Assembly (NCBI GenBank): GCA_964565925.1
Contig: CAZMGV010000008.1
Span: 2,664 to 66,663, forward strand
From: an uncultured bacterium
GTDB lineage: Bacteria > JAGRBM01 > JAHCIT01
Direction of reading: 5' to 3'
DNA: 64,000 nt
Part shown: positions 1-64,000 of the stretch, in pieces
How positions within the stretch are numbered: position 1 is the stretch's first letter
Layout: each line of letters starts with the position of its first letter
Made by a program: the position numbers and the translations under genes
The notes under the pieces: model-generated
The model's input: the letters and a program-made list of their open reading frames with translations, nothing else
The model's database searches: none
Told to the model about the DNA's origin: nothing

Positions 1-161
1 ATATCACAATCAGACAGAATGTCTTTATGATAACAATCAGGCTCGGCAAAAAAGGTGACGGGAATTATCCGTTTGTGGGAAATACCGGCCGGTAGAAAAC
101 CGGCCTTCTTCTATATACTGTTCCGTCGTTCCGGTTCTCAGGTCCAGGAGGGGTTCTTCAG

Positions 162-1064
162 ATGGCCAGCAAACAGGCAAAGCAGTTTCGCAAAGTGGTG
201 AAGGTGATCGGCGGGGTGATGCTCTCGCCCGCGATTCCAGTGCCGGCGGCCCGCTGGCTCATGTCGAAATTCGGCGGCCTCCAGAAACCGGCGAACGGCG
301 TCTCCGTGAGCCAGGTGAAACTGGGCGGCGTCCCCACCGAGAAGCTCCGGCCGGGAACGGCGGCATCCGCCGCCGGAGCGGTCCTCTATTTTCACGGCGG
401 CGCCTACGTGGTGGGCTCGCCCGTGTCACACCGGCTGCTTACGAGCTGCCTCGCGCAGGCGTCCGGCATGACCGTTTTCGCCGCCGACTACCGGCTGGCG
501 CCAGAACACCCTTTCCCTGCCGCGGTCGAAGACGCCGTCGCCGCCTACCGGGCGCTGCTCTCCGAAGGCTACCGCCCCGAGAATATCGTGATCGGCGGTG
601 ATTCGGCGGGCGGCGGCCTCACGCTCGCGGCCGCCGTCAGCCTGCGGGACGCGAAACTCCCACAACCGGCCGCGCTCGTTCTGCTGTCCCCTTGGGCGGA
701 TCTCACCCTCAGCGGACCGACCATGAAGAGCAAGGCGAAAGTGGACCCGATGCTGACCGAGAAGTGGCTCCGCAAGATGGCGGACACCTATCTGCACGGA
801 AAGCCGGCAAAGTCGCCGACCGCGTCGCCGCTCTTCGCGAATCTCACGGGCCTGCCGCCCATGCTCATCCAGGTGGGCAGCGACGAAGTGCTGCTGAGCG
901 ACTCCGAGCGGCTGGCCGAAAATGCGAGAGCCGCCGGTGTGAAAGTGGACTACCACCTGTACGAGGACCTCTGGCATGTGTTCCAGGCGAGCCAGAAGCA
1001 GGTGCCCGAGGCGGACGAGGCGCTCGCCGAAATCGTCGGGTTTATCCGGAAGAACGTGAAGTAG
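162..1064 (+). CDS. alpha/beta hydrolase, HSL-family esterase/lipase
   Basis: HGGAYVVGS oxyanion-hole motif and GDSAGG nucleophile elbow; 300 aa; good RBS (aggagg) upstream. Confidence 0.8.
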   Translation: MASKQAKQFRKVVKVIGGVMLSPAIPVPAARWLMSKFGGLQKPANGVSVSQVKLGGVPTEKLRPGTAASAAGAVLYFHGGAYVVGSPVSHRLLTSCLAQASGMTVFAADYRLAPEHPFPAAVEDAVAAYRALLSEGYRPENIVIGGDSAGGGLTLAAAVSLRDAKLPQPAALVLLSPWADLTLSGPTMKSKAKVDPMLTEKWLRKMADTYLHGKPAKSPTASPLFANLTGLPPMLIQVGSDEVLLSDSERLAENARAAGVKVDYHLYEDLWHVFQASQKQVPEADEALAEIVGFIRKNVK

Positions 1065-1070
1065 GCGCCC

Positions 1071-1700
1071 TCAGCGGAACGCTCTCAGCACGAACTCCAT
1101 GATGACGGGGATCGTCTCGGGGATCCGGTCGCGCCGTTTGTCGGCGTGATAGGCGAGCAAAAGCGAATCGATCCCGCCCATGACGAGCTTGATCATCACC
1201 GGGTCGGCCGTCCGTGACAGTTTTCCCTGCCGGTGGGCCGTGACGATTTCGGCCGCGATAAAATCGCCCAGCCTGTCCATCACCCGCTTGCGGACGTTGC
1301 GGGGGCCCTCGCCCGCCGCCATCACCTGGTAACCGATCATCGGGAACTCCGACGCGCGGCGGATATAGGTCGAGAGCAGCAACTCCAGCCGCTCCATCGG
1401 ATCGGTCTTTCCTTCAAGAATTTTTTCCAGTTCCTTCGACAGCGCGCGCCCGCCCAGTTCGACCACCGCCATGAGCACGTCTTCCCGGGAGGCAAAGTGC
1501 TCGTAAAAGGCGCGGCTGCTGGTGCCCGCCGTCTTCACGATGTCGGCGACGGCGGCGTTGGCGTAACCTATCCGGTCGAACGTCTCGGCGGCGGCCAGCA
1601 GAATCCGCCACTTGTTCTTCCGGCGGCGTGCGAGCTGGTTCGGTGTCAGCGGCTTTTCGGGCGCGGGCGGTTTCTTGCGGGCCGCTACGGTTCGTTTCAT
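1071..1700 (-). CDS. TetR/AcrR family transcriptional regulator
   Basis: N-terminal TetR HTH (ILLAAAETFDRIGYANAAVADIVKTAGTSSRAFYEHF); ~200 aa. Confidence 0.8.
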   Translation of the reverse strand: MKRTVAARKKPPAPEKPLTPNQLARRRKNKWRILLAAAETFDRIGYANAAVADIVKTAGTSSRAFYEHFASREDVLMAVVELGGRALSKELEKILEGKTDPMERLELLLSTYIRRASEFPMIGYQVMAAGEGPRNVRKRVMDRLGDFIAAEIVTAHRQGKLSRTADPVMIKLVMGGIDSLLLAYHADKRRDRIPETIPVIMEFVLRAFR

Positions 1701-1810
1701 GGGAATTGGGGCTCCGCCCCGATTATGGAACGGTTCCGTTTCAAAACAAAAGGTGCGGCCCCGCTCAAGCGGAGCCGCACCCGGAATAGCCGTTGCCGTC
1801 AGAAGCTGCC

Positions 1811-3373
1811 TCAGTTGCGGCAGTCTTCTCCCGCGCAGGCCTCCAGCTGGTCCATACGGTTCATCAGCTGGGACGTGGTGGTCCGGTATTTGATCTGCCC
1901 CAGCGGCCCGGAGATCAGGTTATTCATTTCCCACGGGTCGCTGTTCAGGTCGTACAGTTCGTACTGGTGAAGGCCGAACGTATTGGCGTTCGCCTCATCG
2001 TACCACTCGACATACATGTACCGCTCGTTACGCACCGCCCGGTAGGTCGGGATCTCCTGCCCGATCGCCACGAACAGCGCTGGCGGGAGTTCCGCTCCGA
2101 TGCCGTTGGCACCGCCCGCCGTCACGTACTGGATGAGGAAATCCTTGCGCCATGGAGTTACCGCCGACGCGATCACCGGCGTCATCGACTTGCCGTCCAT
2201 GTCGGCCGGTTCCGCGAGGCCCGCCCAGTCGAGGAAGGTCGGCGCGAAATCGGACTCCAGCGTCATCTGGCTGCGTCGCTGACCCACGGGGATGCCGGGG
2301 CCGCGGACCGAGAACGGGATCCGGATCGACTCCTCATAGGGGGCCATCTTGTGGATCAGCCGGTGCGCGCCCAGGTTGTAGCCGTTGTCGCTCGTGAAGA
2401 TGATGTAGGTGTTGTCGAGTTCGCCGGCGGCGTCGAGCGCCTTCACGACATTCTCCACCAGATCGTCCAGCGCGTAGAGCGAGCCCTGACGGTTGCGGTA
2501 GTCGATCGGGTTCCAGGTGTTGACGATCGCCGCCCGCTGCGGGCCGGTGAGCCTTAGCCACGCGGACTTGTCGGAGAGGTCGGCCTCCTGAAAGTTCGGC
2601 ATCTGCGGCGGATTGGCGTTCACGTAGGGGTTGTTCGCGTGGCGCGGTGCCGGCGGAAGCGGCAGGTGCGGCGCCGTGGGGGCCACGTACAGGAAGAACG
2701 GCTGGTCGTCGTTCGTTTCGGCGCGCTGGATGAAATCCACCGCGTGACGGGCGACGTAGTCGGTCGAGTAGTCGTCTGGCTGCCAGCCGTACTGGCGGAC
2801 CGTGCCATTCTCGTTCACGCCGTAACCGTAGCCCATGTACTCCTGCAGGCGCGGGCCCACGAAACCGTACCACTCGGACCAGCCGGGCGGGATGTGGGTC
2901 GGGTCCGCATCGATTCCGTTCATGTATTTTCCGATGAGCCCGGTCTTGTACCCGGCGTTCTTCAGATAGACGGCGAAGGTCTTGTCCTCGTTGCCGTTCC
3001 TTACGAACGTCGCCCAGCCGCCCTGATCGCCGCCGTTGGTCAGCACGCCGGTGTTGTGGCCCAGCTTGCCGGTCAGAATCGTGCTGCGCGCCGGGCAGCA
3101 GATCGGGGTGGGCGCATAGGCGTTATCGAACACCAGCCCCTTGTCGTTGATGAGCGCCTTGGTCTTCTTGAGCGGATCGTCGAGCCCCTTCGACGTCGCG
3201 CGCTCCCAGTAAGGAGAGGTGCGGTTGTCGAGGTCATCCGACAGGATGAACACGATGTTGGGCTGCCGCTGGGCGGCGGCCTTCACAGGCCTGGTTGCGG
3301 GTGAGAAAAGAACCACCAGGCCCAGCGATGCCAGTGCCGCGGTGATCCAGATCGGTCGGGTTGAACGTTTCAT
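1811..3373 (-). CDS. Cys-type sulfatase (arylsulfatase family), secreted
   Basis: Signal peptide; sulfatase signature CCPARSTILTGK (C-x-P-x-R formylglycine site); 520 aa. Confidence 0.8.
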   Translation of the reverse strand: MKRSTRPIWITAALASLGLVVLFSPATRPVKAAAQRQPNIVFILSDDLDNRTSPYWERATSKGLDDPLKKTKALINDKGLVFDNAYAPTPICCPARSTILTGKLGHNTGVLTNGGDQGGWATFVRNGNEDKTFAVYLKNAGYKTGLIGKYMNGIDADPTHIPPGWSEWYGFVGPRLQEYMGYGYGVNENGTVRQYGWQPDDYSTDYVARHAVDFIQRAETNDDQPFFLYVAPTAPHLPLPPAPRHANNPYVNANPPQMPNFQEADLSDKSAWLRLTGPQRAAIVNTWNPIDYRNRQGSLYALDDLVENVVKALDAAGELDNTYIIFTSDNGYNLGAHRLIHKMAPYEESIRIPFSVRGPGIPVGQRRSQMTLESDFAPTFLDWAGLAEPADMDGKSMTPVIASAVTPWRKDFLIQYVTAGGANGIGAELPPALFVAIGQEIPTYRAVRNERYMYVEWYDEANANTFGLHQYELYDLNSDPWEMNNLISGPLGQIKYRTTTSQLMNRMDQLEACAGEDCRN

Positions 3374-3678
3374 TGGCTTTTCCTCCAGCCTTTATATTTG
3401 AAACGTTGTTATTTCAAATATAACGTTTCCTGTCAACAGAATAATCATGTGCCGACGCTGTATACTATACAACTAATTGTTTTTACTCATATTTTAACTG
3501 ACATATTTTATGGTCAGATTAGGTTCTCAGAAAACTAAACAGACACGTTTTCAGTCCATTCTGGATAAACACCCGTTCTCCTTAGACGGCGGGATTCCGT
3601 GCATAATGCGGCTGGAACGGGTGGCGGGCGCTGGTTAAGCTCGCGCATCCCCCTACCCCTTCAGGAGACCCGCCTTCC
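3374..3678. promoter_or_regulatory. AT-rich divergent intergenic region (sulfatase <- -> NMO) with palindromic element
   Basis: ~300 bp of strongly AT-rich DNA in a high-GC genome; inverted repeat atatttgaaa(8 nt)tttcaaatat and repeated AACGTT palindromes near 3395-3440. Confidence 0.4.
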
Positions 3679-4626
3679 ATGACTATCCACACTCCGGTCT
3701 GCGACCTCCTCGGAATCGAATACCCGGTCATCCTGGGCGGCATGATGGGCGTCTCCGACGGCGTGCTGTCGGCGGCCGTCTCGGAAGCGGGGGGCCTTGG
3801 CACGATTTCAGCGGCCACGTTCGGCGCGGCCGGCACCAAGCGGGAGATCCTCAAGCTCAAGGAGCGCACGAGCAAGCCGTTCTCGGTTAACCTGCCGATC
3901 TTCCACCCCGAAGTGCCCAAGATTGTCGAGGCGCTGCTCGAAACGGACGTGAAGATTGTCACGACCGCCGCCGGGAGCCCGGACAAGTTTACCAAGGCAC
4001 TGAAAGAACGCGGCATTATCGTCATCCATGTCATCTCGACCGTGCGGACCGCGCTCAAAGCGGAGGCCGCCGGTGTCGATATCGTGGTCGCCGAAGGGGT
4101 CGAATCGGGCGGCAAGGTGAGCCCCGAAGAGGTCCCCACCATCTCGCTCGTCCCGCAGGTCTGCGACGCGGTGAAAATACCGGTGATCGCGGCAGGCGGT
4201 CTGGCCGACGGACGGGGGTTGCTCGCGGCACTGGCGCTGGGCGCGCAGGGTGTCCAGATGGGCACGCTGTTCATTGCCTCGACCGAAGCGCCGGTACACG
4301 CCAATTGGAAGAACGTGCTGGTGAACGCCGGCGACGCGGCCACTTCGGTCGCCTGCCGCAAGTCCTCACCCACCCGGCTGATCCGGAACGAGTTTTTCTC
4401 CGAGCTGGAGGCGCAGGACGCGCCCGGCAAGCGCGCGATGGATTTCATGATGATCCAGGGCCAGGGGATGGCTCGCATTCCGGCCGACGCCGAAGGACTG
4501 AAAGGCAACTACACAGCCGGCGCCGGAGCGGGCCTCATCCACAAGGTGCGTTCCTCCGCCGACATCATCCGGGACCTGATCGCCGTGGCCGAGAAGGACC
4601 TCACTCGCCTCAACACGTTCCGCTAG
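3679..4626 (+). CDS. nitronate monooxygenase (NMO / 2-nitropropane dioxygenase family, FabK-like)
   Basis: GGMMGVSDGVLSAAVSEAGGLGTI FMN-binding N-terminus typical of NMO family; 315 aa. Confidence 0.75.
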   Translation: MTIHTPVCDLLGIEYPVILGGMMGVSDGVLSAAVSEAGGLGTISAATFGAAGTKREILKLKERTSKPFSVNLPIFHPEVPKIVEALLETDVKIVTTAAGSPDKFTKALKERGIIVIHVISTVRTALKAEAAGVDIVVAEGVESGGKVSPEEVPTISLVPQVCDAVKIPVIAAGGLADGRGLLAALALGAQGVQMGTLFIASTEAPVHANWKNVLVNAGDAATSVACRKSSPTRLIRNEFFSELEAQDAPGKRAMDFMMIQGQGMARIPADAEGLKGNYTAGAGAGLIHKVRSSADIIRDLIAVAEKDLTRLNTFR

Positions 4627-4659
4627 AACCGCACACCCGATCTCCGGAAGGAATCCGCA

Positions 4660-5268
4660 ATGAAGCTCTATAACGACAACATGGCTCCCAATCCGCGCCG
4701 CGCGCGGATATTCATCGCCGAAAAGGGGATCACGATCCCCATGGTGAACGTGAATATCGCCGGTAAGGAGAACCGCACCGACGACTTCCTGGCGAAAAAC
4801 CCGCTGGGGCTGCTGCCGGTGCTGGAACTGGACGACGGCCGCATGCTGCCCGAATCGACAACCATCTGCCGCTATATCGAGGAAATGCATCCCGAGCCGA
4901 ACCTGATGGGCCGCGACGCCTGGGAGCGCGCGACCATCGACCGGTGGAACCGGCACATGGAGTTCGAACTGTTCCTCCCGATCGCGCAGACGTTCCGCAA
5001 CACGCACCCGTTCTGGAAGGGCCGCATCCCGCAGTCGCCCGACTACGGCGAGATGTGCCGCAGCTCCGCCGAGAAGCGCATCCAGTGGCTGAACGACGAG
5101 ATGGCCGGCCGCGAGTTCGTCGCCGGTGACCGGTTCACCATCGCCGACATTTCGGCGCTCGTCGCCATCGATTTCGGCCGTATCTCGAATATCCGCATCC
5201 AGCCCGGCCAGACGAACCTGGAGCGCTGGCACAAGGCGGTCTCGGCGCGCCCGAGCGCCAAGGCATAA
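4660..5268 (+). CDS. glutathione S-transferase
   Basis: GST N-terminal thioredoxin-like region (KLYNDNMAPNPRRARIFIAEKGI) and C-terminal GST domain; 202 aa. Confidence 0.75.
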   Translation: MKLYNDNMAPNPRRARIFIAEKGITIPMVNVNIAGKENRTDDFLAKNPLGLLPVLELDDGRMLPESTTICRYIEEMHPEPNLMGRDAWERATIDRWNRHMEFELFLPIAQTFRNTHPFWKGRIPQSPDYGEMCRSSAEKRIQWLNDEMAGREFVAGDRFTIADISALVAIDFGRISNIRIQPGQTNLERWHKAVSARPSAKA

Positions 5269-5285
5269 TCCGCAGGGAGATTCCC

Positions 5286-6011
5286 ATGAGCCTCGCCGAT
5301 CAGCTTGCCGACAGAGCCAGCGGCCCGATCGACCGCAAGGAGTTCGCCCGGCTTTATGCGATCACCGACCCTGCCCCCGTCGACGTACTCAACCTGATCC
5401 GGTTCAAAAACCGCAACTCCTACAACGTCTACGGGATGATGATGGTCCCGACGCTGAAAGCCATCGGCGGCTCGATCCGCTGGACCGGCCGGCACGTACA
5501 GGCGCTTTCCGGCGAACCCCAGTCGGAAGAGCTGATTGTCGTGCGCTACCCGATGATCCGGCGCTTCCTCCAGATGGCGGTGAACCCGCTGTACCTGGCC
5601 GTCGCCAACCCGTTCCGCACCCGCGGCGTGAGCCACTTCGAGGCCTCCTTCACCACACCGGACGAACCGGCCGCGTTCGACAGGGAACCGTGGATCGCCG
5701 TCATTCACTTCAACGGAGACGACAGCGCGTATAATCGTGTGCGGGACATCGCCGTCAGCGCCGGCGGCAGATACGTCTATTCATCGAAAGAGTTCAGTCC
5801 GGTATCGATCCTGAAAAAGTTTACGCCCACCGACCCGAATCCGCTCCGGTTCAAGCGCGTCGCCTTCTTCGCGTTCCCGTCGCAGGAAGACGCCGCCCGC
5901 GCCCTCACCCCGGCTGTGACCGGGCGTATCGGCGCCGCCACCGAAGGCGCTTCCGTCCAGCTCTACCGGCGGGCCAGCCTGAAAGAGTTCATCCCGCGCT
6001 TTAGCCGCTGA
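5286..6011 (+). CDS. hypothetical protein (possible dimeric alpha/beta-barrel, DUF1330-like tandem)
   Basis: Coding-like composition and RBS (gggaga); no recognisable catalytic motif. Confidence 0.45.
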   Translation: MSLADQLADRASGPIDRKEFARLYAITDPAPVDVLNLIRFKNRNSYNVYGMMMVPTLKAIGGSIRWTGRHVQALSGEPQSEELIVVRYPMIRRFLQMAVNPLYLAVANPFRTRGVSHFEASFTTPDEPAAFDREPWIAVIHFNGDDSAYNRVRDIAVSAGGRYVYSSKEFSPVSILKKFTPTDPNPLRFKRVAFFAFPSQEDAARALTPAVTGRIGAATEGASVQLYRRASLKEFIPRFSR

Positions 6012-8145
6012 TCACGGAGTTGATCTGGTCGCGCAGCGTTTCCATCGATAGCGGCTTCTGCAGGAACCCGCTGGCGCCCCTGGAGAGAACCGTTTCGAGC
6101 GCGTCCGGATCGGCGTAGCCGCTCATCAGGATCACCGGAAGCTGCGGACGCTGGGATTTGAGCCGCGAGAGCACCTGCCAGCCGTCCATCTCCGGCATGT
6201 TGAGGTCCAGCAGGACGCATGACACGTCCTTGCCGTCCCGGGACAGGAGTCCCAGCACGTCTCCGCCGCCCGTGAGCCCTTCCACGCTGAACCCGAGCGT
6301 CTCCGTCATCGCCACGATCGTGTCCCGGATATCCTTCTCGTCGTCCACGACGAGTATCCGGCCCGCCGCCGCCCGGGGCTGCACCGCCGGCGCCGGCTTG
6401 GGTTCCGGCTTCACGCTGGCCACCGGGAAGTAGAGCCGCATCAGCGTGCCCCTGCCCGGCTGGCTCTCCACCTGGATCGCGCCCCGGTGCGACTGGACGA
6501 TTCCGAGCAGCGCCGAGAGACCCAGCCCCCGGCCCCGCGGCTTGGTGCTGAAAAACGGATCGAAAATGTGGGCGAGCACGCTCTCGTCCATCCCGCAGCC
6601 GTTGTCGCGGATGTCGAGACGCACATAACGGCCGGCGGCGAGCGCCTTGCCGTTGACCGACACGACCGGCTCCCGGTCGGTCACCTCGGCCGCAGCGGAA
6701 CTGATCGTGATGGTGCCGGGATTGTCGCCGATGGCTTCGACGGCGTTCTGGATCAGGTTGACAAGAATCTGGTTGATCTGCCCGGGGTCGCCCTGAACAG
6801 GCGTCACGTCCGGCGAAAGCTCCAGGCGCAGATCGACCGCCGCGGGGATCGACACCCGCATCACCTTGGAAAGCTCCTCGGCGGCGGCGTTCAGCGACAC
6901 CGGCGACTGGCTGCGGCGCCCCTTGCCCGTCGAGTGCAGCAGCTGCTTTACCAGATCCGCCGCCCGGCGGGCGGCGGCCTTGATGCTGACGATATTCTCC
7001 AGTGTCTCCGAGCCGGGTTCGAGCGAGCGTTCGGCCAGCGTCGCGTGCCCCAGTATCGGCGTCAGCAGGTTGTTGAAGTCGTGCGCGATGCCGCCGGCGA
7101 GCATGCCCAGGCTCTCCATCCGGCGCGCATGGGCGAGCTGGCGCTCCAGCTCCGAGCGGCGCTTCTCTTCCTTGCGCTGCTCGGTGACGTCCGTGGCCGA
7201 GCTGGTCAGCGAGACGACCCTCCCTTCCCTGATGACGGGCCAGATCCGCGTTTCAAAACTCCGGGCCGTACCGTCATGGTGGTGATACTCCCCGCAGTAG
7301 CTGCCGGGCTTACCAGTGGCGATCACGTGATCCATGCAGCCGCGCTGGGCGGCGTGGAACTCGGGCGCCGTCAGGTCGAACACGTTCACCCCCAGCACCT
7401 GATCCATCGTGAGTTCCGGGATTGTCCGGTTGCAGAACAGGATCTTGCCGTCCAGATCGAGCGACAGGACGTAGTCCGGCGAGCTTTCGGCCACCGACCG
7501 CCACTTGGATTCCGACTCCCGAAGTTCGATCTCCGCCATTTTGCGCGCCGTCACGTCCCGGGTCATGCCCAGCGCTCCTTCGAAATTCCCGTCCGCATCG
7601 AACAGCGGATCGGTCTGCATCTCGACCCAGACCTCCGTGCCATCGAGACGGCGGAACTTGAAGCTGTGTTCCTCGCTGATCCCCTGGCGGCGCCGGTCCA
7701 TGTTATTGCCGGCCCGCGCCTTCGCCTCGTCGTCCATGAAATCCCACATGGTGCTGACCAGCATCTGCCCCATGGTGACGCCGAGAATGTCGGCCATCCG
7801 GCTGTTGGCGTAGGTCGTACGCCCCTCCCGGTCGATCATCCAGACCCCTTCGCCGGTTGTGCGGATGATCCGGGCGTACTGGGCCTCGACCGAGCGAAGC
7901 GTCGTTTCCACGCTTTTCTTTTCGTCGATCAGCCGGCCGGCAACGGCGGCGAAAACCAGCAGAATCGCAAACAGGCCGAGCCGCATCCACAGCTCGGACC
8001 CGGCCGGATACAGCAGCATTTCCTGGAAACTGCCCTGCCCGAACAAAAGCGAATCCGCAGCCGCGTCGAGGACCCAGAACAGGGCCCACAAACCGACCGC
8101 AAGGCTCATCAGCCTCGGATAAATTAACCGGCGTGCGCGTTGCAC
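6001..8145 (-). CDS. hybrid sensor histidine kinase/response regulator with PAS domains
   Basis: 2 N-terminal TM helices, PAS repeats, HisKA (HDFNNLLTPI), HATPase_c (GCGMDE...GLGLS), C-terminal receiver domain (ILVVDDEKDIRD). Confidence 0.85.
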   Translation of the reverse strand: MQRARRLIYPRLMSLAVGLWALFWVLDAAADSLLFGQGSFQEMLLYPAGSELWMRLGLFAILLVFAAVAGRLIDEKKSVETTLRSVEAQYARIIRTTGEGVWMIDREGRTTYANSRMADILGVTMGQMLVSTMWDFMDDEAKARAGNNMDRRRQGISEEHSFKFRRLDGTEVWVEMQTDPLFDADGNFEGALGMTRDVTARKMAEIELRESESKWRSVAESSPDYVLSLDLDGKILFCNRTIPELTMDQVLGVNVFDLTAPEFHAAQRGCMDHVIATGKPGSYCGEYHHHDGTARSFETRIWPVIREGRVVSLTSSATDVTEQRKEEKRRSELERQLAHARRMESLGMLAGGIAHDFNNLLTPILGHATLAERSLEPGSETLENIVSIKAAARRAADLVKQLLHSTGKGRRSQSPVSLNAAAEELSKVMRVSIPAAVDLRLELSPDVTPVQGDPGQINQILVNLIQNAVEAIGDNPGTITISSAAAEVTDREPVVSVNGKALAAGRYVRLDIRDNGCGMDESVLAHIFDPFFSTKPRGRGLGLSALLGIVQSHRGAIQVESQPGRGTLMRLYFPVASVKPEPKPAPAVQPRAAAGRILVVDDEKDIRDTIVAMTETLGFSVEGLTGGGDVLGLLSRDGKDVSCVLLDLNMPEMDGWQVLSRLKSQRPQLPVILMSGYADPDALETVLSRGASGFLQKPLSMETLRDQINSVISG

Positions 8146-8290
8146 GATTTCCCCCGTCCCCGGGACCGCTCTGACGCGGACTCCTTCGGACCGAACCCCT
8201 TGAAACGATAAAGATATACTAAGACCAACGGGGCGCCGCCCGCAACGGGAAAATAACGGGGAACCGCACGGAATTTTTTAAAATCTGGAA

Positions 8291-9019
8291 TCAGCGGACC
8301 CGGCAGCGCTCGGCACCGATCACGTGCTTCAGATCCATAAGTGCTGTTTCAACCTCGACGTTGCGGACCACGTAGTCGAACTGGTCCACCGCCTGCATTT
8401 CGGTTTCGGCCGTCTTGAGACGCCGCTGGATCTGATCGCGGCTTTCGGTGCTGCGCAGACGCAGCCGGTGCTTGAGCTCGCTCAGCGACGGCGGCGAAAT
8501 GAACACCAGAATGGCTTCCTTCAGCGCCGCCCGGATCGACATGGCCCCCTGCAGATCCACCTCGATCAGGATGTCCTGCCCGCTCGAAAGCTGGTCCTGT
8601 ACCCACTGCTTGCCCGTGCCGTAGTAGTTCATCCCGTGAACGTAGGCGTATTCCAGGAATTCGTTACGCTTTACCATTTTCTGGAACTGGTCGCGGCTCA
8701 CGAAGTGGTAGTCGCGGCCGTTGCGCTCGCCCGGACGGCGGTCGCGGGTCGTATAGCTCACGCTCCAGCGCATCCGGGGGTCTTCGGCCAGCAGCCGCCG
8801 GATCAGCGTCGATTTGCCGGAACCCGACGGCCCAGCCACGACGACGACAATTCCCCGCCGGCCTTTGCCGGGGATTTTATGGCCGGGAACATTATGGCCC
8901 GGGATCTTTTGAGCAGGCGCCCTTTTCTGACCGGACGAATTCCCGCCGGCCGCCTTGCCTGCAGGTACCTTATGAGCGGGTTTCTTCCCTTTGCTATTCG
9001 AGGTTCTGGACTTGTTCAC
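8291..9019 (-). CDS. gmk: guanylate kinase (low-complexity N-terminal extension in the ORF; true start may be downstream non-ATG)
   Basis: GPSGSGKSTLIRRL P-loop and YTTR motif; overlaps yicC stop by 26 nt at the annotated ORF start. Confidence 0.85.
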   Translation of the reverse strand: MNKSRTSNSKGKKPAHKVPAGKAAGGNSSGQKRAPAQKIPGHNVPGHKIPGKGRRGIVVVVAGPSGSGKSTLIRRLLAEDPRMRWSVSYTTRDRRPGERNGRDYHFVSRDQFQKMVKRNEFLEYAYVHGMNYYGTGKQWVQDQLSSGQDILIEVDLQGAMSIRAALKEAILVFISPPSLSELKHRLRLRSTESRDQIQRRLKTAETEMQAVDQFDYVVRNVEVETALMDLKHVIGAERCRVR

Positions 9020-9875
9020 GGATTCGCTCGATCTCGCTCTTCATATCCACGATCCGGTGGGCCACCGACGTGTTCTGCGCCTTCGACCCGATCGTATTCA
9101 GTTCGCGGAAAATCTCCTGGATGAGAAAGTCCAGCTTGCGCCCGCAGGGCTCGCGCCCCGTGAGCAGTTCGCCGAATTTCTGCAGGTGGCTCTCGAACCG
9201 GACGATCTCTTCGGTCACGTCGGCGCGGTCCACCCAGTAGACCACCTCCTGCGCGAGCCGCTGCTCGTCCAGTTTCAGTTCCACTTCCAGTTCTTTCAGG
9301 CGCTTCTGGATCCGTTCTCGCAGGTTCTGGACGGTCTCGGGGCGCGCCTCTCGCAGCGCGGGGATATGCGCCTTCAGTCCGTCCATCCGCTGGTTCAGGT
9401 CCAGCGCCAGATGCTCGCCCTCGATGGTCCGGACCTTGTCGAGGTCTTCCAGCGCCGCCTCAACGATCTTCACGACCGCATCGGTCACCCGTTCCGACAC
9501 CTCGAAGCGTGACTGCTTCACGACATCCCGCTGCGCGATCACGAGCCTGAACAGGTCGGCGGGGTCGGACTTCAGATGCAGGGTGCTTGCCAGGTTCTCG
9601 AACTCCCGGGCGTAGTGCTCGGCCAGCCCCAGGTCGATCGTGACCGGCTTGCTGTCACCCGCGACCACCGTTTCGTCGAGCGTGAGGTCCACCCGGCCCC
9701 GGTTCACCCGCGAGCGCACGACCTCGGTCAGCTTGCCTTCCAGGATGAGCAGCGACGGCGGCAGCCGGAGCTTGGGGTCCAGGTTGCGGCTGTTCACCGT
9801 CCGGATCTCGCACGAAATCTGGCGGCCTTCCACCACTCCCTGCGCGCGTCCGAACCCGGTCATGCTTTTCGGCAT
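8994..9875 (-). CDS. yicC: YicC family stress-induced protein (DUF1732)
   Basis: MTGFGRAQG...SCEIRTVNSR N-terminus characteristic of YicC; conserved yicC-gmk neighbourhood. Confidence 0.8.
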   Translation of the reverse strand: MPKSMTGFGRAQGVVEGRQISCEIRTVNSRNLDPKLRLPPSLLILEGKLTEVVRSRVNRGRVDLTLDETVVAGDSKPVTIDLGLAEHYAREFENLASTLHLKSDPADLFRLVIAQRDVVKQSRFEVSERVTDAVVKIVEAALEDLDKVRTIEGEHLALDLNQRMDGLKAHIPALREARPETVQNLRERIQKRLKELEVELKLDEQRLAQEVVYWVDRADVTEEIVRFESHLQKFGELLTGREPCGRKLDFLIQEIFRELNTIGSKAQNTSVAHRIVDMKSEIERIREQVQNLE

Positions 9876-9919
9876 AGGGGTTTCATGTAACCGGTTTTCC
9901 GGCGGCGGGGAAGTGAAAC

Positions 9920-11443
9920 CTACAGCATGTAACTGTCCAGCGGCTCGTCGATCGCCGAGAGAAAATCGACCGTCAGGCTGAGACGCTGGTCCTTGAGCTT
10001 GCGGATAGTCTCCCGCACTTCCGGATGCGACATTACGAACCGGTCGAACTGCTCCGGAGAAAGATAAAGAAGCACGCTCTCGGTCCGGCTCCGTACGGTG
10101 GCCGTGACCGGTTCTTTCAGTATCAGCGATATTTCGCCGAACACGTCGCCCTCATGGAGCTTGCCATACGCATGCTCCGTACCGCCGGAATCCGCCCGGA
10201 TCACGTCGCATTCGCCCCTGAACAGGACGAAAAATCCCTGTCCCTGCTGTCCCTGCTGAAGGATATCGATTCCGGGACTGACCGTCCGGCTCTTGAATGC
10301 CTCCACGAGCTGCTGCTTTTCGTTTCTGGAAAAAGGCTGGAAGACCGGGCTGCACTGAAGGAGATTGGCAAGCAGCCGCGCCCGGTAAAACCGTTCGACG
10401 ACCTCGATCACTCCCGGGTACGCCGCCCCGATCTCTTCCAGATCGGCGCGTCGCAGTTCAAGAACCACCGTATCTTCGAGCGCGACCGCCGAGACGAGCC
10501 GGGGGGATTCCGCGATCAGGGCCATTTCGCCGAAAAACGCGCCCCGGTCCAGCACGGCAAGGGGTTTGTGCTCCCCCCGGTCCTTTTCACGGACCACGGC
10601 AACCCGGCCCTGCACGATGATATAGAGAGCGCTGCCGCGATCGCCTTCCCTGACAATGGTGTCATCCTTCCTGAACGAATAGAGTCTGAGTTTTCCGATG
10701 GCGGCCACAAAGGCCTGGCTGTTCATGGAGGAAAAAAGCGGGATCGGTGGCAGGCTGTCGAGGTCGAACGGGAACGTATCGAGATCGGCCAGATCCGTCG
10801 ACGAGCCGTGTTTCCTGATGGCGGCATCCGTCTCGGCCGAAACGGGCACCGGCCCCGGGGGCGGTGACGCTTCGGCCTCGTTGGCCAGCCGGAAAAACTC
10901 CGCATCTTCTTCGGTGATCTCGATATCGATTTCTTCCGGCGGACGATTCGCGCCGGGACGGCCGGCGGATTTCATTCCACCCGGGAGCCCTGATCCCATA
11001 CCGCCGCCGCCATAACCGGCGGCGGGTTTCGCGGCCGTCACAGCGGGTTTCCTCCCGGCGGTCGCGCTCGCCGGGGCGCTTACCCTGCCTGAATCGAACG
11101 GGCTCGCCTCCTTTCGGTTGGCGTAAAGCTTCGCCAGCAGGTTCTGCATCTCGACGTTATTCTTGTCGAGATTCAGGATCAGTTTGCAGACAGCGATGGC
11201 TTTGAGAACATGACCCTGCCGCGCATATTCAAACGTAACGAAGCGATAAACATTGACCGCGTCTTCAGGTCTTCCGATTTTTGTGAGGATCTCGCCGATT
11301 CGCTGGCGCAGCGAAAGGTCCTGCGGGGACAGTTCGACCGCCTTGCAGAATTCGCGAAGGGCTTCTTCCGGTTTCCCCTTGCCCAGATACTCCGCCGCCT
11401 TGTCCTTGTGCGCGCGCAGCTGAGCCGGATTGGGTGGAGCCAT
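9920..11443 (-). CDS. TPR-repeat protein with two cyclic-nucleotide-binding domains
   Basis: N-terminal TPR helices, low-complexity G/P linker, two cNMP-binding domains (FGEMALI..., FGEISLI...). Confidence 0.7.
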   Translation of the reverse strand: MAPPNPAQLRAHKDKAAEYLGKGKPEEALREFCKAVELSPQDLSLRQRIGEILTKIGRPEDAVNVYRFVTFEYARQGHVLKAIAVCKLILNLDKNNVEMQNLLAKLYANRKEASPFDSGRVSAPASATAGRKPAVTAAKPAAGYGGGGMGSGLPGGMKSAGRPGANRPPEEIDIEITEEDAEFFRLANEAEASPPPGPVPVSAETDAAIRKHGSSTDLADLDTFPFDLDSLPPIPLFSSMNSQAFVAAIGKLRLYSFRKDDTIVREGDRGSALYIIVQGRVAVVREKDRGEHKPLAVLDRGAFFGEMALIAESPRLVSAVALEDTVVLELRRADLEEIGAAYPGVIEVVERFYRARLLANLLQCSPVFQPFSRNEKQQLVEAFKSRTVSPGIDILQQGQQGQGFFVLFRGECDVIRADSGGTEHAYGKLHEGDVFGEISLILKEPVTATVRSRTESVLLYLSPEQFDRFVMSHPEVRETIRKLKDQRLSLTVDFLSAIDEPLDSYML

Positions 11444-11573
11444 CTAGTGGGTACCTTCCGATGAAGAATTTATCGATGCTGAAGTCTACATCGGGTCCGG
11501 TGACAGCCGCCACGACGAAATAGCAAAAAGTAATAATAACAGTCGGCCGTCGTGCCGGAATGGAACAGCACAG

Positions 11574-12047
11574 TCAGGTAGCTCCCTTTTCCCTGAGCCA
11601 CGCGCAGGTCGCCTTGTCGGTGGCGACGATGTGCAGGAGCAGCCACTGCTTGAGGTAGTTGAGCAGCTGCCGGGCGACCAGATCGCTGTCGGATCCCTGC
11701 GTCTTCCAGCCGGCGATCTTGGCGGCGAACTCCCCGTGCTGCCCCTTGTGGCCTGTAGCGCCCGGGTAGCCGTGCCGCTTCATCAGGTTTTCCTCGGTCG
11801 AGAAATGGTGCTCGATGTAGCTGGCGAGCGCCGGGAGCGTTGTTTCAAGCGCTTTGGCGGTTTTGCCTGCGGCGACGCTGGCCGCGAGTCCGTTGATGAG
11901 CCGGACCAGATGCTGGTGCTGGTCGTCGACCAGCCGGATACCGGTCAGATAGTCGTCTTTCCAGGCGATGTATTCCTCGGCCACGAGACGACCCCCGTAA
12001 AATGGATTGCACAGGGTGATATTCACATATTTCGTGCCGGGCCTCAA
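11574..12047 (-). CDS. hemerythrin-like (bacteriohemerythrin) protein
   Basis: Hemerythrin His/Glu ligand pattern (DDQHQHL, IEHHFSTEE, HIVATD); real start probably internal (near VAEEYIAW). Confidence 0.65.
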   Translation of the reverse strand: MRPGTKYVNITLCNPFYGGRLVAEEYIAWKDDYLTGIRLVDDQHQHLVRLINGLAASVAAGKTAKALETTLPALASYIEHHFSTEENLMKRHGYPGATGHKGQHGEFAAKIAGWKTQGSDSDLVARQLLNYLKQWLLLHIVATDKATCAWLREKGAT

Positions 12048-12101
12048 TCACCGGCAGGAGATATGAGGCCGCCATATCAGGTCAGCTTCGTGACCGGTTT
12101 C

Positions 12102-13082
12102 CTATTTCACCTTACAGGTGGCGGGGTCTTTCGCTTTCGCGCGCCAGAGGCCGGCGGTTTTCTCCTGCACCTCTGTGAGCCCGGCGATCATGCCGATCCG
12201 CTCGCCGACAGGACCGGCTTCGTCACACTGGCGGGCAGAAACCAGCGCCTCCAGCAACAGCAGCTCGATCTCGGCATTCTGCTGATGCGTGGCGGCCGAC
12301 GCCAGCTGGAGCAGGCTTGCGGCGCGGTACGGGTCGCGGAGCTTGTCGTCCCTGCTATGGAGCAGCAGCCGGCCGAGCGGCCCCAGCATCACCGGATCCT
12401 TGGGGAACTGCTTGCGGCCCAGTTCGTAAGTGCCGAGCGCGTCCGCGTCCCTGCCCGTTTTCATCTGGAGTTCGGCCATCCGGATGAACGCCTCGGGCGG
12501 CGTGCGCGGCAGCTCGATGCAGCGCTTGAGCAGCAGCTCCGACTTCTTGTCGTCCTTGGTCTCGAGCGCCAGCGTGCAGTAGTCGACCTCCGCCTGGCTG
12601 AGCGTCTCTTTCATGAACTCCGACCGTCTGAACGAATCCCTGACCGACGCGAGCACGCCCGCCGAACCGGCCTTGAACCCGGTGAAGGCGAACAGCAGCG
12701 CGCCGCCGTCGATCGCCCGGCCCGTGAACACCGCCGTCTGGTCATTGCCGTAACCGACCACGGCGTCGGTGAACCCGTCGCCCGACTGCTGGTCGGTAAT
12801 GCGCCCGCCCTTGAGCGTCGACAGGTTGATCTTGAGAAACGCCTGGAACTGGTCGTTGAGCGTGCCGGTCTGGGTCTGCTTGAGGACCAGCAGGCGGCGG
12901 CCGTCGGGCCAGTTGACCAGTTCCGAGCCCGAGCGCTGGACGACCTTCGGGTCGAACCCCTGCGGCACCTGCACCTTGAAGCCCAGCGAGTTCGACGTAT
13001 AGAGCGTCATCTGCGCGCGCGCGGGCGCGGCGGTAAAGATCACCGCCGCCGCTATCGCCATCACTGGGAAAAGCCGTTTCAT
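12102..13082 (-). CDS. secreted hypothetical protein, C-terminal TPR-like helices
   Basis: Signal peptide (MKRLFPVMAIAAAVIFTAAPARA); start overlaps upstream GGDEF gene stop (ATGA). Confidence 0.5.
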   Translation of the reverse strand: MKRLFPVMAIAAAVIFTAAPARAQMTLYTSNSLGFKVQVPQGFDPKVVQRSGSELVNWPDGRRLLVLKQTQTGTLNDQFQAFLKINLSTLKGGRITDQQSGDGFTDAVVGYGNDQTAVFTGRAIDGGALLFAFTGFKAGSAGVLASVRDSFRRSEFMKETLSQAEVDYCTLALETKDDKKSELLLKRCIELPRTPPEAFIRMAELQMKTGRDADALGTYELGRKQFPKDPVMLGPLGRLLLHSRDDKLRDPYRAASLLQLASAATHQQNAEIELLLLEALVSARQCDEAGPVGERIGMIAGLTEVQEKTAGLWRAKAKDPATCKVK

Positions 13083-15307
13083 CTCGCCGCCGGCACCGGC
13101 GCCTTTCCCGCCGCATCGGCCGGGACTTCCGGTACCACCACTCCGTTACTTTCCAGATGCAGCTGCCCCGCCGCCTCATCCGTCTCGCCGAACTCCACCG
13201 TCCGGTTCCGCCCCGACCGCTTGGCCTGGTAGAGCGCCCGGTCGGCGCGGTCGATCAGCTCCGCCTTCTTCTTGCCGTCCCGGGGATAAACGGCAAGCCC
13301 CAGCGACACGGTCGCCTGGAACGTGCCGCCGTCGGGAGCGCGGAAAACTTCCTTCTGGAACTCCTTGCGGATGCGCTCGGCCACCACCTTGGCGCCCTTG
13401 GAGGGCGTGTCGGGGAGCACCATGACGAACTCTTCGCCGCCGTAGCGGGCCGCGAGATCGATCTGCCGCGCCTGGCGCTTGAGGATCGCCGCCAGCCGCC
13501 GGATCGCCTCGTCGCCGCAGGGATGGCCGTAGCTGTCGTTCACCTTCTTGAAGTGGTCGATGTCGAGCAGCAGCAGCGAGAGGGGCTGCGCCGAGCGCTG
13601 CGCGCGTTCCACCTCGTTGGCGAGCCGCTCCTGGAAGTGGCGGTGGTTGCACAGGCCCGTGAGGCCGTCGGTGGTGGCGAGCTGCTCCATGCGCTTGTAG
13701 AGCTGCGCGTTCTCGAAAGCGTAGGCCGCCTGCTGGCCGAGCATCTCCACCAGATGGACTTCGTAGGGGCGCAGCCGCTCGCGCGACTTGCAGCCGACAC
13801 ACAGCACGCCGCCGACACCGTGCGGGGTGGGGAACGGCACGCCCACCATCACCTCGCAGGCGGGGAGTTTTTCCTTTCTGAACGCGAGGGGCCGGGCGGG
13901 GTCATTGTTCGACTTGCGGGAATACGCGAGCGTGTGGCCCGTGGAGGCGATCCAGGCGAGACGCGACTGCTCTTCCACGGTCTGCCCGACCATTTTCGCG
14001 GCATCCGCCGCCGGCACCTGCCCTCCCCCTATGTGAATGATCTCGAGTTCGTCCCCCGGCGGGCGGCGAAGCGCCAGCACCACCAGATCGGCGGGCAGGA
14101 TTTCCTTCACGGCGGTTTCGAGTTTCTGCGCCAGCTCGCCTTCCTGGATCGTGCTGCCGAGCGCCGTGCTGAACCGGTAGAGACCCTCGAACTCGCGCTT
14201 CTGTTCCATCACCCGGCGAAGCGCCTGCGCCGAGGCCAGCACCTCCGTCACCTGCGCCGCGCCCAGTTCGAGTATTTTCTGCTGGTCCTCGCCGAACTGG
14301 TCCGCCTCGGGGGCGTCCACCGCCAGCACGCCGCAGGCGTGCCGGTCGTCCAGTACCGGCACCGCCAGGAACGACGCGCTCGCCACCTTGCCGAGGTAGT
14401 ACGGCAACTGGAGGCGCGCTAACTCCTGCGCGCCCACGCGCAGCGGTTTGGCATACTGCAGCACCCAGCCGGCGGGGCCCTCGCCCGGCTTCAGCGTCCG
14501 GGCCGGGTCGATCTCCGCCACCGAGATCGCCTCCCGCAGGCGCAGGTTCTCGCCCCTGGAGTCCACCAGATACAGCACCACCGTGCGGCCTTTCACGAGC
14601 CGCACCACGCGGTCGCAGATGGAGTAGAGACTTTCGTCCAGGTCCCGCGCCACGTCGGAGATGTCGCCTGCAAGGCGCGCCTCGATACGTTCCGCCTCGG
14701 GGGCGTCGTCAAGGAGCGAGCCCTTGGAGAGCGCTTCCCTGCCCTGCTTGAACGATTCGACAATGTTTTCGAGATGCTCGCGGCGCTTTCGTTCGAACCG
14801 GAGCAGAGCGCCTAACCCCGTCGTTGCAACGAGAATGAACAGCAGGCGGCCGACGAACTGGTCGAGTTCCGCGGGGAACGCCCCCGCGCCGTAGCGCTGC
14901 GCGGCGTCCAGGCCCGCCACCGCGAGACCCGAACCGGTCGCCGCGAGCGGCGAGATCGCCATCGAGAGGCCCGCCAGCAGCAATAGCATCCCCGGCGCCA
15001 GCGGCGAGCGCGTGACGCCGCCCGTCCACCAGACCACCAGGAAATACAGCGACGCGATCAGCGCCCCCTGCAGGCCGTCCAATCCTTTGGCCGGATGCCT
15101 GGAGCCGTAGAGCCGCCGCGCGGCAAGCAGTCCCAGCCCCGACAGGGCGAACAGAACCGGCACCGCCGGGCGCGAGGTGTGGATCCAGCCCTTCGACCAG
15201 ACCAGCACGCTCACCGCGTAGAGCACGGCTCCGGCGGCCGGAATGACGGGGATTTTGGGCGTCTTCAAACGGGGCTCAGGGGCCGCTGACGGACGGAAAG
15301 CCCTCAA
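13079..15307 (-). CDS. membrane-anchored GAF-GAF-GGDEF diguanylate cyclase
   Basis: ~6 N-terminal TM helices, GAF domains, GGDEF active site RYGGEEFVMVL. Confidence 0.8.
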   Translation of the reverse strand: MRAFRPSAAPEPRLKTPKIPVIPAAGAVLYAVSVLVWSKGWIHTSRPAVPVLFALSGLGLLAARRLYGSRHPAKGLDGLQGALIASLYFLVVWWTGGVTRSPLAPGMLLLLAGLSMAISPLAATGSGLAVAGLDAAQRYGAGAFPAELDQFVGRLLFILVATTGLGALLRFERKRREHLENIVESFKQGREALSKGSLLDDAPEAERIEARLAGDISDVARDLDESLYSICDRVVRLVKGRTVVLYLVDSRGENLRLREAISVAEIDPARTLKPGEGPAGWVLQYAKPLRVGAQELARLQLPYYLGKVASASFLAVPVLDDRHACGVLAVDAPEADQFGEDQQKILELGAAQVTEVLASAQALRRVMEQKREFEGLYRFSTALGSTIQEGELAQKLETAVKEILPADLVVLALRRPPGDELEIIHIGGGQVPAADAAKMVGQTVEEQSRLAWIASTGHTLAYSRKSNNDPARPLAFRKEKLPACEVMVGVPFPTPHGVGGVLCVGCKSRERLRPYEVHLVEMLGQQAAYAFENAQLYKRMEQLATTDGLTGLCNHRHFQERLANEVERAQRSAQPLSLLLLDIDHFKKVNDSYGHPCGDEAIRRLAAILKRQARQIDLAARYGGEEFVMVLPDTPSKGAKVVAERIRKEFQKEVFRAPDGGTFQATVSLGLAVYPRDGKKKAELIDRADRALYQAKRSGRNRTVEFGETDEAAGQLHLESNGVVVPEVPADAAGKAPVPAAR

Positions 15308-15374
15308 GGAAAGAAAAGCCGCCAGCAGGTGGGTCTAAAGGTACCGCAGAGGCGGCGGGGGTGCAAGGGGTAAG

Positions 15375-15452
15375 GTTCGGGCCGAACCTCCCGGGTGTAG
15401 CGCCCCGGTTCAGCGCGAACCGTTCGTCTCAGCGTCAGCGCGAACCGTTCGT
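15375..15452. promoter_or_regulatory. candidate operator: near-palindrome ggttcgg-g-ccgaacc plus two 17-bp direct repeats cagcgcgaaccgttcgt
   Basis: Direct repeats at 15411-15427 and 15436-15452; located upstream of promoter-like element. Confidence 0.35.
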
Positions 15453-15576
15453 GGTGAGCCTGTCGAACCACACGGTTCCGCCGTTCACCCTTCGAGACGC
15501 TTCGCTCCTCAGGGCGAACGGCAATGCCCCAAAGCGGGCGGGCGAACGATAGAGCCCCGAATGATGGCGCCCCCGG

Positions 15577-15605
15577 TTGACCCGCCCCGCGCCCCGCCTA
15601 ATAAT
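15577..15605 (+). promoter_or_regulatory. sigma70-like promoter (TTGACC -16/17 nt- TAATAAT)
   Basis: -35 TTGACC at 15577-15582 and -10 TAATAAT at 15599-15605, ~50 nt upstream of ORF 15656. Confidence 0.4.
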
Positions 15606-15655
15606 CCCCGCTCGCAAAATTTTGCCGCTAACACCAACAGGGGAGAGAAACACAC

Positions 15656-16573
15656 ATGGAAACCATCAACCGCCACCATCACAGACGGCTCGGACTCGGG
15701 ACGGCCTTTGCCGCGCTGGCCGCCCTCACACTGGGCCTTGGCGCCCAGGCCTGCTCCAGCAACGACGCCGCGCCGGGCTTCAAGGCCGGCACCTACGCCA
15801 TCGGCCTGTTCATCGACGACGACCCCGCGGTCACGGCCGCGGATTTCAACAACTTCCCGGACCACATCGCCACCGGCACCATTGACGTGGCCGAGGACGG
15901 CACCATCGACGGCTCCGTCTTCATCAGCTACTCGTACGTGCCCGGCGACGTGGGCGACAACACCGCGGCGGACGTCACCGGCACGGTCGACGCCGACGGC
16001 GGCGCCACGATGGACATCGGCGACGGCCTCCTCACCCTGAGCGGAACGTTCTACGTGAACGCCGACGGAGCGGCGGGCATGCAGGGCAGCATCGAGAACG
16101 ACGACGGCGACTTCGGCGACGCGGTGGCCGTGCTGGCCCCCGGCACCGGCGACATCGATTTCGTCTGCGGACACATGTACTGGAGCACCGACACGCGGCC
16201 GGCGTCCGTTTACGACAGCGGCTACGCGCCGATGTTTATCGCCGTCCAGGACGGTGTCATCGCCGGCGCCGCCTCCGGCCCGGATATCTACCTCACGTTC
16301 GACGGAGAGGTGGGCGACAACCTCGTAGCCGACCAGTACGCCGTGACGTATGACTTCGACGCCGAAATCGCGGCCGAGACCTACGTGCCGATTTCCGTCG
16401 ACGCCGAGGCTGGCAAGGAGATCGTGACCGTCAGCGGAACCCAGAACACCGGCACGCCCTACATCCAGATGACCGACGGACACGCGGTTTACCTCAACGC
16501 CGGGTTCGTCGACGCCGACGAGACCTTCTACGGCTGGATGAACGTGAACGACGACTACTGCGACTACGACTGA
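15656..16573 (+). CDS. secreted highly acidic (Asp-rich) protein of unknown function
   Basis: Signal peptide ending AQA|C; extreme D/G/T-rich composition (GDVGDN, GTGDID) suggesting possible Ca-binding; 305 aa. Confidence 0.6.
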   Translation: METINRHHHRRLGLGTAFAALAALTLGLGAQACSSNDAAPGFKAGTYAIGLFIDDDPAVTAADFNNFPDHIATGTIDVAEDGTIDGSVFISYSYVPGDVGDNTAADVTGTVDADGGATMDIGDGLLTLSGTFYVNADGAAGMQGSIENDDGDFGDAVAVLAPGTGDIDFVCGHMYWSTDTRPASVYDSGYAPMFIAVQDGVIAGAASGPDIYLTFDGEVGDNLVADQYAVTYDFDAEIAAETYVPISVDAEAGKEIVTVSGTQNTGTPYIQMTDGHAVYLNAGFVDADETFYGWMNVNDDYCDYD

Positions 16574-16610
16574 GCCTGCGCGCCTAGCAGTCTTCAGCAG
16601 TCTTTAACAG

Positions 16611-16650
16611 AGCGGCCGCTCCCCGGAAGGTGGGCGGCCGTTTTTTTTGT
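16611..16650 (+). terminator. rho-independent terminator
   Basis: GC stem cggccgc...gcggccg followed by TTTTTTTTG immediately after ORF 15656-16573. Confidence 0.7.
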
Positions 16651-16757
16651 TTGGGCCCGCCGGCCTGTGCCCAGTCTTGTTCCACGAAGCTTTAGCGAAG
16701 GGGAAAGCCGAAGGACGGAGGGGTAAGTCTCAACGGAGGAGGGTCAGGTAAATACTG

Positions 16758-17219
16758 TCATGGTATAGTTTTCGTGACGAAATATATCGCACAAACGATG
16801 CCTAAAAGCATCATACCGAATGCGCCTACTGCCGCACAGTAGCCGTGCCTAGCCCGCGACTCTATGAATTTCTTAACTTCGATCGCACGGGACGCATCAA
16901 TTTTTGCTAAGCGCGGGAATATGACGTAGCCACATAAAAATAAAGAAACCATCCATGAGAAACAGGGGATCCATACCCAATGTCCTGGAACTACTTGGCC
17001 GGGATCCTTACAATCACGATATAGCTTCAATAACCCGAGATAGACCGGCTGCATCCCTGCACTAATCGTAGCAATATGCTTCGCGGCATCCGTCAGGCTA
17101 CCGATGCTCCCCGAAATCAAATCCTCTCCCATTTTTTTATACGCCGGACTCATCTTTTCAAAACGCTCAAGCGCTTCTTGAACACTATCGGGCGCGCGTT
17201 CGCCATTGATCACAGCCAT
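16758..17219 (-). CDS. small two-TM membrane protein (island gene D)
   Basis: Two C-terminal hydrophobic helices (WVWIPCFSWMVSLFLCGYVIF; YCAAVGAFGMMLLGIVCAIYFV); 20-nt gap to upstream gene. Confidence 0.5.
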   Translation of the reverse strand: MAVINGERAPDSVQEALERFEKMSPAYKKMGEDLISGSIGSLTDAAKHIATISAGMQPVYLGLLKLYRDCKDPGQVVPGHWVWIPCFSWMVSLFLCGYVIFPRLAKIDASRAIEVKKFIESRARHGYCAAVGAFGMMLLGIVCAIYFVTKTIP

Positions 17220-17238
17220 CTCAGCGACCCCAAATCAC

Positions 17239-17451
17239 CTAAAATAGAAAGGTTACCTTGTTAGCTTTTCCACACTCTGAGCATATATCATACCGATTCT
17301 CAGCTGTCATAGGCGCGCGCACTTCCATTTTCATAATGGAATCCTTCTCCGCGGATAACATTGCTTCGACATCCTGGATCGAATACGTTTGGCTGTATAT
17401 GGAAGTATTTTCTTTCTTACAATTGAAACATGTATACTTTACCATTTTCAC
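17239..17451 (-). CDS. small zinc-ribbon protein (island gene C)
   Basis: CFNC...CSEC paired CxxC motifs in 70 aa; 31-nt gap to upstream ATPase gene. Confidence 0.5.
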   Translation of the reverse strand: MKMVKYTCFNCKKENTSIYSQTYSIQDVEAMLSAEKDSIMKMEVRAPMTAENRYDICSECGKANKVTFLF

Positions 17452-17481
17452 GAGACACCTCCCGGATATTCACAACTCATT

Positions 17482-19092
17482 TCATCCTGACAAATACTCA
17501 TAGACAGCTTCTCTAACCGAATTTTTTATCGCTCGGGATCTATGAGGCCCAACGTACTTTACTTTCTGAAGCTTCTCATCAGATGCTCTAAGCACTTGCT
17601 CTAGAGTAAGCAGATTAAGCTCCTTAAGTTTTACTTTTTGCCATTCCGTGACATCCAATAGCTCGATAGACTTAGAATATGCACTCTTAAGAATATCTGT
17701 AACATTAATGTCTGGATACAATTCTTTTTCAGGAGGCAAAGACTTGAATGATTCATGATTCATTCCGTATTCTGTCATAAGTTTAATTGACAGATTTTTT
17801 GCAAATTCAATCAATCTAATTCCTTTGATATCCATTACTTTCGACATCACGATTCCCAAATGCACCGCATAACGGGAGCCAATCTCCGCTCGTGTTGCCT
17901 TAATCCCAGTCGCATGCTCGCGAATGATCCCCGTATAAGATAAAAGTCGGAATGCGTGCCTGACGGCTTCAGGTGCATCACGGTGCAGCCAGATAAAGCA
18001 CGACGTTTTCTTATCGGATTTTAAGTACGCTTCATTTTTTTGATATAACTCGTTCAATACGTTGCCTTCGACAAAATTGCGGCCCCAATCTATTAAAGGT
18101 TTATGCCCAGTATAACTCTCAACTAACATGGAATGTTCGGACCATATGTCATCTCGGTAATACTCTCGGATAACCCGCCTCACATTATCTCCGTTTAGCT
18201 TCTTCGCTCTAAGAATCGTTTTAAAAAGTAGTCGTGGATTTCCATCAGAGGCATAAGCGAGTTCCGAAAAGTGCTCCCTATTTTCTTCAATTTGTTTAAT
18301 AAGCTGTAGGTCCCCCTGCTTTACTATCATCTCCTCCATATTCTTAATGTAATCTTCACTTAATACATCTCTATTAACATTTAAGAATGTAGCATCATGA
18401 GTAGGCTCAAATGTATCTCCGTAATTAGTGACTCCAGGGTATACGGCCGCATTACAAGTCATAAATGGACTTCGTAAATCTCTAAACAACGTAAAAAATT
18501 GTCTTTGTTGCTCTGGTTTTAAGATATGTGCGGCTTCATCAAAAAATACACAAAAGCGAGATATTCCAAAGCCGATACATATATCTTCAACAGCTTCTTT
18601 AAATTGATCTACACTCGGTAATTTCGCTATATCGACTTTTACATCTGGGTGTTCCCAAGATTGCTCATACGCTTGGACAATCTTTGCGATATCGACTTCG
18701 TCTTTGGAATATCTGATTGATGGCGATGGAGTGAGCGAAAACGCCGAACTATCCGTAAAACCATATCTTCTCATACTTCTAATTATTGATTGCCATAATT
18801 TCCCAAGCATCCAGTGCTGGAATTGCATCTGATCATTGGTCTGTATAAGTGTGCCCTTGACAAAACTAATATATATCGGGAGTACTTTGTTATTGGCGAA
18901 ATTGGCTGAAAGTTCTTGAATTGCAACTTTCAATAAAAATGATTTTCCAACGCCTCTACTGCCCACTACAATTGTCGGAGCTTTGGATTTCAGGGAGTCG
19001 ATGATCCGACGGTCTTGTTCAGATTCGACGAAATACTGAATTATATCTTCGTCTTTTATATCTTCCGTACGGAATATTAGTGGATCACTCAT
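17482..19092 (-). CDS. P-loop NTPase (AAA+/STAND-like) with C-terminal helix-hairpin-helix (RNAP alpha-CTD-like) domain (island gene B)
   Basis: Walker A VVGSRGVGKS, Walker B FCVFFDEAAH; C-terminus LTLEQVLRASDEKLQKVKYVGPHRSRAIKNSVREAV resembles alpha-CTD HhH; start at ATG 19092 with AAGGGA RBS (longer ORF to 19143 possible). Confidence 0.7.
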   Translation of the reverse strand: MSDPLIFRTEDIKDEDIIQYFVESEQDRRIIDSLKSKAPTIVVGSRGVGKSFLLKVAIQELSANFANNKVLPIYISFVKGTLIQTNDQMQFQHWMLGKLWQSIIRSMRRYGFTDSSAFSLTPSPSIRYSKDEVDIAKIVQAYEQSWEHPDVKVDIAKLPSVDQFKEAVEDICIGFGISRFCVFFDEAAHILKPEQQRQFFTLFRDLRSPFMTCNAAVYPGVTNYGDTFEPTHDATFLNVNRDVLSEDYIKNMEEMIVKQGDLQLIKQIEENREHFSELAYASDGNPRLLFKTILRAKKLNGDNVRRVIREYYRDDIWSEHSMLVESYTGHKPLIDWGRNFVEGNVLNELYQKNEAYLKSDKKTSCFIWLHRDAPEAVRHAFRLLSYTGIIREHATGIKATRAEIGSRYAVHLGIVMSKVMDIKGIRLIEFAKNLSIKLMTEYGMNHESFKSLPPEKELYPDINVTDILKSAYSKSIELLDVTEWQKVKLKELNLLTLEQVLRASDEKLQKVKYVGPHRSRAIKNSVREAVYEYLSG

Positions 19093-19096
19093 GGAA

Positions 19097-19837
19097 TTAT
19101 CCCTTACTATAATACTGTCTGAATATCGGAATACTCGAAACATTATCTTGGAATACCGGCTCTAGCAGTGCTTTATCTTCAGCATTTAAACCGGCCAGAT
19201 ACCTTGAAAATAACCCGATCTGGACGATAAAGAATACGCTATCTGCTAAGGTTAACCACTCTCGAAATACCGGTTCATTATATTCGATATCGGCCTTCAA
19301 AAAATCGGTTCGGGAGTAATTCCCGTGCACGTATTCTGAACAGGATCGATATACTTTTGCACAATGTTCTGAATAGATCGATGAATCTGTCTCTAATCCG
19401 GCGCAATATAACTTACAGTAAGAGGCGGAGAATACACCGTTGTCCTTGTTGGTCACTTCTGACCACTGCAAATCATATTTACCGGCTTTCCAGGCTCTAA
19501 AGTGATAATCATGCATCGAAAAATATATGACACCAATTGAGGCTTCCAAAAATTGGCGCAATTCAAATATTGCTTGTCGATATCCTCCAGTAGTCCCTTC
19601 ATATAGGGAGCGACTGAACCCCCAACAGCAATAGTTGAATAGTTCGACCTCCGGAGTTTCCTGAATAATATTTCGCCAAATCTCTAAATCGGCGCGCTTT
19701 GAATGGATTGCTGCCAGACGACCGGCGTGGCTAGATTGCAGCGCTAACGCCGAATTGCTTTGAACCTTCTGGATTAAGCGTGTGTATTCGCTTGTAAGCG
19801 CCGTCACCGCGATAGCTGGCTTTGAAATATCAGACAT
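19097..19837 (-). CDS. hypothetical protein (island gene A), Cys-rich, possible Rx6H (HEPN-like) motif
   Basis: 246 aa from ATG 19837 (TTG at 19849 also possible); coding-like periodicity; first gene of the island operon; RSCSEYVH motif. Confidence 0.5.
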   Translation of the reverse strand: MSDISKPAIAVTALTSEYTRLIQKVQSNSALALQSSHAGRLAAIHSKRADLEIWRNIIQETPEVELFNYCCWGFSRSLYEGTTGGYRQAIFELRQFLEASIGVIYFSMHDYHFRAWKAGKYDLQWSEVTNKDNGVFSASYCKLYCAGLETDSSIYSEHCAKVYRSCSEYVHGNYSRTDFLKADIEYNEPVFREWLTLADSVFFIVQIGLFSRYLAGLNAEDKALLEPVFQDNVSSIPIFRQYYSKG

Positions 19838-20099
19838 GTACGGTTCCAATCGTCTTTGATATCACAAAATATATACCAACTAGTAAAAGTGTTCAAAAAA
19901 ATAGTAGTAGGCGCCATCCTTATTCACAGGCTCACCACGAACGGTGCCGCTCTGAAAATGCACCTTCCGGTGCGGCTTTCCCCCGAAATTCCCGCCAGTT
20001 ACCAACTGTGACACTCCGTGACACACACGTCTGATAGGGTGCTTTGCAGGTAAGGGGGCATATGGGCCCCGCCATCACAAGTCTGCCGCTTCCATCCCT

Positions 20100-20189
20100 G
20101 CGACCCCGAGGGCGGGGTCGCGGTCCCTTCCGGAGGAAGGGACTTTCGGGAGCCCTCTTCCCATGGAAGAGGGTCCGGCTGAAAGCCGG
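20100..20189. repeat. cluster of four contiguous GC-rich stem-loops
   Basis: gcgacccc-gagggc-ggggtcgc (20100-20121); tcccttcc-gga-ggaaggga (20124-20142); ccctcttcc-cat-ggaagaggg (20153-20173); ccggct-gaa-agccgg (20175-20189). Confidence 0.6.
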
Positions 20190-20205
20190 GGGAGATGGCG
20201 CAGGG

Positions 20206-21165
20206 ATGGAGAAGGAGGTCCTTTTGATGCTTCGAGATCCCGATCTGCCGCACTACCAGCCGAGCGCGACCATCAACTGCCTGGTGCAGGCGATGCGAAC
20301 GCCTGACCCGATTGTCGCCCGGAATCTGTTTCTGGAGGCCCGGGCGCGGGTCCTTCAGGGGGCGGTCTATTTAGGCGCCTGGACGAAGAACGACCGGGTC
20401 GCCTGCGAGAGCCACAAGCTCACCCTGCGAGAAACGAACCGGCTCTACCACGACTACGACCGGATCGCGTTCGAGGCGCAGCGGCTGGCCGGCTCCGAAG
20501 GCCGAGCGGCGGCGGCAGCGCACGCCGACCTGCACAAGGGCCGCCATAACCCGGTCACGGCGAACCAGGAGGACTACCTCCCGCCGCTCCAGGGTCCGGA
20601 GGAAGCCACGCCTGAACAGCGGGACGAAGCGGCCTCCGTTCTGGAGTTCCAGAACCTCGAAGCCGAGCGCGAAACCCTCGACTGCATCAGCCGGTTCTTT
20701 AAGGACCTAAACACATTGGAAATTTCTCCGCAGCTCCGCAACCGCCCGGAAAAACTGGAGAATCTGGCGAAGGAACTTGTGGACGGAATCCCGCCGGAGG
20801 TGCTTGATGGGGTGGCTGATTCTTTCGCCGACATGCATCCGTTGAACTTAGGAACGGTGAGGGGTGGAGACATTCCGCACCCCCACCCGGCGGCGCCATA
20901 TCCCACCGGAGATGCCACCGGAGACGCCGCCGGGTCTCCCCCGTCGAGGGGGAGAGACTCCGCCCGGCTGACTACCCCGGGTCCATTCAGCCCCGCGAGT
21001 CTGTCCCCCCAATTCGGGGGGACCGCGAAGGCGAAGCCGGAGCAAGGGGGTCTGCGGGACGGGGGGACCGCGAGCCGCGTTTTACCGGAGGCGGGCAAGG
21101 AGGTTGAGCAGCCGGAGGTGACACTGCCCGGTCCCCCATCAGGTCACCCTCCCCTCCGGTTTTGA
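20206..21165 (+). CDS. hypothetical protein with Pro/Gly-rich C-terminal tail
   Basis: ORF from MEKEVLLMLRD; N-terminal part coding-like, C-terminal low complexity; no motif; could be spurious. Confidence 0.3.
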   Translation: MEKEVLLMLRDPDLPHYQPSATINCLVQAMRTPDPIVARNLFLEARARVLQGAVYLGAWTKNDRVACESHKLTLRETNRLYHDYDRIAFEAQRLAGSEGRAAAAAHADLHKGRHNPVTANQEDYLPPLQGPEEATPEQRDEAASVLEFQNLEAERETLDCISRFFKDLNTLEISPQLRNRPEKLENLAKELVDGIPPEVLDGVADSFADMHPLNLGTVRGGDIPHPHPAAPYPTGDATGDAAGSPPSRGRDSARLTTPGPFSPASLSPQFGGTAKAKPEQGGLRDGGTASRVLPEAGKEVEQPEVTLPGPPSGHPPLRF

Positions 21166-21282
21166 ACCGGTTTGGATTGGGTCTAAGATAGGTATCTGTG
21201 AAGAGCCGGTGACCTGCCGGTGACCTCAACGGGTGTGCCGGAACCCCCTGAAACAACTGAAGAAACAGAAAGTAACGACTCC

Positions 21283-22494
21283 ATGAAATACCTGATCCTG
21301 CTCGGCGACGGAATGGCGGATCTGCCCAGCGACAAGCTGGGCGGCAAGACGCCGCTCGACCTCGCCAACAAGCCGCTGATCGACCGGTTCGCCACCTACG
21401 GCGAGCTGGGTCTGTGCGACACGACGCCCAAGGGGTGCGAGCCGGGCTCGGACGTGAACAACATGGCGATACTCGGCTACGACGCCGGCAACCTGTATAC
21501 GGGCCGCTCGCCGCTGGAAGCCGCCGCGATGGGCTACGAACTGAAGGACGACGACGTGTCGTTCCGCTGCAACCTGGTGACCCTGGACGGCGACGGCGTC
21601 GACTCGGTGATGAAGAGCTACAGCGCCGGTTCGATCACGACCGAAGAGGCTGCCGATATCATCAACACGGTTCATGAGAAGCTGGGCGGCGATCAGGGCA
21701 AATACGGCCGGTTCACGTTCCGGCCGGGGATCGCCTACCGGCACCTGATGGTGTGGCACGGCGGGCGGCCGAGGCACGACCTCAAGCCCCCGCACAACAT
21801 CGCCGACAAGCCTGTAAAAGAATGGTTCCCGGTGGATGAGTCACTGCGGCACCTCATGCTGGAATCCCGCAAGTTCCTGATGGAGCACCCGGTGAACAAA
21901 CGCCGCGTGGCGGACGGCAAGCTGCCGGCCAACTCCGTCTGGTTCTGGGGCCAGGGCAAGCGCCCGCTGCTGCCAAAGATCACGGACCAGATCAAGATGT
22001 CGGGCGCGATGATCTCGGCGGTGGACCTGCTCCGCGGGATCGGCAAGCTGGCCGGGATGGAAGTGATCAAGGTGCCGGGCTCGACGGGCGAGATCCACAC
22101 GGACTGGGACGCCGAGACGCGGGCGGCGATCGAAGCGCTCAAGCGCCATGACTTCGTGTTCCTGCACCAGGAGGCCCCCGACGAGGCGGGCCACCAGGGC
22201 AATCCGCAGGACAAGATCAAGACGATCGAGTACCTGGATTCGAAGCACCTGAGGCCCATCGTCGATTTTCTGGACCAGAACTATCCTGACTACCGGGTGC
22301 TGATTCTGCCGGACCATCCGACGCCGTGGGCGACCAAGGACCATATCCCGGACCCGGTGCCGTATGTGCTCTACCGCTCGGAAGACGCGAAACGCAGTAA
22401 CCCCAGGGTCCGCAAATATACCGAGCGCGACGCGGCGGCGTCGGGCGTGTTCATCGGCCACGGCAAGGAGCTGGTTCCCCGCATGATGAGCTGA
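21283..22494 (+). CDS. apgM: cofactor-independent phosphoglycerate mutase, archaeal type (ApgM family)
   Basis: MKYLILLGDGMADLP N-terminus and overall ~400 aa architecture typical of ApgM/BPG-independent PGAM archaeal form; RBS gaaacagaaag. Confidence 0.7.
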   Translation: MKYLILLGDGMADLPSDKLGGKTPLDLANKPLIDRFATYGELGLCDTTPKGCEPGSDVNNMAILGYDAGNLYTGRSPLEAAAMGYELKDDDVSFRCNLVTLDGDGVDSVMKSYSAGSITTEEAADIINTVHEKLGGDQGKYGRFTFRPGIAYRHLMVWHGGRPRHDLKPPHNIADKPVKEWFPVDESLRHLMLESRKFLMEHPVNKRRVADGKLPANSVWFWGQGKRPLLPKITDQIKMSGAMISAVDLLRGIGKLAGMEVIKVPGSTGEIHTDWDAETRAAIEALKRHDFVFLHQEAPDEAGHQGNPQDKIKTIEYLDSKHLRPIVDFLDQNYPDYRVLILPDHPTPWATKDHIPDPVPYVLYRSEDAKRSNPRVRKYTERDAAASGVFIGHGKELVPRMMS

Positions 22495-22506
22495 GGGGAC
22501 AGTTTA

Positions 22507-22610
22507 GCGCCGGGGGCACTGCTTTCCGCGCCCCGGCTCGTACCCCGCTCAAGCGGCCGGTTGCCCGGAGTCCGCTGGGTGGGCGCAGAAAGCAGTACCC
22601 CCGGCGCCCC
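22507..22610. repeat. long inverted repeat between convergent genes (possible bidirectional terminator or miniature element)
   Basis: gcgccgggggcactgctttc ... gaaagcagtacccccggcgc (20/21 nt complementary arms ~60 nt apart). Confidence 0.5.
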
Positions 22611-22659
22611 TGTCCGGAGTACGAGACTGGGCTTGAGGGAGGAGACTCCCCGCCGCCCG

Positions 22660-23628
22660 CTACCGGTTTTGGTGAACTAACTGATGTAACCGGTTGATCG
22701 CTCTGGCCGTCCAGACCTTCGGGTCGTAGCGGGTGAGTCCCAGCCCCGCGTCGGGGTTCAGTGTGGCCGGTCCGGCCAGTATCCGGCGGGCGGCCTCGTA
22801 GCTGGACTCCGCGTTGGCCGACTTGGCGCAGCCGGGGATGTCGACGGGGGTCACGACGTGCAGGCCGTAGCGGAGCGCCTCGAGCGCCATCTTCGGCAGG
22901 CCGTCATGGGTGGCCGGCCGCAGCAGGAGCGTCGATCCGGCGTAGAGCCGGCTGAGGTCCTCCACCGTCACCCTGCCCGTGAACTGGACGTTGGGGAGCT
23001 TTGACTGGCCGGTGCAGGCCGCGGGTCTGCCTCCCCCCACCGCCACGAACGGGATGTGGGGGAACTGGGCCGCCAGCCGTTCAAGCACCTTCGCCCCGTA
23101 GAACTCCTCGCGCCCCTCCGTCGAATAGAAGATCACGCGGTGGGCGGCGGGCTGGGGCCGGTTCACCGGCGAGAGGTCCGGCGGCACCAGCGGCATGAGC
23201 TCGGCCTCGATACCCATCGTGGCCAGTTCGTCCACCAGGTGCGGGGCCACCGCCCCGTGCAGGGCGACCGAGCGGTTCAGGCTGTCCACGTGGGCCCTCA
23301 GCTGCGGCCTCGTCAGGAAGTCGTAGACGTCGGTGCCGATCCACAAGAGGACGACGGGTCTGGGCCGCCTGTCGCTGCGGGCCAGCCAGCCCGGCTTCGA
23401 CAGCCGTTCCAGCAGCTTCGGGGACCCCGCCATCAGCACGCCCACGGCCAGGTCCTTGCCCGCCGCCCCGAACAGCAGCGGCAGGTGCCCGGGTCTCGAG
23501 TACCGGCACCGGACCTCGCCGGCGTCCTTACCGGCAACGGCCGACGTACCGCCAGCCGACCACATGGCGGCCAGTGCCTCGCACACGCCACGGTCTCCGG
23601 TCAGCAGGATGTTGAGCGGCTTGCCCAC
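22660..23628 (-). CDS. putative GT-B fold glycosyltransferase (group-1 like)
   Basis: C-terminal GLPKMALEALRYGLHVV resembling GT4 nucleotide-sugar binding region; weak. Confidence 0.4.
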   Translation of the reverse strand: MGKPLNILLTGDRGVCEALAAMWSAGGTSAVAGKDAGEVRCRYSRPGHLPLLFGAAGKDLAVGVLMAGSPKLLERLSKPGWLARSDRRPRPVVLLWIGTDVYDFLTRPQLRAHVDSLNRSVALHGAVAPHLVDELATMGIEAELMPLVPPDLSPVNRPQPAAHRVIFYSTEGREEFYGAKVLERLAAQFPHIPFVAVGGGRPAACTGQSKLPNVQFTGRVTVEDLSRLYAGSTLLLRPATHDGLPKMALEALRYGLHVVTPVDIPGCAKSANAESSYEAARRILAGPATLNPDAGLGLTRYDPKVWTARAINRLHQLVHQNR

Positions 23629-23656
23629 AGTCCGGCGAGTCTAGCCGGTTTGGGCG

Positions 23657-24859
23657 TTAAATCGACGGATCCTTGTCGGCGAACTTCGGCACGTCGGCCG
23701 GTTCGTCCACGTCCAGGAGGTACTTCTGGATCCAGTACGGTTCGACGACCTTCTGGACCAGCAGGATTGCGAAGGCGATATAGGCCGTCGCCCAGAGCAG
23801 ATCGAGCACATAGTGGTGATTGAGATAAACGGCCGAGAACCACATGATCATCGGATAGATGAAGAACAGCCCGCGCTGCCACAGCTTCAGCTCCCGGTAC
23901 CCCCAGGCGCAGAAGATCGCACAGGTGAGCGAGTGGCCGCCGTGCAGCGACGGAATGGCGGCGAACCGGTTCGGGTTCAGCGTGCCCCAGACCGTGGCGA
24001 AGAAGTTCACGCCCAGCAGCTTGTCCAGCTTGGCGAGACCGGCGGCGCTTCCCGCCACCGCGTGTTCGATGCCCGGCTGCACGTAACCGTACTTGAGGAC
24101 GTACCAAGGCGGAGCCGACGGCAGCAGGACGTAGGTCGTCAGCGCCAGTGCGTTCAGGATCGCCAGCGTGTAGGTGTACCGGAAAAACAGTTCCCGGTCC
24201 TTGCGCCAGCCCCAGAACAGGAAACCCACAATCCACGGCATGAAGAAGTGAATGGCATAGGCCGAGCCCGCCATGATGTCGAGAAACTTGATGTACCACG
24301 CGCCATCGTGGAGCAGTTTCCACGCCTGCATGGCGAACGGCGGTATGTCCCCCTGCAGGAAGCTCGCCCACTGCGACTGATGCACGACAAGCCCCGATTT
24401 GCAGGACAGCATCGCATCGAGATTCTCGCAGCAGGAATGGGCGTTCTGGTAAGCCTTGCAGAGGTGATCGCCGACGACGGCCACATTGTCTTTCGCGTAG
24501 GCCACCGGCGCAGAGTCCGGCCCGAAGAACAGCTTCGTGATCCGGCCGACGACCGCGCGCTCCCAGATCACCGGCTCCTCGATGTTGATCCGGCGGACCT
24601 GGTCCGCAAGACCGCGCAGCAGGTCGTAGCCCAGCCAGAAGAGGAAATACGGAGTCCAGTCGCTCAGGAACTGGCGCGAACGGTTCCGCCCCATGGCGAG
24701 CGAACCCATCATCACGACGGTCAGGATGAACAGCAGGTGATCGGGCCGGAACGCGCCCATCACCAGACCGCCGCCCAGGAGGATGGCGAGCGCCACAACC
24801 CAGATAGCGACGATCTGCTTGAAGGTCAGTCTTTTAAAATCGCGGAAGTAGTGAAGCAA
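23657..24859 (-). CDS. PAP2-superfamily polytopic membrane protein (AUR1/IPC-synthase-like architecture)
   Basis: Multiple TM helices; PAP2 C2-like PSLHGGHS and C3-like YLNHHYVLD motifs; Cys-rich extracytoplasmic insert. Confidence 0.5.
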   Translation of the reverse strand: MLHYFRDFKRLTFKQIVAIWVVALAILLGGGLVMGAFRPDHLLFILTVVMMGSLAMGRNRSRQFLSDWTPYFLFWLGYDLLRGLADQVRRINIEEPVIWERAVVGRITKLFFGPDSAPVAYAKDNVAVVGDHLCKAYQNAHSCCENLDAMLSCKSGLVVHQSQWASFLQGDIPPFAMQAWKLLHDGAWYIKFLDIMAGSAYAIHFFMPWIVGFLFWGWRKDRELFFRYTYTLAILNALALTTYVLLPSAPPWYVLKYGYVQPGIEHAVAGSAAGLAKLDKLLGVNFFATVWGTLNPNRFAAIPSLHGGHSLTCAIFCAWGYRELKLWQRGLFFIYPMIMWFSAVYLNHHYVLDLLWATAYIAFAILLVQKVVEPYWIQKYLLDVDEPADVPKFADKDPSI

Positions 24860-24958
24860 CGGTGATCCGTCCTTGCCGGCACGCCCTCACAAGAGCGGAA
24901 CGGGTCGACGCCGAATAGCCCCTTTTCCCTTACAAGAAAAGCGGGGATGAACGGCCTT

Positions 24959-26440
24959 TCATGCACGGTCGCGCCACTTGCGCCATTCGTTCACGCGCAG
25001 GTCCCGCGCCTTGCCCGCAATCGCCGGCTTGAACCGGGCCTCTTCCGTCCACACCGCCTCGATCTGGCTGAGACTTTTCCAGTACCCGGCGCCGAGGCCG
25101 CCCAGGAACGCCGCGCCCAGAATGGTCGTTTCAGTCTGGTGCGGGCGCACGACCGCCTGTCCGAGAAAATCGCTCTGCATCTGCATGAGCAGATCGTTCT
25201 GTGCGGCGCCGCCGTCCACGCGGAGTTCCCGAACCCGTTTGCCGCCGCTGTCGGCCGCCATGCAGTCGAGCAGATCCACGATCTGGAACGCCATACCTTC
25301 CAGCACTGCGCGGGCGATATGCCCCCGGTTTGTCCCTCGGGTAAGTCCCGCGAAAAGGCCACGGGCGTCCGGATCCCAGACCGGCGCACCGAGACCGGCC
25401 AATGCCGGGATAAAATGCACGCCGCCGGTATCTTCCACCTCGCGAGCCATCGCCTCAATCTCGTCCGCCGACTTGATCAGGCCCAGCCCGTCCCGCAACC
25501 ACTGGACCGCGGCGCCGGCGATAAATGCGCTACCTTCGAGGGCAAACGTTCGCTTGCCGTTCAGATCGAGAGCGACGGTTGTGAGTAGCTGGTTTTTTGA
25601 AGGTACCGGCTTGTCGCCGATATTCATGAGGACGAAGGCTCCGGTTCCATAGGTGCATTTCGCCATGCCCGGCCGGAAGCATGCCTGCCCCACGAGCGCC
25701 GCCTGCTGATCCCCTGCCGCGCCGGTGACCGGAGTGCCGTCGGGGATAACCCCGACCCCCTTGGTGAGCCCGAGCCGTCCGGCATTGGAAACGATGTGAG
25801 GCAGGATCGTCTCCGGCACATCGAATATCTTGAGCAGTTCTTTGTCCCAGGCGCCGGTTTTCAGGTTGTAGAGCAGTGTACGTGAAGCATTGGTCGCGTC
25901 GGTCACATGGGAACGCCCGCCGGTCAGCTTGGCAATGATCCAGCTCTCGATGGTTCCGAAGGCGAGCTTGCCGTCCTTCGCGCGGCGGCGTATTTGCGGA
26001 TCGTTCCGGAACAACCACGCGAGCTTGGTACCGCTGAAATAGGGATCGAGCAGCAGGCCGGTTTTCGCCCGGACCATTTTCTCGAGACCCTTCTTCTTGA
26101 GCTTCCGGCAGTCTTCCGCCGTCCGCCGGTCCTGCCACACGATCGCCCTGCCTACCGGCTCCAGCGTCTGGCGGTCCCAGAGCACCGTCGTCTCACGCTG
26201 GTTGGTGATGCCGATGGCGGCAATCGAGAGTCCCTTGGAACGGCAGTTCGCCACCACCTGTTCCACGACCGAGAGCGTGACCGCCCATATTTCGGACGCG
26301 TCGTGCTCGACCCAGCCGGGCTTCGGATAGTGCTGCGTAAACTCGCGGTCGGCGTGCGCCACGACCTCGATCTTTTCGTTCACGGCCATCGCCGCCGTGC
26401 CGGTCGTTCCCTGATCGATCGCCAGAATCACTTCGGACAT
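24959..26440 (-). CDS. glpK: glycerol kinase
   Basis: FGGY kinase N-terminus ILAIDQGTTGTAAMAV and full-length 493 aa match to GlpK pattern. Confidence 0.9.
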   Translation of the reverse strand: MSEVILAIDQGTTGTAAMAVNEKIEVVAHADREFTQHYPKPGWVEHDASEIWAVTLSVVEQVVANCRSKGLSIAAIGITNQRETTVLWDRQTLEPVGRAIVWQDRRTAEDCRKLKKKGLEKMVRAKTGLLLDPYFSGTKLAWLFRNDPQIRRRAKDGKLAFGTIESWIIAKLTGGRSHVTDATNASRTLLYNLKTGAWDKELLKIFDVPETILPHIVSNAGRLGLTKGVGVIPDGTPVTGAAGDQQAALVGQACFRPGMAKCTYGTGAFVLMNIGDKPVPSKNQLLTTVALDLNGKRTFALEGSAFIAGAAVQWLRDGLGLIKSADEIEAMAREVEDTGGVHFIPALAGLGAPVWDPDARGLFAGLTRGTNRGHIARAVLEGMAFQIVDLLDCMAADSGGKRVRELRVDGGAAQNDLLMQMQSDFLGQAVVRPHQTETTILGAAFLGGLGAGYWKSLSQIEAVWTEEARFKPAIAGKARDLRVNEWRKWRDRA

Positions 26441-26465
26441 GGCAGATAACCCCTCATATTCGGCG

Positions 26466-27581
26466 TCATTTCGCTTCCGGCGGTTTCGCGCCGTTCTTCT
26501 CGGCCGCCGCCTTGTCGCGCATGGCGCGGCGGCGGGCGGCGTTCAGCTGCCAGTAGGCAATCGCCTTCTCGTGGTCTTCAAAGGTTTTGGTGAACTCGTG
26601 GGTACCGTCGTTCTTCGAGACGAAGAACAGATAGTCCGTCTCGGCGGGCCGCACGGCCGCCTCGATCGCGGCGAGCCCCGGCTGGGCAATCGGCCCCGGT
26701 GGCAAGCCAGCCCTTAAGTACGTATTGTAGGGGCCGTCGGTGAGCAGGTCGTCGTGCTTTAGATTGCCGTCGAAGAGCGGCATCAACCCGTAAATCACCG
26801 TCGGGTCGGTCTGAAGGCGCATCTTCTTCTTCATCCGATTGTGGAAGACAGAGCTGATCACCGGGCGTTCGCTTGCCTGACCCGTTTCCTTCTCGACAAT
26901 CGAGGCGAGCGTGAGGATCTGATGCAGGTTTTCCAGGCCGTGCGCCTTGCCGTCGTCCAGCATCGCCTGCGAGACATTATCCTTGAGCGCCTGCACCATC
27001 TGCCTGAGAATCTCTCTGGGCTTGTAGGGCTTCGAGAACCGGTGGACCGCGGGGAACAGATACCCCTCGATCCGGTCGGCCGGAACACCCAGTTCCTTCG
27101 CGAAGTCGGCCGAATAGATGAGCGCCGTGTATTCGGCCTCCGGTCCGAAACCGTCCCGGTCGAGTTTTTTGGCGATCTCCCAGCCGGTGAGCCCCTCCGG
27201 GAACCGGAACTCGTGCCAGACCACCATCCCGTTGATGAGCAGCTTCATCACTTCCGGCGGCGTCAGCGCGGGAGACATCTCATATTCGCCCGCCTTGGGC
27301 TGCGCCTTGTTCAGCCGCAGGTAATAGTAGAAGTGCCTAGATTCCGTGATGACGCCCTGCTGCTTGAGCAGTTCCGCGACGGCCCGGGGGGAGAGCCCCC
27401 GCGGGATTTCAAAAACGACCTTCTCCTTGCTGAGGGGATTGGGCGCCGTGTTCAGGAACCGGATCGCCTCAAGGCCGATCAGGGCCCCGGCGGCGAACAG
27501 GCATACGAACATGAGTCCCAGGCCGATCCACAGGCCTTTCGACGATTTCGCTTCTTTCGGCTGGGGGGCGGGTGTCGTCAA
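26466..27581 (-). CDS. mltG: endolytic murein transglycosylase MltG (YceG family)
   Basis: N-terminal TM anchor then YceG-like domain; conserved ruvX-mltG gene pair. Confidence 0.85.
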   Translation of the reverse strand: MTTPAPQPKEAKSSKGLWIGLGLMFVCLFAAGALIGLEAIRFLNTAPNPLSKEKVVFEIPRGLSPRAVAELLKQQGVITESRHFYYYLRLNKAQPKAGEYEMSPALTPPEVMKLLINGMVVWHEFRFPEGLTGWEIAKKLDRDGFGPEAEYTALIYSADFAKELGVPADRIEGYLFPAVHRFSKPYKPREILRQMVQALKDNVSQAMLDDGKAHGLENLHQILTLASIVEKETGQASERPVISSVFHNRMKKKMRLQTDPTVIYGLMPLFDGNLKHDDLLTDGPYNTYLRAGLPPGPIAQPGLAAIEAAVRPAETDYLFFVSKNDGTHEFTKTFEDHEKAIAYWQLNAARRRAMRDKAAAEKNGAKPPEAK

Positions 27582-28075
27582 CGGGGCTCCTCTTTGTCTG
27601 TTTTATCTGTCCCGGCCGGTTCGTTCCTCGAGCCACGGGACGCCGGCTTGAATGCACCGGAAGGATTTCGGAAATAGTTCCCGAGTATTGCGGCCGCCGC
27701 AAGGTCGTCTTTCGGGGCGGTGTCGGGACCCGCGCCGTAGCTCGTCAGCCGTTCGTCTACCATAAAGACGGGCCTCCGCAGCCGCCCTTCCATCTTCAGG
27801 GCGATCTTGCGCACCCGCTCGAACTGCGGCCCTTCCGTCCCGTCCATATTAAATGGAGCGCCTACGATGATTTTCCCCACTTCCCACTCCGAGATAATCC
27901 GGCCGAGGTCGTCCATCACCTGACCGTCGGAGCGGCGCTCGACGACGCGCAGGGGCCGGACATCGAGCCCGCCGTCATCGGCGAGCGCGACTCCCACGCG
28001 CTTTTCTCCCCAGTCGACTGCCATAATTCCCATGTGGTGGCGGTCATTATGCCCCCGGAAATCGGGATTGCCCAC
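27578..28075 (-). CDS. ruvX: Holliday-junction resolvase-like RuvX/YqgF
   Basis: MAVDWGEKRVGVALADDGG RNase H-like YqgF N-terminus; overlaps mltG start (ATGA). Confidence 0.85.
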   Translation of the reverse strand: MGNPDFRGHNDRHHMGIMAVDWGEKRVGVALADDGGLDVRPLRVVERRSDGQVMDDLGRIISEWEVGKIIVGAPFNMDGTEGPQFERVRKIALKMEGRLRRPVFMVDERLTSYGAGPDTAPKDDLAAAAILGNYFRNPSGAFKPASRGSRNEPAGTDKTDKEEPR

Positions 28076-28125
28076 CCCACCCGTCGCAAACCTGTCACAG
28101 AACCGGCTACACTTCGTCTGCCTGT

Positions 28126-28773
28126 ATGAAATTCACGTCACTTGCCATTCTGGCCGCCCTGCTGCCGACGGCCTTTGTTCCCTCCGGGACGCTGCATGCG
28201 GAAGGGGAAAAACCGGCCGAACGGGTTCAGTATCCCAAACCGGAAACGAAGCTGGAAGACCCGCTGACCGAAAAGAACCGGAATAACTTCGAGCTCGAAC
28301 AGATGAAGAAGGGCTTGCGGGGGAGCGGCTTCAGCGGCAAGCTTCCCCCCGATTTCCGCAAGGTATTCGCCCTGCTCTACATGCAGGATTACGCCTCACC
28401 GGCCCTCGACCTGCTCAAGGAAGCCATCGGGAACAAGGACATTCCCCGGATCCGCGAAGCGACCGAAAATCTCCACTCCCTCTACTCGAAACTCCAGAAA
28501 CCCCCGCTTTCGAACGAGGCCAAGTGGGTCACGATCAGCCAGCAGGGGAAACAGGCCGCCGTCACCATCCGGTCCCTTACCTACCGGGACGATGGCCAGA
28601 AACTGATCGACGAAAACTTTGCCAAGGTCGTTCAGTCTTGCTACGCATGCCACCGCGCTTACGGAGGTCCTGCGGAAAAGTACGAGGAGCTGGTCCGGTT
28701 CAAGCATCAGAAAGATGAACCGCTCAAGCCGGTCCCCGATCTTCCCAATCCCGCCAAGACCAAACACCCGTAA
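28126..28773 (+). CDS. periplasmic c-type cytochrome (single CxxCH)
   Basis: Signal peptide; heme-binding CYACH near C-terminus (cytochrome c-prime-like placement). Confidence 0.6.
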
Positions 28774-28786
28774 CGCGGGAGCGATC

Positions 28787-30004
28787 ATGCCGGAAAAAAG
28801 CGTCAAAAAAGCCGTGCTTGCCTATTCAGGCGGCCTCGATACCAGCGTCATTCTCAAATGGCTCGTCGAGAACTACCAGTGCGAAGTGGTCTGCTTTACG
28901 GCCGATCTCGGCCAGGGCACCGGCGAACTCGATGGCCTCGAGAAGAAGTGCAAGGCAACCGGTGGATCGAAGCTATACGTGGACGACCTGCGCGAAGAGT
29001 TCGTCCGCGACTTCGTCTTCCCGATGCTCAAGATCAACTCCATGTACGAGGGCCAGTATTACCTGGGCACCTCGATCGCCCGGCCGCTCATCGCCAAACG
29101 GCAGATCGAGATCGCCAACAAGGAAGGCGCCGACGCCGTTTCCCACGGCGCCACCGGAAAAGGCAACGACCAGGTCCGGTTCGAGGTCACCTACTATGCG
29201 CTCAAGCCCGAAGTGACCATCATCGCCCCGTGGCGCGAATGGAAATTCTCCGGCCGTCTCGATCTGATCGCCTACTGCAAGGAACACCACATCCCGGTCG
29301 AGGCCACGGCGGAAAAGCCTTTCTCGACAGACCGCAACCTGCTGCATATCTCTTACGAGGGCGGGATCCTCGAGGACCCGTGGTTCGAGAGCAATTCCGA
29401 CATGTACCGCATGGCAGTTCCGCCCGAGAAGGCGCCAGACAAGGCCGATTACATCGAACTCGAATACCTGAAGGGCACGCCCGTTTCGATCAACGGCGAG
29501 AAGCTCTCCCCCGCGAATCTGCTCGCAAAGGCAAACGAAATCGGCGGACGCCACGGCGTGGGCCGCGTGGATCTCGTGGAAAACCGTTTCGTCGGCATGA
29601 AGTCCCGCGGCGTCTATGAAACGCCGGGCGGAGCGATCCTGCACGCCGCACACCGTGCGGTTGAATCGATCACCATGGACCGCGAGGCTATGCACCTGCG
29701 CGATTCCCTGATGCCGAAATACGCGGAGCTCGTCTACAACGGCTTCTGGTATTCGCCCGAACGCGAAGCCCTTCAGGCGCTCGTGGAGTCCACCCAGCAG
29801 AACGTGACCGGCACCGCCCGGCTGAAACTCTATAAAGGCGGCATCTATGTCGCCGGCCGCAAGAGCCAGTATTCGCTGTACGACCCGCAGCTCTCCACGT
29901 TCGAAAAGGACCGGATGTACAACCAGAAGGACGCCGAAGGTTTCATCCGCCTGAACGCGCTGCGGCTCCGGACGCTGGCCAGGATGCAGGCGAAGACGAA
30001 ATAG
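28787..30004 (+). CDS. argG: argininosuccinate synthase
   Basis: [11 protein letters not shown]-loop and full-length conservation; ATG at 28787 with RBS gcggga (the ORF track upstream extension is spurious). Confidence 0.9.
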
Positions 30005-30018
30005 GCCATCATCGGCAC

Positions 30019-30939
30019 ATGTCATTGAGCAGGTTCATCCTGGCCCTGGCGGTACCGTGCGCGTTCGCGGTCACCGTGTACGCCGCACCCCGCTCCGAGC
30101 CGCGTACCCAGCAGGAATCCGTGCTGCTGGACCCCGAGCCCGCCGCCCACTGGAAAAAGCAGCTCCAGTCGGCCGACTGGCTCGACCGCTGGCAGGCGGT
30201 TTACGCGCTGGGCCTGACGGACAAGGATGCAGAAGGAGTTATCCCCTCGCTCGTCGAAGCGCTCAAGGACAAGGACGAACGCGTTCAGGCCGGCGCCGCC
30301 GATGCCCTGGGCAAGATCGGAGAACCCGCTCTGCCCGCGCTCCAGCAGCTGCTCCGGAGCGGCGAACGCCGTCAGCGCCGGTGGGCCGCCTATGCCCTGG
30401 GACATTCAGGCAGCAAGGACGCCATACCGTTTCTCATCCCGGCCATGACCGACACCCGCGACGACGTGCGCGAGAAAGCCGCCGAGTCGCTGAAACTCCT
30501 GGGCTACAGCGGCAAGGACGCCGTCCGCCTGTTCATGCAGGGGCTCAAGGATTCCGATCCCGCCGTCAGATTTCACTCGGCGATGGCGCTGGGGGCCCTT
30601 GCGGATCCAGCCTCGGTAACAGCTCTGACGGCGACACTCGACGATGCCAATATCAACATCAAGGGAGCCGCCTGTGAAGCGCTGGGCCGGATCGGAGCGC
30701 CGTCGCGCAAAGCCGTTCCCCGACTCGCCGCGCTGCTGTCGGACCATCCGTTCGTCATGGGTTTCGCCGTCACGGCACTGGGCGGAATCGGCCCCGACGC
30801 GGCGGAGGCGCTTCCCCTGCTCAAGGCACTCGCCACCGGAAACGGGCCCGAACCGCTGCGCCTGAAAGCGCGCTGGGCGGTCGAACGGATTGAGCAGCCG
30901 TCCGGTGACGACAACGGCCATACCGGTAATACGCCGTGA
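30019..30939 (+). CDS. secreted HEAT-repeat (PBS-lyase-like) protein
   Basis: Signal peptide; repeated ...VR..AA.ALG.IG.. HEAT-like units. Confidence 0.65.
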   Translation: MSLSRFILALAVPCAFAVTVYAAPRSEPRTQQESVLLDPEPAAHWKKQLQSADWLDRWQAVYALGLTDKDAEGVIPSLVEALKDKDERVQAGAADALGKIGEPALPALQQLLRSGERRQRRWAAYALGHSGSKDAIPFLIPAMTDTRDDVREKAAESLKLLGYSGKDAVRLFMQGLKDSDPAVRFHSAMALGALADPASVTALTATLDDANINIKGAACEALGRIGAPSRKAVPRLAALLSDHPFVMGFAVTALGGIGPDAAEALPLLKALATGNGPEPLRLKARWAVERIEQPSGDDNGHTGNTP

Positions 30940-31523
30940 TCGAAGCCACCCGCGAGCCGGGATTCTTTTCCGTCCTGTGCGTGAAAGTTCCGGGTGCCCC
31001 GGACCCGGCCGCCCGGTTCTGGCGCCTGTTTTTCGGCGCCGGCATGGCATCCGAAGCCGTCCGGGTAATCTGGTTCCTGATCAAGGGCGGAGCGCCGGAC
31101 GTGGGCGCGTTCGATATTATCCTCGGGCTGGCGCTGACAGCCGGCCTCGCCGGGTTTCTGTTCACCCACACGGCCTGGAGCCGGCCGCTCGCCGCCAAAG
31201 GCCGGTTCGTGTTCAGCCAGTACGGGGTGTCGTTCGCCCGCCAGAACCGGACGGATGAGGTCGCGCCCGACTGGAAACTGGGCTGGGATGCGATCAGTCG
31301 CGTCGAATTCGTCAGCGATAACCGGGGGTTCGTCATCCGGCTCGAAACCGCCAACGAAACCGCCGGCGGACCCAGAGAAATCCTCGCCGATCAGGTCCGG
31401 TTCGAGAACTGCCCGGGCGAAGTTAAAGCCGCGAAAGTTCCGGACTCCGTACCGCGTCCGTTCGCGGCGCGCCTCATCGTCCGCGCGATCGCCTGTTTCG
31501 CCCCGCCGCAGCTGCTTTCGTAG
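30936..31523 (+). CDS. hypothetical membrane protein
   Basis: Two hydrophobic helices; 3' end carries copy 1 of a 34-bp direct repeat. Confidence 0.45.
   Translation: MIEATREPGFFSVLCVKVPGAPDPAARFWRLFFGAGMASEAVRVIWFLIKGGAPDVGAFDIILGLALTAGLAGFLFTHTAWSRPLAAKGRFVFSQYGVSFARQNRTDEVAPDWKLGWDAISRVEFVSDNRGFVIRLETANETAGGPREILADQVRFENCPGEVKAAKVPDSVPRPFAARLIVRAIACFAPPQLLS
31483..31516. repeat. 34-bp direct repeat copy 1 (gcgcgatcgcctgtttcgccccgccgcagctgct)
   Basis: Identical copy at 32677-32710; copy 1 is the 3' end of ORF 30936-31523. Confidence 0.8.
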
Positions 31524-31546
31524 ACCGGCCGTTCACAGCACACGCG

Positions 31547-32454
31547 CTACTCTTTGCCCGCCTTGAACCCCTTCAAATCGATAAAGGGCGTGGCTCCGCC
31601 GGAAACCTGGGGCAGGACACCGTCCCATTTATCGATCGCCTTGCTCTGGATGAGGTTCGGCGTGAGCGTCGACTGCAGCAGACGGTTGGCTTCAGCCTGG
31701 GCCTTGGCACGGACCACTATCGATTGCGCCTCGCCCTCGGCCTTGGCCACTTCGGCCTTGGCCAGCATTTCATTCTTCTGAAGCTCGTATTCGGCCTGCT
31801 GGGCCTGCTGCTGCGCCGCCATCTTCTGCTGCATCTGCACTTCGAGGGACTGCGGCAGATGGCTCGCGCCCAGGTTCACCTTGTCCAGAAAGAAACCCAT
31901 CTTGGCGATCTCGATACCGAGGTTGGTCTGGATCGCATCCTGGAGTTCGCTCCGCTTGGCCGAAATCACCTCTGACAGCGACATCTGTCCCGCAGTGTTC
32001 TGCGCGACCGTGATGATGGTCCGCCGGATGAAGGTCGCTTCGATATCCGAAATGTCCGCCCCGCGGAATGCCTTGAACACCTGGTCGGCCTTATCCTCGG
32101 AGGTATTGTAGGTGACGGAGATATCCTGGCGTATGTGCTGGCCCTCACGGGTCGGCAGGTCAATGCTGTCGTCTAGTTCGGAGGAACCCTCGCCGCTCCG
32201 GCGGACCATCGTGTAGGTTCGGAGCGCCGTGGGGTAACTCTGGACCTGGGTAACCCATGGAGCACGCCAGGCCATCCCCTGGGGCACCGTCCGCAAAGAT
32301 CCGGTCCACCGGTTAAAGACGACCCCTGTGTTGCCGGGCTCGATCACGGAATAGGAGCTGAAAAACAGCGTCACGAGAATGAGCGAAAACGCTATCGGGA
32401 CCGCTCGGCTCAGCAGTTTCGCCCAGAACTCCGGTGAATCGTTGTCGTTGCTCA
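31547..32454 (-). CDS. SPFH/band-7 (HflK/C, prohibitin-like) membrane protein
   Basis: N-terminal TM helix then SPFH domain; start ATG at 32454 (MSNDNDSPEF), coupled (ATGA) to upstream small ORF; longer track ORF is a spurious extension. Confidence 0.75.
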
Positions 32455-32637
32455 TGCTTCTGGCTCCCCTTTGCCCTTTGAATAGTCGGTAACGTCTATG
32501 ACCCTGCCGCCCCCGGTCCTCTTTTTCGGACGGAACAGTTCCAGAAGATAGGTCTCCAGCCGTCGCTGAAGAGGCCGCATCAGGAACGTAAGTCCCATAA
32601 CGGCGGCCACCAGCATCATGAATTCCGCAAATGTCAT
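32452..32637 (-). CDS. small membrane protein co-transcribed with SPFH gene
   Basis: 61 aa, one TM helix (FMMLVAAVMGLTFLM); stop overlaps SPFH start. Confidence 0.45.
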   Translation of the reverse strand: MTFAEFMMLVAAVMGLTFLMRPLQRRLETYLLELFRPKKRTGGGRVIDVTDYSKGKGEPEA

Positions 32638-32676
32638 ATTCAGACGGATTCAGACTAGCACGCCCCGGCGGCCGAG

Positions 32677-32710
32677 GCGCGATCGCCTGTTTCGCCCCGC
32701 CGCAGCTGCT
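32677..32710. repeat. 34-bp direct repeat copy 2
   Basis: Identical to 31483-31516; also ends in an in-frame stop in the same reading frame. Confidence 0.8.
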
Positions 32711-32924
32711 CAGGTAGCCGGAAGGTCCTCCCCGGGCCCCAATCACAGAACTTTCGTTGACGCCCGAAACGGGCTGTGTTATCGAACCGAAACCTTTGTG
32801 ATTTCACTTAGGTAAACGGCCTTGGGAGGCCGATACGGACAAGCGAGTCCTTATCGGATTTCCGGGCACGCACCAGATGGCTGGCTAGTGGCTGACAAGC
32901 GACCGGCAACCAGCCGATGGCTCA

Positions 32925-32974
32925 ACTGCGGATCAGCTTACACAACTTTCAAAAAGTATTGAAAGTTTCCGCAG
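32925..32974. promoter_or_regulatory. nested palindrome (candidate operator) upstream of Mla-like operon
   Basis: ctgcgga-N11-aactttcaa-aaagtat-tgaaagtt-tccgcag. Confidence 0.4.
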
Positions 32975-33019
32975 TCTGGTGCACTCTGTTCCAAGGTTTG
33001 AGGGAAGCAGGACACCGCC

Positions 33020-33793
33020 TTGATCGAGATCCGCAACGTCAGCAAACGGTTCGGCGAGCACAAGCTGCTCGACAACGTGAGCCTGACCGTGAATGCCGGC
33101 GAAACGGTCGTGCTGATCGGACCGTCGGGGCACGGGAAAAGCGTGCTGGTGAAGATCTGCGCGGGTCTGGTCGTCCCCGACGGAGGCGAAGTGTTCATCG
33201 ACGGCCAGTCGATCACCACGGCCCGCGGCCCCGCGCTGGACAATATCCGCCGCCGCATGGGCATGCTGTTCCAGAACTACGCCCTGTTCGACTCCATGAC
33301 CGTTTACGAGAATCTCGCCTTCCCGCTGCGCACCAACGACAACCTTTCCGAGGCCGAGCTGGACAAGCGGGTCATGCACAACCTGTCGCTGGTAAAACTC
33401 GCCCACGCGGCGCAGCTGAGGACCAGCGAACTGTCGGGCGGCATGAAGAAGCGCGTGGGGATCGCCCGCGCGTGGATCCGCAACCCGGAAGTGATCCTCT
33501 ACGACGAGCCCACGGCGGGCCTGGACCCGGTCACGGGCGAGCGGATCAACACGTTCCTCAAGGATTTCGCAAAACAGAGCCGCACGACGGCGCTGGTCGT
33601 GACGCAGGAAATGCTGTCGGCGTTTTCGGTCGCCGACCGCCTGGCGTTCGTCTACAACGGCAAGATCATGCAGTGCGATACGCCGCAGAAGATGCGCGAA
33701 TCGAAGATCCCCGAAGTGGCCCAGTTCATCAACGGCCTGCGCGAAGGCCCGCTGACGAACGCCGGAGTCGTGAAGCGCCGGGAGTCCATGTGA
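33020..33793 (+). CDS. ABC transporter ATP-binding protein, MlaF-like (copy 1)
   Basis: Walker A GPSGHGKS, signature LSGGMKKRV, Walker B ILYDEP; TTG start with RBS agggaag. Confidence 0.85.
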   Translation: MIEIRNVSKRFGEHKLLDNVSLTVNAGETVVLIGPSGHGKSVLVKICAGLVVPDGGEVFIDGQSITTARGPALDNIRRRMGMLFQNYALFDSMTVYENLAFPLRTNDNLSEAELDKRVMHNLSLVKLAHAAQLRTSELSGGMKKRVGIARAWIRNPEVILYDEPTAGLDPVTGERINTFLKDFAKQSRTTALVVTQEMLSAFSVADRLAFVYNGKIMQCDTPQKMRESKIPEVAQFINGLREGPLTNAGVVKRRESM

Positions 33794-34533
33794 GCATCGT
33801 TTTCAAGAACCTCTGGAAGAGCTTCGGGCCGAAAACGGTTCTCAAGGGTATCAACCTGGAGATCCACGAAGGCGAGACGCTGTTCATTATCGGCGGCTCG
33901 GGCACCGGCAAGTCGGTCACGATCAAGCACCTGATCGGCTTGCTCCGCAAGGACAAGGGCGAAATCTGGGTCGACGGCAAGGAAGTGAGCGACTACACCG
34001 AAGAGCAGTTCATGGACGTCCGCAAGAAGTGCGCGATGGTGTTCCAGAACCCGGCGCTGCTGGACTCGCTCACGATCGGCGAGAACGTCGCCTTCGCGCT
34101 GCGCCGCCATACGACGCTCTCCGACAAGGAGATCCGCCGCAAGGTGGCCCAGACCCTCGCGCTCGTGAACATGGAAGGCTACGAGCACAAGATGCCGTCG
34201 GAGATCTCCGGCGGCATGCAGAAGCGCGTGTCGCTGGCCCGCTCGATCATTTTCGAACCCAAATACGTGCTCTACGACGAGCCGACCACCGGCGCGGACC
34301 CCGTAACCGCCAACGCCATCAACGACCTGATCAAGGCCATGGCGCGGGAGTTCAAGGTCACGTCCATCGTCGTCTCGCACGACATGGAGTCGGTCCGCCA
34401 GGTGGCCAACCGGGTCGCCATGCTGTACCAGGGGCAGTTCATCTGCGACGAATCGCCCGAGAACCTCTGGAAGAGCAAGAATCCTTACGTCCAGCAGTTT
34501 ATAAACGGAAGCCCTGACGGGCCCATGGAGTGA
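33790..34533 (+). CDS. ABC transporter ATP-binding protein, MlaF-like (copy 2)
   Basis: Walker A GGSGTGKS, signature ISGGMQKRV, Walker B VLYDEP; GTG start overlapping upstream stop. Confidence 0.85.
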   Translation: MSIVFKNLWKSFGPKTVLKGINLEIHEGETLFIIGGSGTGKSVTIKHLIGLLRKDKGEIWVDGKEVSDYTEEQFMDVRKKCAMVFQNPALLDSLTIGENVAFALRRHTTLSDKEIRRKVAQTLALVNMEGYEHKMPSEISGGMQKRVSLARSIIFEPKYVLYDEPTTGADPVTANAINDLIKAMAREFKVTSIVVSHDMESVRQVANRVAMLYQGQFICDESPENLWKSKNPYVQQFINGSPDGPME

Positions 34534-35411
34534 GTGCAGGCAGCATGAGCGAAGCAGTCGCCGAATCCCGGAACCCCGGACTGATCCGGGGGTTATTCCG
34601 GGGCCCCTTCGAGGCCCTGGGCTCACTGATCTTTTTGATCGGCGTGGGTATCGAGGAGTTCGGCCGGCTGTGCCTGTTCCTCAGGGAAACCGTCGTCCGC
34701 CTGATGAAGCCGCCCTACTACCCGGACGTCATCATGTACCAGATGTTCCAGGTGGGCGTGAAGTCGCTCCCGATCGCCGTCATGGCGGGTTCATTCGTGG
34801 GCGGCATCTTCGCCATCCAGATCAACGACCAGCTCCAGGATTTCGGCGCGCAGGCGTTCCTGGGAGGCATCGCCGTCTCCGTCACCGTGCGCGAAGTGGG
34901 CCCGCTGATGATCGCGCTGCTTATCGCAGGCCGCATCGGAGCGTTCACGGCCGCCGAACTGGGCACCATGAACGTCACCGAGCAGATCGACGCCATCCGG
35001 TGCCTGGGCACCGACCCGATCAAGTATCTGGTCGTTCCGCGCTTCCTGGCCTGTATCGTGATGTCGTTCGTGCTCACGGTCGTCGGCATCGTGATCGGTA
35101 TTCTCGGTTCCGCCCTCGTCGCCTGGACGATTGCGGGCGTGCATCCGCTCTTCTATTTCAGCCGCGTGCTCGACATGGTCCACGTCTTCGACTTCGTGAA
35201 CGGCTTATGGAAGAGCTTCTTCTTCGGCATCCTGATCGCCACCGTCTGCTGCTATTACGGCTTCAACACCCGGGGCGGCGCCGAGGACGTGGGCCGGAAC
35301 GTGAACAAGACCGTCGTCATCACCGGCATCAGCCTGCTCGCCACCGACTACTTCCTCGCCGTCATCTCCGGCTGGATCTACCTGGTCATCACCAAGATAG
35401 GCGAGATCTGA
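34530..35411 (+). CDS. ABC transporter permease, MlaE-like (copy 1)
   Basis: Polytopic membrane protein with MlaE family pattern (…EQIDAIRCLGTDPIKYLVVPRF…). Confidence 0.75.
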   Translation: MSAGSMSEAVAESRNPGLIRGLFRGPFEALGSLIFLIGVGIEEFGRLCLFLRETVVRLMKPPYYPDVIMYQMFQVGVKSLPIAVMAGSFVGGIFAIQINDQLQDFGAQAFLGGIAVSVTVREVGPLMIALLIAGRIGAFTAAELGTMNVTEQIDAIRCLGTDPIKYLVVPRFLACIVMSFVLTVVGIVIGILGSALVAWTIAGVHPLFYFSRVLDMVHVFDFVNGLWKSFFFGILIATVCCYYGFNTRGGAEDVGRNVNKTVVITGISLLATDYFLAVISGWIYLVITKIGEI

Positions 35412-35413
35412 GC

Positions 35414-36190
35414 ATGAACCTCGGTATCTTCACGCCGTTCGCGGTCTTCTTCGAGACGGTCAGGGACGTCCTGCGGCTGTACGCGGAGACGGTCTTCTAC
35501 ACGTTCTATCCGCCCTACCGTCTGCGCCCGATCCTCGACCAGCTGTACTGGATCGGGGTCAATTCGACCGCGATCGTGCTGTCGACCATCGCCTTCGTCG
35601 GCATGATCTCCATCGTGGAACTGGGCTTCCAGATGGACACCGTCCTGCATACGACCGAATTCGTGCCCGGTTTCGCCACCGTGCTGATCCTGCGCGAGTT
35701 CGCCAGCGTCATCCCCGCCGCCATGATGGCCGGCAAGGTGGGCGCGGGTATTACGGCCGAAATCGGCACCATGCAGCTTACCGAACAGATCGACGCGCTG
35801 CGGCTGATCTCGATCAACCCGATCAAGCAGATCGTGGTGCCCCGGTTTGTGGCCACCGTACTCAGCCTGATGATGCTTTCCTGCATCGCCGCCATGGTGG
35901 CCATCTTCACCGGAATGATCGTCTGCCAGGTGAGCATCCATATCGACTGGCTGCTGTTCATCAACAACGCCCGCAACTTCGTCAAGCCCCTGGATCTGGG
36001 CGTCAACGTCTTCAAGGCGTTCCTGTTCGGGCAGATTATCCCGATCGTGGCGTCGTATTACGGGTTCAGGACCACCGGCGGCGCCGAGGGGGTAGGCATT
36101 GCCTGCACCAAATCGGTCGTTTATTCGGGGCTCCTGATCGTCATATTGGACTTCTTCATCACCTGGGTGGTGTCGGCCTATATTTTGTAG
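35414..36190 (+). CDS. ABC transporter permease, MlaE-like (copy 2)
   Basis: Paralogous to copy 1 (…EQIDALRLISINPIKQIVVPRF…); ATG at 35414. Confidence 0.75.
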   Translation: MNLGIFTPFAVFFETVRDVLRLYAETVFYTFYPPYRLRPILDQLYWIGVNSTAIVLSTIAFVGMISIVELGFQMDTVLHTTEFVPGFATVLILREFASVIPAAMMAGKVGAGITAEIGTMQLTEQIDALRLISINPIKQIVVPRFVATVLSLMMLSCIAAMVAIFTGMIVCQVSIHIDWLLFINNARNFVKPLDLGVNVFKAFLFGQIIPIVASYYGFRTTGGAEGVGIACTKSVVYSGLLIVILDFFITWVVSAYIL

Positions 36191-36247
36191 AACAGTAATG
36201 AAAACCGTTGTATACAGAGAATTCGCAAGGGAAAGAGGCAGTAGGAA

Positions 36248-37468
36248 ATGAACAGAGAATTTAAAGTCGGCCTTCTCGTGGTCGGAGCCGTTGCGGCGGC
36301 TATCGGCTTCATCGCTGTACTGAAAGGCGTGGGAATCGGCCCCCGGTCATCCTACCGCCTGAAGGTCGGTTACAACTTCGCGGGCGGTCTCACCGTCGGC
36401 TCCCCCGTCCGTGTTTCGGGCGTCAAGGTGGGCAAGGTGCGCGCCGTGGATTTCGTGGGCGAAGACCCCTCGATCCCCTACCACGTGGTGGTGACCATCG
36501 ACATCGACGACAAGGCCCGTCCGTCGGTGCGCAAGAACTCCAAGTTCCTGATCAACATGGCCGGCATCATCGGCGAGCGCTACCTCGAAGTGACGCCCGG
36601 CTCCAAGGACGCCGAGTCCTGGGAACCCAACACGCTCGTCCCCGGCGTCGATCCGCCGCGCCTCGACCAGCTGATCTCGCAGGGCTACGCCGTCATGGGC
36701 GAAGTGCTCGACATCATCGAGAAGAACCGTCCGCGTCTTGAGCGCATGATCGCCGCCATCGATGCGTTCCTGGGCAACTTCGACGAAGAACAGATGAAGG
36801 ACGTGGGCCAGCTGATCAGCAACCTGTCCAGCCTCGTGAAGGCGCTGAACCAGGACGTGCCCGGCATGATGAAGGACCTCAAGCCGGTGCTGCACGCCGC
36901 TCCGGGCATGATCAACGATCTCCGCCCGGTGCTGAAAGACGCCGGACCGCTGATGCGCAACGCCAACGCCGTCATGATGGACCTCAAGCCGATCCTCGGC
37001 GACGCCCGTCCGATGGTCGTCTCGGCCCGCGAAGCGCTCGAGAAGCTGATGAAGATCATGCATGACCTCGAGCACTACAATAAGGCGAACGACACGAACC
37101 TCTCGTCGCTCATCAAGCAGGTTATCCGTATCGTCCAGAACATGGACGGACTGGTGGCCGGCGGTAACACGATGGTGAACAACCTCGCCTTCGTGGACGA
37201 ACAGTGGATCCGCTACTTCCTGCAGGAAGAAGGCCTGAAGGTGTACGCGAGCCTGGGCTCGCCGAACCCGCGCTACTTCGTGCCCGCGCCGCCGCCGCCG
37301 AACATCCGGCGCGCCCCGCCGCCGCCGTCGCAGCCCCTTCCGGAAGGAACAACACCGCAGGCAGCCCCGGCAGCAACCCCGGCTCCAGCACCGGTCGTAC
37401 CCAAGCCGACCTCTCCGGATCAGGAGCCGCCGCCTCCGCCGGCTCCGCCGCAGAAGATCCGCCAGTAA
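36248..37468 (+). CDS. MlaD/MCE-domain substrate-binding protein with long helical and Pro-rich C-terminal tail
   Basis: N-terminal TM anchor, MCE domain, extended coiled region, PPPP-rich end. Confidence 0.75.
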   Translation: MNREFKVGLLVVGAVAAAIGFIAVLKGVGIGPRSSYRLKVGYNFAGGLTVGSPVRVSGVKVGKVRAVDFVGEDPSIPYHVVVTIDIDDKARPSVRKNSKFLINMAGIIGERYLEVTPGSKDAESWEPNTLVPGVDPPRLDQLISQGYAVMGEVLDIIEKNRPRLERMIAAIDAFLGNFDEEQMKDVGQLISNLSSLVKALNQDVPGMMKDLKPVLHAAPGMINDLRPVLKDAGPLMRNANAVMMDLKPILGDARPMVVSAREALEKLMKIMHDLEHYNKANDTNLSSLIKQVIRIVQNMDGLVAGGNTMVNNLAFVDEQWIRYFLQEEGLKVYASLGSPNPRYFVPAPPPPNIRRAPPPPSQPLPEGTTPQAAPAATPAPAPVVPKPTSPDQEPPPPPAPPQKIRQ

Positions 37469-37511
37469 TACCGGCGGTTATTCCGGCGGGTTTACGGACC
37501 TGAACAGCCAA

Positions 37512-37546
37512 GGGCGGCACCCCACCGGGGGCCGCCCTTTCTGTTT
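37512..37546 (+). terminator. rho-independent terminator after Mla-like operon
   Basis: gggcggc-loop-gccgccc followed by tttctgttt. Confidence 0.55.
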
Positions 37547-37596
37547 GCCCTGCCCCCTGACCAACCCCCGGCGGAGGTGTTAGGTTCATTACGGCC

Positions 37597-38472
37597 ATGA
37601 TCGACCTGCACATGCACTCGACCGCGTCCGACGGAACCCTTGCCCCAAGGGAGGTGGTGAACCGCGCCTATCAGTCGGGCGTGAGAACCCTGGCGCTTAC
37701 CGACCACGACACGTTCGACGGGTTCCGGGAGGCGCAGGCCGAAGCGTCGCGGCTGGGCATGGAGATCATCCCCGCAGCCGAAGTGACCACCACCCTCACC
37801 GGCCGGACCTGCCATATACTCGCCTATTTCAAAGACCTCGATCAGGCGGCGGAGACCGCCCGCTGGCTCTCCCAGTGCCGGGTGGCCCGGGACGAGCGGC
37901 TGGAGGAAACCTGCCTGCGGCTGCGCAAGCTGGGTATCGAGATCGAGGCCGCCGAGGTCCGCAAGGTCGCCGGACGCGCTGCCGTACACCGGCCGCATGT
38001 GGCCCGCGCCCTGTTCCGGAAGGGCGTCACGAAATCCGTCGAAGAAGGGTTCCGCCGGTTCCTGAAAGACGGCGGCCCGGCCCATGTGAAGTTCGAATCG
38101 ATCGACGCCCGGGCGGCGATCTGGCGGCTGCGCGAAGAAGGCGCCTACACAAGCCTCGCCCACGCGACCGTCGACCGGTTCGGCGAACCGCACATCCGGA
38201 TGGTGGCCGAACAGGGGCTCGATGCCGTCGAGGTCTACCATTCCGAACACGGCCCCTCCGACCGGCGAGCGCTGATAGCCATTTGCGACCGGTTCGATCT
38301 CGAAACCACCGGAGGGAGCGATTTCCACGGGGATGCGAAGTGCCGGTTCTACCAGGAGTCGTCCGAGGAGCGGGGCGTACCCCTTGCCGTCCGGGACACC
38401 CTGTTCGAAGGTATCCGCCGCGCCCGGGAACTGGCGCCGGAAGTCAGGAAACAGCACGGGAACCAGTTATGA
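37597..38472 (+). CDS. PHP-domain metal-dependent phosphoesterase
   Basis: MIDLHMHSTASDG PHP motif I and downstream His motifs. Confidence 0.8.
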   Translation: MIDLHMHSTASDGTLAPREVVNRAYQSGVRTLALTDHDTFDGFREAQAEASRLGMEIIPAAEVTTTLTGRTCHILAYFKDLDQAAETARWLSQCRVARDERLEETCLRLRKLGIEIEAAEVRKVAGRAAVHRPHVARALFRKGVTKSVEEGFRRFLKDGGPAHVKFESIDARAAIWRLREEGAYTSLAHATVDRFGEPHIRMVAEQGLDAVEVYHSEHGPSDRRALIAICDRFDLETTGGSDFHGDAKCRFYQESSEERGVPLAVRDTLFEGIRRARELAPEVRKQHGNQL

Positions 38473-39191
38473 CCGCTGAACAGGAAAACGACCAGGACGA
38501 CAAGGACATCATCATCCGGCAGCTCGTGAACGGGCCGTTCCAGGAAAACTGCTGGCTGGTCGGCGATCCGGTCACCCGCAAATGCACGCTGATCGACCCT
38601 GGCAGTTCCGCCGAAGGCATCCTCGGGATCATCGAACAGCTGGGCCTCAAGCTCGACAAGATCACCAACACCCACGGCCACATGGACCACGCGGGCGCCG
38701 TCGCGCCGATCAAGCGCATTACCGGCGTCGAGTTCTGGATCCACGAAGGGGAGATGATGAACCTCCTTTCGATGCCCAAGTGGGGCCCCCTGATGGGCAT
38801 GGGGAATCTGGAAGTCCCCAAGGTCGACCACGCGATCCACGACGGCGACGTGATCGAGGTGGGCGAACTGAGACTCCACTCGCTCTTTACCCCCGGCCAT
38901 ACGGCTGGCGGCATCAGTTTTCTGGTGAACGACAGGCACCTGTTCGTGGGCGACACGGTCTTTCAGGGATCGATCGGCCGCACCGACCTGCCCGGTGGCA
39001 ACTACGACACCATCATCAAGTCGATCCAGACGAAAATCCTGCCGCTCTCTGACGATGTCTCCATCTATTCGGGGCATGGCCCGGTGACGACGCTCGGCCA
39101 TGAGCGCCGCCGAAACCCCTTCATTCTCAAGCCCGAAATGTTCCGCGACGAGATGATGGGCGGAGGCAACCAGGGCGGCATGATGGGGTGA
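38469..39191 (+). CDS. MBL-fold metallo-hydrolase (glyoxalase II-like)
   Basis: THGHMDHAG motif; ATG at 38469 overlapping PHP stop (ATGA). Confidence 0.75.
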   Translation: MTAEQENDQDDKDIIIRQLVNGPFQENCWLVGDPVTRKCTLIDPGSSAEGILGIIEQLGLKLDKITNTHGHMDHAGAVAPIKRITGVEFWIHEGEMMNLLSMPKWGPLMGMGNLEVPKVDHAIHDGDVIEVGELRLHSLFTPGHTAGGISFLVNDRHLFVGDTVFQGSIGRTDLPGGNYDTIIKSIQTKILPLSDDVSIYSGHGPVTTLGHERRRNPFILKPEMFRDEMMGGGNQGGMMG

Positions 39192-39291
39192 GGGAAAGTC
39201 CGTCTGTGGCCCACGTCACATTATATTTACAGTGAAACACCGAAAATCGCCATGAACCGGTGCAGTCCCAACCGGTTTAAAGGAGTTCCAT

Positions 39292-40002
39292 TTGTGTATT
39301 CCCCGGCTTTCACTCTTCATTATTCTGGCTTTTTTGACGGCGTCTCCGGCGTTCGCTCAAGATACACCCACACCGGCGACTGAGGAGAAGAACCCTCCGG
39401 AAGCCCCGAAAACTGAGCCCGCCTCTTCGTCGGCTCCCGCTCCAGTCCCGCAATCTACCCAGCCGCCCACCGACAGGACGTTCCGGCTTTTCAGGGAAAC
39501 CCCCTATAATTGGACATTGAGCTTCGGCGGCAGCGGATTCTCCACGAGCCCCAAGAAACCGAATCCAGATATAGACATGGGACAGTTCTTCATCGCGTTC
39601 GGACCGTCGACGAGATTCGCGGAAGCGGATGTCGAACTCGGAATCGGCGACGCGAGCCCAAACTATTCCGGCTTCGTCAGCCTCGGACTACGGGGCCGCC
39701 TCTATCCGATCAGCCGCCCCCAGCTCGGACAGTTCACGATCTCGCCGTACCTGGCGGGAGGCCTTTCGGCGGGCATGGAGCTAGGCGAAGTGGACGGCAC
39801 CGGCAAGCCCGAATCTGTCCTGTACGGCGATGTATGCATAGGCATTGAATCGGGGTTCAAGGCAGACGAATACCAGGGTGTGCTGTTTTTTGAAATCGGC
39901 GCCGCTGGCGTGAACGGCGGTGGCAACGACCTTCCTCCAAATCTCCGGGGAACCGACGCCGCCCGCATCGGGCGCGGCGGACTCAGGATCAGGTTACCCT
40001 GA
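39292..40002 (+). CDS. secreted hypothetical protein (possible small beta-barrel/outer-membrane protein)
   Basis: Signal peptide ending AFAQ; Gly/aromatic-rich alternating pattern. Confidence 0.45.
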   Translation: MCIPRLSLFIILAFLTASPAFAQDTPTPATEEKNPPEAPKTEPASSSAPAPVPQSTQPPTDRTFRLFRETPYNWTLSFGGSGFSTSPKKPNPDIDMGQFFIAFGPSTRFAEADVELGIGDASPNYSGFVSLGLRGRLYPISRPQLGQFTISPYLAGGLSAGMELGEVDGTGKPESVLYGDVCIGIESGFKADEYQGVLFFEIGAAGVNGGGNDLPPNLRGTDAARIGRGGLRIRLP

Positions 40003-40011
40003 GACTGATCG

Positions 40012-40818
40012 TCAGGCCGGTTTTTTCCGCTCCAGGAATGCGCGCATCCGGTCGGTCGGTTCGGAGGTCCTGAACGCACCGCCGAACGACCGGATCCCGG
40101 CCTCGACGGCCTTTTTCAGGGGCAGTTTTTCCCACTGGCGGATCAGCGCCTTCTGGTCGCGGATCGCCTGCGGGCCGCAATCGAGGATTTCGCCCACAAG
40201 TTGCTCCGTTTCGATCTCTATTCCGCCGCTGCCGGCCAGCCGGTCCACCAGTCCCCACGCGTGCGCCGTCACGGCGTCGATCATCCGGCCCGTGTAGAGC
40301 AGGTCCCTTGTCCGGCCCCAGCCGATGAGCGACGGCAGCAGCGCCGCCTCGATCACGGACGGGATGCCGACCTTCACCTCCGGCATGGAAAACCGGGCGG
40401 TTTCGTCCGCCACGCGGAGATCGCAGGAAGCCGCGACCTCGAGGCCCGCACCGATGCAGTAACCCGAAATCCGGGCGACGACCGGGACCGGAAATGTCCG
40501 CAGTGAATCGCAGAGCCGGTGGAGGCCGGTGATAAAGACACGGGCCGAGGCAGTCTTCAGCTTCGACATATCGCGGATGTCCGCGCCGCCGATAAACGCC
40601 CGGTGCCCCTCGCCCGTCAGAACGAGCACCCGGATATCTTTCCGTCTGGACAGGATTTTTACGGCGGCAGTGAGGTCCCGCATCTGCCCGCCCGAGAGGA
40701 TATTCAGCTTTTCCTCGTTACGGACGGTCAGCACGGCCACGCCCCGGCCGTCGGTCTGAACGTCAAATTTCGGCTCTGCCGCAACCGCAGCTGCAGCCTT
40801 CTGCGCTTTCTTTCTCAT
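40012..40818 (-). CDS. enoyl-CoA hydratase/isomerase (crotonase) family protein
   Basis: Crotonase fold motifs (…ISGYCIGAGLEVAASCDLR…). Confidence 0.8.
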   Translation of the reverse strand: MRKKAQKAAAAVAAEPKFDVQTDGRGVAVLTVRNEEKLNILSGGQMRDLTAAVKILSRRKDIRVLVLTGEGHRAFIGGADIRDMSKLKTASARVFITGLHRLCDSLRTFPVPVVARISGYCIGAGLEVAASCDLRVADETARFSMPEVKVGIPSVIEAALLPSLIGWGRTRDLLYTGRMIDAVTAHAWGLVDRLAGSGGIEIETEQLVGEILDCGPQAIRDQKALIRQWEKLPLKKAVEAGIRSFGGAFRTSEPTDRMRAFLERKKPA

Positions 40819-43385
40819 GCCTTGGCGGTCTCCAGTCTGAGCAGTATGGCGAGTTTAGACGCGAGTTCGGTCACGTTATAAGGTTTCGCAAGGAAGCCGT
40901 CGATATGGGGCGGCAGATTGTTGCCGTCCTGCAGGCTTCCGGCATAACCGGAGGTGAGCAGCGTCCGGATCCGGGGGTAGCGCTTGCGGACTTCGGCGCA
41001 AAGGGCTTCGCCGTCCATCCCCGGCATCAGCATATCCGTATACAGCAGGGAGACTTCGTCCGCCCGCGTGCCCAGCAGCATCAGCGCATGCTCTCCCCCC
41101 GACGCCTCGATCACCTCGTAACCCAGCCGCCTGAGCAGACGGCCGCTGATATTGCGGACCCTCGGATCGTCTTCCACCACGAGTATCAGCTGCCCGCTTC
41201 CCCGGGCTCCGTCCAGAACCCGGGCCGTATCGCGCGGGATTTCATCGGTCGCCGGGAAATACAGACGGACGGTGGTACCTCGCCCGGATTCGCTCTCGAT
41301 CCCGATGGCGCCGTGGAGCGACTTCACGATACCGTAGACGACCGACAGGCCCAGCCCCGTGCCCTTACCCTTCTCCTTGGTCGTGTAGAAAGGCTCGAAC
41401 ACGTGCGCGAGGATCTCCTTGTCCATGCCCTGGCCCGTGTCCGCGACGGTCAGTTCGACGTAGCGGCCCGGCGTCAGTTCGGGCAGCGGAGGAGACACGC
41501 CCTCGAGGATCTCGATATTGTGCGCGCCCAGCGACAGCGTGCCGCCGATCCGCATGGCATCGGCGCTGTTGAGCGTCAGGTTCATGATCACCTGCTCGAT
41601 CTGTCCGGCGTTCGCCTTCACCGGCCAGATACCCTGCTCGAATCCGGTCGCGATCCGGATGTGCTCTCCGATCATCTTCCGCACCAGTCTGAGTGTGCGG
41701 GCGAGGAGGTCGTTCAGGTCGATCGGCCGTGTCTGGTCCACCTGGTGGCGGCTGAAGAGCAGAAGCTGCCGGGTCACGGCGGCAGCCTGCCTCGACGCCT
41801 CCACAATCTCGCTCACATCCCGGTACAGCTCCGTGTCGGGCATCGCCTCGCTCTGGATGATCTGTGCGTTTCCGTTGATCAGGGTGAGCAGGTTGTTGAA
41901 GTCATGCGCGACGCCTCCGGCCAGCCGCCCGACGGCTTCCATGCGCCTGGACTGCTCGAGCTGTTCTTCGAGTCTGCGGCGGTTGCTGACGTCGGCGAAG
42001 ATCACCAGATAACCGACCGGCTCCGTGCCGCGGTTAAGGATGCTGACCGTCATCTCGACCGGACAGAGACTGCCGTCCTTGCGCCTGAACTCCTCCGACA
42101 GCAGACCCTTGCCGGCGGATTGCGTCAGGATTCCTGACGGTGTTTCCTCGCCGCCGGACGGCGCCATTGCCATCCCGCACAGATCGGTTCCAGTCATTTC
42201 GCCCGGCTCATAGCCGAGTATCCGCCCGCTCGCGGAGTTGGCGAAAACCACTTTGCCGTCAGGATCGAGCCCGCAGATACCTTCGTTCGCCGACTCCATG
42301 ATGAGCCGGGTCTCGCCGCTCAGGCGTTCCAGCGATTCGGCCATCCGGTCCATCGCCCCGGCAAGCACGGCGATCTCGTCGCCGTCGCCGGCGATACCCG
42401 TGCGCTCGGAAAGCGCTCCACGGCCCATGCTCTCGGCCGAGTGGGCCAGCCGGTTGATCCGGCGGGCGATGAACCGGTCGCCCACGACCCAGGCGACCAG
42501 GATCGCCAGCACGGCGACGACGCTGATGCCGATCAGCCCCTGCCGGTAAAATGAGTTGATCGGACCATACACGTGCTCGGAGGGAATCCCGACAATGACA
42601 TCCAGTTTTTTCAGCTCTTCAGCATCGCCCAGCGGGCCGAACGCATAGATCCGGTTCACCCCGTCCAGACCTTTCGCCACTGCGGTCCCTTCCCGCTTCC
42701 CGCTCCGGACATGGGAGAGTTCCGAATCCTTCACCGATTTGCCGACCCATCCGTCCAGTTTCGGATACCGGGCCAGCATGAGGCCGTCCTGATCGAGCAC
42801 GGTGAAACTCGATCCCTCGGGCAACCCTGCCGTCGCAACCCATTCGCCGAATTTCTCGAGATCCAGAGCGACATAGAGGACCGGCGGTTTTCCGCCCGAT
42901 TCCGCCGAAAGCGGAATGCCCATGTTCAGGGACGACTTTCCGGTCACCCGTCCGATCATGAAACCGCCGACCGAGAATGCCCCGGTCTCTTGCGCCTTGC
43001 GGATATACAGGCGGTCGGAGAGGTCCAGATCCATCTGGTACGGCAGCGCGCTGCAGAACAGTTTCCCTGATCCGTCAACGACCCCGATATTCGCATAATC
43101 AATGTTGGACTCGAGCAGGCGGCCCAGCAGCTTGTTACACTTGCCGATATGATCCCGGTCGAGAATCGGGACGACGGCGAGGCCTTCCAGAAACCCCCGG
43201 GCGTTTTCGATCTTGCGCTCGGCCTGATGGCCGACGGTCACCACCGTTTCCAGGGCCCGGTGTTCGGCCTCCTGCCGGAGGAGCCTGCGGTATTCCTGTG
43301 CGCCTAAAATGAAAAACAGAAACGCCGGCGCCACCGCGAGGACGGCGATGAAGACCAGCTGGCTCCGGATGGACGGTTTGAACAC
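40815..43385 (-). CDS. hybrid sensor histidine kinase with periplasmic Cache-like domain, HAMP, PAS, HisKA, HATPase_c and receiver
   Basis: TM1, ~280-aa periplasmic region, TM2, HDFNNLLT H-box, GTGLGLS G-box, C-terminal REC (ILVVEDDPRV). Confidence 0.85.
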   Translation of the reverse strand: MFKPSIRSQLVFIAVLAVAPAFLFFILGAQEYRRLLRQEAEHRALETVVTVGHQAERKIENARGFLEGLAVVPILDRDHIGKCNKLLGRLLESNIDYANIGVVDGSGKLFCSALPYQMDLDLSDRLYIRKAQETGAFSVGGFMIGRVTGKSSLNMGIPLSAESGGKPPVLYVALDLEKFGEWVATAGLPEGSSFTVLDQDGLMLARYPKLDGWVGKSVKDSELSHVRSGKREGTAVAKGLDGVNRIYAFGPLGDAEELKKLDVIVGIPSEHVYGPINSFYRQGLIGISVVAVLAILVAWVVGDRFIARRINRLAHSAESMGRGALSERTGIAGDGDEIAVLAGAMDRMAESLERLSGETRLIMESANEGICGLDPDGKVVFANSASGRILGYEPGEMTGTDLCGMAMAPSGGEETPSGILTQSAGKGLLSEEFRRKDGSLCPVEMTVSILNRGTEPVGYLVIFADVSNRRRLEEQLEQSRRMEAVGRLAGGVAHDFNNLLTLINGNAQIIQSEAMPDTELYRDVSEIVEASRQAAAVTRQLLLFSRHQVDQTRPIDLNDLLARTLRLVRKMIGEHIRIATGFEQGIWPVKANAGQIEQVIMNLTLNSADAMRIGGTLSLGAHNIEILEGVSPPLPELTPGRYVELTVADTGQGMDKEILAHVFEPFYTTKEKGKGTGLGLSVVYGIVKSLHGAIGIESESGRGTTVRLYFPATDEIPRDTARVLDGARGSGQLILVVEDDPRVRNISGRLLRRLGYEVIEASGGEHALMLLGTRADEVSLLYTDMLMPGMDGEALCAEVRKRYPRIRTLLTSGYAGSLQDGNNLPPHIDGFLAKPYNVTELASKLAILLRLETAKA

Positions 43386-43498
43386 GCCGCCGCCTTTTTG
43401 AGGAAACCGTTAACTGACGCTGCTATGCTTGTCCGGTAACTTATTACCCAGCGGATGCGGTTGCAATGAACCAGCACGCCCCCCGGAAGGACTGTTCC

Positions 43499-44263
43499 AT
43501 GAGTGTCAGAGTTGAGATCTCCGGCCCCGTCTACACTGTCATTATCGACCGGCCCGAAGCCCGCAACGCCGTCGACAAACCCACGGCCGAGGCGCTCGCA
43601 AGGGCGTTCCGGGAATTCGATGCCGGTGAAAACTACCGCGTGGCGGTGCTCTGGGGCGCTAACGGGACCTTCTGCGCGGGCGCCGACCTCAAGGCGATCG
43701 GTTCGGACCGTAATAACCGCACTTCGCCTGACGGGGACGGCCCGATGGGCCCCTCCCGGATGACGCTCTCCAAGCCGGTCATTGCCGCCGTGAGCGGGTT
43801 CGCAGTCGCCGGCGGAATCGAGCTGGCTGCCTGGTGCGACCTGCGGGTCGCCGAAGAAGACGCGACGTTCGGCGTCTTCTGCCGCCGCTGGGGTGTTCCG
43901 CTGATCGACGGTGGCACGGTGCGGCTCCCCCGCCTGATCGGCCTCTCACGGGCGATGGACATGATCCTGACGGGAAGACCGGTCGGCGCCAGAGAAGCGT
44001 TCGAGATCGGCCTCGCCAACCGGATCGTCCCCAAGGGCAAGGCCCGCGAAGAGGCGGAAAAACTGGCTCTGGAAATATCGGCGTTCCCGCAGGTCTGCAT
44101 GCGGCAGGACCGCCTGAGCGCGATCGAACAGGAAAACCTGTCGGTGGACGCGGCGCTGAAAAACGAATTCGCCCGGGGCATACAGGCGATCGCCAGCCCG
44201 GAACTGCGGTCCGGCGTGGGCCGGTTCAAGTCAGGCGCCGGCCGGGGCGGCAAGTTCGAATAG
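43499..44263 (+). CDS. enoyl-CoA hydratase/isomerase (crotonase) family protein
   Basis: …AAVSGFAVAGGIELAAWCDLRVA… crotonase signature; start at MSVRVEIS. Confidence 0.8.
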   Translation: MSVRVEISGPVYTVIIDRPEARNAVDKPTAEALARAFREFDAGENYRVAVLWGANGTFCAGADLKAIGSDRNNRTSPDGDGPMGPSRMTLSKPVIAAVSGFAVAGGIELAAWCDLRVAEEDATFGVFCRRWGVPLIDGGTVRLPRLIGLSRAMDMILTGRPVGAREAFEIGLANRIVPKGKAREEAEKLALEISAFPQVCMRQDRLSAIEQENLSVDAALKNEFARGIQAIASPELRSGVGRFKSGAGRGGKFE

Positions 44264-44701
44264 GCGCTTCAGTTTCCGGGTAAGTTCCTGCCGGACTTTG
44301 TCCGGTACCGTATTGGCGTAAAAAATATCCGGCGGCTTGGGCCAGAACGGATCGCTGAACTCGGTCCCCTCGAACACCCTGGGACCCGAATATCTCGGTA
44401 TCACGTGCATGTGCACGTCCGGGTCCACCATCATGTACATGAGGTAGTTGATCTTCTCGTAGGCGAATGCCTCCTTGAGCGTCCGCTCGACGCCCGAGAC
44501 CGCCTGCTGGAGTTCCGCCGACGCGGCCGGCGAGATCGCCCCGAAACTTTTCACGTCTTCCTTGCAGACCAGCACCAGGCTGCCGAGGGTCACCTGGCCG
44601 GGCCGGAGCAGCACCAGCCAGTGCCCATATTCCCTCAAAAGCGAGCCGGGATAGCCGAATTTCGTTGAAGTAGGGTTCATAGACATCCTGACAGCCGTCA
44701 T
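44231..44701 (-). CDS. HIT-family (histidine triad) protein
   Basis: HMHVIP histidine-triad-like motif; ~150 aa. Confidence 0.5.
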   Translation of the reverse strand: MTAVRMSMNPTSTKFGYPGSLLREYGHWLVLLRPGQVTLGSLVLVCKEDVKSFGAISPAASAELQQAVSGVERTLKEAFAYEKINYLMYMMVDPDVHMHVIPRYSGPRVFEGTEFSDPFWPKPPDIFYANTVPDKVRQELTRKLKRLFELAAPAGA

Positions 44702-44775
44702 TGAACGGGGGGCTGGTTACCGGCGAATATAGACCATTGACAGCCACCGGGCCCCGTTTCTAAGGGAGTATTTTC

Positions 44776-46266
44776 ATGTTTGAAGCCGCCGAAGTCGGAA
44801 ACGAGATAGACAAGGCCTCCTACAAGAAGCAGGCGCCGGGAATCAGGAGCGCGCTGCTCGAAATCCAGCGCGAACTGGCGGCGTCAAACACCTCCGTGGT
44901 CATCATCGTGGGCGGCGTCGAAGGGGCCGGAAAGGGCGAAACCGTCAATCTGCTCATGGAATGGATGGATACCCGCGGTATCGAGGTCCATGCCATGTGG
45001 GGCACGACCGATGAAGAACGCGAACGCCCGAGCTTCTGGCGGTTCTGGCGCGTACTCCCGCCCAAGGGGAAAATCGGCATCCTGTTCGGCTCCTGGTACT
45101 CACAGCCGATCGTCCAGCGGACCTACAAGGAGATCTCGGAGATCGATTTCGACAACGACCTCCACAAGATCGTCCAGTTCGAACGCATGCTCGCCAACGA
45201 AGGGGTCGTGCTGATCAAGTTCTGGATGCATCTGGCCAAGGATGTCCAGAAAAAGCGGCTGAAGAAGCTCCAGAAGGATCCGGCCACCGCCTGGAAGGTC
45301 ACCGACCAGACCCTCAAGTTTTTCAAGAAATACGACCGCTTCCGTACCGTCTCCGAAGAGGCCTTGCGCCGCACGAGCATGGGGTTCGCCCCGTGGCACG
45401 TCGTCGAAGCCACCGACGACCGGTACCGCGAAATCACCGTCACAAAGACGGTGCTCGACACCATCCGGCGGTCCCTCGACGAGGCGAAGGCCGCCGCCGT
45501 CGAACGGAAAAAGAAGCTCACGCCCGACCTGCCCGAACCGACCGAGCACAACATCATCCGCCATCTGGACCTGACCCAGACCCTCACCAAGAGCGACTAC
45601 GAAAAACGGATGGACAAGTTCCGGCCCCGCCTGAACGAGCTGACCCGCAGGCTCCACAGCGCCAACCGGTCGCTCATTCTGGTCTTCGAAGGGCCCGACG
45701 CCGCCGGCAAGGGCGGCGCCATCCGGAAACTCACCGAAGCAATGGACGCCCGGTTCTATCAGGTGAAGTCGGTCGCGGCGCCGACCGACGAAGAACGGGC
45801 GCATCCGTATCTCTGGCGGTTCTGGCGGAACCTGCCGATGCACGGCCGAGTGACGATCTTCGACCGTTCCTGGTACGGCCGCGTGCTGGTGGAACGGGTC
45901 GAGGGGTTCGCCACAAAAGGCGAGTGGTCCCGCGCCTATGCCGAGATCAACGCCTTCGAGGAACAGATGGCCGAATTCGGCATCATCATCGTGAAGTTCT
46001 GGCTCGCGACGAGCCCGGACGAGCAGCTCCGGCGGTTCAAGGACCGCAAGGTGACCCCCTACAAGCAGTACAAACTCACAGAAGAGGACTGGCGCAACCG
46101 GAAAAAATGGAACGCCTACGAGGCCGTCGCCTGTGATATGATTGAGCGCACCAGCACCGAGATCGCCCCCTGGGTACTGGTGGAAGCCAACGACAAGCAG
46201 TGGGCCCGTGTAAAGGTAGTCTCCACCGTGTGCGAACATCTGGAGAAATCGCTCAAGAAGAAATGA
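44776..46266 (+). CDS. two-domain polyphosphate kinase 2 (polyphosphate:AMP/NMP phosphotransferase type)
   Basis: Two tandem PPK2 domains each with Walker A (GVEGAGKG; GPDAAGKG) and lid motifs; 496 aa. Confidence 0.85.
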   Translation: MFEAAEVGNEIDKASYKKQAPGIRSALLEIQRELAASNTSVVIIVGGVEGAGKGETVNLLMEWMDTRGIEVHAMWGTTDEERERPSFWRFWRVLPPKGKIGILFGSWYSQPIVQRTYKEISEIDFDNDLHKIVQFERMLANEGVVLIKFWMHLAKDVQKKRLKKLQKDPATAWKVTDQTLKFFKKYDRFRTVSEEALRRTSMGFAPWHVVEATDDRYREITVTKTVLDTIRRSLDEAKAAAVERKKKLTPDLPEPTEHNIIRHLDLTQTLTKSDYEKRMDKFRPRLNELTRRLHSANRSLILVFEGPDAAGKGGAIRKLTEAMDARFYQVKSVAAPTDEERAHPYLWRFWRNLPMHGRVTIFDRSWYGRVLVERVEGFATKGEWSRAYAEINAFEEQMAEFGIIIVKFWLATSPDEQLRRFKDRKVTPYKQYKLTEEDWRNRKKWNAYEAVACDMIERTSTEIAPWVLVEANDKQWARVKVVSTVCEHLEKSLKKK

Positions 46267-46276
46267 CCAGGAAGCT

Positions 46277-47263
46277 ATGACGGCAAAGCCCCTTTTTGCC
46301 GTAGATCACGGCGAACCGCTTATCTCCGGATGCGGTCTGTATCTGGACCCGAAAACGCCGAAGCCGCTCGCCTTCGTGTCGCACGGCCACGCCATGCGCG
46401 GCGGCCCCCATACGCGGTTCATCGCCACACCGGAAACCGTCGCCGTCTGCTCGGCCTTCGGGCCGGCGGGCAGGCACGAGGCGGTGCGGTTCGGTGAACC
46501 CTGCAAGCTCGGCCGCCAGACCGTCACGCTACACCCCTCGGGGCATATGCTGGGCTCTGCCATGCTGAAGGTCGAAAGCGCCTCCGGGTCGCTCCTCTAT
46601 ACCGGGGACTTCCGCCTGAGCCCCGCCCTTACCGCCGAGCATGCGGCCCCGCCAAAAGCCAGAACGCTTCTGATGGAAGGAACCTTCGCGGACCCTAAAT
46701 TCAAGTTCCCGTCCCGCGAGGATGCCGCCGACCAGCTGGTTGCGCTGGTCGAGAAACTGCTCCTGCAGGGGGCCACGCCGGTAATCCTCGCCTACTCCGC
46801 CGGAAAGGCGCAGGAGGTGATGGCGATACTGGCGCAGGAAGCGATCCCGGTCGCCGTTACGCCGGTCATCGACCGGGTCTCGGCCGTCTACCGGCTGCAC
46901 GGCAAGCAGCTCGGCAGCTATTCGCTGCTGGGAGAGAGCGTTCCCGAAGGGACCGTTATCGTGGCCCCGCCCCAGGCCCGTCATAGCCAGATATTCTCGA
47001 AGCTCAAGAAGGCCCGCTATATCGCCCTCACCGGCTGGGCCGTCGACCGGCGTTATGTCGCCAGGGTCCGGTGCGACCACGCCCTGCCTTTCTCCGACCA
47101 CGCGGGCCACGACGAACTGCTGAAGCTCATCCAGATGGTCTCCCCTGAAGAGGTTTTTCTGCTCAACGGCCCGCGCACGTTCCTGGCGGAGCTGCAGGCA
47201 CTGGGGCTCAAGGCGGCCATGATCTCGTCCAGCGAATCCAATCCGCTGTTTGCGACACGGTAG
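46277..47263 (+). CDS. MBL-fold/beta-CASP-like protein with degenerate metal-binding motif (ligase-associated exonuclease-like architecture)
   Basis: AFVSHGHAMRGG in place of canonical HxHxDH; size and layout of beta-CASP proteins; weak. Confidence 0.4.
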   Translation: MTAKPLFAVDHGEPLISGCGLYLDPKTPKPLAFVSHGHAMRGGPHTRFIATPETVAVCSAFGPAGRHEAVRFGEPCKLGRQTVTLHPSGHMLGSAMLKVESASGSLLYTGDFRLSPALTAEHAAPPKARTLLMEGTFADPKFKFPSREDAADQLVALVEKLLLQGATPVILAYSAGKAQEVMAILAQEAIPVAVTPVIDRVSAVYRLHGKQLGSYSLLGESVPEGTVIVAPPQARHSQIFSKLKKARYIALTGWAVDRRYVARVRCDHALPFSDHAGHDELLKLIQMVSPEEVFLLNGPRTFLAELQALGLKAAMISSSESNPLFATR

Positions 47264-47275
47264 TGCACCGGGCAA

Positions 47276-47704
47276 TCAGCCCGTGGCGTTCCGGACGTGT
47301 TCGATCCTGAACGTCCCGTCCGGCAGCGGTTCGATTCCGATCACATCGACCCGGGCCGGGACATTCTTGAGGTTGTGAATTTCCAGGTAATATTCGCCGA
47401 GCCGCGAGACCCGCTGAAGCTTGCGCGGCGTGACCGATTCGATTCCGCTGCCGTAATCGCCGCCGGACTTCGTCCGGACCTCCACGAAGACGACCGTTTC
47501 GCCGTCTCTCGCCACCACATCCACCTCGCCCGCCTTGCACCGCCAGTTACGCTCGACAATCAGGAAACCCCGTTTTTCGAGATATGCCACGGCGGCGTCC
47601 TCACCCGACTGGCCGGTACCGCGCCGGGGATCTTTGGCCCGGGAACCCTGCGGACCGGGGGCTTTCGGACGGGAGCCCCTGGGCGGCTGTTTGCCTGCGG
47701 TCAT
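47276..47704 (-). CDS. yraN: YraN family (UPF0102) endonuclease-like protein
   Basis: …AYLEKRGFLIVERNWRCKAGEVDVVA… YraN core; ATG at 47704 overlaps rnhB stop. Confidence 0.7.
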   Translation of the reverse strand: MTAGKQPPRGSRPKAPGPQGSRAKDPRRGTGQSGEDAAVAYLEKRGFLIVERNWRCKAGEVDVVARDGETVVFVEVRTKSGGDYGSGIESVTPRKLQRVSRLGEYYLEIHNLKNVPARVDVIGIEPLPDGTFRIEHVRNATG

Positions 47705-48318
47705 GGCAGAAACTCCTTCACTCCGCTGAACGTGCGGCGGTGGATCTCGCACGGGCCGTTCCTGCGGATCGCCTCCCGGTGGTATTCGGTCGGATATCCC
47801 TTGTGCCGCTCGAACCCGTACACGGGATATCTGGCCGCCATTTCCGCCATGACGGCGTCGCGGTGAACCTTCGCCAGAATACTGGCGGCGGCGACGGACG
47901 GGCTTTTCGCGTCGCCCTTCACGAGGAACTTCTGGCGCACCAGCGCGTCGGTCAGTTTGTTGCCGTCGATCAGCGCCAGCCCGACCGGCTTTTCCAGCGC
48001 CTCGATCGCCCGCCGCATGGCGATCAGCGAAGCCCGCAGGATATTATGCCGTTCGATCTCCGCGACGGTCGACTCTTTCACTGCCCAGCTGAGCGCCCTC
48101 GCCCGGATTTCAACGGAAAGCCGGACACGGTCTTCATGGGTAAGTGCCTTGGAATCGTTGAGTCCGTCGATGAACGGCCCGTCGGGATCGAGAATCACCG
48201 CCGCCGCAACGACCGGTCCGGCGAGCGGGCCGCGGCCCGCCTCATCTACACCGGCAATAAAAGTCCCCCTGGGGACTTCCGCCAGAAACTGCCGGTCAAA
48301 GGCCGGGTCGAGCGGCAT
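47701..48318 (-). CDS. rnhB: ribonuclease HII
   Basis: AGVDEAGRGPLAGPVVAAAV catalytic N-terminus. Confidence 0.9.
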   Translation of the reverse strand: MPLDPAFDRQFLAEVPRGTFIAGVDEAGRGPLAGPVVAAAVILDPDGPFIDGLNDSKALTHEDRVRLSVEIRARALSWAVKESTVAEIERHNILRASLIAMRRAIEALEKPVGLALIDGNKLTDALVRQKFLVKGDAKSPSVAAASILAKVHRDAVMAEMAARYPVYGFERHKGYPTEYHREAIRRNGPCEIHRRTFSGVKEFLP

Positions 48319-48324
48319 GGGATA

Positions 48325-50166
48325 TCAGCCGGGGAGCTTGAGCGCCAGATCGGCCAGCGCCGCCAGCTGGCCTCGGTTGGTGGTGAAAATGACCTGCGAG
48401 CGGGCGCCGACGCCCTTGAGCGACCGGAGCAGCCCCGCCAGCCACTTGTCGTCCAGCCCGCCGGTGCCCGCGTCGATCAGCAGCGGGAGCTTTTCTTTCT
48501 TCTCGGCCACATATTCGATCAGCGTACCGTGAAGGGCGAACTGGAAGGCGTGCATGACGCTCGGACTCACCTCGCCGAGACTCCGTTCACGGGAGGTCGG
48601 AACGTGCATCACCATCGCCGACCCGTCTTCAGATAACGAGGCCACCGAGTAGCGGTTCTCGGTGATCGTCTGCAGGTTCGCCGAGACTCTGGGGAGAATC
48701 GCCGCCGCCAGCACCGCGCCGCTTTCATCCAGATAAGCCGCCGTGGCGGAAATCAGCCGGCCCGCGCCGACACCGGCAACGCCCGCTCCCTTGCCGCTCA
48801 CAGCCTTCAGTTTTTCAAGCTGGCGGCGCAGTTCGCTCGGATCGATGGCGGCGGCGGCACCCATCTGCTTGATGTCGGCCTGGATGGCCCTGGCCTTTTC
48901 CGTGATCGCCTTCATTTCGGAGGCTGCGGAGGTGTATTCGGGGTCCTGCTTGCCCTTCTCGGCCTCTTCCTTCGCCTTGTCGGCGATCGCCTTCTGCTTG
49001 CGGTAGAGGACCATCCGCTCGCCAAGCTCGCCGGCACGGTCCAGTTCCAGCCGCCGGAGCAGCGCCAGCGCGTCGGCCGCCTCGACCTCGTATTTCCGGG
49101 TGAGCTGGGCGCGCTGCTGCTCGACCTTGTCCGGTTTGGCAATGACGGCGTCGAGCTCGGAAATCTGTTTCATCCACGCCAGATAACCGAAACCCGCGAC
49201 GCCGCCGCCGATGATGATCAGCAGGATCATCTTCGTCGCATGCGGGTTGTCCTTCATGACCAGCAGGATGAGCAGCAGGATTCCGAGGAAAATGAGCCCG
49301 GCACCTGCCCCCACAATCGGATGCTTGAAGACCGGGATCTTCCTGCGTGCCGCCGCGTCTCCTTCTTCCCGAAGCGCCAGCACCTGCTTCTCGAGCTGGT
49401 CCAGCTCCTTCTTGCGGTCGCCCGACTTCTCGTCGTAGTTGCGGACCCGTTCTTCCTGTTCCTTGGTGACGCCCGCTAGGCCGTTGAACTCCGGCTTTTC
49501 GAGAGCCTCCTGGTGCTTTTTTGCGGTGGCAACCAGATCGTCCACCCGCTTGATCTTGCTCTGGCAGTCGAACTTCTGCCCTTCGAGCCCGTCCAGTTCG
49601 AACTGGAGCTTGTCGATCCGGCCGGCGCCTTCGAGCGCGTCCTCGATCAGCTTGATCTTCTTTTCGCGTTCTTCGGGCGACAGCAGCGCGGTCTCGTCCG
49701 TCGCGGCGCCGCTGAAGGCGCTGCGGCTGCCGGCCGCTTCCGTGTCCAGCCGGCGCATCGTGCAGAGCGCATGGAACTGGTCCAGGGCCGGGAGCCCCGC
49801 GTCGGCAAGCGCCTGCTCGATCTGTGCGGCGTCGCCCGTCACCGGCATGAACTTCTTGGTGGCCGGGTCCAGCTTCGACAGGCTGGAGGCGCCTTTCACA
49901 AAATCGCGGACGATACGCCAGGTCGCCTGCTCGGGACCGGCCTTGAACACAAGTGCGGCGCGCGAGACGTCGGGAGTTTCCCAGGAGAGCAGTTCGCCGG
50001 AAAGCGTCGAACTGGCCGGAAAGAGGGTCGCCTCCAGCGCATCGAGGAAAGTCGTTTTACCCGACTCGCTGCCGCCCACAAGCATCACCAGTCCGGGCTT
50101 TGCCTGGATCTTGAACGAATCCTTGAACCTGCGAACGCCCTGGAGGACGAATTCGATGATCTGCAC
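48325..50166 (-). CDS. SMC/RecF-like P-loop ATPase with coiled coils and a central transmembrane hairpin
   Basis: N-terminal Walker A LVGGSESGKTT, long coiled-coil regions, central hydrophobic segment (GAGLIFLGILLLILLV…ILLIIIGGGVAGFGYLAW), C-terminal ABC-type signature region. Confidence 0.6.
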   Translation of the reverse strand: MQIIEFVLQGVRRFKDSFKIQAKPGLVMLVGGSESGKTTFLDALEATLFPASSTLSGELLSWETPDVSRAALVFKAGPEQATWRIVRDFVKGASSLSKLDPATKKFMPVTGDAAQIEQALADAGLPALDQFHALCTMRRLDTEAAGSRSAFSGAATDETALLSPEEREKKIKLIEDALEGAGRIDKLQFELDGLEGQKFDCQSKIKRVDDLVATAKKHQEALEKPEFNGLAGVTKEQEERVRNYDEKSGDRKKELDQLEKQVLALREEGDAAARRKIPVFKHPIVGAGAGLIFLGILLLILLVMKDNPHATKMILLIIIGGGVAGFGYLAWMKQISELDAVIAKPDKVEQQRAQLTRKYEVEAADALALLRRLELDRAGELGERMVLYRKQKAIADKAKEEAEKGKQDPEYTSAASEMKAITEKARAIQADIKQMGAAAAIDPSELRRQLEKLKAVSGKGAGVAGVGAGRLISATAAYLDESGAVLAAAILPRVSANLQTITENRYSVASLSEDGSAMVMHVPTSRERSLGEVSPSVMHAFQFALHGTLIEYVAEKKEKLPLLIDAGTGGLDDKWLAGLLRSLKGVGARSQVIFTTNRGQLAALADLALKLPG

Positions 50167-50228
50167 GGTCTTCCCTCTTAGCCTGCCCAGTTTATCGCTT
50201 CCGGCCGCCCAAGACTACGCGACAAATG

Positions 50229-50267
50229 CGCAAAAAAGAACGCCCCGGACTCGCGTCCAGGGCGCCT
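50229..50267 (-). terminator. probable rho-independent terminator after rplS
   Basis: On minus strand: GC-rich imperfect stem (ggcgccc…ggggcg) followed by ttctttttt. Confidence 0.4.
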
Positions 50268-50288
50268 TTCCATACCGTCTCTCTGCGG

Positions 50289-50786
50289 TTACTTGGCGGC
50301 TTCCGGAGCCGGGGTCCCGGCGGCGGCCGCGTCGACAGGGGCCGCTTCAGCGGTGCCTTCCGTCGGCGTGTTGAGCGCCAGCAGACGGCGGAACGCTTCG
50401 GAACCGCGGCGTTCGCGGATCTTGGCGGCACGGCCCGACAGGTCGCGCAGGTAGTAGAGCTTGCCGCGGCGGACTTCGCCTTCCTGCTTCACTTCGATCT
50501 TTTCGATCCACGGTGAGTGGAGCGGGAACGTTCTTTCCACGCCGATCCCGAAGGAGACCTTGCGGACCTTGAAGGTGCGCTGCAGGCCGCGTCCGCGGCA
50601 GGCGATCACGACGCCTTCGAACACCTGGACGCGTTCCTTGTCGCCTTCCTTGATCCGCGTGTGGACGCGTACCGTCGAGCCGGGGCGGAAGCTTTCCTTC
50701 ACGCGCTCGCGCTTGCCCGAGGTCTTGAGGCGGTCGCCCTTGATCTGTTCGGCTTCAATCTTCTGGATAATTGCGTTGATCGACAT
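50289..50786 (-). CDS. rplS: 50S ribosomal protein L19 (with C-terminal extension)
   Basis: [14 protein letters not shown]… L19 N-terminus and core. Confidence 0.9.
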
Positions 50787-50942
50787 GGCTTGTTTCCCGG
50801 TTCAGTAAGGCCCTTGCCAGCGGCAGGGCGGTTACGAAGGCGCCTGTGTTTACATGGAACATCCTTCAAGTCAAGCGCATCGCGGGCTGTCCAAAACCCC
50901 AAGTGTTCCGCCGGGTTGGAGCCTGCCACGGCGAGCCCTTTT

Positions 50943-51704
50943 TCAGCCTTTTTCGCCGAATCCGAGGGCTTTCAGGAAGGCCAGGTCATCCGGGCCGAGC
51001 TGGCCGCGGCCGGCCGCCTTCCTGAGCAGGTCCGGCCGCCGCTCGAGCGTGCGCCTGAGCGACATCTCCCGCCGCCACCGCCCAATCCGGGCATGGTCGC
51101 CGGACATCAGCACTTCCGGAACGGGCAGCACTCCGGACGGCCCGTCCACCGCTTCCGGGCGCGTATACTGGGGCCCTTCGAGCAGCCCTTCCTTGAAACT
51201 TTCGGACGAGAGCGACTCCTCGTTACCCAGTACGCCGGGCACGAGCCGCACCACCGAATCGACGACGCACATGGCGGCCAGTTCGCCGCCCGTCATCACG
51301 AAATCGCCGACGGAAACCTCCCGCGCACCGCAGAGTTCGATCACCCGCTGGTCGAACCCTTCGTAGTGGCCGCACAGCACGACGACCCGTTCCGCGGTCA
51401 CGTACTGCCGGGCAAGCGCATCGGTCCACGGCTCGCCGGAGGCGGCGGTCGCGATCACCGGCGTACCGGGTGAGAGATTCAGCGCCTCAAGCTGGCGCAA
51501 AACGGGCGGCGCCTGGATCAGCATCCCGCTGCCGCCGCCGAAGGGATGCTCGTCCACGCGGCCGTGCTTGTTACCGGCGTGGTCGCGGAGCTGGTGTGTC
51601 TCCAGCGCGGCCAGCGACTTCTTCTGCGCCCGGCCCACAATCGAATGTTCCCGCCAGCCGTCAAAGGCCTCGGGGAACAGCGTGACGATGTCGAACCGGA
51701 TCAT
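50943..51704 (-). CDS. trmD: tRNA (guanine37-N1)-methyltransferase
   Basis: MIRFDIVTLFPE… TrmD N-terminus, SPOUT fold. Confidence 0.9.
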   Translation of the reverse strand: MIRFDIVTLFPEAFDGWREHSIVGRAQKKSLAALETHQLRDHAGNKHGRVDEHPFGGGSGMLIQAPPVLRQLEALNLSPGTPVIATAASGEPWTDALARQYVTAERVVVLCGHYEGFDQRVIELCGAREVSVGDFVMTGGELAAMCVVDSVVRLVPGVLGNEESLSSESFKEGLLEGPQYTRPEAVDGPSGVLPVPEVLMSGDHARIGRWRREMSLRRTLERRPDLLRKAAGRGQLGPDDLAFLKALGFGEKG

Positions 51705-52327
51705 GACTCTTCCGCCTCGCCAGCCTCGTTGGCCTCGTCGGCTTCCGACGCATCGATCAGCGCCTTGCGCGGAATCGTCACGACACCGCCGTCGAATTCG
51801 ACTTCATCCAGAAACAGCGCCACGTAGCGGTCGCCGGACAGGATTCCGTACGTCTGCCCGGCCGGATTGATAAAGAAATCCTTGATGGTGCCGATGTCCT
51901 CGGGCGAATCGTCGAATCGTACCTGGGCGCCCTTCAGATCTTCCAGATACAGACCTTCCGACATCTCTTCACGCGGAATAAGCAGCGTCGCGTTGCGGTA
52001 CCGCTCGGCGGCTTCAACGGTCGTGATGCCCTCGAAGTAGACCTGGAAAAGTTCGCCCAGCGGAGCCACGCGCGAGATGGTCAGCGTGTGCGGCTCGCCC
52101 TTCTCGGGCACCACGCGCAGCTTCACGCCCGGACGCAGGTTATCGTCCGATTCGCTCCAGATGATGGTCTTGATAGCCCCTTTGAGGCCGTGGGGCTTGA
52201 CGGCTTTGCCCAGCTCGATGAACCGGGCTGAAGGTTCAGGCGCCGTATCGGACGCCGTATTAGGCGTCGGGTGCGCCGGCTTCGCCGTCGTCTTCTTCGG
52301 ACCCTTCATCGCCTTCGGACCCTTCAT
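51701..52327 (-). CDS. rimM: 16S rRNA processing protein RimM (start uncertain; ORF open up to 52510 through a basic KGPKA(M/T) repeat region)
   Basis: RimM core begins FIELGKAVKPHGLKGAIK; conserved operon position. Confidence 0.7.
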   Translation of the reverse strand: MKGPKAMKGPKKTTAKPAHPTPNTASDTAPEPSARFIELGKAVKPHGLKGAIKTIIWSESDDNLRPGVKLRVVPEKGEPHTLTISRVAPLGELFQVYFEGITTVEAAERYRNATLLIPREEMSEGLYLEDLKGAQVRFDDSPEDIGTIKDFFINPAGQTYGILSGDRYVALFLDEVEFDGGVVTIPRKALIDASEADEANEAGEAEES

Positions 52328-52784
52328 CGCCTTCGGACCCTTCGTCGCCTTCGGACCCTTCGTCGCCTTCATCATCGCCTTCGTCGCCACCCTCGTCGTT
52401 GCGACGGGCATCGGCGCGTCGGTCCTCTTCGCTGGTCTCTTCGCCGGCCGGACGGTCCGGCTCGATAATTTCGAGCTCGGCCTGGACCCGCAGCTTCGCG
52501 GCCATCGCATTCACCATCGCGCGGAGCGCGCGGGCCGTGCGGCCGTTCTTGCCGATCACCTTGCCGAGATCGGAATTGTCCACATGCAGCTCGTACAGCC
52601 GGAACCGGTCGCCGTCTTCCTCGTGGTCCCGTTCCTCGATGCGGACGGCATCGGGCACGGAGACGAGCTCGCGCACGATCTCGATCACCATCGTGTGGAT
52701 CGAAACGGAGGGCGCTGCGGCCGTGCTGCCGGCAGAAGCCTCGACGGGTGCGATTTCAGACTGGTTTTCGGGCGTTTCACTCAT
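52260..52784 (-). CDS. KH-domain RNA-binding protein (UPF0109/YlqC-like) with acidic (EGDEGS)n C-terminal tail; probable start at 52691
   Basis: …LGKVIGKNGRTARALRAMVNAMA… KH motif GxxG; conserved rpsP-KH-rimM order. Confidence 0.7.
   Translation of the reverse strand: MSETPENQSEIAPVEASAGSTAAAPSVSIHTMVIEIVRELVSVPDAVRIEERDHEEDGDRFRLYELHVDNSDLGKVIGKNGRTARALRAMVNAMAAKLRVQAELEIIEPDRPAGEETSEEDRRADARRNDEGGDEGDDEGDEGSEGDEGSEGDEGSEGDEGSEEDDGEAGAPDA
52295..52366. repeat. four tandem 18-bp repeats (cttcggacccttc[a/g]tcgc) inside overlapping KH/rimM reading frames
   Basis: Direct inspection; encodes DEGSEG on one frame and KGPKAM on the other (minus strand). Confidence 0.85.
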
Positions 52785-52908
52785 GATTCGGAAATCTCCT
52801 GGAGATTCTGGCCCCTGAATGCTGCGGGCCGGTCAGCAGCTGATAAACAGTCCGGCCGCGGCCGGATTTGTCCGGAGGCGCGGCCGGGGCACTGACGGAA
52901 CCTTCCGC

Positions 52909-53175
52909 TCAGTGAGGGATCGGAATGCCCTGCTTCTTGAGCAGCGTGCGCACCGACTCCGAGGGCTGCGCGCCCTTGGAGAGCCAGTACTGGATACGCT
53001 CGGCATGAAGCGTCGTACCCTTCTGCGTGCCGGTCGGGATGTGCGTACCGAGCACCTCGAGGTGACGGCCATCGCGCGGATGCGTCTTGTCGGCAGCCAC
53101 AATACGGTAGGCGGCGCGGTTCTTGTTTCCACGACGGGACATTCTGATCACAACCATGAAATTCTCGGGCTCCAC
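52909..53175 (-). CDS. rpsP: 30S ribosomal protein S16
   Basis: MVVIRMSRRGNKNRAAYRIV… S16 signature. Confidence 0.85.
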   Translation of the reverse strand: MEPENFMVVIRMSRRGNKNRAAYRIVAADKTHPRDGRHLEVLGTHIPTGTQKGTTLHAERIQYWLSKGAQPSESVRTLLKKQGIPIPH

Positions 53176-53340
53176 TGGGCCCCGGACCCGTTCGTGACGG
53201 GGTATTAGTTACCGGGGAAAACTCAAATAATATCAGCTACTTCCGGGCTGATGCAGCGCTTGGCGCACCGTCCGGACCGACTTGTCTATAAGATAACCGG
53301 AGGGATTTCAAGACCTTCCGGAAACCCTGATCCAGGGGCC

Positions 53341-54738
53341 TCACATCCCCATGCCGGGGAACCCGCCGCCGGGCATTCCACCCATGCCGCCCGGGCCGCC
53401 GCGGCTCTGCATCATCCGCATCATGTCGCCGGGGCCCATCTTGTTGAGCTGCTTCATCATCTTCTTCATCTGGAGGAAGTTCTTGAGCAGCTTGTTCACG
53501 TCATTGACGTGGGTGCCGCTTCCGGCCGCGATGCGCTTCCTCCGGTTGCCGTTAATAAGCGAATGGTCGGCCCGCTCCTGCTTCGTCATCGAATTGATGA
53601 TGGCCAGCGTGCGTGCCAGTTCCGCTTCGGCGCCCTGGAGCTGTTTGGCCTGCTTCATCAGGCCGCCCAGGCCCGGAATCATCCCCAGCACCGACGAAAA
53701 GCTTCCCAGCTTGTTCATCTGGAGCATGGCGTCCCGGAAATCCTCGAGGTCGAACTCGTTATTGACGAGTTTCTTCTCGATCCGCTTGGCCGTCTGCTGG
53801 TCGATCGCCTTGTTGGCCTTCTCGGCCAGCGTCTGCAGATCGCCCATGCCGAGGATGCGCTGTGCGATGCGGCTCGGGTGGAACGGCTGGAGCGCGTCCA
53901 TCTTTTCGCCCACGCCGACGAACTTCACCCGTGCGCCGGTGACCGCCTTGATCGACAGCGCCGCTCCGCCACGGGCGTCGCCGTCCATCTTGGTCAGCAC
54001 CACGCCGTCCAGATCGAGGCGGGCGTGGAACTCCTTTACGACATTGACCGCTTCCTGGCCGGTCATGGCGTCGGCCACGAACAGGATCTCGTGCGGCTTG
54101 AGGGTCTCCTGCATCCGGTCGAGCTCCTGCATGAGCTCTTCGTCGATCTGCAGGCGGCCGGCCGTGTCGACCAGCACCGTGTCGTAGCCCAGCCGTTTGG
54201 CCTCCTCGATCGCCTTCTGGGCCTCGGCCACGGGGTTCGCCCCGCTGGCTGGCGTGTCGTAAACCGGAATATCCAGCTGACGGCCAAGGGTCTTCAGCTG
54301 GTCGATAGCCGCCGGGCGGTAGACGTCGGCCGGGACCAGATACGGTTTGCGGCCGAGGTCTTCCTTCAGATAGCGGGCCAGCTTGCCGGTCGAGGTCGTC
54401 TTGCCCGAACCCTGGAGGCCCACGAGCATGATGACGGCCGGGGGAGTCACTTTAAGATTGAGTTCCGGGTCGCCACCGCCCAGCAGTTCCACCAGTTCGT
54501 CATACACGAGCTTGAGGAACATCTCGGCCGGTTCGATGCCCGGAGGAACTTCCGTCCCCAGTGATTTTTCCCGTAACCGCTTGACCAACTCGCGCACGAC
54601 GTGAAAATTGACGTCGGCCTCGAGAAGGCTGGTTCGGACCTGGGCGAGCACGTCGTCGATATTCTTCTCTGAAAGCCGCGCCTTACCCGCCAGGGTCCGC
54701 ACAGCCGAATTCAAACGATCGCTCAGGGATTCGAACAT
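53341..54738 (-). CDS. ffh: signal recognition particle protein Ffh
   Basis: MFESLSDRLNSAVRTL… N-domain, GTPase motifs GLQGSGKTT, DTAGR, Met-rich C-terminal M-domain. Confidence 0.9.
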   Translation of the reverse strand: MFESLSDRLNSAVRTLAGKARLSEKNIDDVLAQVRTSLLEADVNFHVVRELVKRLREKSLGTEVPPGIEPAEMFLKLVYDELVELLGGGDPELNLKVTPPAVIMLVGLQGSGKTTSTGKLARYLKEDLGRKPYLVPADVYRPAAIDQLKTLGRQLDIPVYDTPASGANPVAEAQKAIEEAKRLGYDTVLVDTAGRLQIDEELMQELDRMQETLKPHEILFVADAMTGQEAVNVVKEFHARLDLDGVVLTKMDGDARGGAALSIKAVTGARVKFVGVGEKMDALQPFHPSRIAQRILGMGDLQTLAEKANKAIDQQTAKRIEKKLVNNEFDLEDFRDAMLQMNKLGSFSSVLGMIPGLGGLMKQAKQLQGAEAELARTLAIINSMTKQERADHSLINGNRRKRIAAGSGTHVNDVNKLLKNFLQMKKMMKQLNKMGPGDMMRMMQSRGGPGGMGGMPGGGFPGMGM

Positions 54739-54790
54739 GATCTGTTCCTTCATCACGGACGCGTCGGGCACAGTCCGCAGGACCGCAACC

Positions 54791-55663
54791 TTGAACAACG
54801 AACCCCTCGTTGACAACTGCCGGGACCGGCGGACCGGCGTCTCCCGCGGGGCGCTGGCCGCTCTCGTTCCGGCCGCGCTTCTGCTGACGGGCGGCTGTTT
54901 CTATGCGGCCGACCAGGGACGCAAGCTCGAGGACAAGCTCCTGCGCATCGAGCACGACCAGGTGAACCCCGAAGAACTCAACAAGCGGCTCTCCCAGATG
55001 GAGACCCGCGAGGATCAGGTCCGCCTCGACATCGACAGCATGCGCCAGAGCCTGCAGGAGCAGATCCACGCACTGGAGACGATCCGCCAGAACCAGGATG
55101 CGGGCATGATGGAGCGGTCGGTGCTCGACAGCCGCCTCCAGCAGATCGAGGAAAGCCTCAAATCCGAACAGTCGCGGATGAGCGCCATGGAAAAGGTGAT
55201 GGGCGTGGGCAAGACGGGCGGGAAAAAGCCCGGCCAGCCCGAGATGGGTTCCAGCATCACGCCGTCGGTGGCCGCCGACGTACCGCAGGGCAACGGCGCG
55301 TTCTCGATGATCATGGCGAATCTCCAGGCGGGCGAATGGGTGAAGGCGCGCGAGGGGATCGAGGCCGTGCTGGCACGCGATCCCTCGCAGCGCGAAAAAG
55401 CCCAGGCGACCCTGCTCATGGGCCACCTGCATTTCCGCCAGAAGGCCTACAGCGATGCCATCCTCGTGTTCGACGACGTCGCGAAGAAGTTCGCGGATTT
55501 CCCCGAGGCGGCCGAGGCGCTCTACTACGAAGGCCGGTCGTTCCTGGAGAAGGGCAACGCCGACACGGCCGCCGCGTTCTTCAAGAAGCTGATCAAGCGG
55601 TATCCCGATTCGCCCTTCAGGCCGAAAGCGCAGGCTGACCTCAAGCAGTCCGGCGACCAGTAG
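54791..55663 (+). CDS. YbgF/CpoB-like lipoprotein (coiled coil plus C-terminal TPR)
   Basis: Lipobox-like LLLTGGC; coiled-coil Q/E-rich middle; C-terminal TPR; start uncertain (TTG 54791 proposed because ATG 54737 would abut ffh start). Confidence 0.5.
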   Translation: MNNEPLVDNCRDRRTGVSRGALAALVPAALLLTGGCFYAADQGRKLEDKLLRIEHDQVNPEELNKRLSQMETREDQVRLDIDSMRQSLQEQIHALETIRQNQDAGMMERSVLDSRLQQIEESLKSEQSRMSAMEKVMGVGKTGGKKPGQPEMGSSITPSVAADVPQGNGAFSMIMANLQAGEWVKAREGIEAVLARDPSQREKAQATLLMGHLHFRQKAYSDAILVFDDVAKKFADFPEAAEALYYEGRSFLEKGNADTAAAFFKKLIKRYPDSPFRPKAQADLKQSGDQ

Positions 55664-55697
55664 CCGCGACGGCGCCCGGAAGCGGCGCCGGCCACCC

Positions 55698-56765
55698 ATG
55701 AAAATCCTCGCCATCGAAACCTCGTGCGACGAAACCGCCGTCGCGCTTCTGGATGATGGCGTGGTCGCCAAGTCCCTCGTCTATTCGCAGATCCCCGACC
55801 ACCAGAAATGGGGCGGCGTCGTGCCCGAGATCGCCGCGAGAAAGCACCTCGAAGTGCTGCCGCTGCTCTACCAGGAACTGGTCAAAGAGACGGGACTGAA
55901 GTTCGCGGACTTAAAGGCCATCGCCGTCACGAGCGGCCCCGGCCTCATTGGCTGTCTGCACGTGGGACTGAACTTTGCCAAGGCGCTGTCGTTCTCCTGC
56001 GGCGTGCCGCTCTACGGGATCAATCATCTGGAAGGCCATCTGGCGTCGGTCGAACTGGTGCCGCAGGCCCCGCCGCCGCCGTGGATCGCCCTGCTCGTTT
56101 CGGGCGGCCATACGAGCCTCTATGTCGTCGAGAAGCCCGGCGCCTGCAGGCAGATCGGCGCAACGCGCGACGACGCCGCCGGTGAGGCGTTCGACAAGGG
56201 CGCGAAAATCCTGGGTCTCGGCTACCCCGGCGGGCCAATCGTCGACCGCACGGCGCAGGGCGGCGATGCCTCGAAGTTCCCCCTGCCCGTCTCCCGCATG
56301 GCGGACAGCCCCTATGACTTTTCTTTCTCGGGAGTGAAGACAGCGCTCTACTACAAGCACCGCGACGTGACGGACAAAGGTTCGCGCCCGCTCACCGACA
56401 TCGAAACGCGCGACTTCGCCGCGTCGCTGCAAAAGACGGTCGTGGAGGCGCTGCTCACCCGAGCGGTCCGCGCCTCGGACGAGTTCAACATCCGTTCGAT
56501 TGTGATTGTGGGCGGCGTGGCGGCGAACTCGCACCTGCGCGCCGAGGCCGAAAAATACGGCCGCAAGGGCTATAAACTTTTCTTCCCGCCGCTCGCCTAC
56601 TGCACCGACAACGCCGCGATGATCGGCCGCGCCGCATATAATCGCATCAAGGCCGGCACCCCGCCGGACGGGCTCGATATTAGTCCCAAAGCCCGCTGGC
56701 CCGTGGCGGATAACCTGTCCGATACGTCGGTCCCCAAACGGGAGAAGCCCCGGACGGGGAGGTAG
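55698..56765 (+). CDS. tsaD: tRNA N6-adenosine threonylcarbamoyltransferase TsaD
   Basis: MKILAIETSCDETAVAL… Kae1/YgjD family. Confidence 0.9.
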   Translation: MKILAIETSCDETAVALLDDGVVAKSLVYSQIPDHQKWGGVVPEIAARKHLEVLPLLYQELVKETGLKFADLKAIAVTSGPGLIGCLHVGLNFAKALSFSCGVPLYGINHLEGHLASVELVPQAPPPPWIALLVSGGHTSLYVVEKPGACRQIGATRDDAAGEAFDKGAKILGLGYPGGPIVDRTAQGGDASKFPLPVSRMADSPYDFSFSGVKTALYYKHRDVTDKGSRPLTDIETRDFAASLQKTVVEALLTRAVRASDEFNIRSIVIVGGVAANSHLRAEAEKYGRKGYKLFFPPLAYCTDNAAMIGRAAYNRIKAGTPPDGLDISPKARWPVADNLSDTSVPKREKPRTGR

Positions 56766-56968
56766 GGGCTATAAGACCTGCCGCTCCATCAATACATTCT
56801 TGTTTTTGTTAATTTATCGCCCCTAACTCCGCGACATTCCTGAGCTCCGGTTCCCGCCGCTTGGTCCATTTAGGCTCATTTAGGGCCACGCGGGTTTCGC
56901 CCCCTTGTCAGTGCGGAGAGCGTTGTTAAAAAAAACGGGTGACCCTTCGGGCATCCGGTTCAGGTGCA

Positions 56969-57019
56969 CCCCCACCCCAACCCCTCCCCCTGGAGGGGGG
57001 GGGAGGGGTTGGGGTGGGG
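56969..57019. repeat. perfect C-rich/G-rich palindrome (potential cruciform / i-motif / G4)
   Basis: cccccaccccaacccctccccc-tgga-gggggggggaggggttggggtgggg; within 423-bp tsaD-rsmA intergenic region. Confidence 0.85.
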
Positions 57020-57188
57020 AAGTAAAAGGCGGAGCAAGGGGGCAATGAGAGGAGGGGGGGACCCCACCTCACATCAACACGGTTAAACACGAATGGACAC
57101 GAGAAATGCGGTACTGGTTTCCGGGCCAAAACAGACATAGCTGTCCACTTTCCACCGAAAAACACGGAATAACACAGAACGAACGGCT

Positions 57189-58094
57189 ATGTTCCCCGTT
57201 GTGACCGATCCCTCCCCCCCCCTCTCCCCGCAGTTCCGGCCGTCGAAGCGGCTGGGCCAGAACTTTCTGGTGGACCGCAACATTGCGGCGAAGATCGCCA
57301 GCCACGCGCTGGCGCCTATGCCCGGAAATACAGGGGGGGCGGGGGTAAAGATTCTCGAGATCGGCCCCGGTCAGGGGGCGCTGACCAAAGAATTAATGAA
57401 CCAGGGGGCGGAGGTGACCGCCATCGAGGTGGACTACCGGCTGGCGGAAGCACTGCCGGGACTTTTGCCCAAACCGATCGAGATCGTCCGGGCGGACGCC
57501 CTCGATACCGACTGGGCGAAGTTCCTGCCCGAACGGGGGATCCGCAGGATCGCCGCCAACCTGCCCTACTCCATCTCGACCGAAATCCTGTTCGGCCTGA
57601 TCGAGTCGGCCGGGGCCTGGGACCTCGCGGTATTGATGCTCCAGTCGGAAGTCGCCGACCGGCTGGCGGCCAAGCCCGGTTCCAAGGATTACGGTTCGTT
57701 GAGCGTGGCGATGCAGCTCCAGTGCGAGGTGAAGCTGGCCTTCCGGGTGCCGCCGACCGTGTTCAGGCCGGTGCCCAAAGTCCGCTCTGCCGTGGTCGAA
57801 CTGCGCACCCGCCCGGGGGCCGCCAGCTTCGAGACGGCGCGGGAGCGGAGCAAGATCGTGCGCGGCGCGTTCGCCCACCGGCGCAAGACGATCGCCAACT
57901 CGCTGGAGCTGTCTCTGGGACTCAAGTCGACGGAGATACGGGAGATTCTGAAAAGCGCGGACGTCGATCCGGGCAGCCGGGCGGAGGTTCACCCGCCGCC
58001 TGTGTTCATTCGCCTTTACGAAGGTTGGCGGTCGTATCGGGATCGAACAGCGACCGCTGGCCCGGAATCTCGTCCTCATACTTGCGGAGAATGA
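57189..58094 (+). CDS. rsmA: 16S rRNA (adenine1518/1519-N6)-dimethyltransferase RsmA/KsgA
   Basis: RLGQNFLVD motif and SAM-binding EIGPGQGALT. Confidence 0.85.
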   Translation: MFPVVTDPSPPLSPQFRPSKRLGQNFLVDRNIAAKIASHALAPMPGNTGGAGVKILEIGPGQGALTKELMNQGAEVTAIEVDYRLAEALPGLLPKPIEIVRADALDTDWAKFLPERGIRRIAANLPYSISTEILFGLIESAGAWDLAVLMLQSEVADRLAAKPGSKDYGSLSVAMQLQCEVKLAFRVPPTVFRPVPKVRSAVVELRTRPGAASFETARERSKIVRGAFAHRRKTIANSLELSLGLKSTEIREILKSADVDPGSRAEVHPPPVFIRLYEGWRSYRDRTATAGPESRPHTCGE

Positions 58095-58254
58095 GGTCGA
58101 TCCCCTGGCGGATATACTCCGCCATGGCCACTTTCGTGCGAGCGGTCAGAGCCTTCAACTGCTCTTCCTGATCGCGCGTGATGTAGATGGTCGTGACGAC
58201 CTTGTTCGAGGCCATGTGAAACTCGTCCCTGAAGGGGGATGTGGGTGCGATCAA
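58006..58254 (-). CDS. ribbon-helix-helix (CopG/Arc-like) DNA-binding protein, orphan
   Basis: KVVTTIYITRDQEEQLKALT…AEYIRQGIDLIL pattern (beta-strand then two helices); 3' end overlaps rsmA ORF end convergently. Confidence 0.45.
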   Translation of the reverse strand: MIAPTSPFRDEFHMASNKVVTTIYITRDQEEQLKALTARTKVAMAEYIRQGIDLILRKYEDEIPGQRSLFDPDTTANLRKGE

Positions 58255-58336
58255 TATATGGTAAGTGCCATACGCTCGTCAATACCCTTGTTATTTCAGA
58301 TAGTTAGTGATTTCTCCCGACCTTGTGGGGTAACTT

Positions 58337-58969
58337 TTGCGTATCAGGCCCGTTTTTCGTGAAGGGATGTTCCCTTTGACCGCAACGCTCGAGAATCCTG
58401 CTGGTGTGAATCACCAGGAACCGGCCGTCCCGGCCATCGGGCTTGAGACCCTTTGGGACCGGATGTCCGGCCAGCTGGCCCGTTATGCAGGCAGGCTGCT
58501 GGGTTCCCTGGCCGCCGGGGAAGACGCCGTGCAGGACGTCTTCAGCCGGTATATCGAGCGCCGGCCCGAGTTCGAGCTTCTGGCCCAGCAGGAAGCCTGG
58601 CTCTGGCGGTCGGTACGCAACGCGGTACTCGATATTCTCCGGAGCAAAGGGCACCGGATCACGGAGTCGCTGGATGCGCTGCGGGACCCGGAATCCGAAG
58701 GCCTGGGGTTCGAACCCGCCGACGGGGGCCCCTCCCCGGAGCGGATCGCGGGCAACCGGCAGCAGCTCCGGCTGGTGCAGGAAACGTTCGAAACGCTGGG
58801 GGCCGAAGACAGGGAAATCCTGTGGCTCTCGGAAGTCGAAGGACTTGAAGTGAAGGAACTGGCCTCCGTGTACCGGCGGCCGGCGGCTCTGGTGAAGGTT
58901 CGCCTCCACAGGGCCAGAAAGCGCCTGCGGGCGAAGCTCGAAGAGAAAGGTCTGGACAGTCATGAGTGA
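58337..58969 (+). CDS. ECF-type RNA polymerase sigma factor
   Basis: Sigma70 region 2 (…GEDAVQDVFSRYIER…) and region 4 (…ELASVYRRPAALVKVRLHRARKRLR…). Confidence 0.8.
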   Translation: MRIRPVFREGMFPLTATLENPAGVNHQEPAVPAIGLETLWDRMSGQLARYAGRLLGSLAAGEDAVQDVFSRYIERRPEFELLAQQEAWLWRSVRNAVLDILRSKGHRITESLDALRDPESEGLGFEPADGGPSPERIAGNRQQLRLVQETFETLGAEDREILWLSEVEGLEVKELASVYRRPAALVKVRLHRARKRLRAKLEEKGLDSHE

Positions 58970-59429
58970 TAACCAGAACAACCGGCCTGATAACCAGAAG
59001 GACCGCCTTGGCGAGGCGATCCAGGCCTATTTCAAGACCGAGCGGACGCGCACGGTAAAGCCGCTGTCACGTACGCGGCTCGCCCAGGCGAAGGAAACCG
59101 CGGCGCTGCGGCACCGCGAACCGGCGGCGTTCTGGAAAATGAGCGCGTGGGCGGCTGTCGCCGCCATGATCGCCCTGATGATGTTCCCGGCGTTCGATAC
59201 ACCCGTCTCCACCATCGCCGAAGGCGTGAACTGGGTTTGGGACGTAGACGGCGCCGGCGAAAGCGAACCGCCCGATTCAATCGCGCGCACCGGAATGGAA
59301 CTCAGCTCCCTTGACGAAATGATCGATTCGCACGATACGTCGGCGGTCAACCTGACCACCGCGGCTTCAGCGTCGGATGACGACGGCGATGGCGACGTGG
59401 ACTGGATCTTCCAGGACGACGAAGGCTGA
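58962..59429 (+). CDS. putative anti-sigma factor (single TM)
   Basis: Start overlaps sigma stop (ATGA); cytoplasmic N-domain, TM helix (AAVAAMIALMMFPAF), acidic periplasmic tail. Confidence 0.5.
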   Translation: MSDNQNNRPDNQKDRLGEAIQAYFKTERTRTVKPLSRTRLAQAKETAALRHREPAAFWKMSAWAAVAAMIALMMFPAFDTPVSTIAEGVNWVWDVDGAGESEPPDSIARTGMELSSLDEMIDSHDTSAVNLTTAASASDDDGDGDVDWIFQDDEG

Positions 59430-59476
59430 GAAACTGTTCCGGGCATTTGAGAATCTGACAACCCGAAGGACTTGAG

Positions 59477-60319
59477 ATGAATCGCTTCCCCGACCGCACG
59501 GCCCTGCCGGCAACACTCCGCCAGTTCGCACTTGCAGCCGCCTTCGCTCTGCCGTCGCTGGCGGTTGCGCAGACGCCGGCAAAACCGGCTGCTCCGGCGG
59601 CACCCGCTCCGGCCAGCCCCGCCGGCCCGGCCGTAAAGGACACGGCTGCGTACGAATCCGAGCTTCCGAGCGGCGACGAGGAAGGCCGCAAGGGGAAATC
59701 CGACACCAGTGCGCTCCAGAAGGCGCTGACCAAGCTCAACCTGAGCCGCGACCAGCGTCAGGAGATTCACAAGGTTATCGACACCGCCGACGACGAGCGG
59801 ATCCGTATCAGCCGCCGGGCGAGCGCGGCGGCCGACGACGTCAAGAAACTGGTCCGCGAGAAGATCGGCGCCGTGCTGACCGACGAGCGCAAGGCGAAGG
59901 TCGGCCGGATCATCGACGAAGAACTCGACCGGGCGAAGGAAGCCCGCAAGGAGTTGCGCGACGAGCGCCACGGCCGCAAGGGCAAGGCACCGGGCCAGGC
60001 CCGGGCGGCGCTCAAGTCTTTCCAGCATCTGAAAGACCGGGTGTTCAAGGAAATAAAGATGTCGGACGCCGAAGCCGAAAAGATGCTGACCGCGTTCGCC
60101 GAGATCCGCCAGGCCGGTCACACGGCGGCCGAAAAGATCCACGACGAGTTCGTGAAGCTGCGCGATGATACCAAGGCCAAAGTACTCGCTGTCCTGACCG
60201 CCGAGCAGCGGACCAAGTTCGAGCAGGACATCGACGGGATCAAGAACGGCCCGAAGCCGGGCACGCCGCCCGTACCTGCGCCGGGTGTGCCGGCCGCACC
60301 GCCAGCTCCGGCGAAATAA
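59477..60319 (+). CDS. periplasmic LTxxQ-motif protein (Spy/CpxP-like)
   Basis: Signal peptide; K/E-rich helices; LTAEQ and related LTxxQ-like motifs. Confidence 0.5.
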   Translation: MNRFPDRTALPATLRQFALAAAFALPSLAVAQTPAKPAAPAAPAPASPAGPAVKDTAAYESELPSGDEEGRKGKSDTSALQKALTKLNLSRDQRQEIHKVIDTADDERIRISRRASAAADDVKKLVREKIGAVLTDERKAKVGRIIDEELDRAKEARKELRDERHGRKGKAPGQARAALKSFQHLKDRVFKEIKMSDAEAEKMLTAFAEIRQAGHTAAEKIHDEFVKLRDDTKAKVLAVLTAEQRTKFEQDIDGIKNGPKPGTPPVPAPGVPAAPPAPAK

Positions 60320-60384
60320 GCCGTTGCTGACCTGAACCCGGTCCCTCTCCCTGCACGCCGTCATTCCGTGCTAGGATTCAGCTT

Positions 60385-60672
60385 ATGGATATTCTCTGCC
60401 CCGCCTGCGGCAAGCCCATCTCCGTCGCCGAACCGGTCGGCCGGAGAGAGACCTGCCCCAAATGCACGGCCGATCTCCATACCTGCCAGAACTGCAACCA
60501 CTATGACCGGGGTTCCTACAACGACTGCCGCGAGCCGCAGGCCGACCGGGTCGTCGACAAGAACGTGTCAAACTTCTGCGACTACTTCTCGATCCGCACG
60601 ACGGGCGGCAAGGCGGGTGTGGATCCCAAGACCAAGGCCAAGTCCGCACTCGACGGCCTGTTCAAGAAGTAG
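60385..60672 (+). CDS. Cys-rich zinc-ribbon protein
   Basis: CPAC…CPKC…CQNC…C…C pattern in 95 aa. Confidence 0.5.
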   Translation: MDILCPACGKPISVAEPVGRRETCPKCTADLHTCQNCNHYDRGSYNDCREPQADRVVDKNVSNFCDYFSIRTTGGKAGVDPKTKAKSALDGLFKK

Positions 60673-60675
60673 CGC

Positions 60676-61503
60676 CTACTGCCGGTTCAGGTTCCAGTCG
60701 TAGTCGAGGTATTTCACCGTCCACTCCTTGCGGCTCTTCCAGGTTTCCAGGTTTTTGTCATTGAAATACTGGGCCGCGTAGTCGCCGATCCCGCCCGGCC
60801 GGTTGTTGCGTTTCAGCCAGCCCAGGAAGTCAGCCTCGTACCACTTGAAGATGGAAGAGAGGTAGAGCGTCCCCTCCTTCGGATCGAGCCGGTTCTCGCG
60901 GGCGTCGTTCAGGTAGCGCCGGGCGGCGGTGTCCAGCATCTCGTTCAGCGTGTCGGCCTGCCAGGGTTCCCTGAACAGCTTGGGGCAGCTCTTGGAGGCG
61001 CAGTTGATGGCGAAGTGGATGCGCGGCTCGCCGAGCGGCCTGAGCAGGCCGGTCTCGATGTCTTCGAGTACCAGCGTGCGGTTGTCGGCGCGGAAATCCA
61101 TCCGCTTGAAGAAGCCGTAGAAGATCTTGATGTCCTTCACGCTCTTGATCGGATACTTGTCGACCACCCCCTGCATGACGAGCGCGTTATAGGCGTTGGA
61201 CCAGAAAGCCACCTTGTCGTTGAGGGTCTTGTACAGCTCGGGCTGGCTGGACGGGCCGTGGGTCGCCAGCGATTTGACGAAGGCGTCCAGGTCCGCGCGG
61301 CTCTTCTTGAGCGCCTCGTAGTTCACCTGCCCGTCATCGTTCACCTGGGTTTTGAGCACCCGCTCCCAGGCGGCGCTGTCGAGCGGCCCGGTGTCTGACT
61401 TGCTGGCCGCTATCCCGGCCGCTTCGGCCCGGACTCCGGGGGGCACGACTGCCGGCAATGCGAGGGCCACAAAGGCGGCGACCCAGAAGTGTGTCAGTTT
61501 CAT
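60676..61503 (-). CDS. secreted DUF547-family protein
   Basis: Signal peptide from MKLTHFWVAAFVALALPAVV; DUF547-like core (…FWSNAYNALVMQGV…). Confidence 0.55.
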   Translation of the reverse strand: MKLTHFWVAAFVALALPAVVPPGVRAEAAGIAASKSDTGPLDSAAWERVLKTQVNDDGQVNYEALKKSRADLDAFVKSLATHGPSSQPELYKTLNDKVAFWSNAYNALVMQGVVDKYPIKSVKDIKIFYGFFKRMDFRADNRTLVLEDIETGLLRPLGEPRIHFAINCASKSCPKLFREPWQADTLNEMLDTAARRYLNDARENRLDPKEGTLYLSSIFKWYEADFLGWLKRNNRPGGIGDYAAQYFNDKNLETWKSRKEWTVKYLDYDWNLNRQ

Positions 61504-61700
61504 ACGGGCTCCCTGCTGTGGAGGTATTGTGGACTCACGAACCGGTATACGCACGACCCAGGTCTACCGGTCCGGTTGCCAGCCCCGGCAGGTCCGGTTA
61601 CAAAGGGCCTCCGCCGCGCGGGATGCCCCGGTTCCCCTGAGCCGGTTCCTTTAAGTCAGGCGCGCGGCGAATCCATTACAGAACAGCTGGTTAAGACCCC

Positions 61701-63416
61701 GTGAGACAGACCCTCTACCACCTCCCCACCCTCCGCGAAGACCCCACCGACGCCGAGCTTATTTCGCACAAGCTGATGCTTCGGGCCGGACTCATCCGCA
61801 AGCTCGCCGCCGGTATCTACGACTACATGCCGCTCGGCCTGCGCGCGCTGCGCCGGGTGGAGAAGATCGTCCGCGAGGAGATGGACCGTGCGGGCTGTCT
61901 CGAAGTGTGGCTGCCCAACGTGGTACCGGCCGAGCTGTGGCAGGAGTCCGGCCGCTGGGCGAAATACGGCAAGGAACTGCTGCGCATCAAGGACCGGCAC
62001 GACCGCGAGTTCTGCCTTGGCCCCACGCACGAGGAAGCGATCGTCGATCTCGTCCGGCAGGACCTGCGAAGCTACCGCGAACTGCCCAAGAATTTCTACC
62101 AGATCAGCACCAAGTTCCGCGACGAGGTGCGGCCCCGGTTCGGCCTCATGCGCGGCCGCGAGTTCCTGATGAAGGACGGCTATTCGTTCCACGCGAACTA
62201 CGAGGATCTGGACCGCGAATACGAGAACATGCGCGGAGCCTATACCCGGGTGTTCGAGCGCAGCGGTCTCAACTTCCGCGTCGTCGAAGCCGACACCGGC
62301 TCGATCGGCGGGTCGTCGTCGCACGAGTTCACCGTGCTGGCCGACGCGGGCGAAGACGCCATCGCGTCGTGCAACAGCTGCAACTACACGGCGAACCTTG
62401 AAAAAGCCGAGGCCCGCGCCACGGACCCTGCCCCCGGCACGCCCCAGAAGGCCAAACCGGAAGAGGTCCACACACCCGGCCTCAAATCGGTCGAGGAAGT
62501 GGCCGCGTTCCTCAAGATGACACCGCACAACAAGATCAAGACCATGATCTACGAGTCGGACATGGGTCCGGTCGTGGCGCTCGTCCGGGGCGACGACACG
62601 GTGAACGAGATCAAGCTCAAGAACGCCTGCAAGGCCGACTGGGTTCTGCTGGCCAGCGACGCCGTCGTGAAGGAACTGACGGGCGCTCCGCCGGGCTTCG
62701 CCGGTCCCGTGAGTCTCAAGAAACCCGCGCCGATCTATGCCGACTTCACGGTCAAGACGCTGGTGGACGCCGGTTGCGGTGCGAACAGGGAAGATTACCA
62801 CCTGGTGGGCGTGAACCCCGGCCGGGACTTCGAACCGACCGCCTATGTGGAACTGCGGACCGTGAAAGCCGGGGACTCCTGCCCCCGTTGCGCCAGCGGC
62901 AAGATGGATCTGCTGCGCGGTATCGAAGTGGGTCACATCTTCAAGCTCGGCACCCGGTATTCGGAGCCGATGAAGCTGGGCTACCTGGCCGAAAATGGCG
63001 ACCGCCACACGGTCATCATGGGCACCTACGGCATCGGCGTCAGCCGTACGCTGCAGGCCGCCGTCGAGCAGAACCACGACAAGGACGGGATCATCTTCCC
63101 GGCCGGAATCGCGCCGTTCGATGTCCATCTGGTCTGTGTGAACGCCAATCAGCCCGAAGTGGTCCAGGCCTCCGACCGGATTTACGAACTTCTGCGGAAA
63201 CTGGGCGTCGAGGTCCTCTACGACGACCGCGACGAGCGGCCCGGCATCAAGTTCAAGGACGCCGACCTGCTGGGGCTGCCCGTCCGCCTGAGCGTAGGCG
63301 CCAAGGGGCTCAAGGACGGAAATGTCGAGTTCCGGGACCGGAAGACCGGAAAGACCGACCCGGTCGCGCTTGCACAGGTCGAGGAGTTCGTGAAAACTCG
63401 TCTTGTACGGCAGTAA
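61701..63416 (+). CDS. proS: proline--tRNA ligase (bacterial type with INS editing domain)
   Basis: Class II aaRS motifs, INS insertion, C-terminal anticodon-binding domain; 571 aa. Confidence 0.9.
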   Translation: MRQTLYHLPTLREDPTDAELISHKLMLRAGLIRKLAAGIYDYMPLGLRALRRVEKIVREEMDRAGCLEVWLPNVVPAELWQESGRWAKYGKELLRIKDRHDREFCLGPTHEEAIVDLVRQDLRSYRELPKNFYQISTKFRDEVRPRFGLMRGREFLMKDGYSFHANYEDLDREYENMRGAYTRVFERSGLNFRVVEADTGSIGGSSSHEFTVLADAGEDAIASCNSCNYTANLEKAEARATDPAPGTPQKAKPEEVHTPGLKSVEEVAAFLKMTPHNKIKTMIYESDMGPVVALVRGDDTVNEIKLKNACKADWVLLASDAVVKELTGAPPGFAGPVSLKKPAPIYADFTVKTLVDAGCGANREDYHLVGVNPGRDFEPTAYVELRTVKAGDSCPRCASGKMDLLRGIEVGHIFKLGTRYSEPMKLGYLAENGDRHTVIMGTYGIGVSRTLQAAVEQNHDKDGIIFPAGIAPFDVHLVCVNANQPEVVQASDRIYELLRKLGVEVLYDDRDERPGIKFKDADLLGLPVRLSVGAKGLKDGNVEFRDRKTGKTDPVALAQVEEFVKTRLVRQ

Positions 63417-63418
63417 GA

Positions 63419-64000
63419 ATGTCTAAAGATATTACCGTGGACGATCAGGGAGCGCTTCAGCTCTCCCCCGAGACCCTGGAGCGGCTGAACCTGGAACCGG
63501 GTCAGACGATCCGGATTCTCTTTGAGGGCGAGAACACCCTCGGCCTGCTCACGGCCAGAGGCGCCGTCCGGGACATGCCCGAAGGCGTCCCCCTGTTCAT
63601 GGGCTCTCTGACGAACATGCCCATTGCGGACGTGTTCAGCTTCCTGACCATGATCGCCCGAAGCGGAGTCCTGCGCATTTTCACCGAAGGCTACGAGAAG
63701 GCCATTTATTTCAGGTCCGGCGAGATCATCTTCGCCGTCAGCACGCACCCCGAATCGAAACTGGGCGTATTTCTCCTGAACCGCGGCATCATCGACAAGC
63801 GCCAGCTCCGTGAAGTGGAGAAGGACTACAACGAGGAGAAGCGGTTCGGAAAACTGCTCGTTGAAAAGGGAATCCTGACGACCCAGCAGCTGTGGGACGC
63901 CGTCCGTTCGCAGATCGAGGAGATCGTGTACTCCCTCTTCACGCTGGAGGCCGGCGACTTCCTGTTTGTCGAAGGAGATAATTTCCTGTCGGAGGATCTG
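63419..64000 (+). CDS. hypothetical protein, DUF4388-like (partial, continues beyond window)
   Basis: ORF runs to window end; region …LTNMPIADVFSFLTMIARSGVLRI… resembles DUF4388 N-terminal module. Confidence 0.35.
   Translation, partial: MSKDITVDDQGALQLSPETLERLNLEPGQTIRILFEGENTLGLLTARGAVRDMPEGVPLFMGSLTNMPIADVFSFLTMIARSGVLRIFTEGYEKAIYFRSGEIIFAVSTHPESKLGVFLLNRGIIDKRQLREVEKDYNEEKRFGKLLVEKGILTTQQLWDAVRSQIEEIVYSLFTLEAGDFLFVEGDNFLSEDL

Follow-up and report, generated by a model that had tools for sequence, protein, structure and literature searches.

What is a 3.2-kb block of low-GC DNA, packed with four genes and lacking any recognisable mobility gene, doing in a high-GC bacterial genome? The block lies in a 64-kb window, by which we mean the whole stretch of DNA analysed. 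An earlier note on this DNA had proposed that its four genes constitute a novel defence module. The main features are listed below, with positions counted from the start of the window.

16700 to 19925 (edges approximate, about 30 nt either way), no strand: low-GC horizontally acquired block, delimited on GC profiles
16758 to 17219, minus strand: gene D, 153 aa, two-transmembrane (TM) membrane protein on hydropathy analysis
17239 to 17451, minus strand: gene C, 70 aa, zinc-ribbon-like, with C8xxC11 and C57xxC60 in its translation
17482 to 19092, minus strand: gene B, 536 aa from MSDPLIF, predicted ORC/Cdc6-clade AAA+ ATPase with helical lid, winged helix and C-terminal helix-hairpin-helix (HhH)
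19097 to 19837, minus strand: gene A, 246 aa from ATG, predicted HEPN-fold RNase and probable effector
19868 to 19896, minus strand: promoter-like site (TTGAAC, 17 nt, TATATT) from a consensus scan, 19–31 nt upstream of the gene A start
19926 to 19945, plus strand: partial repeat-element copy (ACAGGCTCACCACGAACGGT) adjoining the right edge of the island, an exact 20-nt inverted match

A foreign block in a high-GC genome

The block is compositionally distinct from its surroundings. In 400-nt windows, GC is approximately 0.36–0.49 inside positions ~16800–19800 and 0.63–0.72 on both sides, and 100-nt windows place the edges at ~16700 (0.61 falling to 0.48) and ~19900 (0.40 rising to 0.56). Individual genes have a GC of 0.43 (A), 0.39 (B), 0.39 (C), and 0.48 (D) against 0.64–0.69 for flanking genes, while GC3 is 0.36–0.49 in the island and 0.77–0.91 in the flanking genes. 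Across ~16700–19925 as a whole, GC drops from ~0.63–0.66 to 0.36–0.45 and GC3 from ~0.9 to 0.36–0.49. No other such block is present within the 64 kb; in 500-nt windows, nothing else falls below 0.52 except a marginal position at 3251 (0.512). The sliding-window analysis agrees with the earlier note, which had described a foreign block of ~3.2 kb. Its four co-directional, tightly packed minus-strand genes are also present, with gaps of 4, 30, and 19 nt (given there as 4–31). It is best explained as a cassette gained recently by horizontal transfer.

The reported absence of an integrase, transposase, or tRNA was likewise borne out. A scan of the 64-kb window found no tRNA or tmRNA, and no integrase or transposase domain occurs among the neighbouring genes, which encode GGDEF-GAF, TPR, cNMP-binding, phosphoglycerate mutase, glycosyltransferase, PAP2, and FGGY kinase proteins. 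Direct repeats flanking the island do not rise above chance. The repeat copy at the right edge matches positions 15440–15459 exactly over 20 nt, in inverted orientation (blastn-short E 9e-6). Insertion of the island into a REP-like repeat was considered and rejected, since a significant partial copy is found at the right edge only and the left edge is at chance level. An Rfam scan of the island gave no RNA gene, the sole match being a sub-threshold one to whalefall-1 in the high-GC flank. Promoter-like sites in the region are no more numerous in total than expected from shuffled sequence, and it is position alone, inside the AT-rich block, that makes the site at 19868–19896 suggestive.

Two independent assemblies, from sister samples L001 and L017, are 100% identical to the window, so a chimera in the assembly of a single data set does not explain the island junction. 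The nearest relative identified via the flanking phosphoglycerate mutase (L016) has only that gene in common, at 77% nucleotide identity and without synteny, and the insertion site is therefore not reconstructable from it. Scanning genome contigs with a single-sequence query returned one distant locus and no empty site in a sister genome.

The conserved unit and its cargo

The proposal of a four-gene system, built around an ATPase plus a small membrane protein, is not supported by comparison with related loci. Gene A lies directly upstream of gene B in all 92 related loci with room for it, including those of Pseudomonas, Enterobacter, cyanobacteria, Clostridium, and Methanosarcina, whereas no homologue of gene C or D was found in ~100 related loci and the two genes follow B in this genome only. 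The A–B order is also kept in relatives at only ~40% identity, carried by a plasmid of Planktothrix and a megaplasmid of C. butyricum. Gaps between A and B are mostly -8 to +14 nt, which suggests translational coupling. The identity matrices of the two proteins correlate with r = 0.889, a value reached by none of 999 Mantel permutations, and gene A diverges faster than gene B (mean identity 40% vs 59%). There is no third recurring gene, as no other family occurs in more than 3 of the 82 non-redundant loci. On this pattern of conservation, we take the functional unit to be two genes, A and B, rather than four.

The module is not unique to this genome. Gene B has at least 1778 homologues, distributed across Pseudomonadota, Bacillota, Cyanobacteriota, methanogenic archaea, prophages, and plasmids, and in 42 of 44 loci A+B has a higher AT content than its flanks (mean difference 9.5 points). 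Searches of 50,697 deposited phage genomes and 5,426 complete E. coli genomes gave no match, which leaves the module with no known convenient model host.

Genes C and D are best described as extra cargo of this lineage, sharing the operon and apparently not needed by the A+B module. Hydropathy analysis bears out the two TM segments expected of the 153-aa protein, at residues ~81–102 and ~126–148. The 70-aa protein carries two CxxC pairs, and its matches to zinc-ribbon models are all sub-threshold. The 90%-identity cluster of gene C holds copies from this organism only, and a search of 1.84 billion cluster representatives gave just seven marginal relatives of gene D (E 9e-7 to 7e-4). A single system of all four genes, with C and D integral to it (for example, as a membrane-disrupting effector under ATPase control), would account for their co-directional arrangement with gaps of 4–30 nt, their common foreign composition, and the good ribosome-binding site (GGAGG) upstream of gene C. 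It is nonetheless improbable, given that C and D are not downstream of B in any other locus, that gene D is close to an orphan, and that its GC (0.48 vs 0.39 for B and C) hints at a separate origin. A further point in favour of the four-gene system is a single unrelated contig where an 84-aa CxxC gene is followed by a D-like gene, beside TIR-SLFN and Lit-like peptidase genes; C and D may therefore be a small conflict-related pair in their own right. Against it, the BLASTP match of gene C to that 84-aa protein is not significant (E 0.005) and covers 20 residues that lie outside the cysteine motifs. Other contexts of D-like proteins are mostly on contigs too short to inform.

Predicted folds and motifs of the two proteins

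The motifs and domains discussed in this section map to the window as follows.

18940 to 18963, minus strand: Walker A of gene B, G44-S-R-G-V-G-K50-S51, read from the sequence
18535 to 18540, minus strand: Walker B of gene B, D185-E186, read from the sequence
17833 to 18012, minus strand: winged-helix-like region of gene B, residues ~361–420
17485 to 17706, minus strand: C-terminal HhH of gene B, RpoA alpha-CTD-like, residues ~463–536
19325 to 19348, minus strand: codons for R164-S-C-S-E-Y-V-H171 of gene A, the candidate HEPN Rx4-6H catalytic motif, read from the sequence

The reading of gene B as a P-loop NTPase with a C-terminal HhH domain is supported on both counts. The protein matches the AAA+ family PF24389 (ORC-CDC6-like) at 49.8 bits against a cut-off of 27, with the best stretch covering residues 24–73 only, and nearly all of the 120 gene B homologues listed carry the same family. 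The Walker A residues G44, G47, G49, and K50 (pattern GxxGxGK[ST]), the Walker B residues D185-E186 (hhhhDE), and a G-N-P-R motif are each kept in 83 of 83 sequences. The HhH matches are weak and mutually consistent. They comprise NCBIfam RpoA and DisA HhH models and, for the family profile, five RpoA alpha-CTD chains (E 0.15–0.5), beyond which a PDB sequence search with gene B found nothing. Within this domain, G515, R518, and R520 are almost invariant, and one homologue is annotated, in one source, as "RNA polymerase alpha subunit C-terminal domain-containing".

By structure, gene B is closest to Cdc6/Orc1 initiators and to the transposition ATPases TnsC and MuB. With archaeal and eukaryotic Orc1/Cdc6 it has in common the fold, a helical insert after beta2, a C-terminal winged helix, and a G-x-x-R lid motif, which we take to correspond to Cdc6 sensor 2. 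Gene B differs from these proteins in its sporadic, horizontally scattered distribution, its extra HhH, its obligatory HEPN-like partner, and the lack of an origin or MCM link. A helical insert after strand 2, a C-terminal helical bundle (the lid), and a C-terminal winged helix are among the features given for the ORC/Cdc6 clade (PMC12839542), and gene B combines all three with an above-threshold family match and intact Walker motifs. From its fold matches and conserved motifs, gene B is predicted to be an active ORC/Cdc6-type AAA+ ATPase.

The same structural matches, together with the initiator-typical winged helix and post-beta2 insert, might be expected of a replication initiator, or of a TnsC/MuB-like target-selection ATPase from a degraded mobile element, with gene A as an accessory and element propagation as the purpose. 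We consider this very improbable. Across the 82 loci there is no recurrent transposase, helicase, primase, or other replication gene, no iterons or origin-like repeats were seen in the island, and the carrier elements (an IncFII plasmid with RepA; P2-like and lambda-like prophages) already replicate themselves. The constant partner, gene A, moreover bears a nuclease-type motif. Gene B is instead probably a DNA-binding sensor or regulator. Its conservation is uniform along the protein, at 59% mean identity and without a hypervariable sensor region; in this it differs from many phage-protein sensors, a point that we count against a defence-sensor role.

Gene A, previously described as an unknown 246-aa protein, still matches no family model, and is now read as the probable effector, with a HEPN fold and an R-x6-H motif. 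The window protein and 52 relatives gave no Pfam match at E <= 1. Searches of NCBIfam, PHROGs, and PADLOC returned nothing relevant and no curated HEPN family model; a sequence search of the PDB gave no match and Foldseek against the PDB nothing significant. A single-sequence homologue search, which is coarse for relatives at 25–30% identity, found only gene A itself; relatives were found by searching with an alignment of the genes upstream of B homologues. Among 83 family members, R164 is kept in 80 of 82 aligned sequences and H171 in all 82; the residue that follows is glutamate in 79 of 82 and serine in the window protein. The R164-x6-H171 motif conforms to the Rx4-6H pattern of the HEPN superfamily and sits at the C-terminal end of helix 148–172, ahead of a loop, which is where the HEPN motif is located (PMC3710099). 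For the second HEPN motif, typically an acidic residue of helix 2 within E-x3-[KR], the candidate is E98 in helix 86–108; it is invariant (80 of 80) and stands in R94-x3-E98 instead, a departure that we count against the proposed reading. If gene A does encode a HEPN protein, it would represent an uncatalogued HEPN family. Weighing these features, we predict a HEPN-fold endoribonuclease that is probably the effector of the module.

Genomic context, known systems, and proposed function

The association of A+B with defence genes was judged by inspection of about 10 annotated neighbourhoods, every one of which contains restriction-modification, toxin-antitoxin, integrase, prophage, or plasmid genes. 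In a P2-like prophage carrying MqsRA, the module adjoins EcoRII restriction-modification with Vsr; on an IncFII plasmid, its neighbours are an integrase and TacAT; in Methanosarcina, it lies close to ParE and Cas4; in P. alkylphenolica, next to an SRA-type type IV restriction gene; and in Planktothrix, among PAPS-reductase, helicase, and PLD genes. It is also present on five IMG/VR viral contigs, where its neighbours are a C5-methylase with Vsr, an endolysin, an ADP-ribosyltransferase, and a portal gene. More distant gene B relatives pair with other partners beside a type ISP restriction-modification gene or ParDE/HipA, which fits a sensor ATPase able to work with different effectors.

Carriage on plasmids and prophages is also what would be expected of a toxin-antitoxin or addiction module, in which A is a HEPN toxin and B its protein antitoxin, stabilising carrier elements or islets with no dedicated phage sensing. 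The tight bicistronic layout, with overlapping or near-overlapping genes, and the faster evolution of gene A are in keeping with this. There is also precedent in pairs of a MAE_18760-family HEPN protein with a ParA/Soj ATPase, predicted to be toxin-antitoxin systems with the ATPase as antitoxin; in these, as in MNT-HEPN toxin-antitoxin systems, the partner in a two-gene HEPN module is thought to control the RNase (PMC3710099). The A+B pair resembles these in layout and in having a putative controlling partner, but differs in ATPase class, in HEPN family, and in the much larger size of B with its DNA-binding domains. At 536 aa, with three elements that would bind nucleic acid and a catalytic site that does not vary, B would be elaborate for a simple antitoxin, and a putative toxin gene in first position with no obvious autoregulatory HTH antitoxin is atypical. 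A primary role in addiction is thus rather unlikely in our view, and it overlaps with a defence explanation because many toxin-antitoxin systems act in defence.

The earlier view that the gene set matches no well-known defence system stands after searches with PADLOC v2, NCBIfam r20 (including its DS-xx anti-phage models), and Pfam. The island proteins have no significant match to the system models of PADLOC-DB v2.0.0 and NCBIfam r20 (Septu, BREX, MADS, PDC candidates, and DS-xx), and the same is true of five other family members. The best matches, to PDC-S01 (E 4.7e-4), mad8 (7e-4), and PtuA (0.012), are confined to the P-loop, and DS41_1 scores 25 bits against a cut-off of 370. Septu, BREX, MADS, PDC-S01, DS-41, PD-Lambda-2, and AbiE were ruled out on this HMM evidence. 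FS_HEPN_TM is a pair of HEPN and TM proteins; it was considered for the HEPN-like and TM genes of the island and is unlikely because gene D is not conserved with A. Our literature search found no paper describing the A+B pair or reporting phage protection by it.

Several known systems nevertheless resemble the pair. The A-then-B gene order mirrors the domain order of HEPN-DUF499 ATPases (Ava_2192 type; HmaC or "Type-1 BREX-related" ATPase), for which the same logic of a DNA-scanning ATPase and a suicidal RNase is proposed. Those proteins are fusions ending in an RRM, whereas A and B are separate genes, B ends in an HhH/alpha-CTD-like domain, there are no recurring methyltransferase or helicase partners, and neither protein has a significant Pfam match to DUF499 or HEPN. 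PrrC and RloC anticodon nucleases also place a HEPN-type RNase under a P-loop NTPase, as we propose for A+B, and act as an abortive second line of defence linked to restriction-modification or prophages (PMC3710099). Their ABC ATPase is fused to the nuclease, while B is a separate AAA+ protein of the ORC/Cdc6 clade with DNA-binding domains. Septu PtuAB, HEC-02/03, and Gabija-like systems share the bicistronic design, and their ATPase is proposed to detect infection and so to license the nuclease (bioRxiv 10.1101/2024.01.29.577857); unlike A+B, they use ABC-type ATPases with HNH, NERD, PIN, or TOPRIM nucleases, and PtuA aligns with B through the P-loop only. BREX BrxC/PglY, BrxD, and SspC belong to multi-gene DNA-modification systems, whereas the only constant partner of B is A; B is also much shorter, has a different C-terminus, and does not score above noise with PADLOC BREX models. 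The A+B pair is thus a candidate new variant among defence systems of the NTPase-plus-nuclease type.

Taking the linkage, motif conservation, and genomic contexts together, A+B most likely constitutes an unnamed anti-phage or abortive-infection system carried in a horizontally acquired cassette, an assignment that we make with moderate confidence. In the mechanism that we propose, gene B would bind nucleic acid via its post-beta2 helical insert, winged helix, and C-terminal HhH, and would keep gene A in check, the direction of this regulation being our inference. The trigger would be some hallmark of an invading replicon, for instance foreign DNA or an intermediate of replication or packaging, to which B would respond by changing its conformation or oligomeric state in an ATP-dependent manner, and so releasing or assembling A. 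The R-x6-H site of A would likely be completed by dimerisation, as for other HEPN enzymes, and active A would cut host or phage RNA (tRNA, rRNA, or mRNA), halting translation and aborting the infection. More tentatively, and with less confidence than in a defence role as such, we suggest that A+B may serve both bacteria and archaea as an immune system in which a repurposed ORC/Cdc6 ATPase recognises invader DNA or replication intermediates and licenses a separate RNase of an uncatalogued HEPN family, coupled in this genome to an orphan zinc-ribbon and membrane protein pair.

The module is compact and tractable, with predicted catalytic residues that can be mutated in both proteins (K50 and E186 in B; R164 and H171 in A). 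Its putative effector has no Pfam, NCBIfam, or PADLOC model, and its ATPase matches only a generic Pfam family model. The recent acquisition of 3.2 kb with no recognisable mobility gene illustrates concretely the way in which small defence-like cassettes spread. If A+B is an immune system, a widespread two-gene module would join the prokaryotic defence repertoire, and the direct linkage of ORC/Cdc6-type DNA recognition to an RNase effector would represent a distinct sensing principle among nuclease-NTPase defences.

The low-GC island and its edges

The island is set off sharply from its surroundings. GC content in 400-nt windows falls to 0.36-0.49 at ~16800-19800, compared with 0.63-0.72 on either side, and the GC3 of the island genes (0.36-0.49) lies well below that of the flanking genes (0.77-0.91). 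Values for the individual genes are 0.43 (A), 0.39 (B), 0.39 (C) and 0.48 (D), and those for the neighbouring genes are 0.64-0.69. Elsewhere in the 64 kb, nothing falls below 0.52 except a single marginal 500-nt window at 3251 (0.512). This stretch, 3251-3750, is the only other one with lowered GC (0.51 versus ~0.63). Four open reading frames fill the block, with intergenic gaps of 4 nt (A-B), 30 nt (B-C) and 19 nt (C-D).

Genes of the island, in window coordinates
19097-19837, minus strand: A, 246 aa, predicted HEPN-fold protein
17482-19092, minus strand: B, 536 aa, ORC/Cdc6-type AAA+ ATPase with a C-terminal HhH domain
17239-17451, minus strand: C, 70 aa, zinc-ribbon-like, with C8xxC11 and C57xxC60
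16758-17219, minus strand: D, 153 aa, with two hydrophobic segments

The 64-kb window contains no tRNA or tmRNA, and the genes around the island are of an ordinary chromosomal kind, encoding GGDEF-GAF, TPR, cNMP-binding, cofactor-independent phosphoglycerate mutase, glycosyltransferase, PAP2 and FGGY kinase proteins. Over the left junction or the entire island, two Logan assemblies of sister samples match the window at 100% identity. Composition, gene layout, the lack of a tRNA and the sister assemblies thus confirm the earlier note's description of four packed minus-strand genes in a low-GC block. The island is real and recently acquired. A plausible promoter lies just upstream of A within the AT-rich block, and the cassette therefore probably came with expression signals of its own.

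No direct repeats above chance level flank the island. A 20-nt exact inverted match, ACAGGCTCACCACGAACGGT, connects 15440-15459 with 19926-19945 and can be extended to ~32 nt with two gaps. The former copy sits inside a 190-nt intergenic repeat-like region and the latter is a partial copy of the repeat element adjoining the island's right edge, while similarity between the left edge and this element is at chance level only. The repeat at the right edge may be a REP-like element acting as an insertion or recombination hotspot, and its 20-nt partial copy is the sole clue to how the island was acquired. Upstream of the island, in the high-GC flank, Rfam gives a sub-threshold match to whalefall-1 RNA at 20090-20145 on the minus strand (24.8 bits, E 0.0025; gathering score 37). 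Positions 20091-20102 and 20199-20210 form a perfect 12-nt inverted repeat.

A and B as the conserved unit

B has at least 1778 homologues, and those of ~50% identity are found in Pseudomonas, Enterobacter, Aeromonas, Alcanivorax, cyanobacteria, Anaerosporomusa and Methanosarcina. Linkage was surveyed in ~100 collected loci, 92 of which have room upstream of B; an A homologue is immediately upstream in every one (92/92), mostly with gaps of -8 to +14 nt. Even relatives of only ~40% identity, from a plasmid of Planktothrix and a megaplasmid of Clostridium butyricum, keep this order. Pairwise identity matrices for A and B are strongly correlated (r = 0.889, a value that none of 999 Mantel permutations reached), and A is the faster-evolving partner (mean family identity 40% versus 59% for B). 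The pair in the window is an outlier, with best identities of 34% for A and 53% for B. No flanking family recurs as a third gene in more than 3 of 82 non-redundant loci. A+B is a widespread family without annotation that also occurs outside this genome; searches of 50,697 deposited phage genomes and 5,426 complete E. coli genomes gave no copy of it.

Genes C and D behave differently, and the earlier proposal of a four-gene system is not supported: neither has a homologue in the ~100 related loci. Zinc-ribbon matches to C are sub-threshold only, a search of 1.84 billion cluster representatives gave seven marginal relatives for D (E 9e-7 to 7e-4), and the 90%-identity clusters of both contain this organism's own copies only. 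A true four-gene system including C and D would suit the operon structure, and one unrelated contig (L023) has a D-like gene after a small CxxC gene with TIR-SLFN and Lit-like peptidase genes adjoining. Such a system is nonetheless improbable, with C and D never conserved alongside A+B and no significant similarity between C and the CxxC protein of L023. At 4744-5465 of that contig, a distant D relative (154 aa, 25-28% identity) directly follows the 84-aa CxxC protein, and the neighbourhood encodes a TIR+SLFN_AlbA_2 protein and a Peptidase_U49 (Lit-like) protein. Because the D relative follows a CxxC gene in this conflict neighbourhood, C and D may be a small conflict-related pair in their own right. 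The N-terminal soluble part of D (residues 4-57) matches a seven-fold repeated stretch of the 1966-aa protein P0242 (E 9e-7).

Predicted activities of A and B

A has no match in Pfam, NCBIfam, PHROGs or PADLOC, and neither do 52 relatives. This protein, labelled unknown in the earlier note, is the probable effector of A+B. The predicted model, built from a 52-sequence alignment, is all-helical (pLDDT 92). It places the most conserved segment of the family, Y-R164-x-C-S-E-Y/F-V-H171-G-N, at the C-terminal end of a long helix with a loop directly after it; R164 is kept in 80/82 sequences and H171 in 82/82. The HEPN survey PMC3710099 locates the Rx4-6H motif at this same position, and it also describes spacers of 6 residues, a polar residue following the R, an insert separating helices 2 and 3, and an acidic position conserved in helix 2. 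In A, residues 110-144 form an insert, helix 86-108 contains an invariant E98, and the helix-2 motif reads R-x3-E, not E-x3-[KR]. Foldseek comparison of the model with the PDB found nothing significant; probabilities >0.5 were obtained for HEPN-type proteins only. With the R-x3-E motif and the Foldseek result as caveats, A is probably a HEPN RNase.

B is an above-threshold match to Pfam PF24389 'ORC-CDC6-like', and PADLOC and NCBIfam anti-phage models gave only noise-level matches confined to its P-loop. An AlphaFold2 model (pLDDT 82) predicts an AAA+ core whose strands 2 and 3 are separated by a helical insert of ~100 residues, together with a helical lid, a winged-helix region at 366-410 (strand-helix-strand-strand) and a C-terminal helical domain. 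Walker A (G44..K50), Walker B (D185-E186) and the lid motif G284-N-P-R287 are invariant in 83/83 family members, so B should be an active ATPase. The lid motif resembles the G-D-A-R sensor 2 of Cdc6. B is uniformly conserved without a hypervariable region, varying only in loop 116-135 and linker 446-465, which argues that its trigger would be something conserved (a DNA structure, for example) and not a phage protein that evolves fast.

The best-supported reading of A+B is an NTPase-controlled RNase conflict module. B would bind nucleic acid via the initiator-type insert, the winged helix and the HhH domain and undergo an ATP-driven switch of state. A would act as HEPN RNase effector, its translation coupled to that of B and the two proteins probably in a complex, and its activation would arrest translation and abort infection. 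The analysis shows the folds, the conserved motifs, the linkage and co-divergence of the pair, its mobility and its contexts; the RNase activity of A, the signal that B senses, and the direction of B's control over A (restraint or activation) are elements that we infer. The alternative of a toxin-antitoxin or addiction module in which B is the antitoxin, a reading that overlaps with defence, is rather unlikely.

Genomic contexts and relation to known systems

A+B is AT-richer than its flanks in 42/44 loci (mean difference 9.5 points) and is generally a mobile, foreign cassette.

Contexts of A+B pairs
P. lundensis: flanked on one side by an EcoRII restriction-modification system with Vsr and on the other by tail genes of a P2-like prophage, which also has MqsRA
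Enterobacter: IncFII plasmid, adjoining an integrase, a DUF2971 gene and TacAT
Methanosarcina: near ParE, Cas4 and a PUA-PAPS-reductase gene
3-Mb genome: island with IS66 and integrase fragments, near smpB
P. alkylphenolica CP046621 (L024), 7681-11611: adjoining an SRA-ScoMcrA type IV restriction gene
Planktothrix agardhii plasmid p2 (L018), 1-13602: DUF4007, 1170-aa protein and PAPS-reductase genes on one side; DEAD helicase, ATP-binding (ATPase), DUF2779 and PLD genes on the other
C. butyricum: adjoining a serine recombinase
Five IMG/VR viral contigs: beside a C5-methylase with Vsr, UmuC, Dam, endolysin, ADP-ribosyltransferase, dNMP kinase or portal gene

The P. alkylphenolica islet is small, lacks a mobility gene and adjoins the ihfA-pheST-rplT-infC-thrS cluster; it is a second 'naked' insertion much resembling the island in the window. 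The Planktothrix pair appears nested in a larger phosphorothioation-like defence locus. For the module as such, a role in replication or transposition, which the fold of B would accommodate, is very improbable, given that no replication or transposition partner recurs and that A+B is carried by elements with their own replicons.

The conflict-module reading finds its closest counterparts, in logic and domain order, in HEPN-DUF499 ATPase fusions (Hma / 'BREX-related type 1'), followed by PrrC and RloC; Cdc6/Orc1 and BrxC are closest to B in fold. By kind, A+B would be an NTPase-regulated nuclease defence. No description of a HEPN + ORC/Cdc6-HhH gene pair was found in the literature on HEPN, BREX, Dnd, HEC, DefensePredictor, nuclease-NTPase systems, modularity networks or STAND sensors, and the newest DefenseFinder may already name it. 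The suggestion of a candidate novel defence module is partly supported: the island is foreign and A+B belongs to no named system among the PADLOC and NCBIfam models tested, but the conserved system has two genes, not four.

Distant relatives of B (22-26% identity) have other partners, on Rhizobium phaseoli pRphaR630c (L021, 2775-6714) and a Limimaricola plasmid (L020, 3947-6502). One occurs with a methyltransferase and a 349-aa protein, adjoining a type ISP restriction-modification gene and an integrase, and the other with a 274-aa protein, adjoining ParDE and HipA. PF24389 proteins in the wider sense may be sensor ATPases whose partners are exchangeable.

Follow-up and report, generated by a model that had tools for sequence, protein, structure and literature searches.

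The transmembrane (TM) effectors of Pycsar and CBASS, such as PycTM and CBASS 2TM, are small helical membrane-spanning modules found in defence loci, and they are thought to kill by membrane disruption. In lambda RexAB and Kiwa KwaAB, one integral membrane protein is encoded together with a soluble partner, with the soluble partner acting as the sensor and the membrane protein as the executor. A small CxxC...CxxC module forms the N-terminal domain of MqsA, which is coupled to an RNase, and NINJ1 is a eukaryotic membrane-rupture protein. Here we analysed two small genes, C and D, in a 64,000-nt stretch of DNA from an uncultured bacterium (the window). By analogy, the C-D pair resembles RexAB/Kiwa, the Pycsar/CBASS TM effectors and the MqsA-type antitoxins in its logic, without belonging to any of these groups. 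It represents a rare, unannotated family that is absent from Pfam, NCBIfam, PADLOC and PHROGs.

Genes C and D constitute the 3' end of a foreign island of 3.2 kb, in which they follow gene A and the ATPase gene B:

~16,750-19,950 (3.2 kb), low-GC block, the foreign island, with a GC of ~0.39-0.43 against ~0.64 for the genome
19868-19896, minus strand, sigma-70-like promoter from a consensus scan, 20-48 nt ahead of the start of gene A
19097-19849, minus strand, gene A, 250 aa
17482-19092, minus strand, gene B, 536 aa counted from M18
17456-17463, minus strand, strong Shine-Dalgarno of gene C (GGGAGGTG) in its upstream sequence
17239-17451, minus strand, gene C, 70 aa (68 aa from ATG)
16758-17219, minus strand, gene D, 153 aa

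Both small open reading frames (ORFs) lie on the minus strand exactly where the initial annotation had put them, adjacent to each other at the end of the island. The gaps are 30 nt between B and C and 19 nt between C and D, and the stop codon of gene A overlaps the ribosome-binding site of gene B. The GC3 values of A, B, C and D are 0.43, 0.36, 0.46 and 0.49, respectively, compared to 0.86-0.91 for four host genes; therefore all four genes are recent foreign DNA. The sole promoter-like site that the scan placed ahead of the operon is that just upstream of A. Other consensus matches on the minus strand lie within A (19472-19549) and over the A/B junction (19096-19123), and nothing resembling a promoter or terminator was detected between B, C and D. 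As the number of sites is not above shuffle expectation, this promoter evidence is weak.

No tRNA gene was found near the island, no Rfam family reached its gathering score, and neither convincing flanking direct repeats nor an integrase accompanies the island in the window. Two metagenome scans gave no match to an empty insertion site or to the same species. The island is bracketed by two perfect inverted matches, one of 10 nt (16623-16632 / 19961-19970, CCGGAAGGTG/CACCTTCCGG) and the other of 11 nt (16700-16710 / 19973-19983, GGGGAAAGCCG/CGGCTTTCCCC). The two are not colinear and therefore do not form a single long inverted repeat; they may be coincidental, or REP-like elements of the host where the island inserted. 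Immediately to the right of the island, the GC-rich intergenic DNA contains a sub-threshold Rfam match to the whalefall-1 sRNA (20090-20145, minus strand; 24.8 bits, E 0.004, with a gathering score of 37), which overlaps a 12-nt perfect inverted repeat (20091-20102 / 20199-20210).

Gene C starts at either a GTG (17451) or an ATG (17445), and encodes a small soluble, presumably cytosolic protein that we regard as a putative zinc ribbon. Its two CxxC motifs, at residues 8-11 and 57-60, agree with the CxxC...CxxC arrangement read in the initial annotation; they display the hallmark of a zinc ribbon, two Cys knuckles separated by a spacer, and provide four potential metal ligands (C8/C11 and C57/C60) that may bind zinc. 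All curated zinc-ribbon or treble-clef models in Pfam and NCBIfam remain below threshold: the best Pfam match is zf_Tbcl_2 (19.5 bits, cut-off 27), and TIGR04272 gives an E of 0.015 (15 bits, cut-off 36). Among 5.8 billion clusters, the only significant sequence homologue of C is an identical copy. No HTH or other DNA-binding domain was seen.

Taking at least two segments of ~19 residues with a Kyte-Doolittle score of at least 1.6 as the mark of TM helices, D possesses two, with peaks of 1.84 at residues 82-100 and 2.32 at residues 130-148 over 19 residues, and this pattern is kept in all six homologues. The initial annotation described D as a two-helix membrane protein; the two strong helices bear this out, but there is a third, weaker and conserved one at residues ~49-67 with a score of 1.05. 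This segment is more hydrophobic in the homologues (1.4-1.8; 1.05-1.77 when D is included). Two TM helices are a minimum, and three are probably closer to the truth. An N-terminal amphipathic helix (residues ~11-47) precedes the hydrophobic helices at residues ~48-66 (weak), 82-100 and 130-148. An AlphaFold2 (AF2) model based on an alignment of seven sequences, with a pLDDT of 73, likewise has three long helices (residues 11-70, 83-100 and 112-151). A topology with the N-terminus inside, three TM helices and the C-terminus outside would place 13 Lys/Arg residues inside and 3 outside, and we infer that it agrees better with the positive-inside rule.

An HMM built from the six distant homologues, with D left out, scores D at 90.9 bits, compared to 14.6 bits for the best of 2000 shuffles of D that preserve its hydrophobic blocks. 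Thus D is a genuine gene, and its homology is not due to composition. Shuffling of the region yields a stop-free stretch of 153 codons or more in 0.95% of cases. The Shine-Dalgarno ahead of D is weak. Neither D nor its homologues matched a family of Pfam, NCBIfam, PADLOC or PHROGs above threshold; no PHROGs match to the D family was better than an E of 0.02, and tblastn gave no match in phages or plasmids. Against BFVD, the predicted model of D hit one viral protein of unknown function, S5VYM5, with an E of 4.9e-4. NINJ1 (PDB 9bia) ranked third by Foldseek, with a probability of 0.97 and TM-scores of 0.46/0.62 at a non-significant E of 0.4, and in both proteins a TM hairpin comes after an amphipathic N-terminal helix. 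The fold searches with D were uninformative.

Compared to the TM effectors of Pycsar and CBASS, D lacks a nucleotide-binding domain and a nearby cyclase gene, and has instead an N-terminal cytosolic helix and a zinc-ribbon partner. Three D-family members each weakly match a different PycTM model of PADLOC (E 0.037, 0.057 and 0.2); all these matches are sub-threshold and confined to the hydrophobic segments. D itself has no significant match to any PADLOC model, including those of PycTM, CBASS 2TM, Kiwa and Zorya. RexB and KwaA, unlike D, span the membrane four times and have partners far larger than C, which has only 70 residues; no sequence or family match links RexAB or Kiwa to C-D. Similar to the MqsA N-terminal domain, C appears as a small CxxC...CxxC module beside a coupled, putatively toxic partner. 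Unlike MqsA, it lacks an HTH or DNA-binding domain, and its partner is a membrane protein instead of an RNase; no similarity between C and MqsA was detected. Finally, the PF24389 ATPase (gene B) and its 250-residue partner (gene A) share the operon-like block and the foreign island with C-D, whereas C-D is absent from 80 of 80 A-B loci elsewhere.

An HMMER scan covering all 1.84 billion cluster representatives showed that the D family comprises seven clusters, distributed over bacteria and Methanothrix. The six credible distant homologues (144-217 aa) align with D over nearly its full length at 22-30% identity, with E values of 7e-5 to 7e-4 by phmmer against the whole library of 1.84 billion and of 1e-6 to 1e-12 by pairwise BLASTP. 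A further candidate, the 1966-residue repeat protein P0123 (E 9e-7 to residues 4-57 of D), was rejected as a repeat-inflated spurious match. Word-indexed searches with D and C gave no match other than the identical locus in re-assemblies of the same samples, and none of the 228 matches of the D-family alignment pattern on viral contigs was confirmed. The two archaeal D homologues have an extra C-terminal β-rich domain of ~70 residues, which is predicted to be outside the cell. The surroundings of the D homologues are as follows:

L082, C-like gene of 84 aa (CxxC...CP), ending 2 nt before the D homologue
L083, C-like gene of 94 aa (CPxC...CP), 4-nt overlap with the D homologue in reversed order (D first)
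L083:968-1744(+), 258-aa TM/coiled-coil protein, 99 nt downstream of the D homologue
L084, C-like gene of 61 aa (CxxC...CPxC), 8-nt overlap with the D homologue, on a short contig
L085, no C-like ORF found, Y1_Tnp upstream of the D homologue
L085:1184-1876(+), gene with an FGE-sulfatase domain, 17 nt downstream of the D homologue
L086-89, Methanothrix sp., Cys-rich N-terminus in frame with an mcrG paralogue, upstream of the D homologue
L090-93, Methanothrix soehngenii, C-like gene of 52 aa (CPxC...CPxxxH), 28 nt upstream of the D homologue
L090:6662-8038(+), clostripain-family C11 peptidase, 8 nt downstream of the D homologue

A small Cys-knuckle ORF on the same strand is coupled to the D homologue in five of six independent lineages, by overlaps or by gaps of at most 28 nt; in this count the two Methanothrix groups, L086-89 and L090-93, are taken as one, the former having no clear C-like gene. 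With the window and its 19-nt gap included, the C-like ORFs that abut the D family have 52-94 residues, and the partners elsewhere combine CxxC with CP(xx)C/H, each with at least four potential ligands. The motif C..C.{15,70}C(P|..C) is found in just 33 of the 4760 small ORFs of 45-110 residues (0.7%), a base rate at which a Cys-knuckle neighbour in five of six lineages is far beyond chance. The C-like proteins are not significantly similar to one another in sequence (leave-one-out HMM E 0.45-29, rank 8-40 of 10544 ORFs), so the pairing rests on position and motif; we claim a conserved pairing and not homology. In M. soehngenii the D cluster is present on 420 contigs and the 52-residue partner on 379, both annotated as 'hypothetical'. 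Altogether, these data support a functional pairing of C and D, which is the part of the initial annotation that holds.

The pair of L082 is flanked by opposite-strand genes on both sides and is therefore a stand-alone unit. Neighbours of the D family include TmtA/Tiamat (4e-102), TIR+SLFN, an M48/U49-like peptidase with a SEC-C motif, a DRT4/6-type reverse transcriptase (1e-155), ParE/RHH, IS605/IS200-like genes and an Rce1-like protease, and recognised defence or toxin-antitoxin genes lie within a few kb in four of seven contexts. The presence of C-D among defence genes elsewhere makes the logic of a membrane effector and its partner plausible. In three to four lineages a further gene is tightly spaced with the pair, encoding the C11 peptidase, the FGE-sulfatase-domain protein or the TM/coiled-coil protein, a place taken in the window by A-B; this variable third gene leaves room for C-D to work with varied partners, A-B here included. 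In Methanothrix sp., the mcrG paralogue (L086:4870-5952(+), Pfam E 3.6e-105) lies between the DRT4/6-type reverse transcriptase and the D homologue, and its frame runs upstream without a stop, adding a Cys-rich N-terminus of ~100 residues that resembles the C-like zinc knuckles.

The neighbouring A-B genes have a distribution of their own. Gene B is a full-length ORC/Cdc6-like AAA+ ATPase of PF24389 (49.8 bits against a cut-off of 27); both Walker A (GSRGVGKS) and Walker B (DE at 185-186) are intact and among the invariant columns, and the C-terminal tail is HhH/RpoA-αCTD-like, with weak RpoA/DisA matches. Its homologues form at least 1778 clusters of ~50% identity, with hardly any variation in length (536-537 residues), in hosts such as Pseudomonas, Enterobacter, Aeromonas, cyanobacteria, Firmicutes and Methanosarcina. 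Comparison of 80 genomic loci with B homologues (L002-L081) revealed an A homologue upstream of B in 78, and the remaining two are truncated by the end of the contig. Protein A can be aligned from end to end and carries a near-invariant motif, Y167-R168-E169-x-S171-E172-x-x-H175-G176-N177 (YRECSExVHGN), in which H175 is invariant and R168 is present in at least 90% of 46 sequences.

HEPN RNases are recognised by a conserved R-x4-6-H in an all-α domain. The motif of A reads as a HEPN-like R-x6-H, and it is on this motif that we call A HEPN-like; the predicted secondary structure is all-α. A single-sequence AF2 model reached a pLDDT of 42, too low for fold comparison. Four of 46 A homologues have weak DUF5677 matches; no significant family or HEPN match was found for A, and a profile search of PDB sequences returned nothing meaningful. 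The A-B genes are usually lower in GC than their flanks, rare on plasmids, and absent from phages and from PADLOC 2.0. The literature on PF24389, DUF5677 and ORC-CDC6 defence gave no description of an A-B or a C-D module.

Clustering of the genes within 2.5 kb downstream of B over the 80 loci revealed no recurrent partner. The largest group, of five members, consists of convergent tyrosine integrases, and HNH, GmrSD/HEC-05 and aspartyl protease genes are found at other loci. Tyrosine integrases (Phage_integrase with an Arm or SAM-like N-terminal domain) converge on and abut the ATPase stop at L047:7603-8790(-), L073:7653-9152(-), L054 and L056, an arrangement suggestive of A-B as terminal cargo of integrative elements. 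In a Bacteroidetes MAG, a 210-residue protein with two hydrophobic helices, unrelated to D, is encoded 69 nt after the ATPase (L043:7671-8303(+)) and is followed by a 112-residue protein with one TM helix, neither having a Pfam or PADLOC match; it is a second, non-homologous membrane protein downstream of B. We conclude that A-B is a self-contained and horizontally mobile two-gene module, which looks self-sufficient, with the motif of protein A as its own candidate effector.

The initial annotation expected homologues of C and D to co-occur with the ATPase. BLASTP of all ORFs at E≤10 detected neither in any of the 80 A-B loci, and the D-family HMM found no member at E≤10 in ~1.09 Mb of fetched sequence that includes all of them. 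Conversely, neither A-B nor another PF24389 ATPase lies near the D-family genes of the six other lineages (L082-L093). C-D is not a regular component of the A-B system, and by the measure that the annotation itself had set, its assignment of the pair to the ATPase falls. C and D form a conserved, tightly coupled pair that has evolved independently of A-B and recurs in defence and mobile contexts. C-D is likely to be a cassette in its own right and not a part of the ATPase system; as only six other lineages are known, the generalisation is thin.

If C were nevertheless the sensor and D the membrane effector of A-B, the island would be a single four-gene defence operon. The common strand, the short gaps, the foreign composition of all four genes and the absence of a detected internal promoter or terminator are in keeping with such an operon, and a family that often has a tight and variable third gene could plug into different systems. 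The comparative data point the other way: C or D accompanies A-B in none of the 80 loci, the flank after B is heterogeneous (integrases, HNH, GmrSD, aspartyl protease), A-B is missing from all six other D-family lineages, the two families differ greatly in size (at least 1778 clusters of B homologues against seven of D), and A-B carries a conserved candidate effector motif of its own. We rate such a four-gene system as improbable. To the same low degree, C-D might serve a non-conflict membrane function, for example as a small anchor or regulator for varied enzymes, its adjacency to A-B being due to co-transfer only. The pair seems core in M. soehngenii (~400 contigs), with the C11 peptidase at 8 nt, the FGE-sulfatase-domain protein of L085 lies at 17 nt, and no defence-database model was matched; yet the defence or toxin-antitoxin genes in four of seven contexts argue against such a function, as does the position of the pair here, next to a candidate defence module in a low-GC mini-island of recent acquisition.

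A toxin-antitoxin or addiction cassette, with D as the membrane toxin and C as the zinc-ribbon antitoxin, would stabilise islands without direct phage sensing. We hold it unlikely, though the least so among these alternatives. Small and tightly coupled genes, usually with the small soluble one first, a patchy and very sparse spread over bacteria and archaea, neighbours such as ParE/RHH, IS605/IS200-like genes and integrative contexts, and the stand-alone pair of L082 all suit it. On the other hand, L083 has the two genes in the opposite order, typical membrane toxins are a third as long as D, C shows no DNA-binding domain for autoregulation, and the pair with its downstream C11 peptidase is conserved across a whole Methanothrix species. 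That C or D, or both, are chance non-coding ORFs has a negligible probability. C has no significant sequence homologue, and the Shine-Dalgarno of D is weak; against this stand the robust homology of D, an ORF-length shuffle p of ~0.01, the strong Shine-Dalgarno of C and its conserved positional analogue in four other lineages. Moreover, in Logan assemblies from this organism both ORFs had been picked up by independent gene callers, in contrast to the initial annotation, which thought them short enough to be missed by automated annotation.

We propose that C-D is an autonomous and portable two-gene cassette, composed of the cytosolic zinc ribbon C and the membrane protein D of ~150 residues, which would be translationally coupled to C. 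A-B and C-D may have been packed together in the donor and moved as one low-GC block of 3.2 kb, and here C-D is probably read from the promoter of A and co-transcribed with A-B. In the cell, C might contact the cytosolic part of D, namely the N-terminal helix or the K/R-rich loop of residues 103-127, and either hold D inactive or relay a trigger. Once released or activated, D would oligomerise and compromise the membrane, in a unit that rides in defence islands. An abortive-infection-like or toxin-antitoxin-like role would fit this proposal. Taken as a whole, an autonomous cassette with a membrane-acting mechanism is somewhat better than an even bet, and membrane damage by D in particular is a tentative and rather doubtful part of it. 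Zinc binding, the topology of D and the contact between C and D are likewise put forward as predictions.

Some members fit the proposed cassette less well: L085 has no C-like ORF, and in L086-89 the Cys-rich N-terminus is fused to the mcrG paralogue. The species-wide presence in Methanothrix could also indicate a non-defence role. In a more speculative picture, which we consider the least probable save for chance ORFs, C-D would be an ancient two-component membrane module common to bacteria and archaea, with a zinc-ribbon trigger and a NINJ1-like three-helix rupturing protein, serving as a portable executioner or anchor beside diverse conflict effectors. The recruiting effectors would then be the HEPN-like/ORC-Cdc6 ATPase here, the caspase-fold C11 protease in Methanothrix and the FGE-sulfatase-domain protein elsewhere.

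A-B and C-D seem to be two separate modules that were joined and transferred in a single block, a caution that tight operon-like spacing in a freshly acquired island does not prove one system. The function of C-D is a predicted one and its family is tiny, and A-B is arguably the more important object in the island: with >1700 homologue clusters at ~50% identity from Pseudomonas to Methanosarcina, this uncharacterised and very widespread module is probably the more valuable follow-up target. If C-D is a self-contained membrane-acting cassette, it would add a very small two-gene candidate of ~0.7 kb to the catalogue of defence and addiction systems, one that occurs in bacteria as well as in a major genus of methanogens.

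Follow-up and report, generated by a model that had tools for sequence, protein, structure and literature searches.

The window analysed here comprises 64,000 nucleotides from an uncultured bacterium (GenBank assembly GCA_964565925.1, contig CAZMGV010000008.1, positions 2,664 to 66,663 of the forward strand) and carries on its minus strand two closely spaced genes, hereafter the cassette. The downstream gene occupies positions 17482-19092, stop codon included, and encodes an ATPase of 536 amino acids, its open reading frame extending from the ATG at 19092-19090 to the stop codon at 17484-17482. The upstream gene, at positions 19097-19837, encodes a partner protein of 246 amino acids (250 if an alternative TTG start at 19849 is used) without a Pfam match. 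The TAA codon of the partner frame, at 19099-19097, is located 4 nt before the ATG of the ATPase gene, and a Shine-Dalgarno-like AAGGGA on the minus strand (19105-19100) lies inside the 3' end of the partner frame, at 7 nt from the same ATG; a preliminary description of this DNA, made from the letters alone, had pointed to both elements, and both were found as described. A longer in-frame ORF beginning at 19143 is disfavoured, since all 48 of the 48 aligned homologues start at the position of the Met at 19092, with the pattern M-x-D/E-F-F-Y-RTED. Homologues of the ATPase form at least 1778 clusters at 90% identity, are nearly all 533-541 amino acids long and share about 50% identity over the full length, and the gene is clearly real and not a chance ORF.

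Both genes are located, together with two orphan downstream ORFs, in a low-GC island which the composition profile places at positions 16600-19950, a feature without strand. Over these approximately 3.3 kb the GC content is 0.36-0.50, against a background of 0.63-0.72. The two downstream ORFs, of 70 and 153 amino acids, were found in no other locus examined. Searches of the island in the window for a tRNA, an Rfam family or direct repeats at its flanks gave nothing, promoters and terminators left no clear signal there, and its repeats are just short ones at chance level, none of them iteron-like.

Domain organization of the ATPase

The Walker A motif GSRGVGKS (residues 44-51; 18940-18963, minus strand) is contained in VVGSRGVGKS, residues 41-50 as numbered for the longer string, and the Walker B motif CVFFDE (residues 181-186; 18535-18552, minus strand) in FCVFFDEAAH (residues 180-189). 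In an alignment of 49 sequences G47, G49, K50 and S51 of the former, and D185 and E186 of the latter (nt 18535-18540), are invariant. Likewise, the same alignment displays no variation at any of the four residues of a GNPR motif in the lid (G284, N285, P286 and R287; 18232-18243, minus strand), which is found at the start of the lid helix 286-295 of the AF2 model, a position that we take, by analogy, to be that of the STAND 'GxP' motif and of the sensor-2 arginine of ORC/Cdc6.

Against Pfam PF24389, 'ORC-CDC6-like', the ATPase scores 50 bits (E 2.7e-13) with a gathering cut-off of 27, and is therefore a member of this family; the best match stretch shown covers residues 7-56, and a precomputed PF24389 match is present in all 120 homologues listed. 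In NCBI and UniRef the homologues are named 'ORC-CDC6 family AAA ATPase' or 'helix-hairpin-helix domain-containing protein', and one of them bears the UniRef label 'RNA polymerase alpha subunit C-terminal domain-containing protein'. The ATPase-HhH fusion as such is accordingly not new, given that the databases already name the alpha-CTD/HhH tail and that the ATPase family is curated as PF24389. A literature search for PF24389 found no paper citing the family.

The AF2 model of the ATPase, calculated with 49 sequences (mean pLDDT 83), predicts an AAA+ alpha/beta core, a helical lid, a winged helix, a variable linker (441-480) and a C-terminal five-helix domain, in this order. Strands 2 and 3 of the core are separated by about 100 residues of inserted helices, within which falls the segment of the protein that varies most (residues 101-160). 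The winged-helix domain (approximately residues 375-410; 17863-17970, minus strand) is modelled as a helix, 375-385, and a beta hairpin formed by 390-398 and 404-410. When the ATPase sequence was searched against the PDB, the matches were no more than noise. In structural comparisons the top matches were STAND-like proteins of the NBD-HD-WHD type and not initiators, the core resembled the NODs of NLR-type proteins, and the matches included the defence ATPases SeAvs3 (12.7), BrxC (12.6), EfAvs5 (11.7) and RdrA (11.4); no well-characterised non-defence family was matched by the core. Considering the Walker A of the form GxxGxGK[ST], the Walker B of the form hhhhDE and the modelled core, lid and winged helix, the protein is assigned to the ORC/Cdc6-STAND part of AAA+, with a predicted layout of NBD, helical domain and winged helix. 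The AAA+/STAND-like class which the preliminary description had proposed from the two Walker strings is thus supported by the invariance of their key residues, by the PF24389 match and by the modelled fold. That description had mentioned neither the PF24389 membership nor the winged helix between ATPase and tail, nor the HEPN-like partner encoded upstream.

The C-terminal tail had been read as a module of approximately 40 residues following the HhH pattern of the alpha-CTD, the C-terminal domain of the RNA polymerase alpha subunit, with the minor-groove and UP-element binding of that domain. The first part of this reading is upheld by profile and secondary structure, with the extent corrected to about 75 residues: an alpha-CTD-like double helix-hairpin-helix is predicted at approximately residues 464-536 (17485-17703, minus strand) from profiles, AF2 helices and alignment. 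When residues 455-536 of 17 family members were made into a profile and compared with the PDB, three alpha-CTD chains ranked at the top (3gfk, 3ihq and 1z3e, E 0.012-0.016) and the HhH domain of DisA next. Pfam RNA_pol_A_CTD was matched by 13 of these 17 members, with a best E of 4.9e-6, and HHH_5 by eight; the tail of the window protein scored 14.2 bits (E 0.037) against RNA_pol_A_CTD (PF03118), under the cut-off of 23.8 bits. When compared by hhalign with the alpha-CTD of E. coli, the tail aligned over 48 columns in the same register, with an E of 0.0029 for the single comparison. The AF2 helices of the tail (464-472, 483-491, 497-502, 505-508 and 516-535) fit the double-HhH layout of the alpha-CTD, and none of the results contradicts an HhH fold at this end of the protein.

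In E. coli, the DNA contacts of the '265 determinant' of the alpha-CTD are made by R265, N268, C269, G296, K298 and S299, of which R265 is the residue entering the DNA minor groove. In both alignments the equivalent of R265 in the tail is an invariant tryptophan, W484; the position of N268 is variable, that of K298 is H517 in the window protein and K in the family consensus, and the only residue of the determinant to be kept is G296, as the invariant G515. The other invariant residues of the tail are R518, R520 and E532-Y-L-S535, and the terminal G536 is nearly so. Based on its profile and predicted helix layout the tail is alpha-CTD-like and not a bona fide member of PF03118, and a true alpha-CTD identity was rejected in view of the sub-threshold score and of the replacement of R265 by Trp. 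The UP-element part of the earlier reading is not supported: W484 occupies the place of R265 and, judging by residue conservation, the tail is predicted not to be a reader of UP elements. Its sequence is nearly identical from Enterobacteria to Methanosarcina.

A conserved upstream partner

In a word-indexed search the window partner alone retrieved itself only, and 141 homologues were obtained once the search was seeded with an alignment of partners from other loci. With an exhaustive profile search, the number of clusters at 50% identity was 327 at E < 1e-30 and rose to 1067 when the threshold was relaxed to E <= 1e-3. Among the 150 partner matches listed, all are single-domain proteins, mostly of 230-260 amino acids, without any fusion to the ATPase.

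The model of the partner is all-alpha, with a pLDDT of 94.8, and places at the C-terminal end of a helix, 148-170, the nearly invariant motif Y163-R164-x-C-S-E-Y-V-H171-G. In the window protein this reads R164-S-C-S-E-Y-V-H171, that is R-x6-H, which fits the HEPN signature R-x4-6-H. Among 60 partner homologues H171 is invariant and R164 is present in at least 90%; other conserved residues are Y86-R87, L93-R94, E98 and R212. DUF5677 (PF18928) was matched by 19 of 60 partner members in one consistent register, at sub-threshold scores of 16-21 bits against 27.1, and the Csx1/Csm6 HEPN model was weakly matched by six of the 60 (E 0.0014). Roquin, AbiA, the HEPN toxin 5yep and LsoA appear among the lower-ranked entries of the partner's match list. 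None of the Pfam HEPN families reached threshold with the partner, a Foldseek search of the model against the PDB gave nothing significant (best E 0.37), and comparison of the sequence profile with the PDB revealed no solved relative. Based on motif and model the partner is probably HEPN-like and probably an RNase, and the name 'HEPN-like, probable RNase' was adopted because the sequence support is weak and the Foldseek and PDB profile searches were negative.

In order to describe the linkage of the two genes, a set of loci comprising a first ten contexts and then 5 viral and 80 metagenome loci was scanned with HMMs of both proteins. Each of the first ten contexts carries a Pfam-less gene of 233-258 amino acids directly upstream of the ATPase. 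Of 93 loci in which the DNA upstream of the ATPase extends over at least 720 nt, 90 carry the partner immediately upstream and on the same strand, and the three loci without it belong to three distant PF24389 relatives, so that within the close family the count is 90 of 90. Measured from partner stop to ATPase start in 86 non-redundant loci, the intergenic distance is 2 nt at the median and ranges from -8 to +35, with overlapping genes in 31 loci; such a spacing agrees with translational coupling. Over nine loci the pairwise identities of the ATPases correlate with those of the partners (r = 0.87), the partner diverging faster than the ATPase, with a mean identity of 34% against 52%. The ATPase is, accordingly, one half of an obligate two-gene cassette, the genes of which co-evolve.

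No third conserved gene was found in the 86 loci, and the one gene that recurs nearby, in 6-7 of them, encodes a C5 DNA methyltransferase. Distant PF24389 members (22-26% identity) carry a zinc ribbon in place of the HhH tail, and their genes are accompanied by that of a methyltransferase and by a downstream gene instead of an upstream HEPN-like partner; hhalign comparison of the partner profile with the downstream genes of these relatives revealed no relationship.

Distribution and mobility

The cassette is found in Proteobacteria, Firmicutes, Cyanobacteria and Methanosarcina, the genera including Klebsiella, Enterobacter, Yersinia, Pectobacterium, Pseudomonas, Aeromonas and Clostridium, and the ATPase has 398 metagenome matches. 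In Pseudomonas lundensis it is located between an integrase with an EcoRII-type RM system and P2-like tail genes, and on a Planktothrix plasmid it has Ssp-like genes for phosphorothioation on one side and genes for helicase, HATPase and PLD on the other. A Clostridium butyricum megaplasmid carries it after a recombinase, an Enterobacter plasmid of the IncFII type beside a TacA/TacT-like pair, and other genomes next to smpB or integrases; a Methanosarcina contig and five IMG/VR viral contigs also harbor it. Most loci are found in chromosomal islands and not on plasmids, with four full-length matches among 72,556 plasmids, and no homologue was detected in 50,697 GenBank phage records. For the Enterobacter copy, no near-identical DNA was found in complete E. 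coli genomes or in PLSDB. Many of the contexts display no obvious defence island, and with an RM-type neighbour in just 6-7 of the 86 loci the island signal is anecdotal. The cassette is self-contained and horizontally mobile.

The possibility that the ATPase is a cellular ORC/Cdc6 replication initiator was considered and rejected on the basis of its low-GC island, its sporadic occurrence across phyla at about 50% identity, the integrases, prophages and plasmids found alongside, and its pairing with an effector-like gene.

Discussion

As far as its two genes can be read from sequence, the catalytic-type motifs of both are intact and conserved. We hypothesize, with a probability of about one half, that the cassette constitutes an NTPase-switched HEPN RNase system directed against phages or plasmids, of the abortive-infection type. 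The product of the first gene (19837-19097) would be the effector, a presumed metal-independent RNase acting through R164 and H171, and that of the second (19092-17482) a nucleotide-dependent switch and sensor. The mechanism that we infer is putative in every functional step, from the binding of nucleic acid through oligomerisation and RNase activity to the direction in which regulation runs and the resulting defence phenotype: the ATPase would bind nucleic acid, probably DNA of the invading element, or an invader protein, by means of its winged helix, HhH tail and variable insert, and in the ATP state would oligomerise; the oligomer would then either release the partner or assemble it into an active HEPN dimer, and this dimer would cut host and/or phage RNA, whereby the infection would be stopped. 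The nucleic-acid-guided ATPase activity suggested in the preliminary description is plausible given a winged helix together with an HhH domain.

Several known systems display a comparable logic. PrrC and RloC place a HEPN-type RNase under the control of a P-loop NTPase, are associated with RM loci and follow an abortive-infection logic, as proposed for the cassette. Nevertheless, each of them unites the RNase and an ATPase of the ABC type in one polypeptide, whereas the cassette encodes an AAA+ ATPase and a separate putative nuclease, and no sequence similarity of the cassette to PrrC or RloC was detected. Likewise, Septu PtuAB and PARIS AriAB combine a sensor or scaffold ATPase with a small nuclease effector in the same operon logic as the cassette, but their ATPases are of the ABC/SMC type and their nucleases HNH or Toprim, and no significant similarity to the cassette proteins was found. 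Some BrxC/DUF499 proteins of BREX and BREX-related systems bear an N-terminal HEPN domain; in contrast to the ATPase described here they reach about 1000 amino acids or more, and their genes are embedded in multi-gene operons of the BREX type alongside those for PglZ and a methyltransferase; no such genes accompany the cassette.

With respect to STAND/NLR-like NTPases (Avs, bNACHT, NB-ARC, CED-4), the ATPase is devoid of a C-terminal repeat sensor such as TPR, WD40 or LRR; in fact, neither Pfam nor the AF2 model revealed any repeat domain, and no effector domain was found N-terminal to Walker A. Compared with the Avs/NLR-type STAND proteins, its tail is an HhH of about 75 amino acids, the presumed effector is encoded by a gene of its own, and the protein is much smaller, at 536 amino acids. 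HEPN-STAND fusions and ORC/Cdc6 ATPases are themselves established themes of conflict systems (PMC3710099, PMC10853773, PMC12839542). Literature searches on PF24389, DUF5677/PF18928, ORC-CDC6 with anti-phage, and HEPN with Cdc6, STAND or HhH found no paper describing the cassette.

Against PADLOC-DB v2.0.0 (2023) and NCBIfam 20.0 (2026), the latter holding at least one DefensePredictor model, DS41_1, neither protein reached threshold, the ATPase giving weak matches over its N-terminal P-loop to PDC-S01 (E 5e-4), mad8 (6.6e-4), PtuA (0.011) and Sll1717 (27.9 against 75 bits). DS-41 ('AAA2') is a validated single-gene anti-phage AAA protein found with DefensePredictor (PMC13092281), and the ATPase resembles it over the N-terminal approximately 95 residues, including the stretch before Walker A (NCBIfam NF053860, E 6.8e-6). 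DS-41 differs in being a single gene of about 500 amino acids without a HEPN-like partner, and, since the score is 25 bits against a cut-off of 370 bits, the ATPase is not a member of DS-41 and at most a remote relative.

Other functions can be envisaged for a mobile pair of this kind. It is somewhat unlikely that the cassette is a toxin-antitoxin or addiction module, in which the ATPase would neutralise or regulate a HEPN-like toxin, or the reverse, and plasmids and islands would be stabilised without any sensing of phages. A multi-domain, highly conserved NTPase of 536 amino acids with intact catalytic motifs is atypical as an antitoxin, and both the predominance of chromosomal islands and the very few plasmid copies noted above speak against such a role. 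Toxin-antitoxin and abortive-infection roles are not mutually exclusive. A second alternative is a part in the maintenance of a mobile element, where an ATPase similar to ORC/Cdc6, TnsC or MuB would act in replication initiation, partition or target-site choice and the partner would be accessory. We consider this quite improbable: the cassette is not accompanied by a transposase, a replicase or iteron-like repeats, the 86 loci share no third gene and integrases occur at some of them only, the best structural matches are, as mentioned, STAND-like and not initiators, and the conserved R...H motif and probable HEPN-like fold of the partner point to an effector.

The resemblance of the tail to alpha-CTDs could, in addition, reflect an integrated decoy, the tail serving as bait for phage factors that hijack the alpha-CTD, upon which an NLR-like oligomer of the ATPase would turn on the HEPN RNase. 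Phage proteins that target the alpha-CTD do exist, Alt and ModA of T4, which ADP-ribosylate R265, and Ogr of P2, which contacts the domain; moreover, the closest sequence relatives of the tail are genuine alpha-CTDs and the core of the ATPase is similar to NLR-type NODs. Nevertheless, the residue equivalent to R265 is an invariant Trp, and the near identity of the tail in Enterobacteria and Methanosarcina also weighs against a bait. To our knowledge archaeal RNA polymerase has no alpha-CTD, and mimicry of each host's own protein does not fit a tail that is conserved into such archaea; we consider the decoy highly improbable. If true, it would represent a bacterial and archaeal counterpart of the integrated decoys of plant NLRs, guarding the transcription machinery.

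The broader kind of system to which the proposed NTPase-switched HEPN RNase would belong, an NTPase sensor with a nuclease effector, is already known. What is new is the obligate pairing of the ATPase with an unannotated HEPN-like family, which makes this an uncharacterised and widespread two-gene cassette, missed by the defence models searched (PADLOC v2 and NCBIfam 2026). If its role is indeed defence, the cassette would be a compact module of two genes and approximately 2.3 kb in which an ORC/Cdc6-STAND ATPase controls a separately encoded HEPN-type RNase. Through this pairing Pfam PF24389 gains a lead to its function, and the partners form a new, hitherto unannotated HEPN-like family. The ATPase is unusually conserved, its bacterial and archaeal copies being about 50% identical, which makes this protein tractable for work on the structure and mechanism of what may be a minimal NLR-like switch reading nucleic acid.

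Conserved and variable segments of the ATPase

The last five residues of the 536-aa ATPase, E-Y-L-S-G (residues 532-536, window 17485-17499), are strictly conserved: across the 49 aligned homologues E-Y-L-S does not vary at all and the terminal glycine hardly does, yet model confidence over this segment is low (pLDDT about 48-62). The strict conservation of this free C-terminal tail suggests a candidate docking peptide, either for the HEPN-like partner or for an adjacent protomer. Two other segments of the otherwise highly conserved ATPase display a variability far above that of the remaining protein, namely residues 101-160 (window 18613-18792), a helical insertion that separates strands 2 and 3 in the AAA+ core, and residues 441-480 (window 17653-17772), the linker preceding the HhH tail; both are candidate specificity or sensor surfaces.

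Genomic context of the cassette

Immediately downstream of the ATPase gene, on the same (minus) strand and inside the same low-GC island, lie two ORFs, the first encoding a 70-aa zinc-ribbon protein with a CxxC...CxxC arrangement (window 17239-17451) and the second a hydrophobic 153-aa product, probably a membrane protein (window 16758-17219), for which a family search returned no match. All other cassette-bearing loci lack both, the sole exception being L106, a sister-sample contig of identical sequence. Possible readings are that they are orphan accessory genes or that they form a small module unrelated to the cassette.

Among the 86 non-redundant loci, the sole recurring neighbour family is a Dcm-type C5 DNA methyltransferase, found near the cassette in six to seven of them (L002 of P. 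lundensis, L021, L023, L068, L079 and L081) and accompanied by Vsr in some. Co-location with RM systems is one possible reason for this recurrence, and common island hot spots are another. On the 36-kb plasmid p2 of Planktothrix agardhii (L010, positions 1-13602), the cassette is flanked on one side by Ssp-like phosphorothioate-modification genes, encoding a DUF4007 protein, a 1170-aa protein and a PAPS-reductase family protein, and on the other by a series of DEAD-box helicase, GHKL-type ATPase, DUF2779 and phospholipase-D genes, surroundings which look like a dense defence island.

Distant PF24389 relatives

PF24389 ATPases with 22-26% identity are encoded in loci on plasmids of Rhizobium (L012, 5965-8714), Cupriavidus (L020, 3718-7523) and Limimaricola (L019, 4947-7502). 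In these proteins a zinc ribbon replaces the C-terminal HhH tail, and each gene is followed by an uncharacterised gene of 274-349 aa; two of the three loci also carry an upstream DNA methyltransferase. One of the downstream genes gave a weak match to HEPN_RiboL-PSP (E 0.0012), and hhalign found no similarity between the window partner and the three downstream genes. The layout of these loci differs from that of the window cassette, and these observations suggest that PF24389-based modules form a broader set, between which partners are swapped.

Follow-up and report, generated by a model that had tools for sequence, protein, structure and literature searches.

A possible REP/MITE-type compound palindromic module ahead of an orphan gene in an uncultured GC-rich bacterium

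Among the described elements that come closest to the locus discussed here, REPs are found chiefly on the downstream side of ORFs, with co-directional or convergent genes around them, and in most REP families one end of the palindrome bears an unpaired tetranucleotide, GTAG or CGTC (PMC3733652). For REPs at the 5' end of an ORF, a role in post-transcriptional control has been suggested (PMC3733652). MITEs are shorter than 500 bp, are bounded by TIRs of 4-30 bp and are typically AT-rich; near genes, they can alter expression via RNase III cleavage at paired TIRs, via promoters or via IHF sites (PMC10969869). Palindromic repeats can furthermore enter proteins, as in-frame REP/RPE insertions of 20-80 aa have been documented (PMC3733652, PMC10969869).

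The new analysis describes a compact array of hairpins in the genome of an uncultured GC-rich bacterium, which was studied within a 64-kb stretch of DNA (the window, meaning the whole stretch that was analyzed). The array belongs to a larger palindromic module that directly precedes the ribosome-binding site (RBS) of an orphan gene. The preferred interpretation, put forward tentatively and with a little less than even confidence, is a REP/MITE-type compound palindromic insertion before this RBS; it would probably be transcribed as a very stable leader of five helices, with post-transcriptional effects that are mild or incidental. As such, it is most likely an ordinary palindromic repeat-type module with an unusual compound form and position.

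Anatomy and stability of the hairpin module

The module consists of a closing stem and four internal hairpins (H1 to H4). H1 to H3 were delineated from the sequence together with an inverted-repeat scan, H4 from the sequence, and the closing arms by the same scan and, for the left arm, by folds as well:

20091-20102, left arm of the closing 12-bp perfect inverted repeat (100% complementary), TCCATCCCTGCG
20100-20121, H1, GCGACCCCG-AGGG-CGGGGTCGC, 9 bp with a 4-nt loop, all Watson-Crick
20123-20143, H2, GTCCCTTCC-GGA-GGAAGGGAC, 9 bp with a 3-nt loop
20153-20173, H3, CCCTCTTCC-CAT-GGAAGAGGG, 9 bp with a 3-nt loop
20175-20189, H4, CCGGCT-GAA-AGCCGG, 6 bp with a 3-nt loop
20199-20210, right arm of the same closing repeat, CGCAGGGATGGA

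The two closing arms are separated by 96 nt, within which H1-H4 all lie, and the whole unit is a 120-nt module with five helices. Its pairing is without flaw: 45 of the 45 possible pairs are Watson-Crick, with no mismatch, no bulge and no G-U pair. The last 3 nt of the left closing arm overlap the base of H1, and H1 and the closing stem therefore compete for the same GCG. When read as plus-strand RNA, H2 gains one additional G-U pair (20122/20144). The original prediction had listed four perfect stem-loops with stems of 8, 8, 9 and 6 bp and loops of 6, 3, 3 and 3 nt; the hairpins and their coordinates stand, and the counts are corrected to 9 bp for both H1 and H2 and to a 4-nt loop for H1, with one closing pair more. 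The enclosing perfect 12-nt inverted repeat had been overlooked at that stage.

H2 and H3 have the pattern CTTCC-N3-GGAAG in common, which occurs twice in the window against an expectation of 0.11. Their stems differ at three positions, and every one of these differences (3/3) is compensated by a complementary change, which indicates that pairing or palindromic symmetry has been maintained. GGA motifs are present in or beside the loops and recur in the RBS tract.

Folding calculations bear out the predicted stem-loops, as H1-H4 are stable beyond shuffled sequences on both strands. Specifically, the MFE of 20090-20200 (111 nt) on the plus strand is -73.6 kcal/mol, compared with -51.9 +/- 4.1 kcal/mol for dinucleotide shuffles (z -5.3), and none of 200 shuffles folds as well; the minus strand reaches a z of -6.0 against dinucleotide shuffles. 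For a segment of 131 nt, the MFE is -83.0 kcal/mol on the plus strand versus -77.6 kcal/mol on the minus strand, with two extra G-U pairs on the former. The four hairpins form in every fold context tried. The closing stem takes two alternative forms, and both its pairing and that of the RBS vary with the sequence context.

This stability is exceptional for the region. With MFE first regressed on GC content, 20081-20200 takes the top position among the 3194 sliding 120-nt windows of the 64-kb window, at -5.4 SD. Perfect hairpins with stems of 8 bp or more number 0.22 per kb across the 1.24 Mb made up of the window and 78 fetched loci. Within a span of 120 nt, two such hairpins are found together at twelve places in this sample, and three only at the module. 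A chance origin of the hairpin cluster is excluded.

Position relative to the orphan gene and the AT-rich island

The module lies between an AT-rich island and the orphan gene, in a neighborhood with the following features:

About 16650-19925, AT-rich island, GC 0.39-0.43, with four minus-strand genes including one for an ORC/CDC6-like ATPase (PF24389)
15444-15463, plus strand, second and exact copy of a 20-nt REP-like core
19926-19945, minus strand, 20-nt core of the REP-like repeat, ACCGTTCGTGGTGAGCCTGT, directly adjoining the AT-rich island
20209-20219, plus strand, Shine-Dalgarno-like tract, GGAGAAGGAGG, 7 nt before the ATG at 20227
20227-21165, plus strand, orphan gene P0001, an ORF of 312 aa whose start is supported by relatives

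The array was originally judged to be non-coding, and this assessment is confirmed. All three proteins of the orphan family start with MLR(D/N)PDLPHYQ, corresponding to the ATG at 20227, and the Shine-Dalgarno tract stands before this codon. The stretch 20044-20226 has a flat GC profile over codon positions 1/2/3 (0.69/0.57/0.69), and the profile becomes coding-like in 20227-20871 (0.71/0.42/0.78); the values for apgM, the next gene after the orphan ORF (21283-22494), are 0.63/0.41/0.89. A contrary reading would have the array translated as an Arg/Gly-rich N-terminal extension of an ORF at 20044-21165, given that the frame is open from a TTG at 20044 and contains an in-frame ATG at 20206. However, five of the six reading frames across the array are open, so that openness is uninformative here, and an open frame of 61 codons is estimated to arise by chance in ~20% of cases at this GC. 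Together with the flat codon-position GC upstream, the shared MLR start of all three annotated proteins and the strong Shine-Dalgarno sequence before 20227, these points make a translated extension barely credible.

The island genes and the orphan ORF point away from each other, and the module occupies the intergenic region between them, on the side of the ORF where its leader would be. The right arm of the closing repeat stops where the purine tract with the Shine-Dalgarno sequence begins, and 2 nt lie between the end of the module and the Shine-Dalgarno sequence. The module would be transcribed in the 5' leader of the orphan gene, because any promoter of this gene must be to the left of it. 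As the flanking genes diverge, there is also no transcript end for the array to terminate. A terminator scan returned no site in 20091-20210, where a T-tract is absent after every hairpin, and the earlier suggestion of a multi-terminator insulator is accordingly not supported.

A related idea would be that the array acts as a transcriptional insulator, or as a set of factor-dependent or 'I-shaped' terminators, and shields the orphan gene from upstream read-through. There is a precedent in the left end of IS200, where a perfect palindrome provides such shielding, and the module does offer four very stable GC-rich hairpins in series. Moreover, before the arrival of the island, the array would lie between the co-directional genes at 15656-16573 and 20227-21165. 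Against this, the upstream gene is already followed by a canonical terminator with a T8 tract (16601-16648), no hairpin of the array has a T-tract, and with the flanks now divergent nothing enters the array from the left save possible spurious transcripts. An insulating role is therefore considered very unlikely.

The original prediction had furthermore placed the array at the right edge of the island and listed a recombination site marking the island junction among its possible identities. Neither view agrees with the composition of the region. GC climbs from ~0.30 to ~0.55 between 19880 and 19940, which sets the compositional edge at ~19900-19925, ~170-190 nt to the left of the array. Because the module starts at this distance from the edge, it is not a junction marker. 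What adjoins the edge is instead the 20-nt core of a different repeat (19926-19945), which has two exact copies in the window where none is expected by chance. ARAGORN identified no tRNA or tmRNA in the window that could have served as the target of the island. An integron attC site was also considered and rejected, as the stems are perfect, the module contains neither GTT nor AAC, and it is positioned 5' of the ORF.

Palindromic segments within the orphan gene

The orphan gene itself provides the most informative context for the module. Only two relatives of P0001 were recovered in a word-indexed search among 5.8 billion protein clusters, and these are 79% (P0002) and 90% (P0003) identical to it over the first 215 aa. 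An exhaustive HMMER search of 1.84 billion representatives yielded P0003 and nothing further, scans of GTDB genomes and JGI metagenomes gave no homologue, and the gene has no Pfam or PADLOC match. P0002, which is recorded on a contig as long (180,678) as the one with P0001 and ApgM, is probably a paralogue encoded elsewhere on that contig. The N-terminal 215 aa of P0001 are conserved, coding-like and predicted to be all-helical; for the C-terminal 97 aa the codon-position GC is flat, and the underlying DNA consists of palindromes or repeats. The AlphaFold model of the protein is poor (its mean pLDDT of 48.3 is insufficient for comparing folds) and likewise predicts a helical N-terminal portion of ~200 aa and a disordered C-terminus.

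Three further features bear on the history of this region:

20008-20015, plus strand, left copy of the 8-nt direct repeat GTGACACT, 83 nt left of the module
20885-21023, in the 3' portion of the ORF, four more hairpins placed back to back (the second array), fold z -4.6
21118-21125, plus strand, right copy of GTGACACT, where the similarity to P0002 ends

In a protein alignment, P0001, P0002 and P0003 are collinear and ~90% identical up to VRGGD (residue 215), after which they differ in blocks. P0001 continues with a 28-aa insert that is encoded by a palindrome and corresponds to 20872-20955, 28 codons in frame. At the same site, P0002 and P0003 carry 45-47 aa, TDSSGLRPPSLQAEKAETVRGE...PFDRLR(A/V)NG, which are encoded by a REP-like repeat; residues 231-249 of P0003 match the REP-like repeat of the window at 15438-15494 (tblastn). 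A literature search for the peptide motif FDKLRANG found nothing. A further block of 40 aa, encoded by hairpins, is present in P0001 and P0002 and absent from P0003, and P0001 is without the C-terminal domain that P0002 and P0003 have in common. The second array, with perfect 8-bp stems at 20935-20955 and 21003-21023, falls into this part of the gene, and codon-position GC is flat there as well (0.73/0.67/0.74). In this family, palindromic segments are gained, lost or replaced in frame. By analogy with these segments, the 5' module with its own terminal inverted repeat would most simply be another of the same kind.

The 64-kb window contains just two copies of the direct repeat GTGACACT, with the array and the ORF lying between them. 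Logan short-read contigs of the same organism, from two runs, end at 20013 (L077) and 20006 (L078) and resume at 21022. These breaks are consistent with repeated or variable sequence across the array and the gene, with a loss of coverage at the GC-rich hairpins as an alternative cause. The window may hold a shortened duplicate of a ~1.1-kb unit to which the module belongs.

These observations also feed an explanation at the level of DNA, in which a duplicated or mobile unit of ~1.1 kb (20008-21125) is flanked on both sides by GTGACACT; the module would form part of its end or recognition region and would present single-stranded or cruciform DNA to a recombinase or replication protein. The placement of the two repeat copies, one 83 nt left of the module and one where the P0002 similarity stops, would fit such a unit, as would the left ends of the Logan contigs and a probable paralogue on the same contig. 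The missing C-terminal domain is what a truncated duplicate would be expected to show, and perfect Watson-Crick palindromes work equally on both strands. On the other hand, none of 10 ORFs scanned against Pfam encodes a recombinase, transposase or integrase domain in or beside the unit, and the orphan protein has no detectable domain and no relatives beyond its family. The two GTGACACT copies have no terminal inverted repeats immediately on their inner sides, the right Logan break is at 21022 rather than at 21118, and the coincidence of an 8-mer is not strong evidence. A recombination or replication site of this type is thus regarded as improbable.

The main competitor to an insertion, and the form in which the structured ncRNA of the original prediction may still apply, is a 5' leader RNA dedicated to cis-regulation, maintained by selection on its fold and passed on together with the gene, which could act as a protein-binding, ligand-sensing or temperature-sensing five-way junction or as a 5' stabilizer. 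The position of the module, ending 2 nt ahead of the Shine-Dalgarno tract, speaks for this, and so does the combination of hairpins that are robust in all folds with a closing stem and RBS pairing that depend on context. The GGA motifs in or beside the loops and in the RBS tract point in the same direction. The left ends of the Logan contigs, which suggest that the shared stretch starts near 20013, would place the array inside a unit duplicated with the gene. Two further points lend support that, like that of the position beside the Shine-Dalgarno sequence, is weak: the plus strand has two G-U pairs more than the minus strand and is ~5 kcal/mol more stable, and the three pair differences between H2 and H3 are fully compensated.

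Several results argue against such a selected leader. A search of the whole window with Rfam 15 (4227 families) gave no match at the gathering score. In a permissive search of 19800-20400, the best sub-threshold candidates were whalefall-1 (24.8 bits versus 37), FMN (14.7 versus 66.2) and dinG (16.4 versus 46.9), and in a permissive search of the whole window the strongest matches were generic microRNA-hairpin models on an unrelated hairpin. Whalefall-1 (RF01762), which matched the minus strand at 20090-20145, was rejected as a chance hairpin match, since its 24.8 bits stay below 37 and it is lost in the whole-window search. A promoter scan upstream on the plus strand identified no sigma-70-like site, which says little, as the promoters of the host may be of another type. 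Perfect Watson-Crick pairing and nearly equal folding of both strands are atypical of old RNA structures, and similar arrays exist within the coding region of the same gene, where a leader role cannot apply. A dedicated leader RNA is the leading rival and nonetheless rather unlikely.

Related palindromes and comparison with known systems

The original prediction had also named a REP/MITE-like element, and this option fares best. It is favored by the architecture of the module and by the in-gene palindromes; the missing second copy counts against it. Searches with blastn-short recovered no second copy of the module or of any hairpin in the 64-kb window and 78 loci. The pattern of the module's TIRs had no match in JGI metagenomes, nor had the hairpin-2 21-mer in viral contigs, nor the module in plasmids and phages (blastn), and a six-frame translation of the module matched none of 5.8 billion protein clusters.

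Related loci offer a different kind of evidence. A search for ApgM homologues gave 72 loci, with four close ones (L003, L004, L075 and L076). At 86-87% ApgM identity, the upstream neighborhoods are wholly different, and there is no synteny upstream of apgM: L003, L075 and L076 have the order mnmA-rnc-era-der-apgM, and L004 has a tRNA-Glu and a small AT-richer insert. L004 (ApgM 86% identical; MAG CAZUMS010000005) contains a 124-nt compound palindrome at 9711-9834, 167 nt upstream of apgM, with a 14-nt closing repeat whose arms likewise stand 96 nt apart and, inside it, two perfect hairpins (z -5.7). A five-hairpin array (z -7.1) is present in an unrelated GC-rich MAG (L044). Broadly similar arrays of hairpins turn up repeatedly in GC-rich genomes, with a frequency in the scanned sample of about one per 20-60 kb.

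One could speculate that the module and its L004 look-alike represent an undescribed, lineage-specific class of ~120-nt compound palindromes that decorates the orphan gene family both in the leader and in frame. Its members would have in common a closing stem around 96 nt and several perfect hairpins whose 5' arms are rich in pyrimidines. Such a class might be a new structured leader RNA inherited along with the gene or a new non-autonomous mobile element that has a modular hairpin interior and lacks a target-site duplication (TSD) and REP tag. As comparable arrays recur in GC-rich genomes, the case for novelty is lowered, and this proposal is rated as rather unlikely.

The preferred reading, a REP/MITE-type insertion, draws on several of these observations. 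All-Watson-Crick pairing without bulges or G-U pairs is what young palindromic DNA repeats typically show, and it would be unusual in a functional RNA of great age. Palindromic segments come and go in the same gene, the genome holds at least one true repeat of this class (20-nt core at 15444 and 19926) whose motif is translated in P0002 and P0003, and comparable compound palindromes exist elsewhere (L004, L044). Also in its favor are the size and TIR length, which fall within the MITE definition, the compensated differences between H2 and H3, the breaks in the Logan contigs, and the non-coding status and leader position of the module. Against it stand the lack of a second copy in the window, the 78 loci and the collections searched, the missing TSD and GTAG/CGTC tag, the GC-richness, and the location 5' of an ORF in a now-divergent region.

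Under this insertion model, a non-coding palindromic segment, of a kind prone to insertion and deletion in the lineage, would have arrived, or arisen in place, 2 nt ahead of the Shine-Dalgarno sequence. It would then be transcribed as the 5' leader of the orphan gene, and the leader is predicted to fold into a very stable five-helix junction of about -80 kcal/mol. By analogy with leader-located REPs, Correia and ERIC elements, this structure may exert a post-transcriptional effect as a 5' structural cap, as an RNase III-type substrate or by partial occlusion of the ribosome-binding region. The model would assign it a function neither as a terminator nor as an island attachment site.

Should the module prove to be a mobile insert, the locus would illustrate, for an uncultured lineage of GC-rich bacteria, how such elements reshape a young orphan gene both in its leader and, in frame, in its protein, much like the RPEs of Rickettsia. 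A selected leader would be an unusually compact and stable five-way-junction RNA without a described family. Its practical value is limited either way, with three known genes in the family and an element that is apparently single-copy in the data searched.

How does the module compare with described systems? Membership in a REP, MITE, terminator, attC or Rfam family is not established, and each comparison yields a mixture of likeness and difference. Similar to REP clusters and BIME-like elements, the module has GC-rich palindromes of 15-22 bp arranged back to back and foldable into a larger structure; against the 20-40 bp of REP palindromes, hairpins of 15-22 bp were counted as REP-sized. The module is probably transcribed and may act as RNA, as REP clusters do, and related palindromes lie in frame in the same gene. 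In contrast to REP clusters, its four hairpins differ in sequence and do not repeat one consensus in alternating orientation, it is positioned 5' of an ORF, it has an enclosing 12-bp inverted repeat, and no other copies were found. The REP tags GTAG, CTAC, CGTC and GACG are all absent from 20085-20215.

MITEs such as Correia/NEMIS, ERIC and QMITE resemble the module in its length of 120 bp, its perfect 12-bp TIRs, its transcript with a stable fold and its location directly upstream of a gene. They differ in that the module is GC-rich and that its interior comprises four autonomous hairpins, not one long imperfect palindrome. The flanks (GCCGCT / TIR...TIR / GAAGGAGG) have no bases in common and hence no target-site duplication, no transposase was detected near the locus among the 10 ORFs scanned against Pfam, and no parent IS was identified for the module, which had no copies in the data searched. 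As for whalefall-1 (RF01762), the likeness is confined to two adjacent GC-rich hairpins and a CAGGG..GGA tail on the minus strand, and only half of the module is covered.

The comparison with RPEs concerns the neighboring in-gene modules rather than the 5' array. There is no sequence relation to RPE families, and the host here is an uncultured GC-rich bacterium; the in-frame segments at 20872-20955 and 20956-21075, of 28-47 aa, nonetheless resemble RPEs in being present, absent or replaced between relatives. The L004 palindrome, finally, differs from the module in forming a three-way rather than a five-way junction, in having no orphan gene after it and in lacking significant sequence similarity. 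The two are nevertheless alike in their lengths of 120 and ~124 nt, their 96 nt between closing arms and their pyrimidine-rich 5' arms (in L004, CCTTCCCTG..., GCTCCCCTCA...), and the L004 palindrome is likewise the top structural outlier of its locus, located between a small AT-richer insert and apgM.

A second hairpin array and the boundaries of the orphan gene

The four hairpins at 20100-20189 of the window are followed by a second array, at 20885-21023, in which four hairpins again stand back-to-back (z-score of the minimum free energy, MFE, against dinucleotide shuffles, -4.6). Lying within the orphan ORF (20227-21165, + strand), in its 3' part, this second array shows flat codon-position GC and contains tandem 12-mers (ATCCCACCGGAG x2). 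It matches in-frame blocks that P0002 and P0003, the two relatives of the orphan protein, carry, lack or have replaced.

The first array and the orphan ORF are together bracketed by the 8-mer GTGACACT, which occurs only twice in the 64 kb (20008-20015 and 21118-21125), and the right copy marks the point at which similarity to P0002 stops. Near the left copy, GTGACAC is repeated at 20018. Short-read assemblies of the same organism, made independently from SRR14271333 and SRR14271334 (loci L077, L078, L001 and L002), match the window at 100% identity; they stop at ~20006-20013 and restart exactly at 21022 in both runs, thereby leaving the ~1-kb stretch with the array and the orphan gene unjoined.

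The AT-rich island and a REP-like repeat

The island at 16650-19925 has a GC content of 0.39-0.43, as compared to ~0.63, and carries a four-gene operon on the minus strand, which looks like a candidate defence module. No integrase was found within the island.

Genes of the AT-rich island
Minus strand, 246-aa unknown protein
Minus strand, 536-aa ORC/CDC6-like AAA ATPase (PF24389; weak PADLOC matches to PDC-S01 and mad8)
Minus strand, 70-aa Cys-rich protein
Minus strand, 153-aa protein, apparently hydrophobic, without a domain match

A repeat resembling repetitive extragenic palindromes (REP), with the core ACCGTTCGTGGTGAGCCTGT, is present in two copies in the window, at 15444-15463 (+) and 19926-19945 (-), and the island edge coincides exactly with the truncation point of the copy at 19926. 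Around the copy at 15444, partial tandem duplications (TCAGCGCGAACCGTTCGT x2) are found within 15400-15530. Furthermore, both P0002 and P0003 carry the REP-like element in translated form (...VRGEPVEP...PFDRLRANG).

Other palindromes and repeats in the window

Second in stability among the structures of the window is a perfect hairpin with a 21-bp stem at 56969-57020 (CCCCACCCCAACCCCTCCCCC-N8-GGGGGAGGGGTTGGGGTGGGG), located between co-directional genes, within an intergenic region of 420 nt. Its arms contain four G-runs and four C-runs, and the hairpin could therefore form a G-quadruplex or i-motif. Rfam returned only microRNA-type matches for this hairpin, which were judged spurious.

A long imperfect palindrome of ~120 nt at 22497-22615 (MFE -82 kcal/mol, z -3.9) separates the convergent apgM and glycosyltransferase genes and is probably either a terminator acting in both directions or a REP-like element. 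The organism uses ordinary T-tract terminators, as shown by a canonical intrinsic terminator at 16601-16648 (GCGGCCGC...GCGGCCG, then T8), 3' of the gene at 15656-16573. Additionally, GGTGACC occurs twice in direct orientation with a period of 11 bp (GGTGACC-TGCC-GGTGACC, 21208-21225); the pair precedes the start of apgM by ~60 nt and could be a regulator-binding site.

Most strong palindromes at 20091-21023 and 56969-57020 have a pyrimidine-rich 5' arm and a purine-rich 3' arm, an orientation class that is identical on either strand. The fourth hairpin of the first array is an exception with mixed arms, as are other perfect hairpins in the window. Both palindromes at 9741-9798 of L004, a locus from a related MAG, have the same pyrimidine-rich 5' and purine-rich 3' arms.

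Comparable arrays in other genomes

Hairpin arrays recur in GC-rich genomes, since five perfect GC-rich hairpins stand back-to-back at an ORF 3' end in an unrelated Binataceae MAG (L044, 4768-4935; MFE -131 kcal/mol, z -7.1). In L004 (9229-9834), a tRNA-Glu(UUC) is followed by an AT-richer insert of ~400 nt with a small minus-strand ORF, and then by a 124-nt compound palindrome (9711-9834) that lies 167 nt upstream of apgM. This layout resembles that of the window, in which a foreign segment is likewise followed by a palindromic module and then by a native gene.
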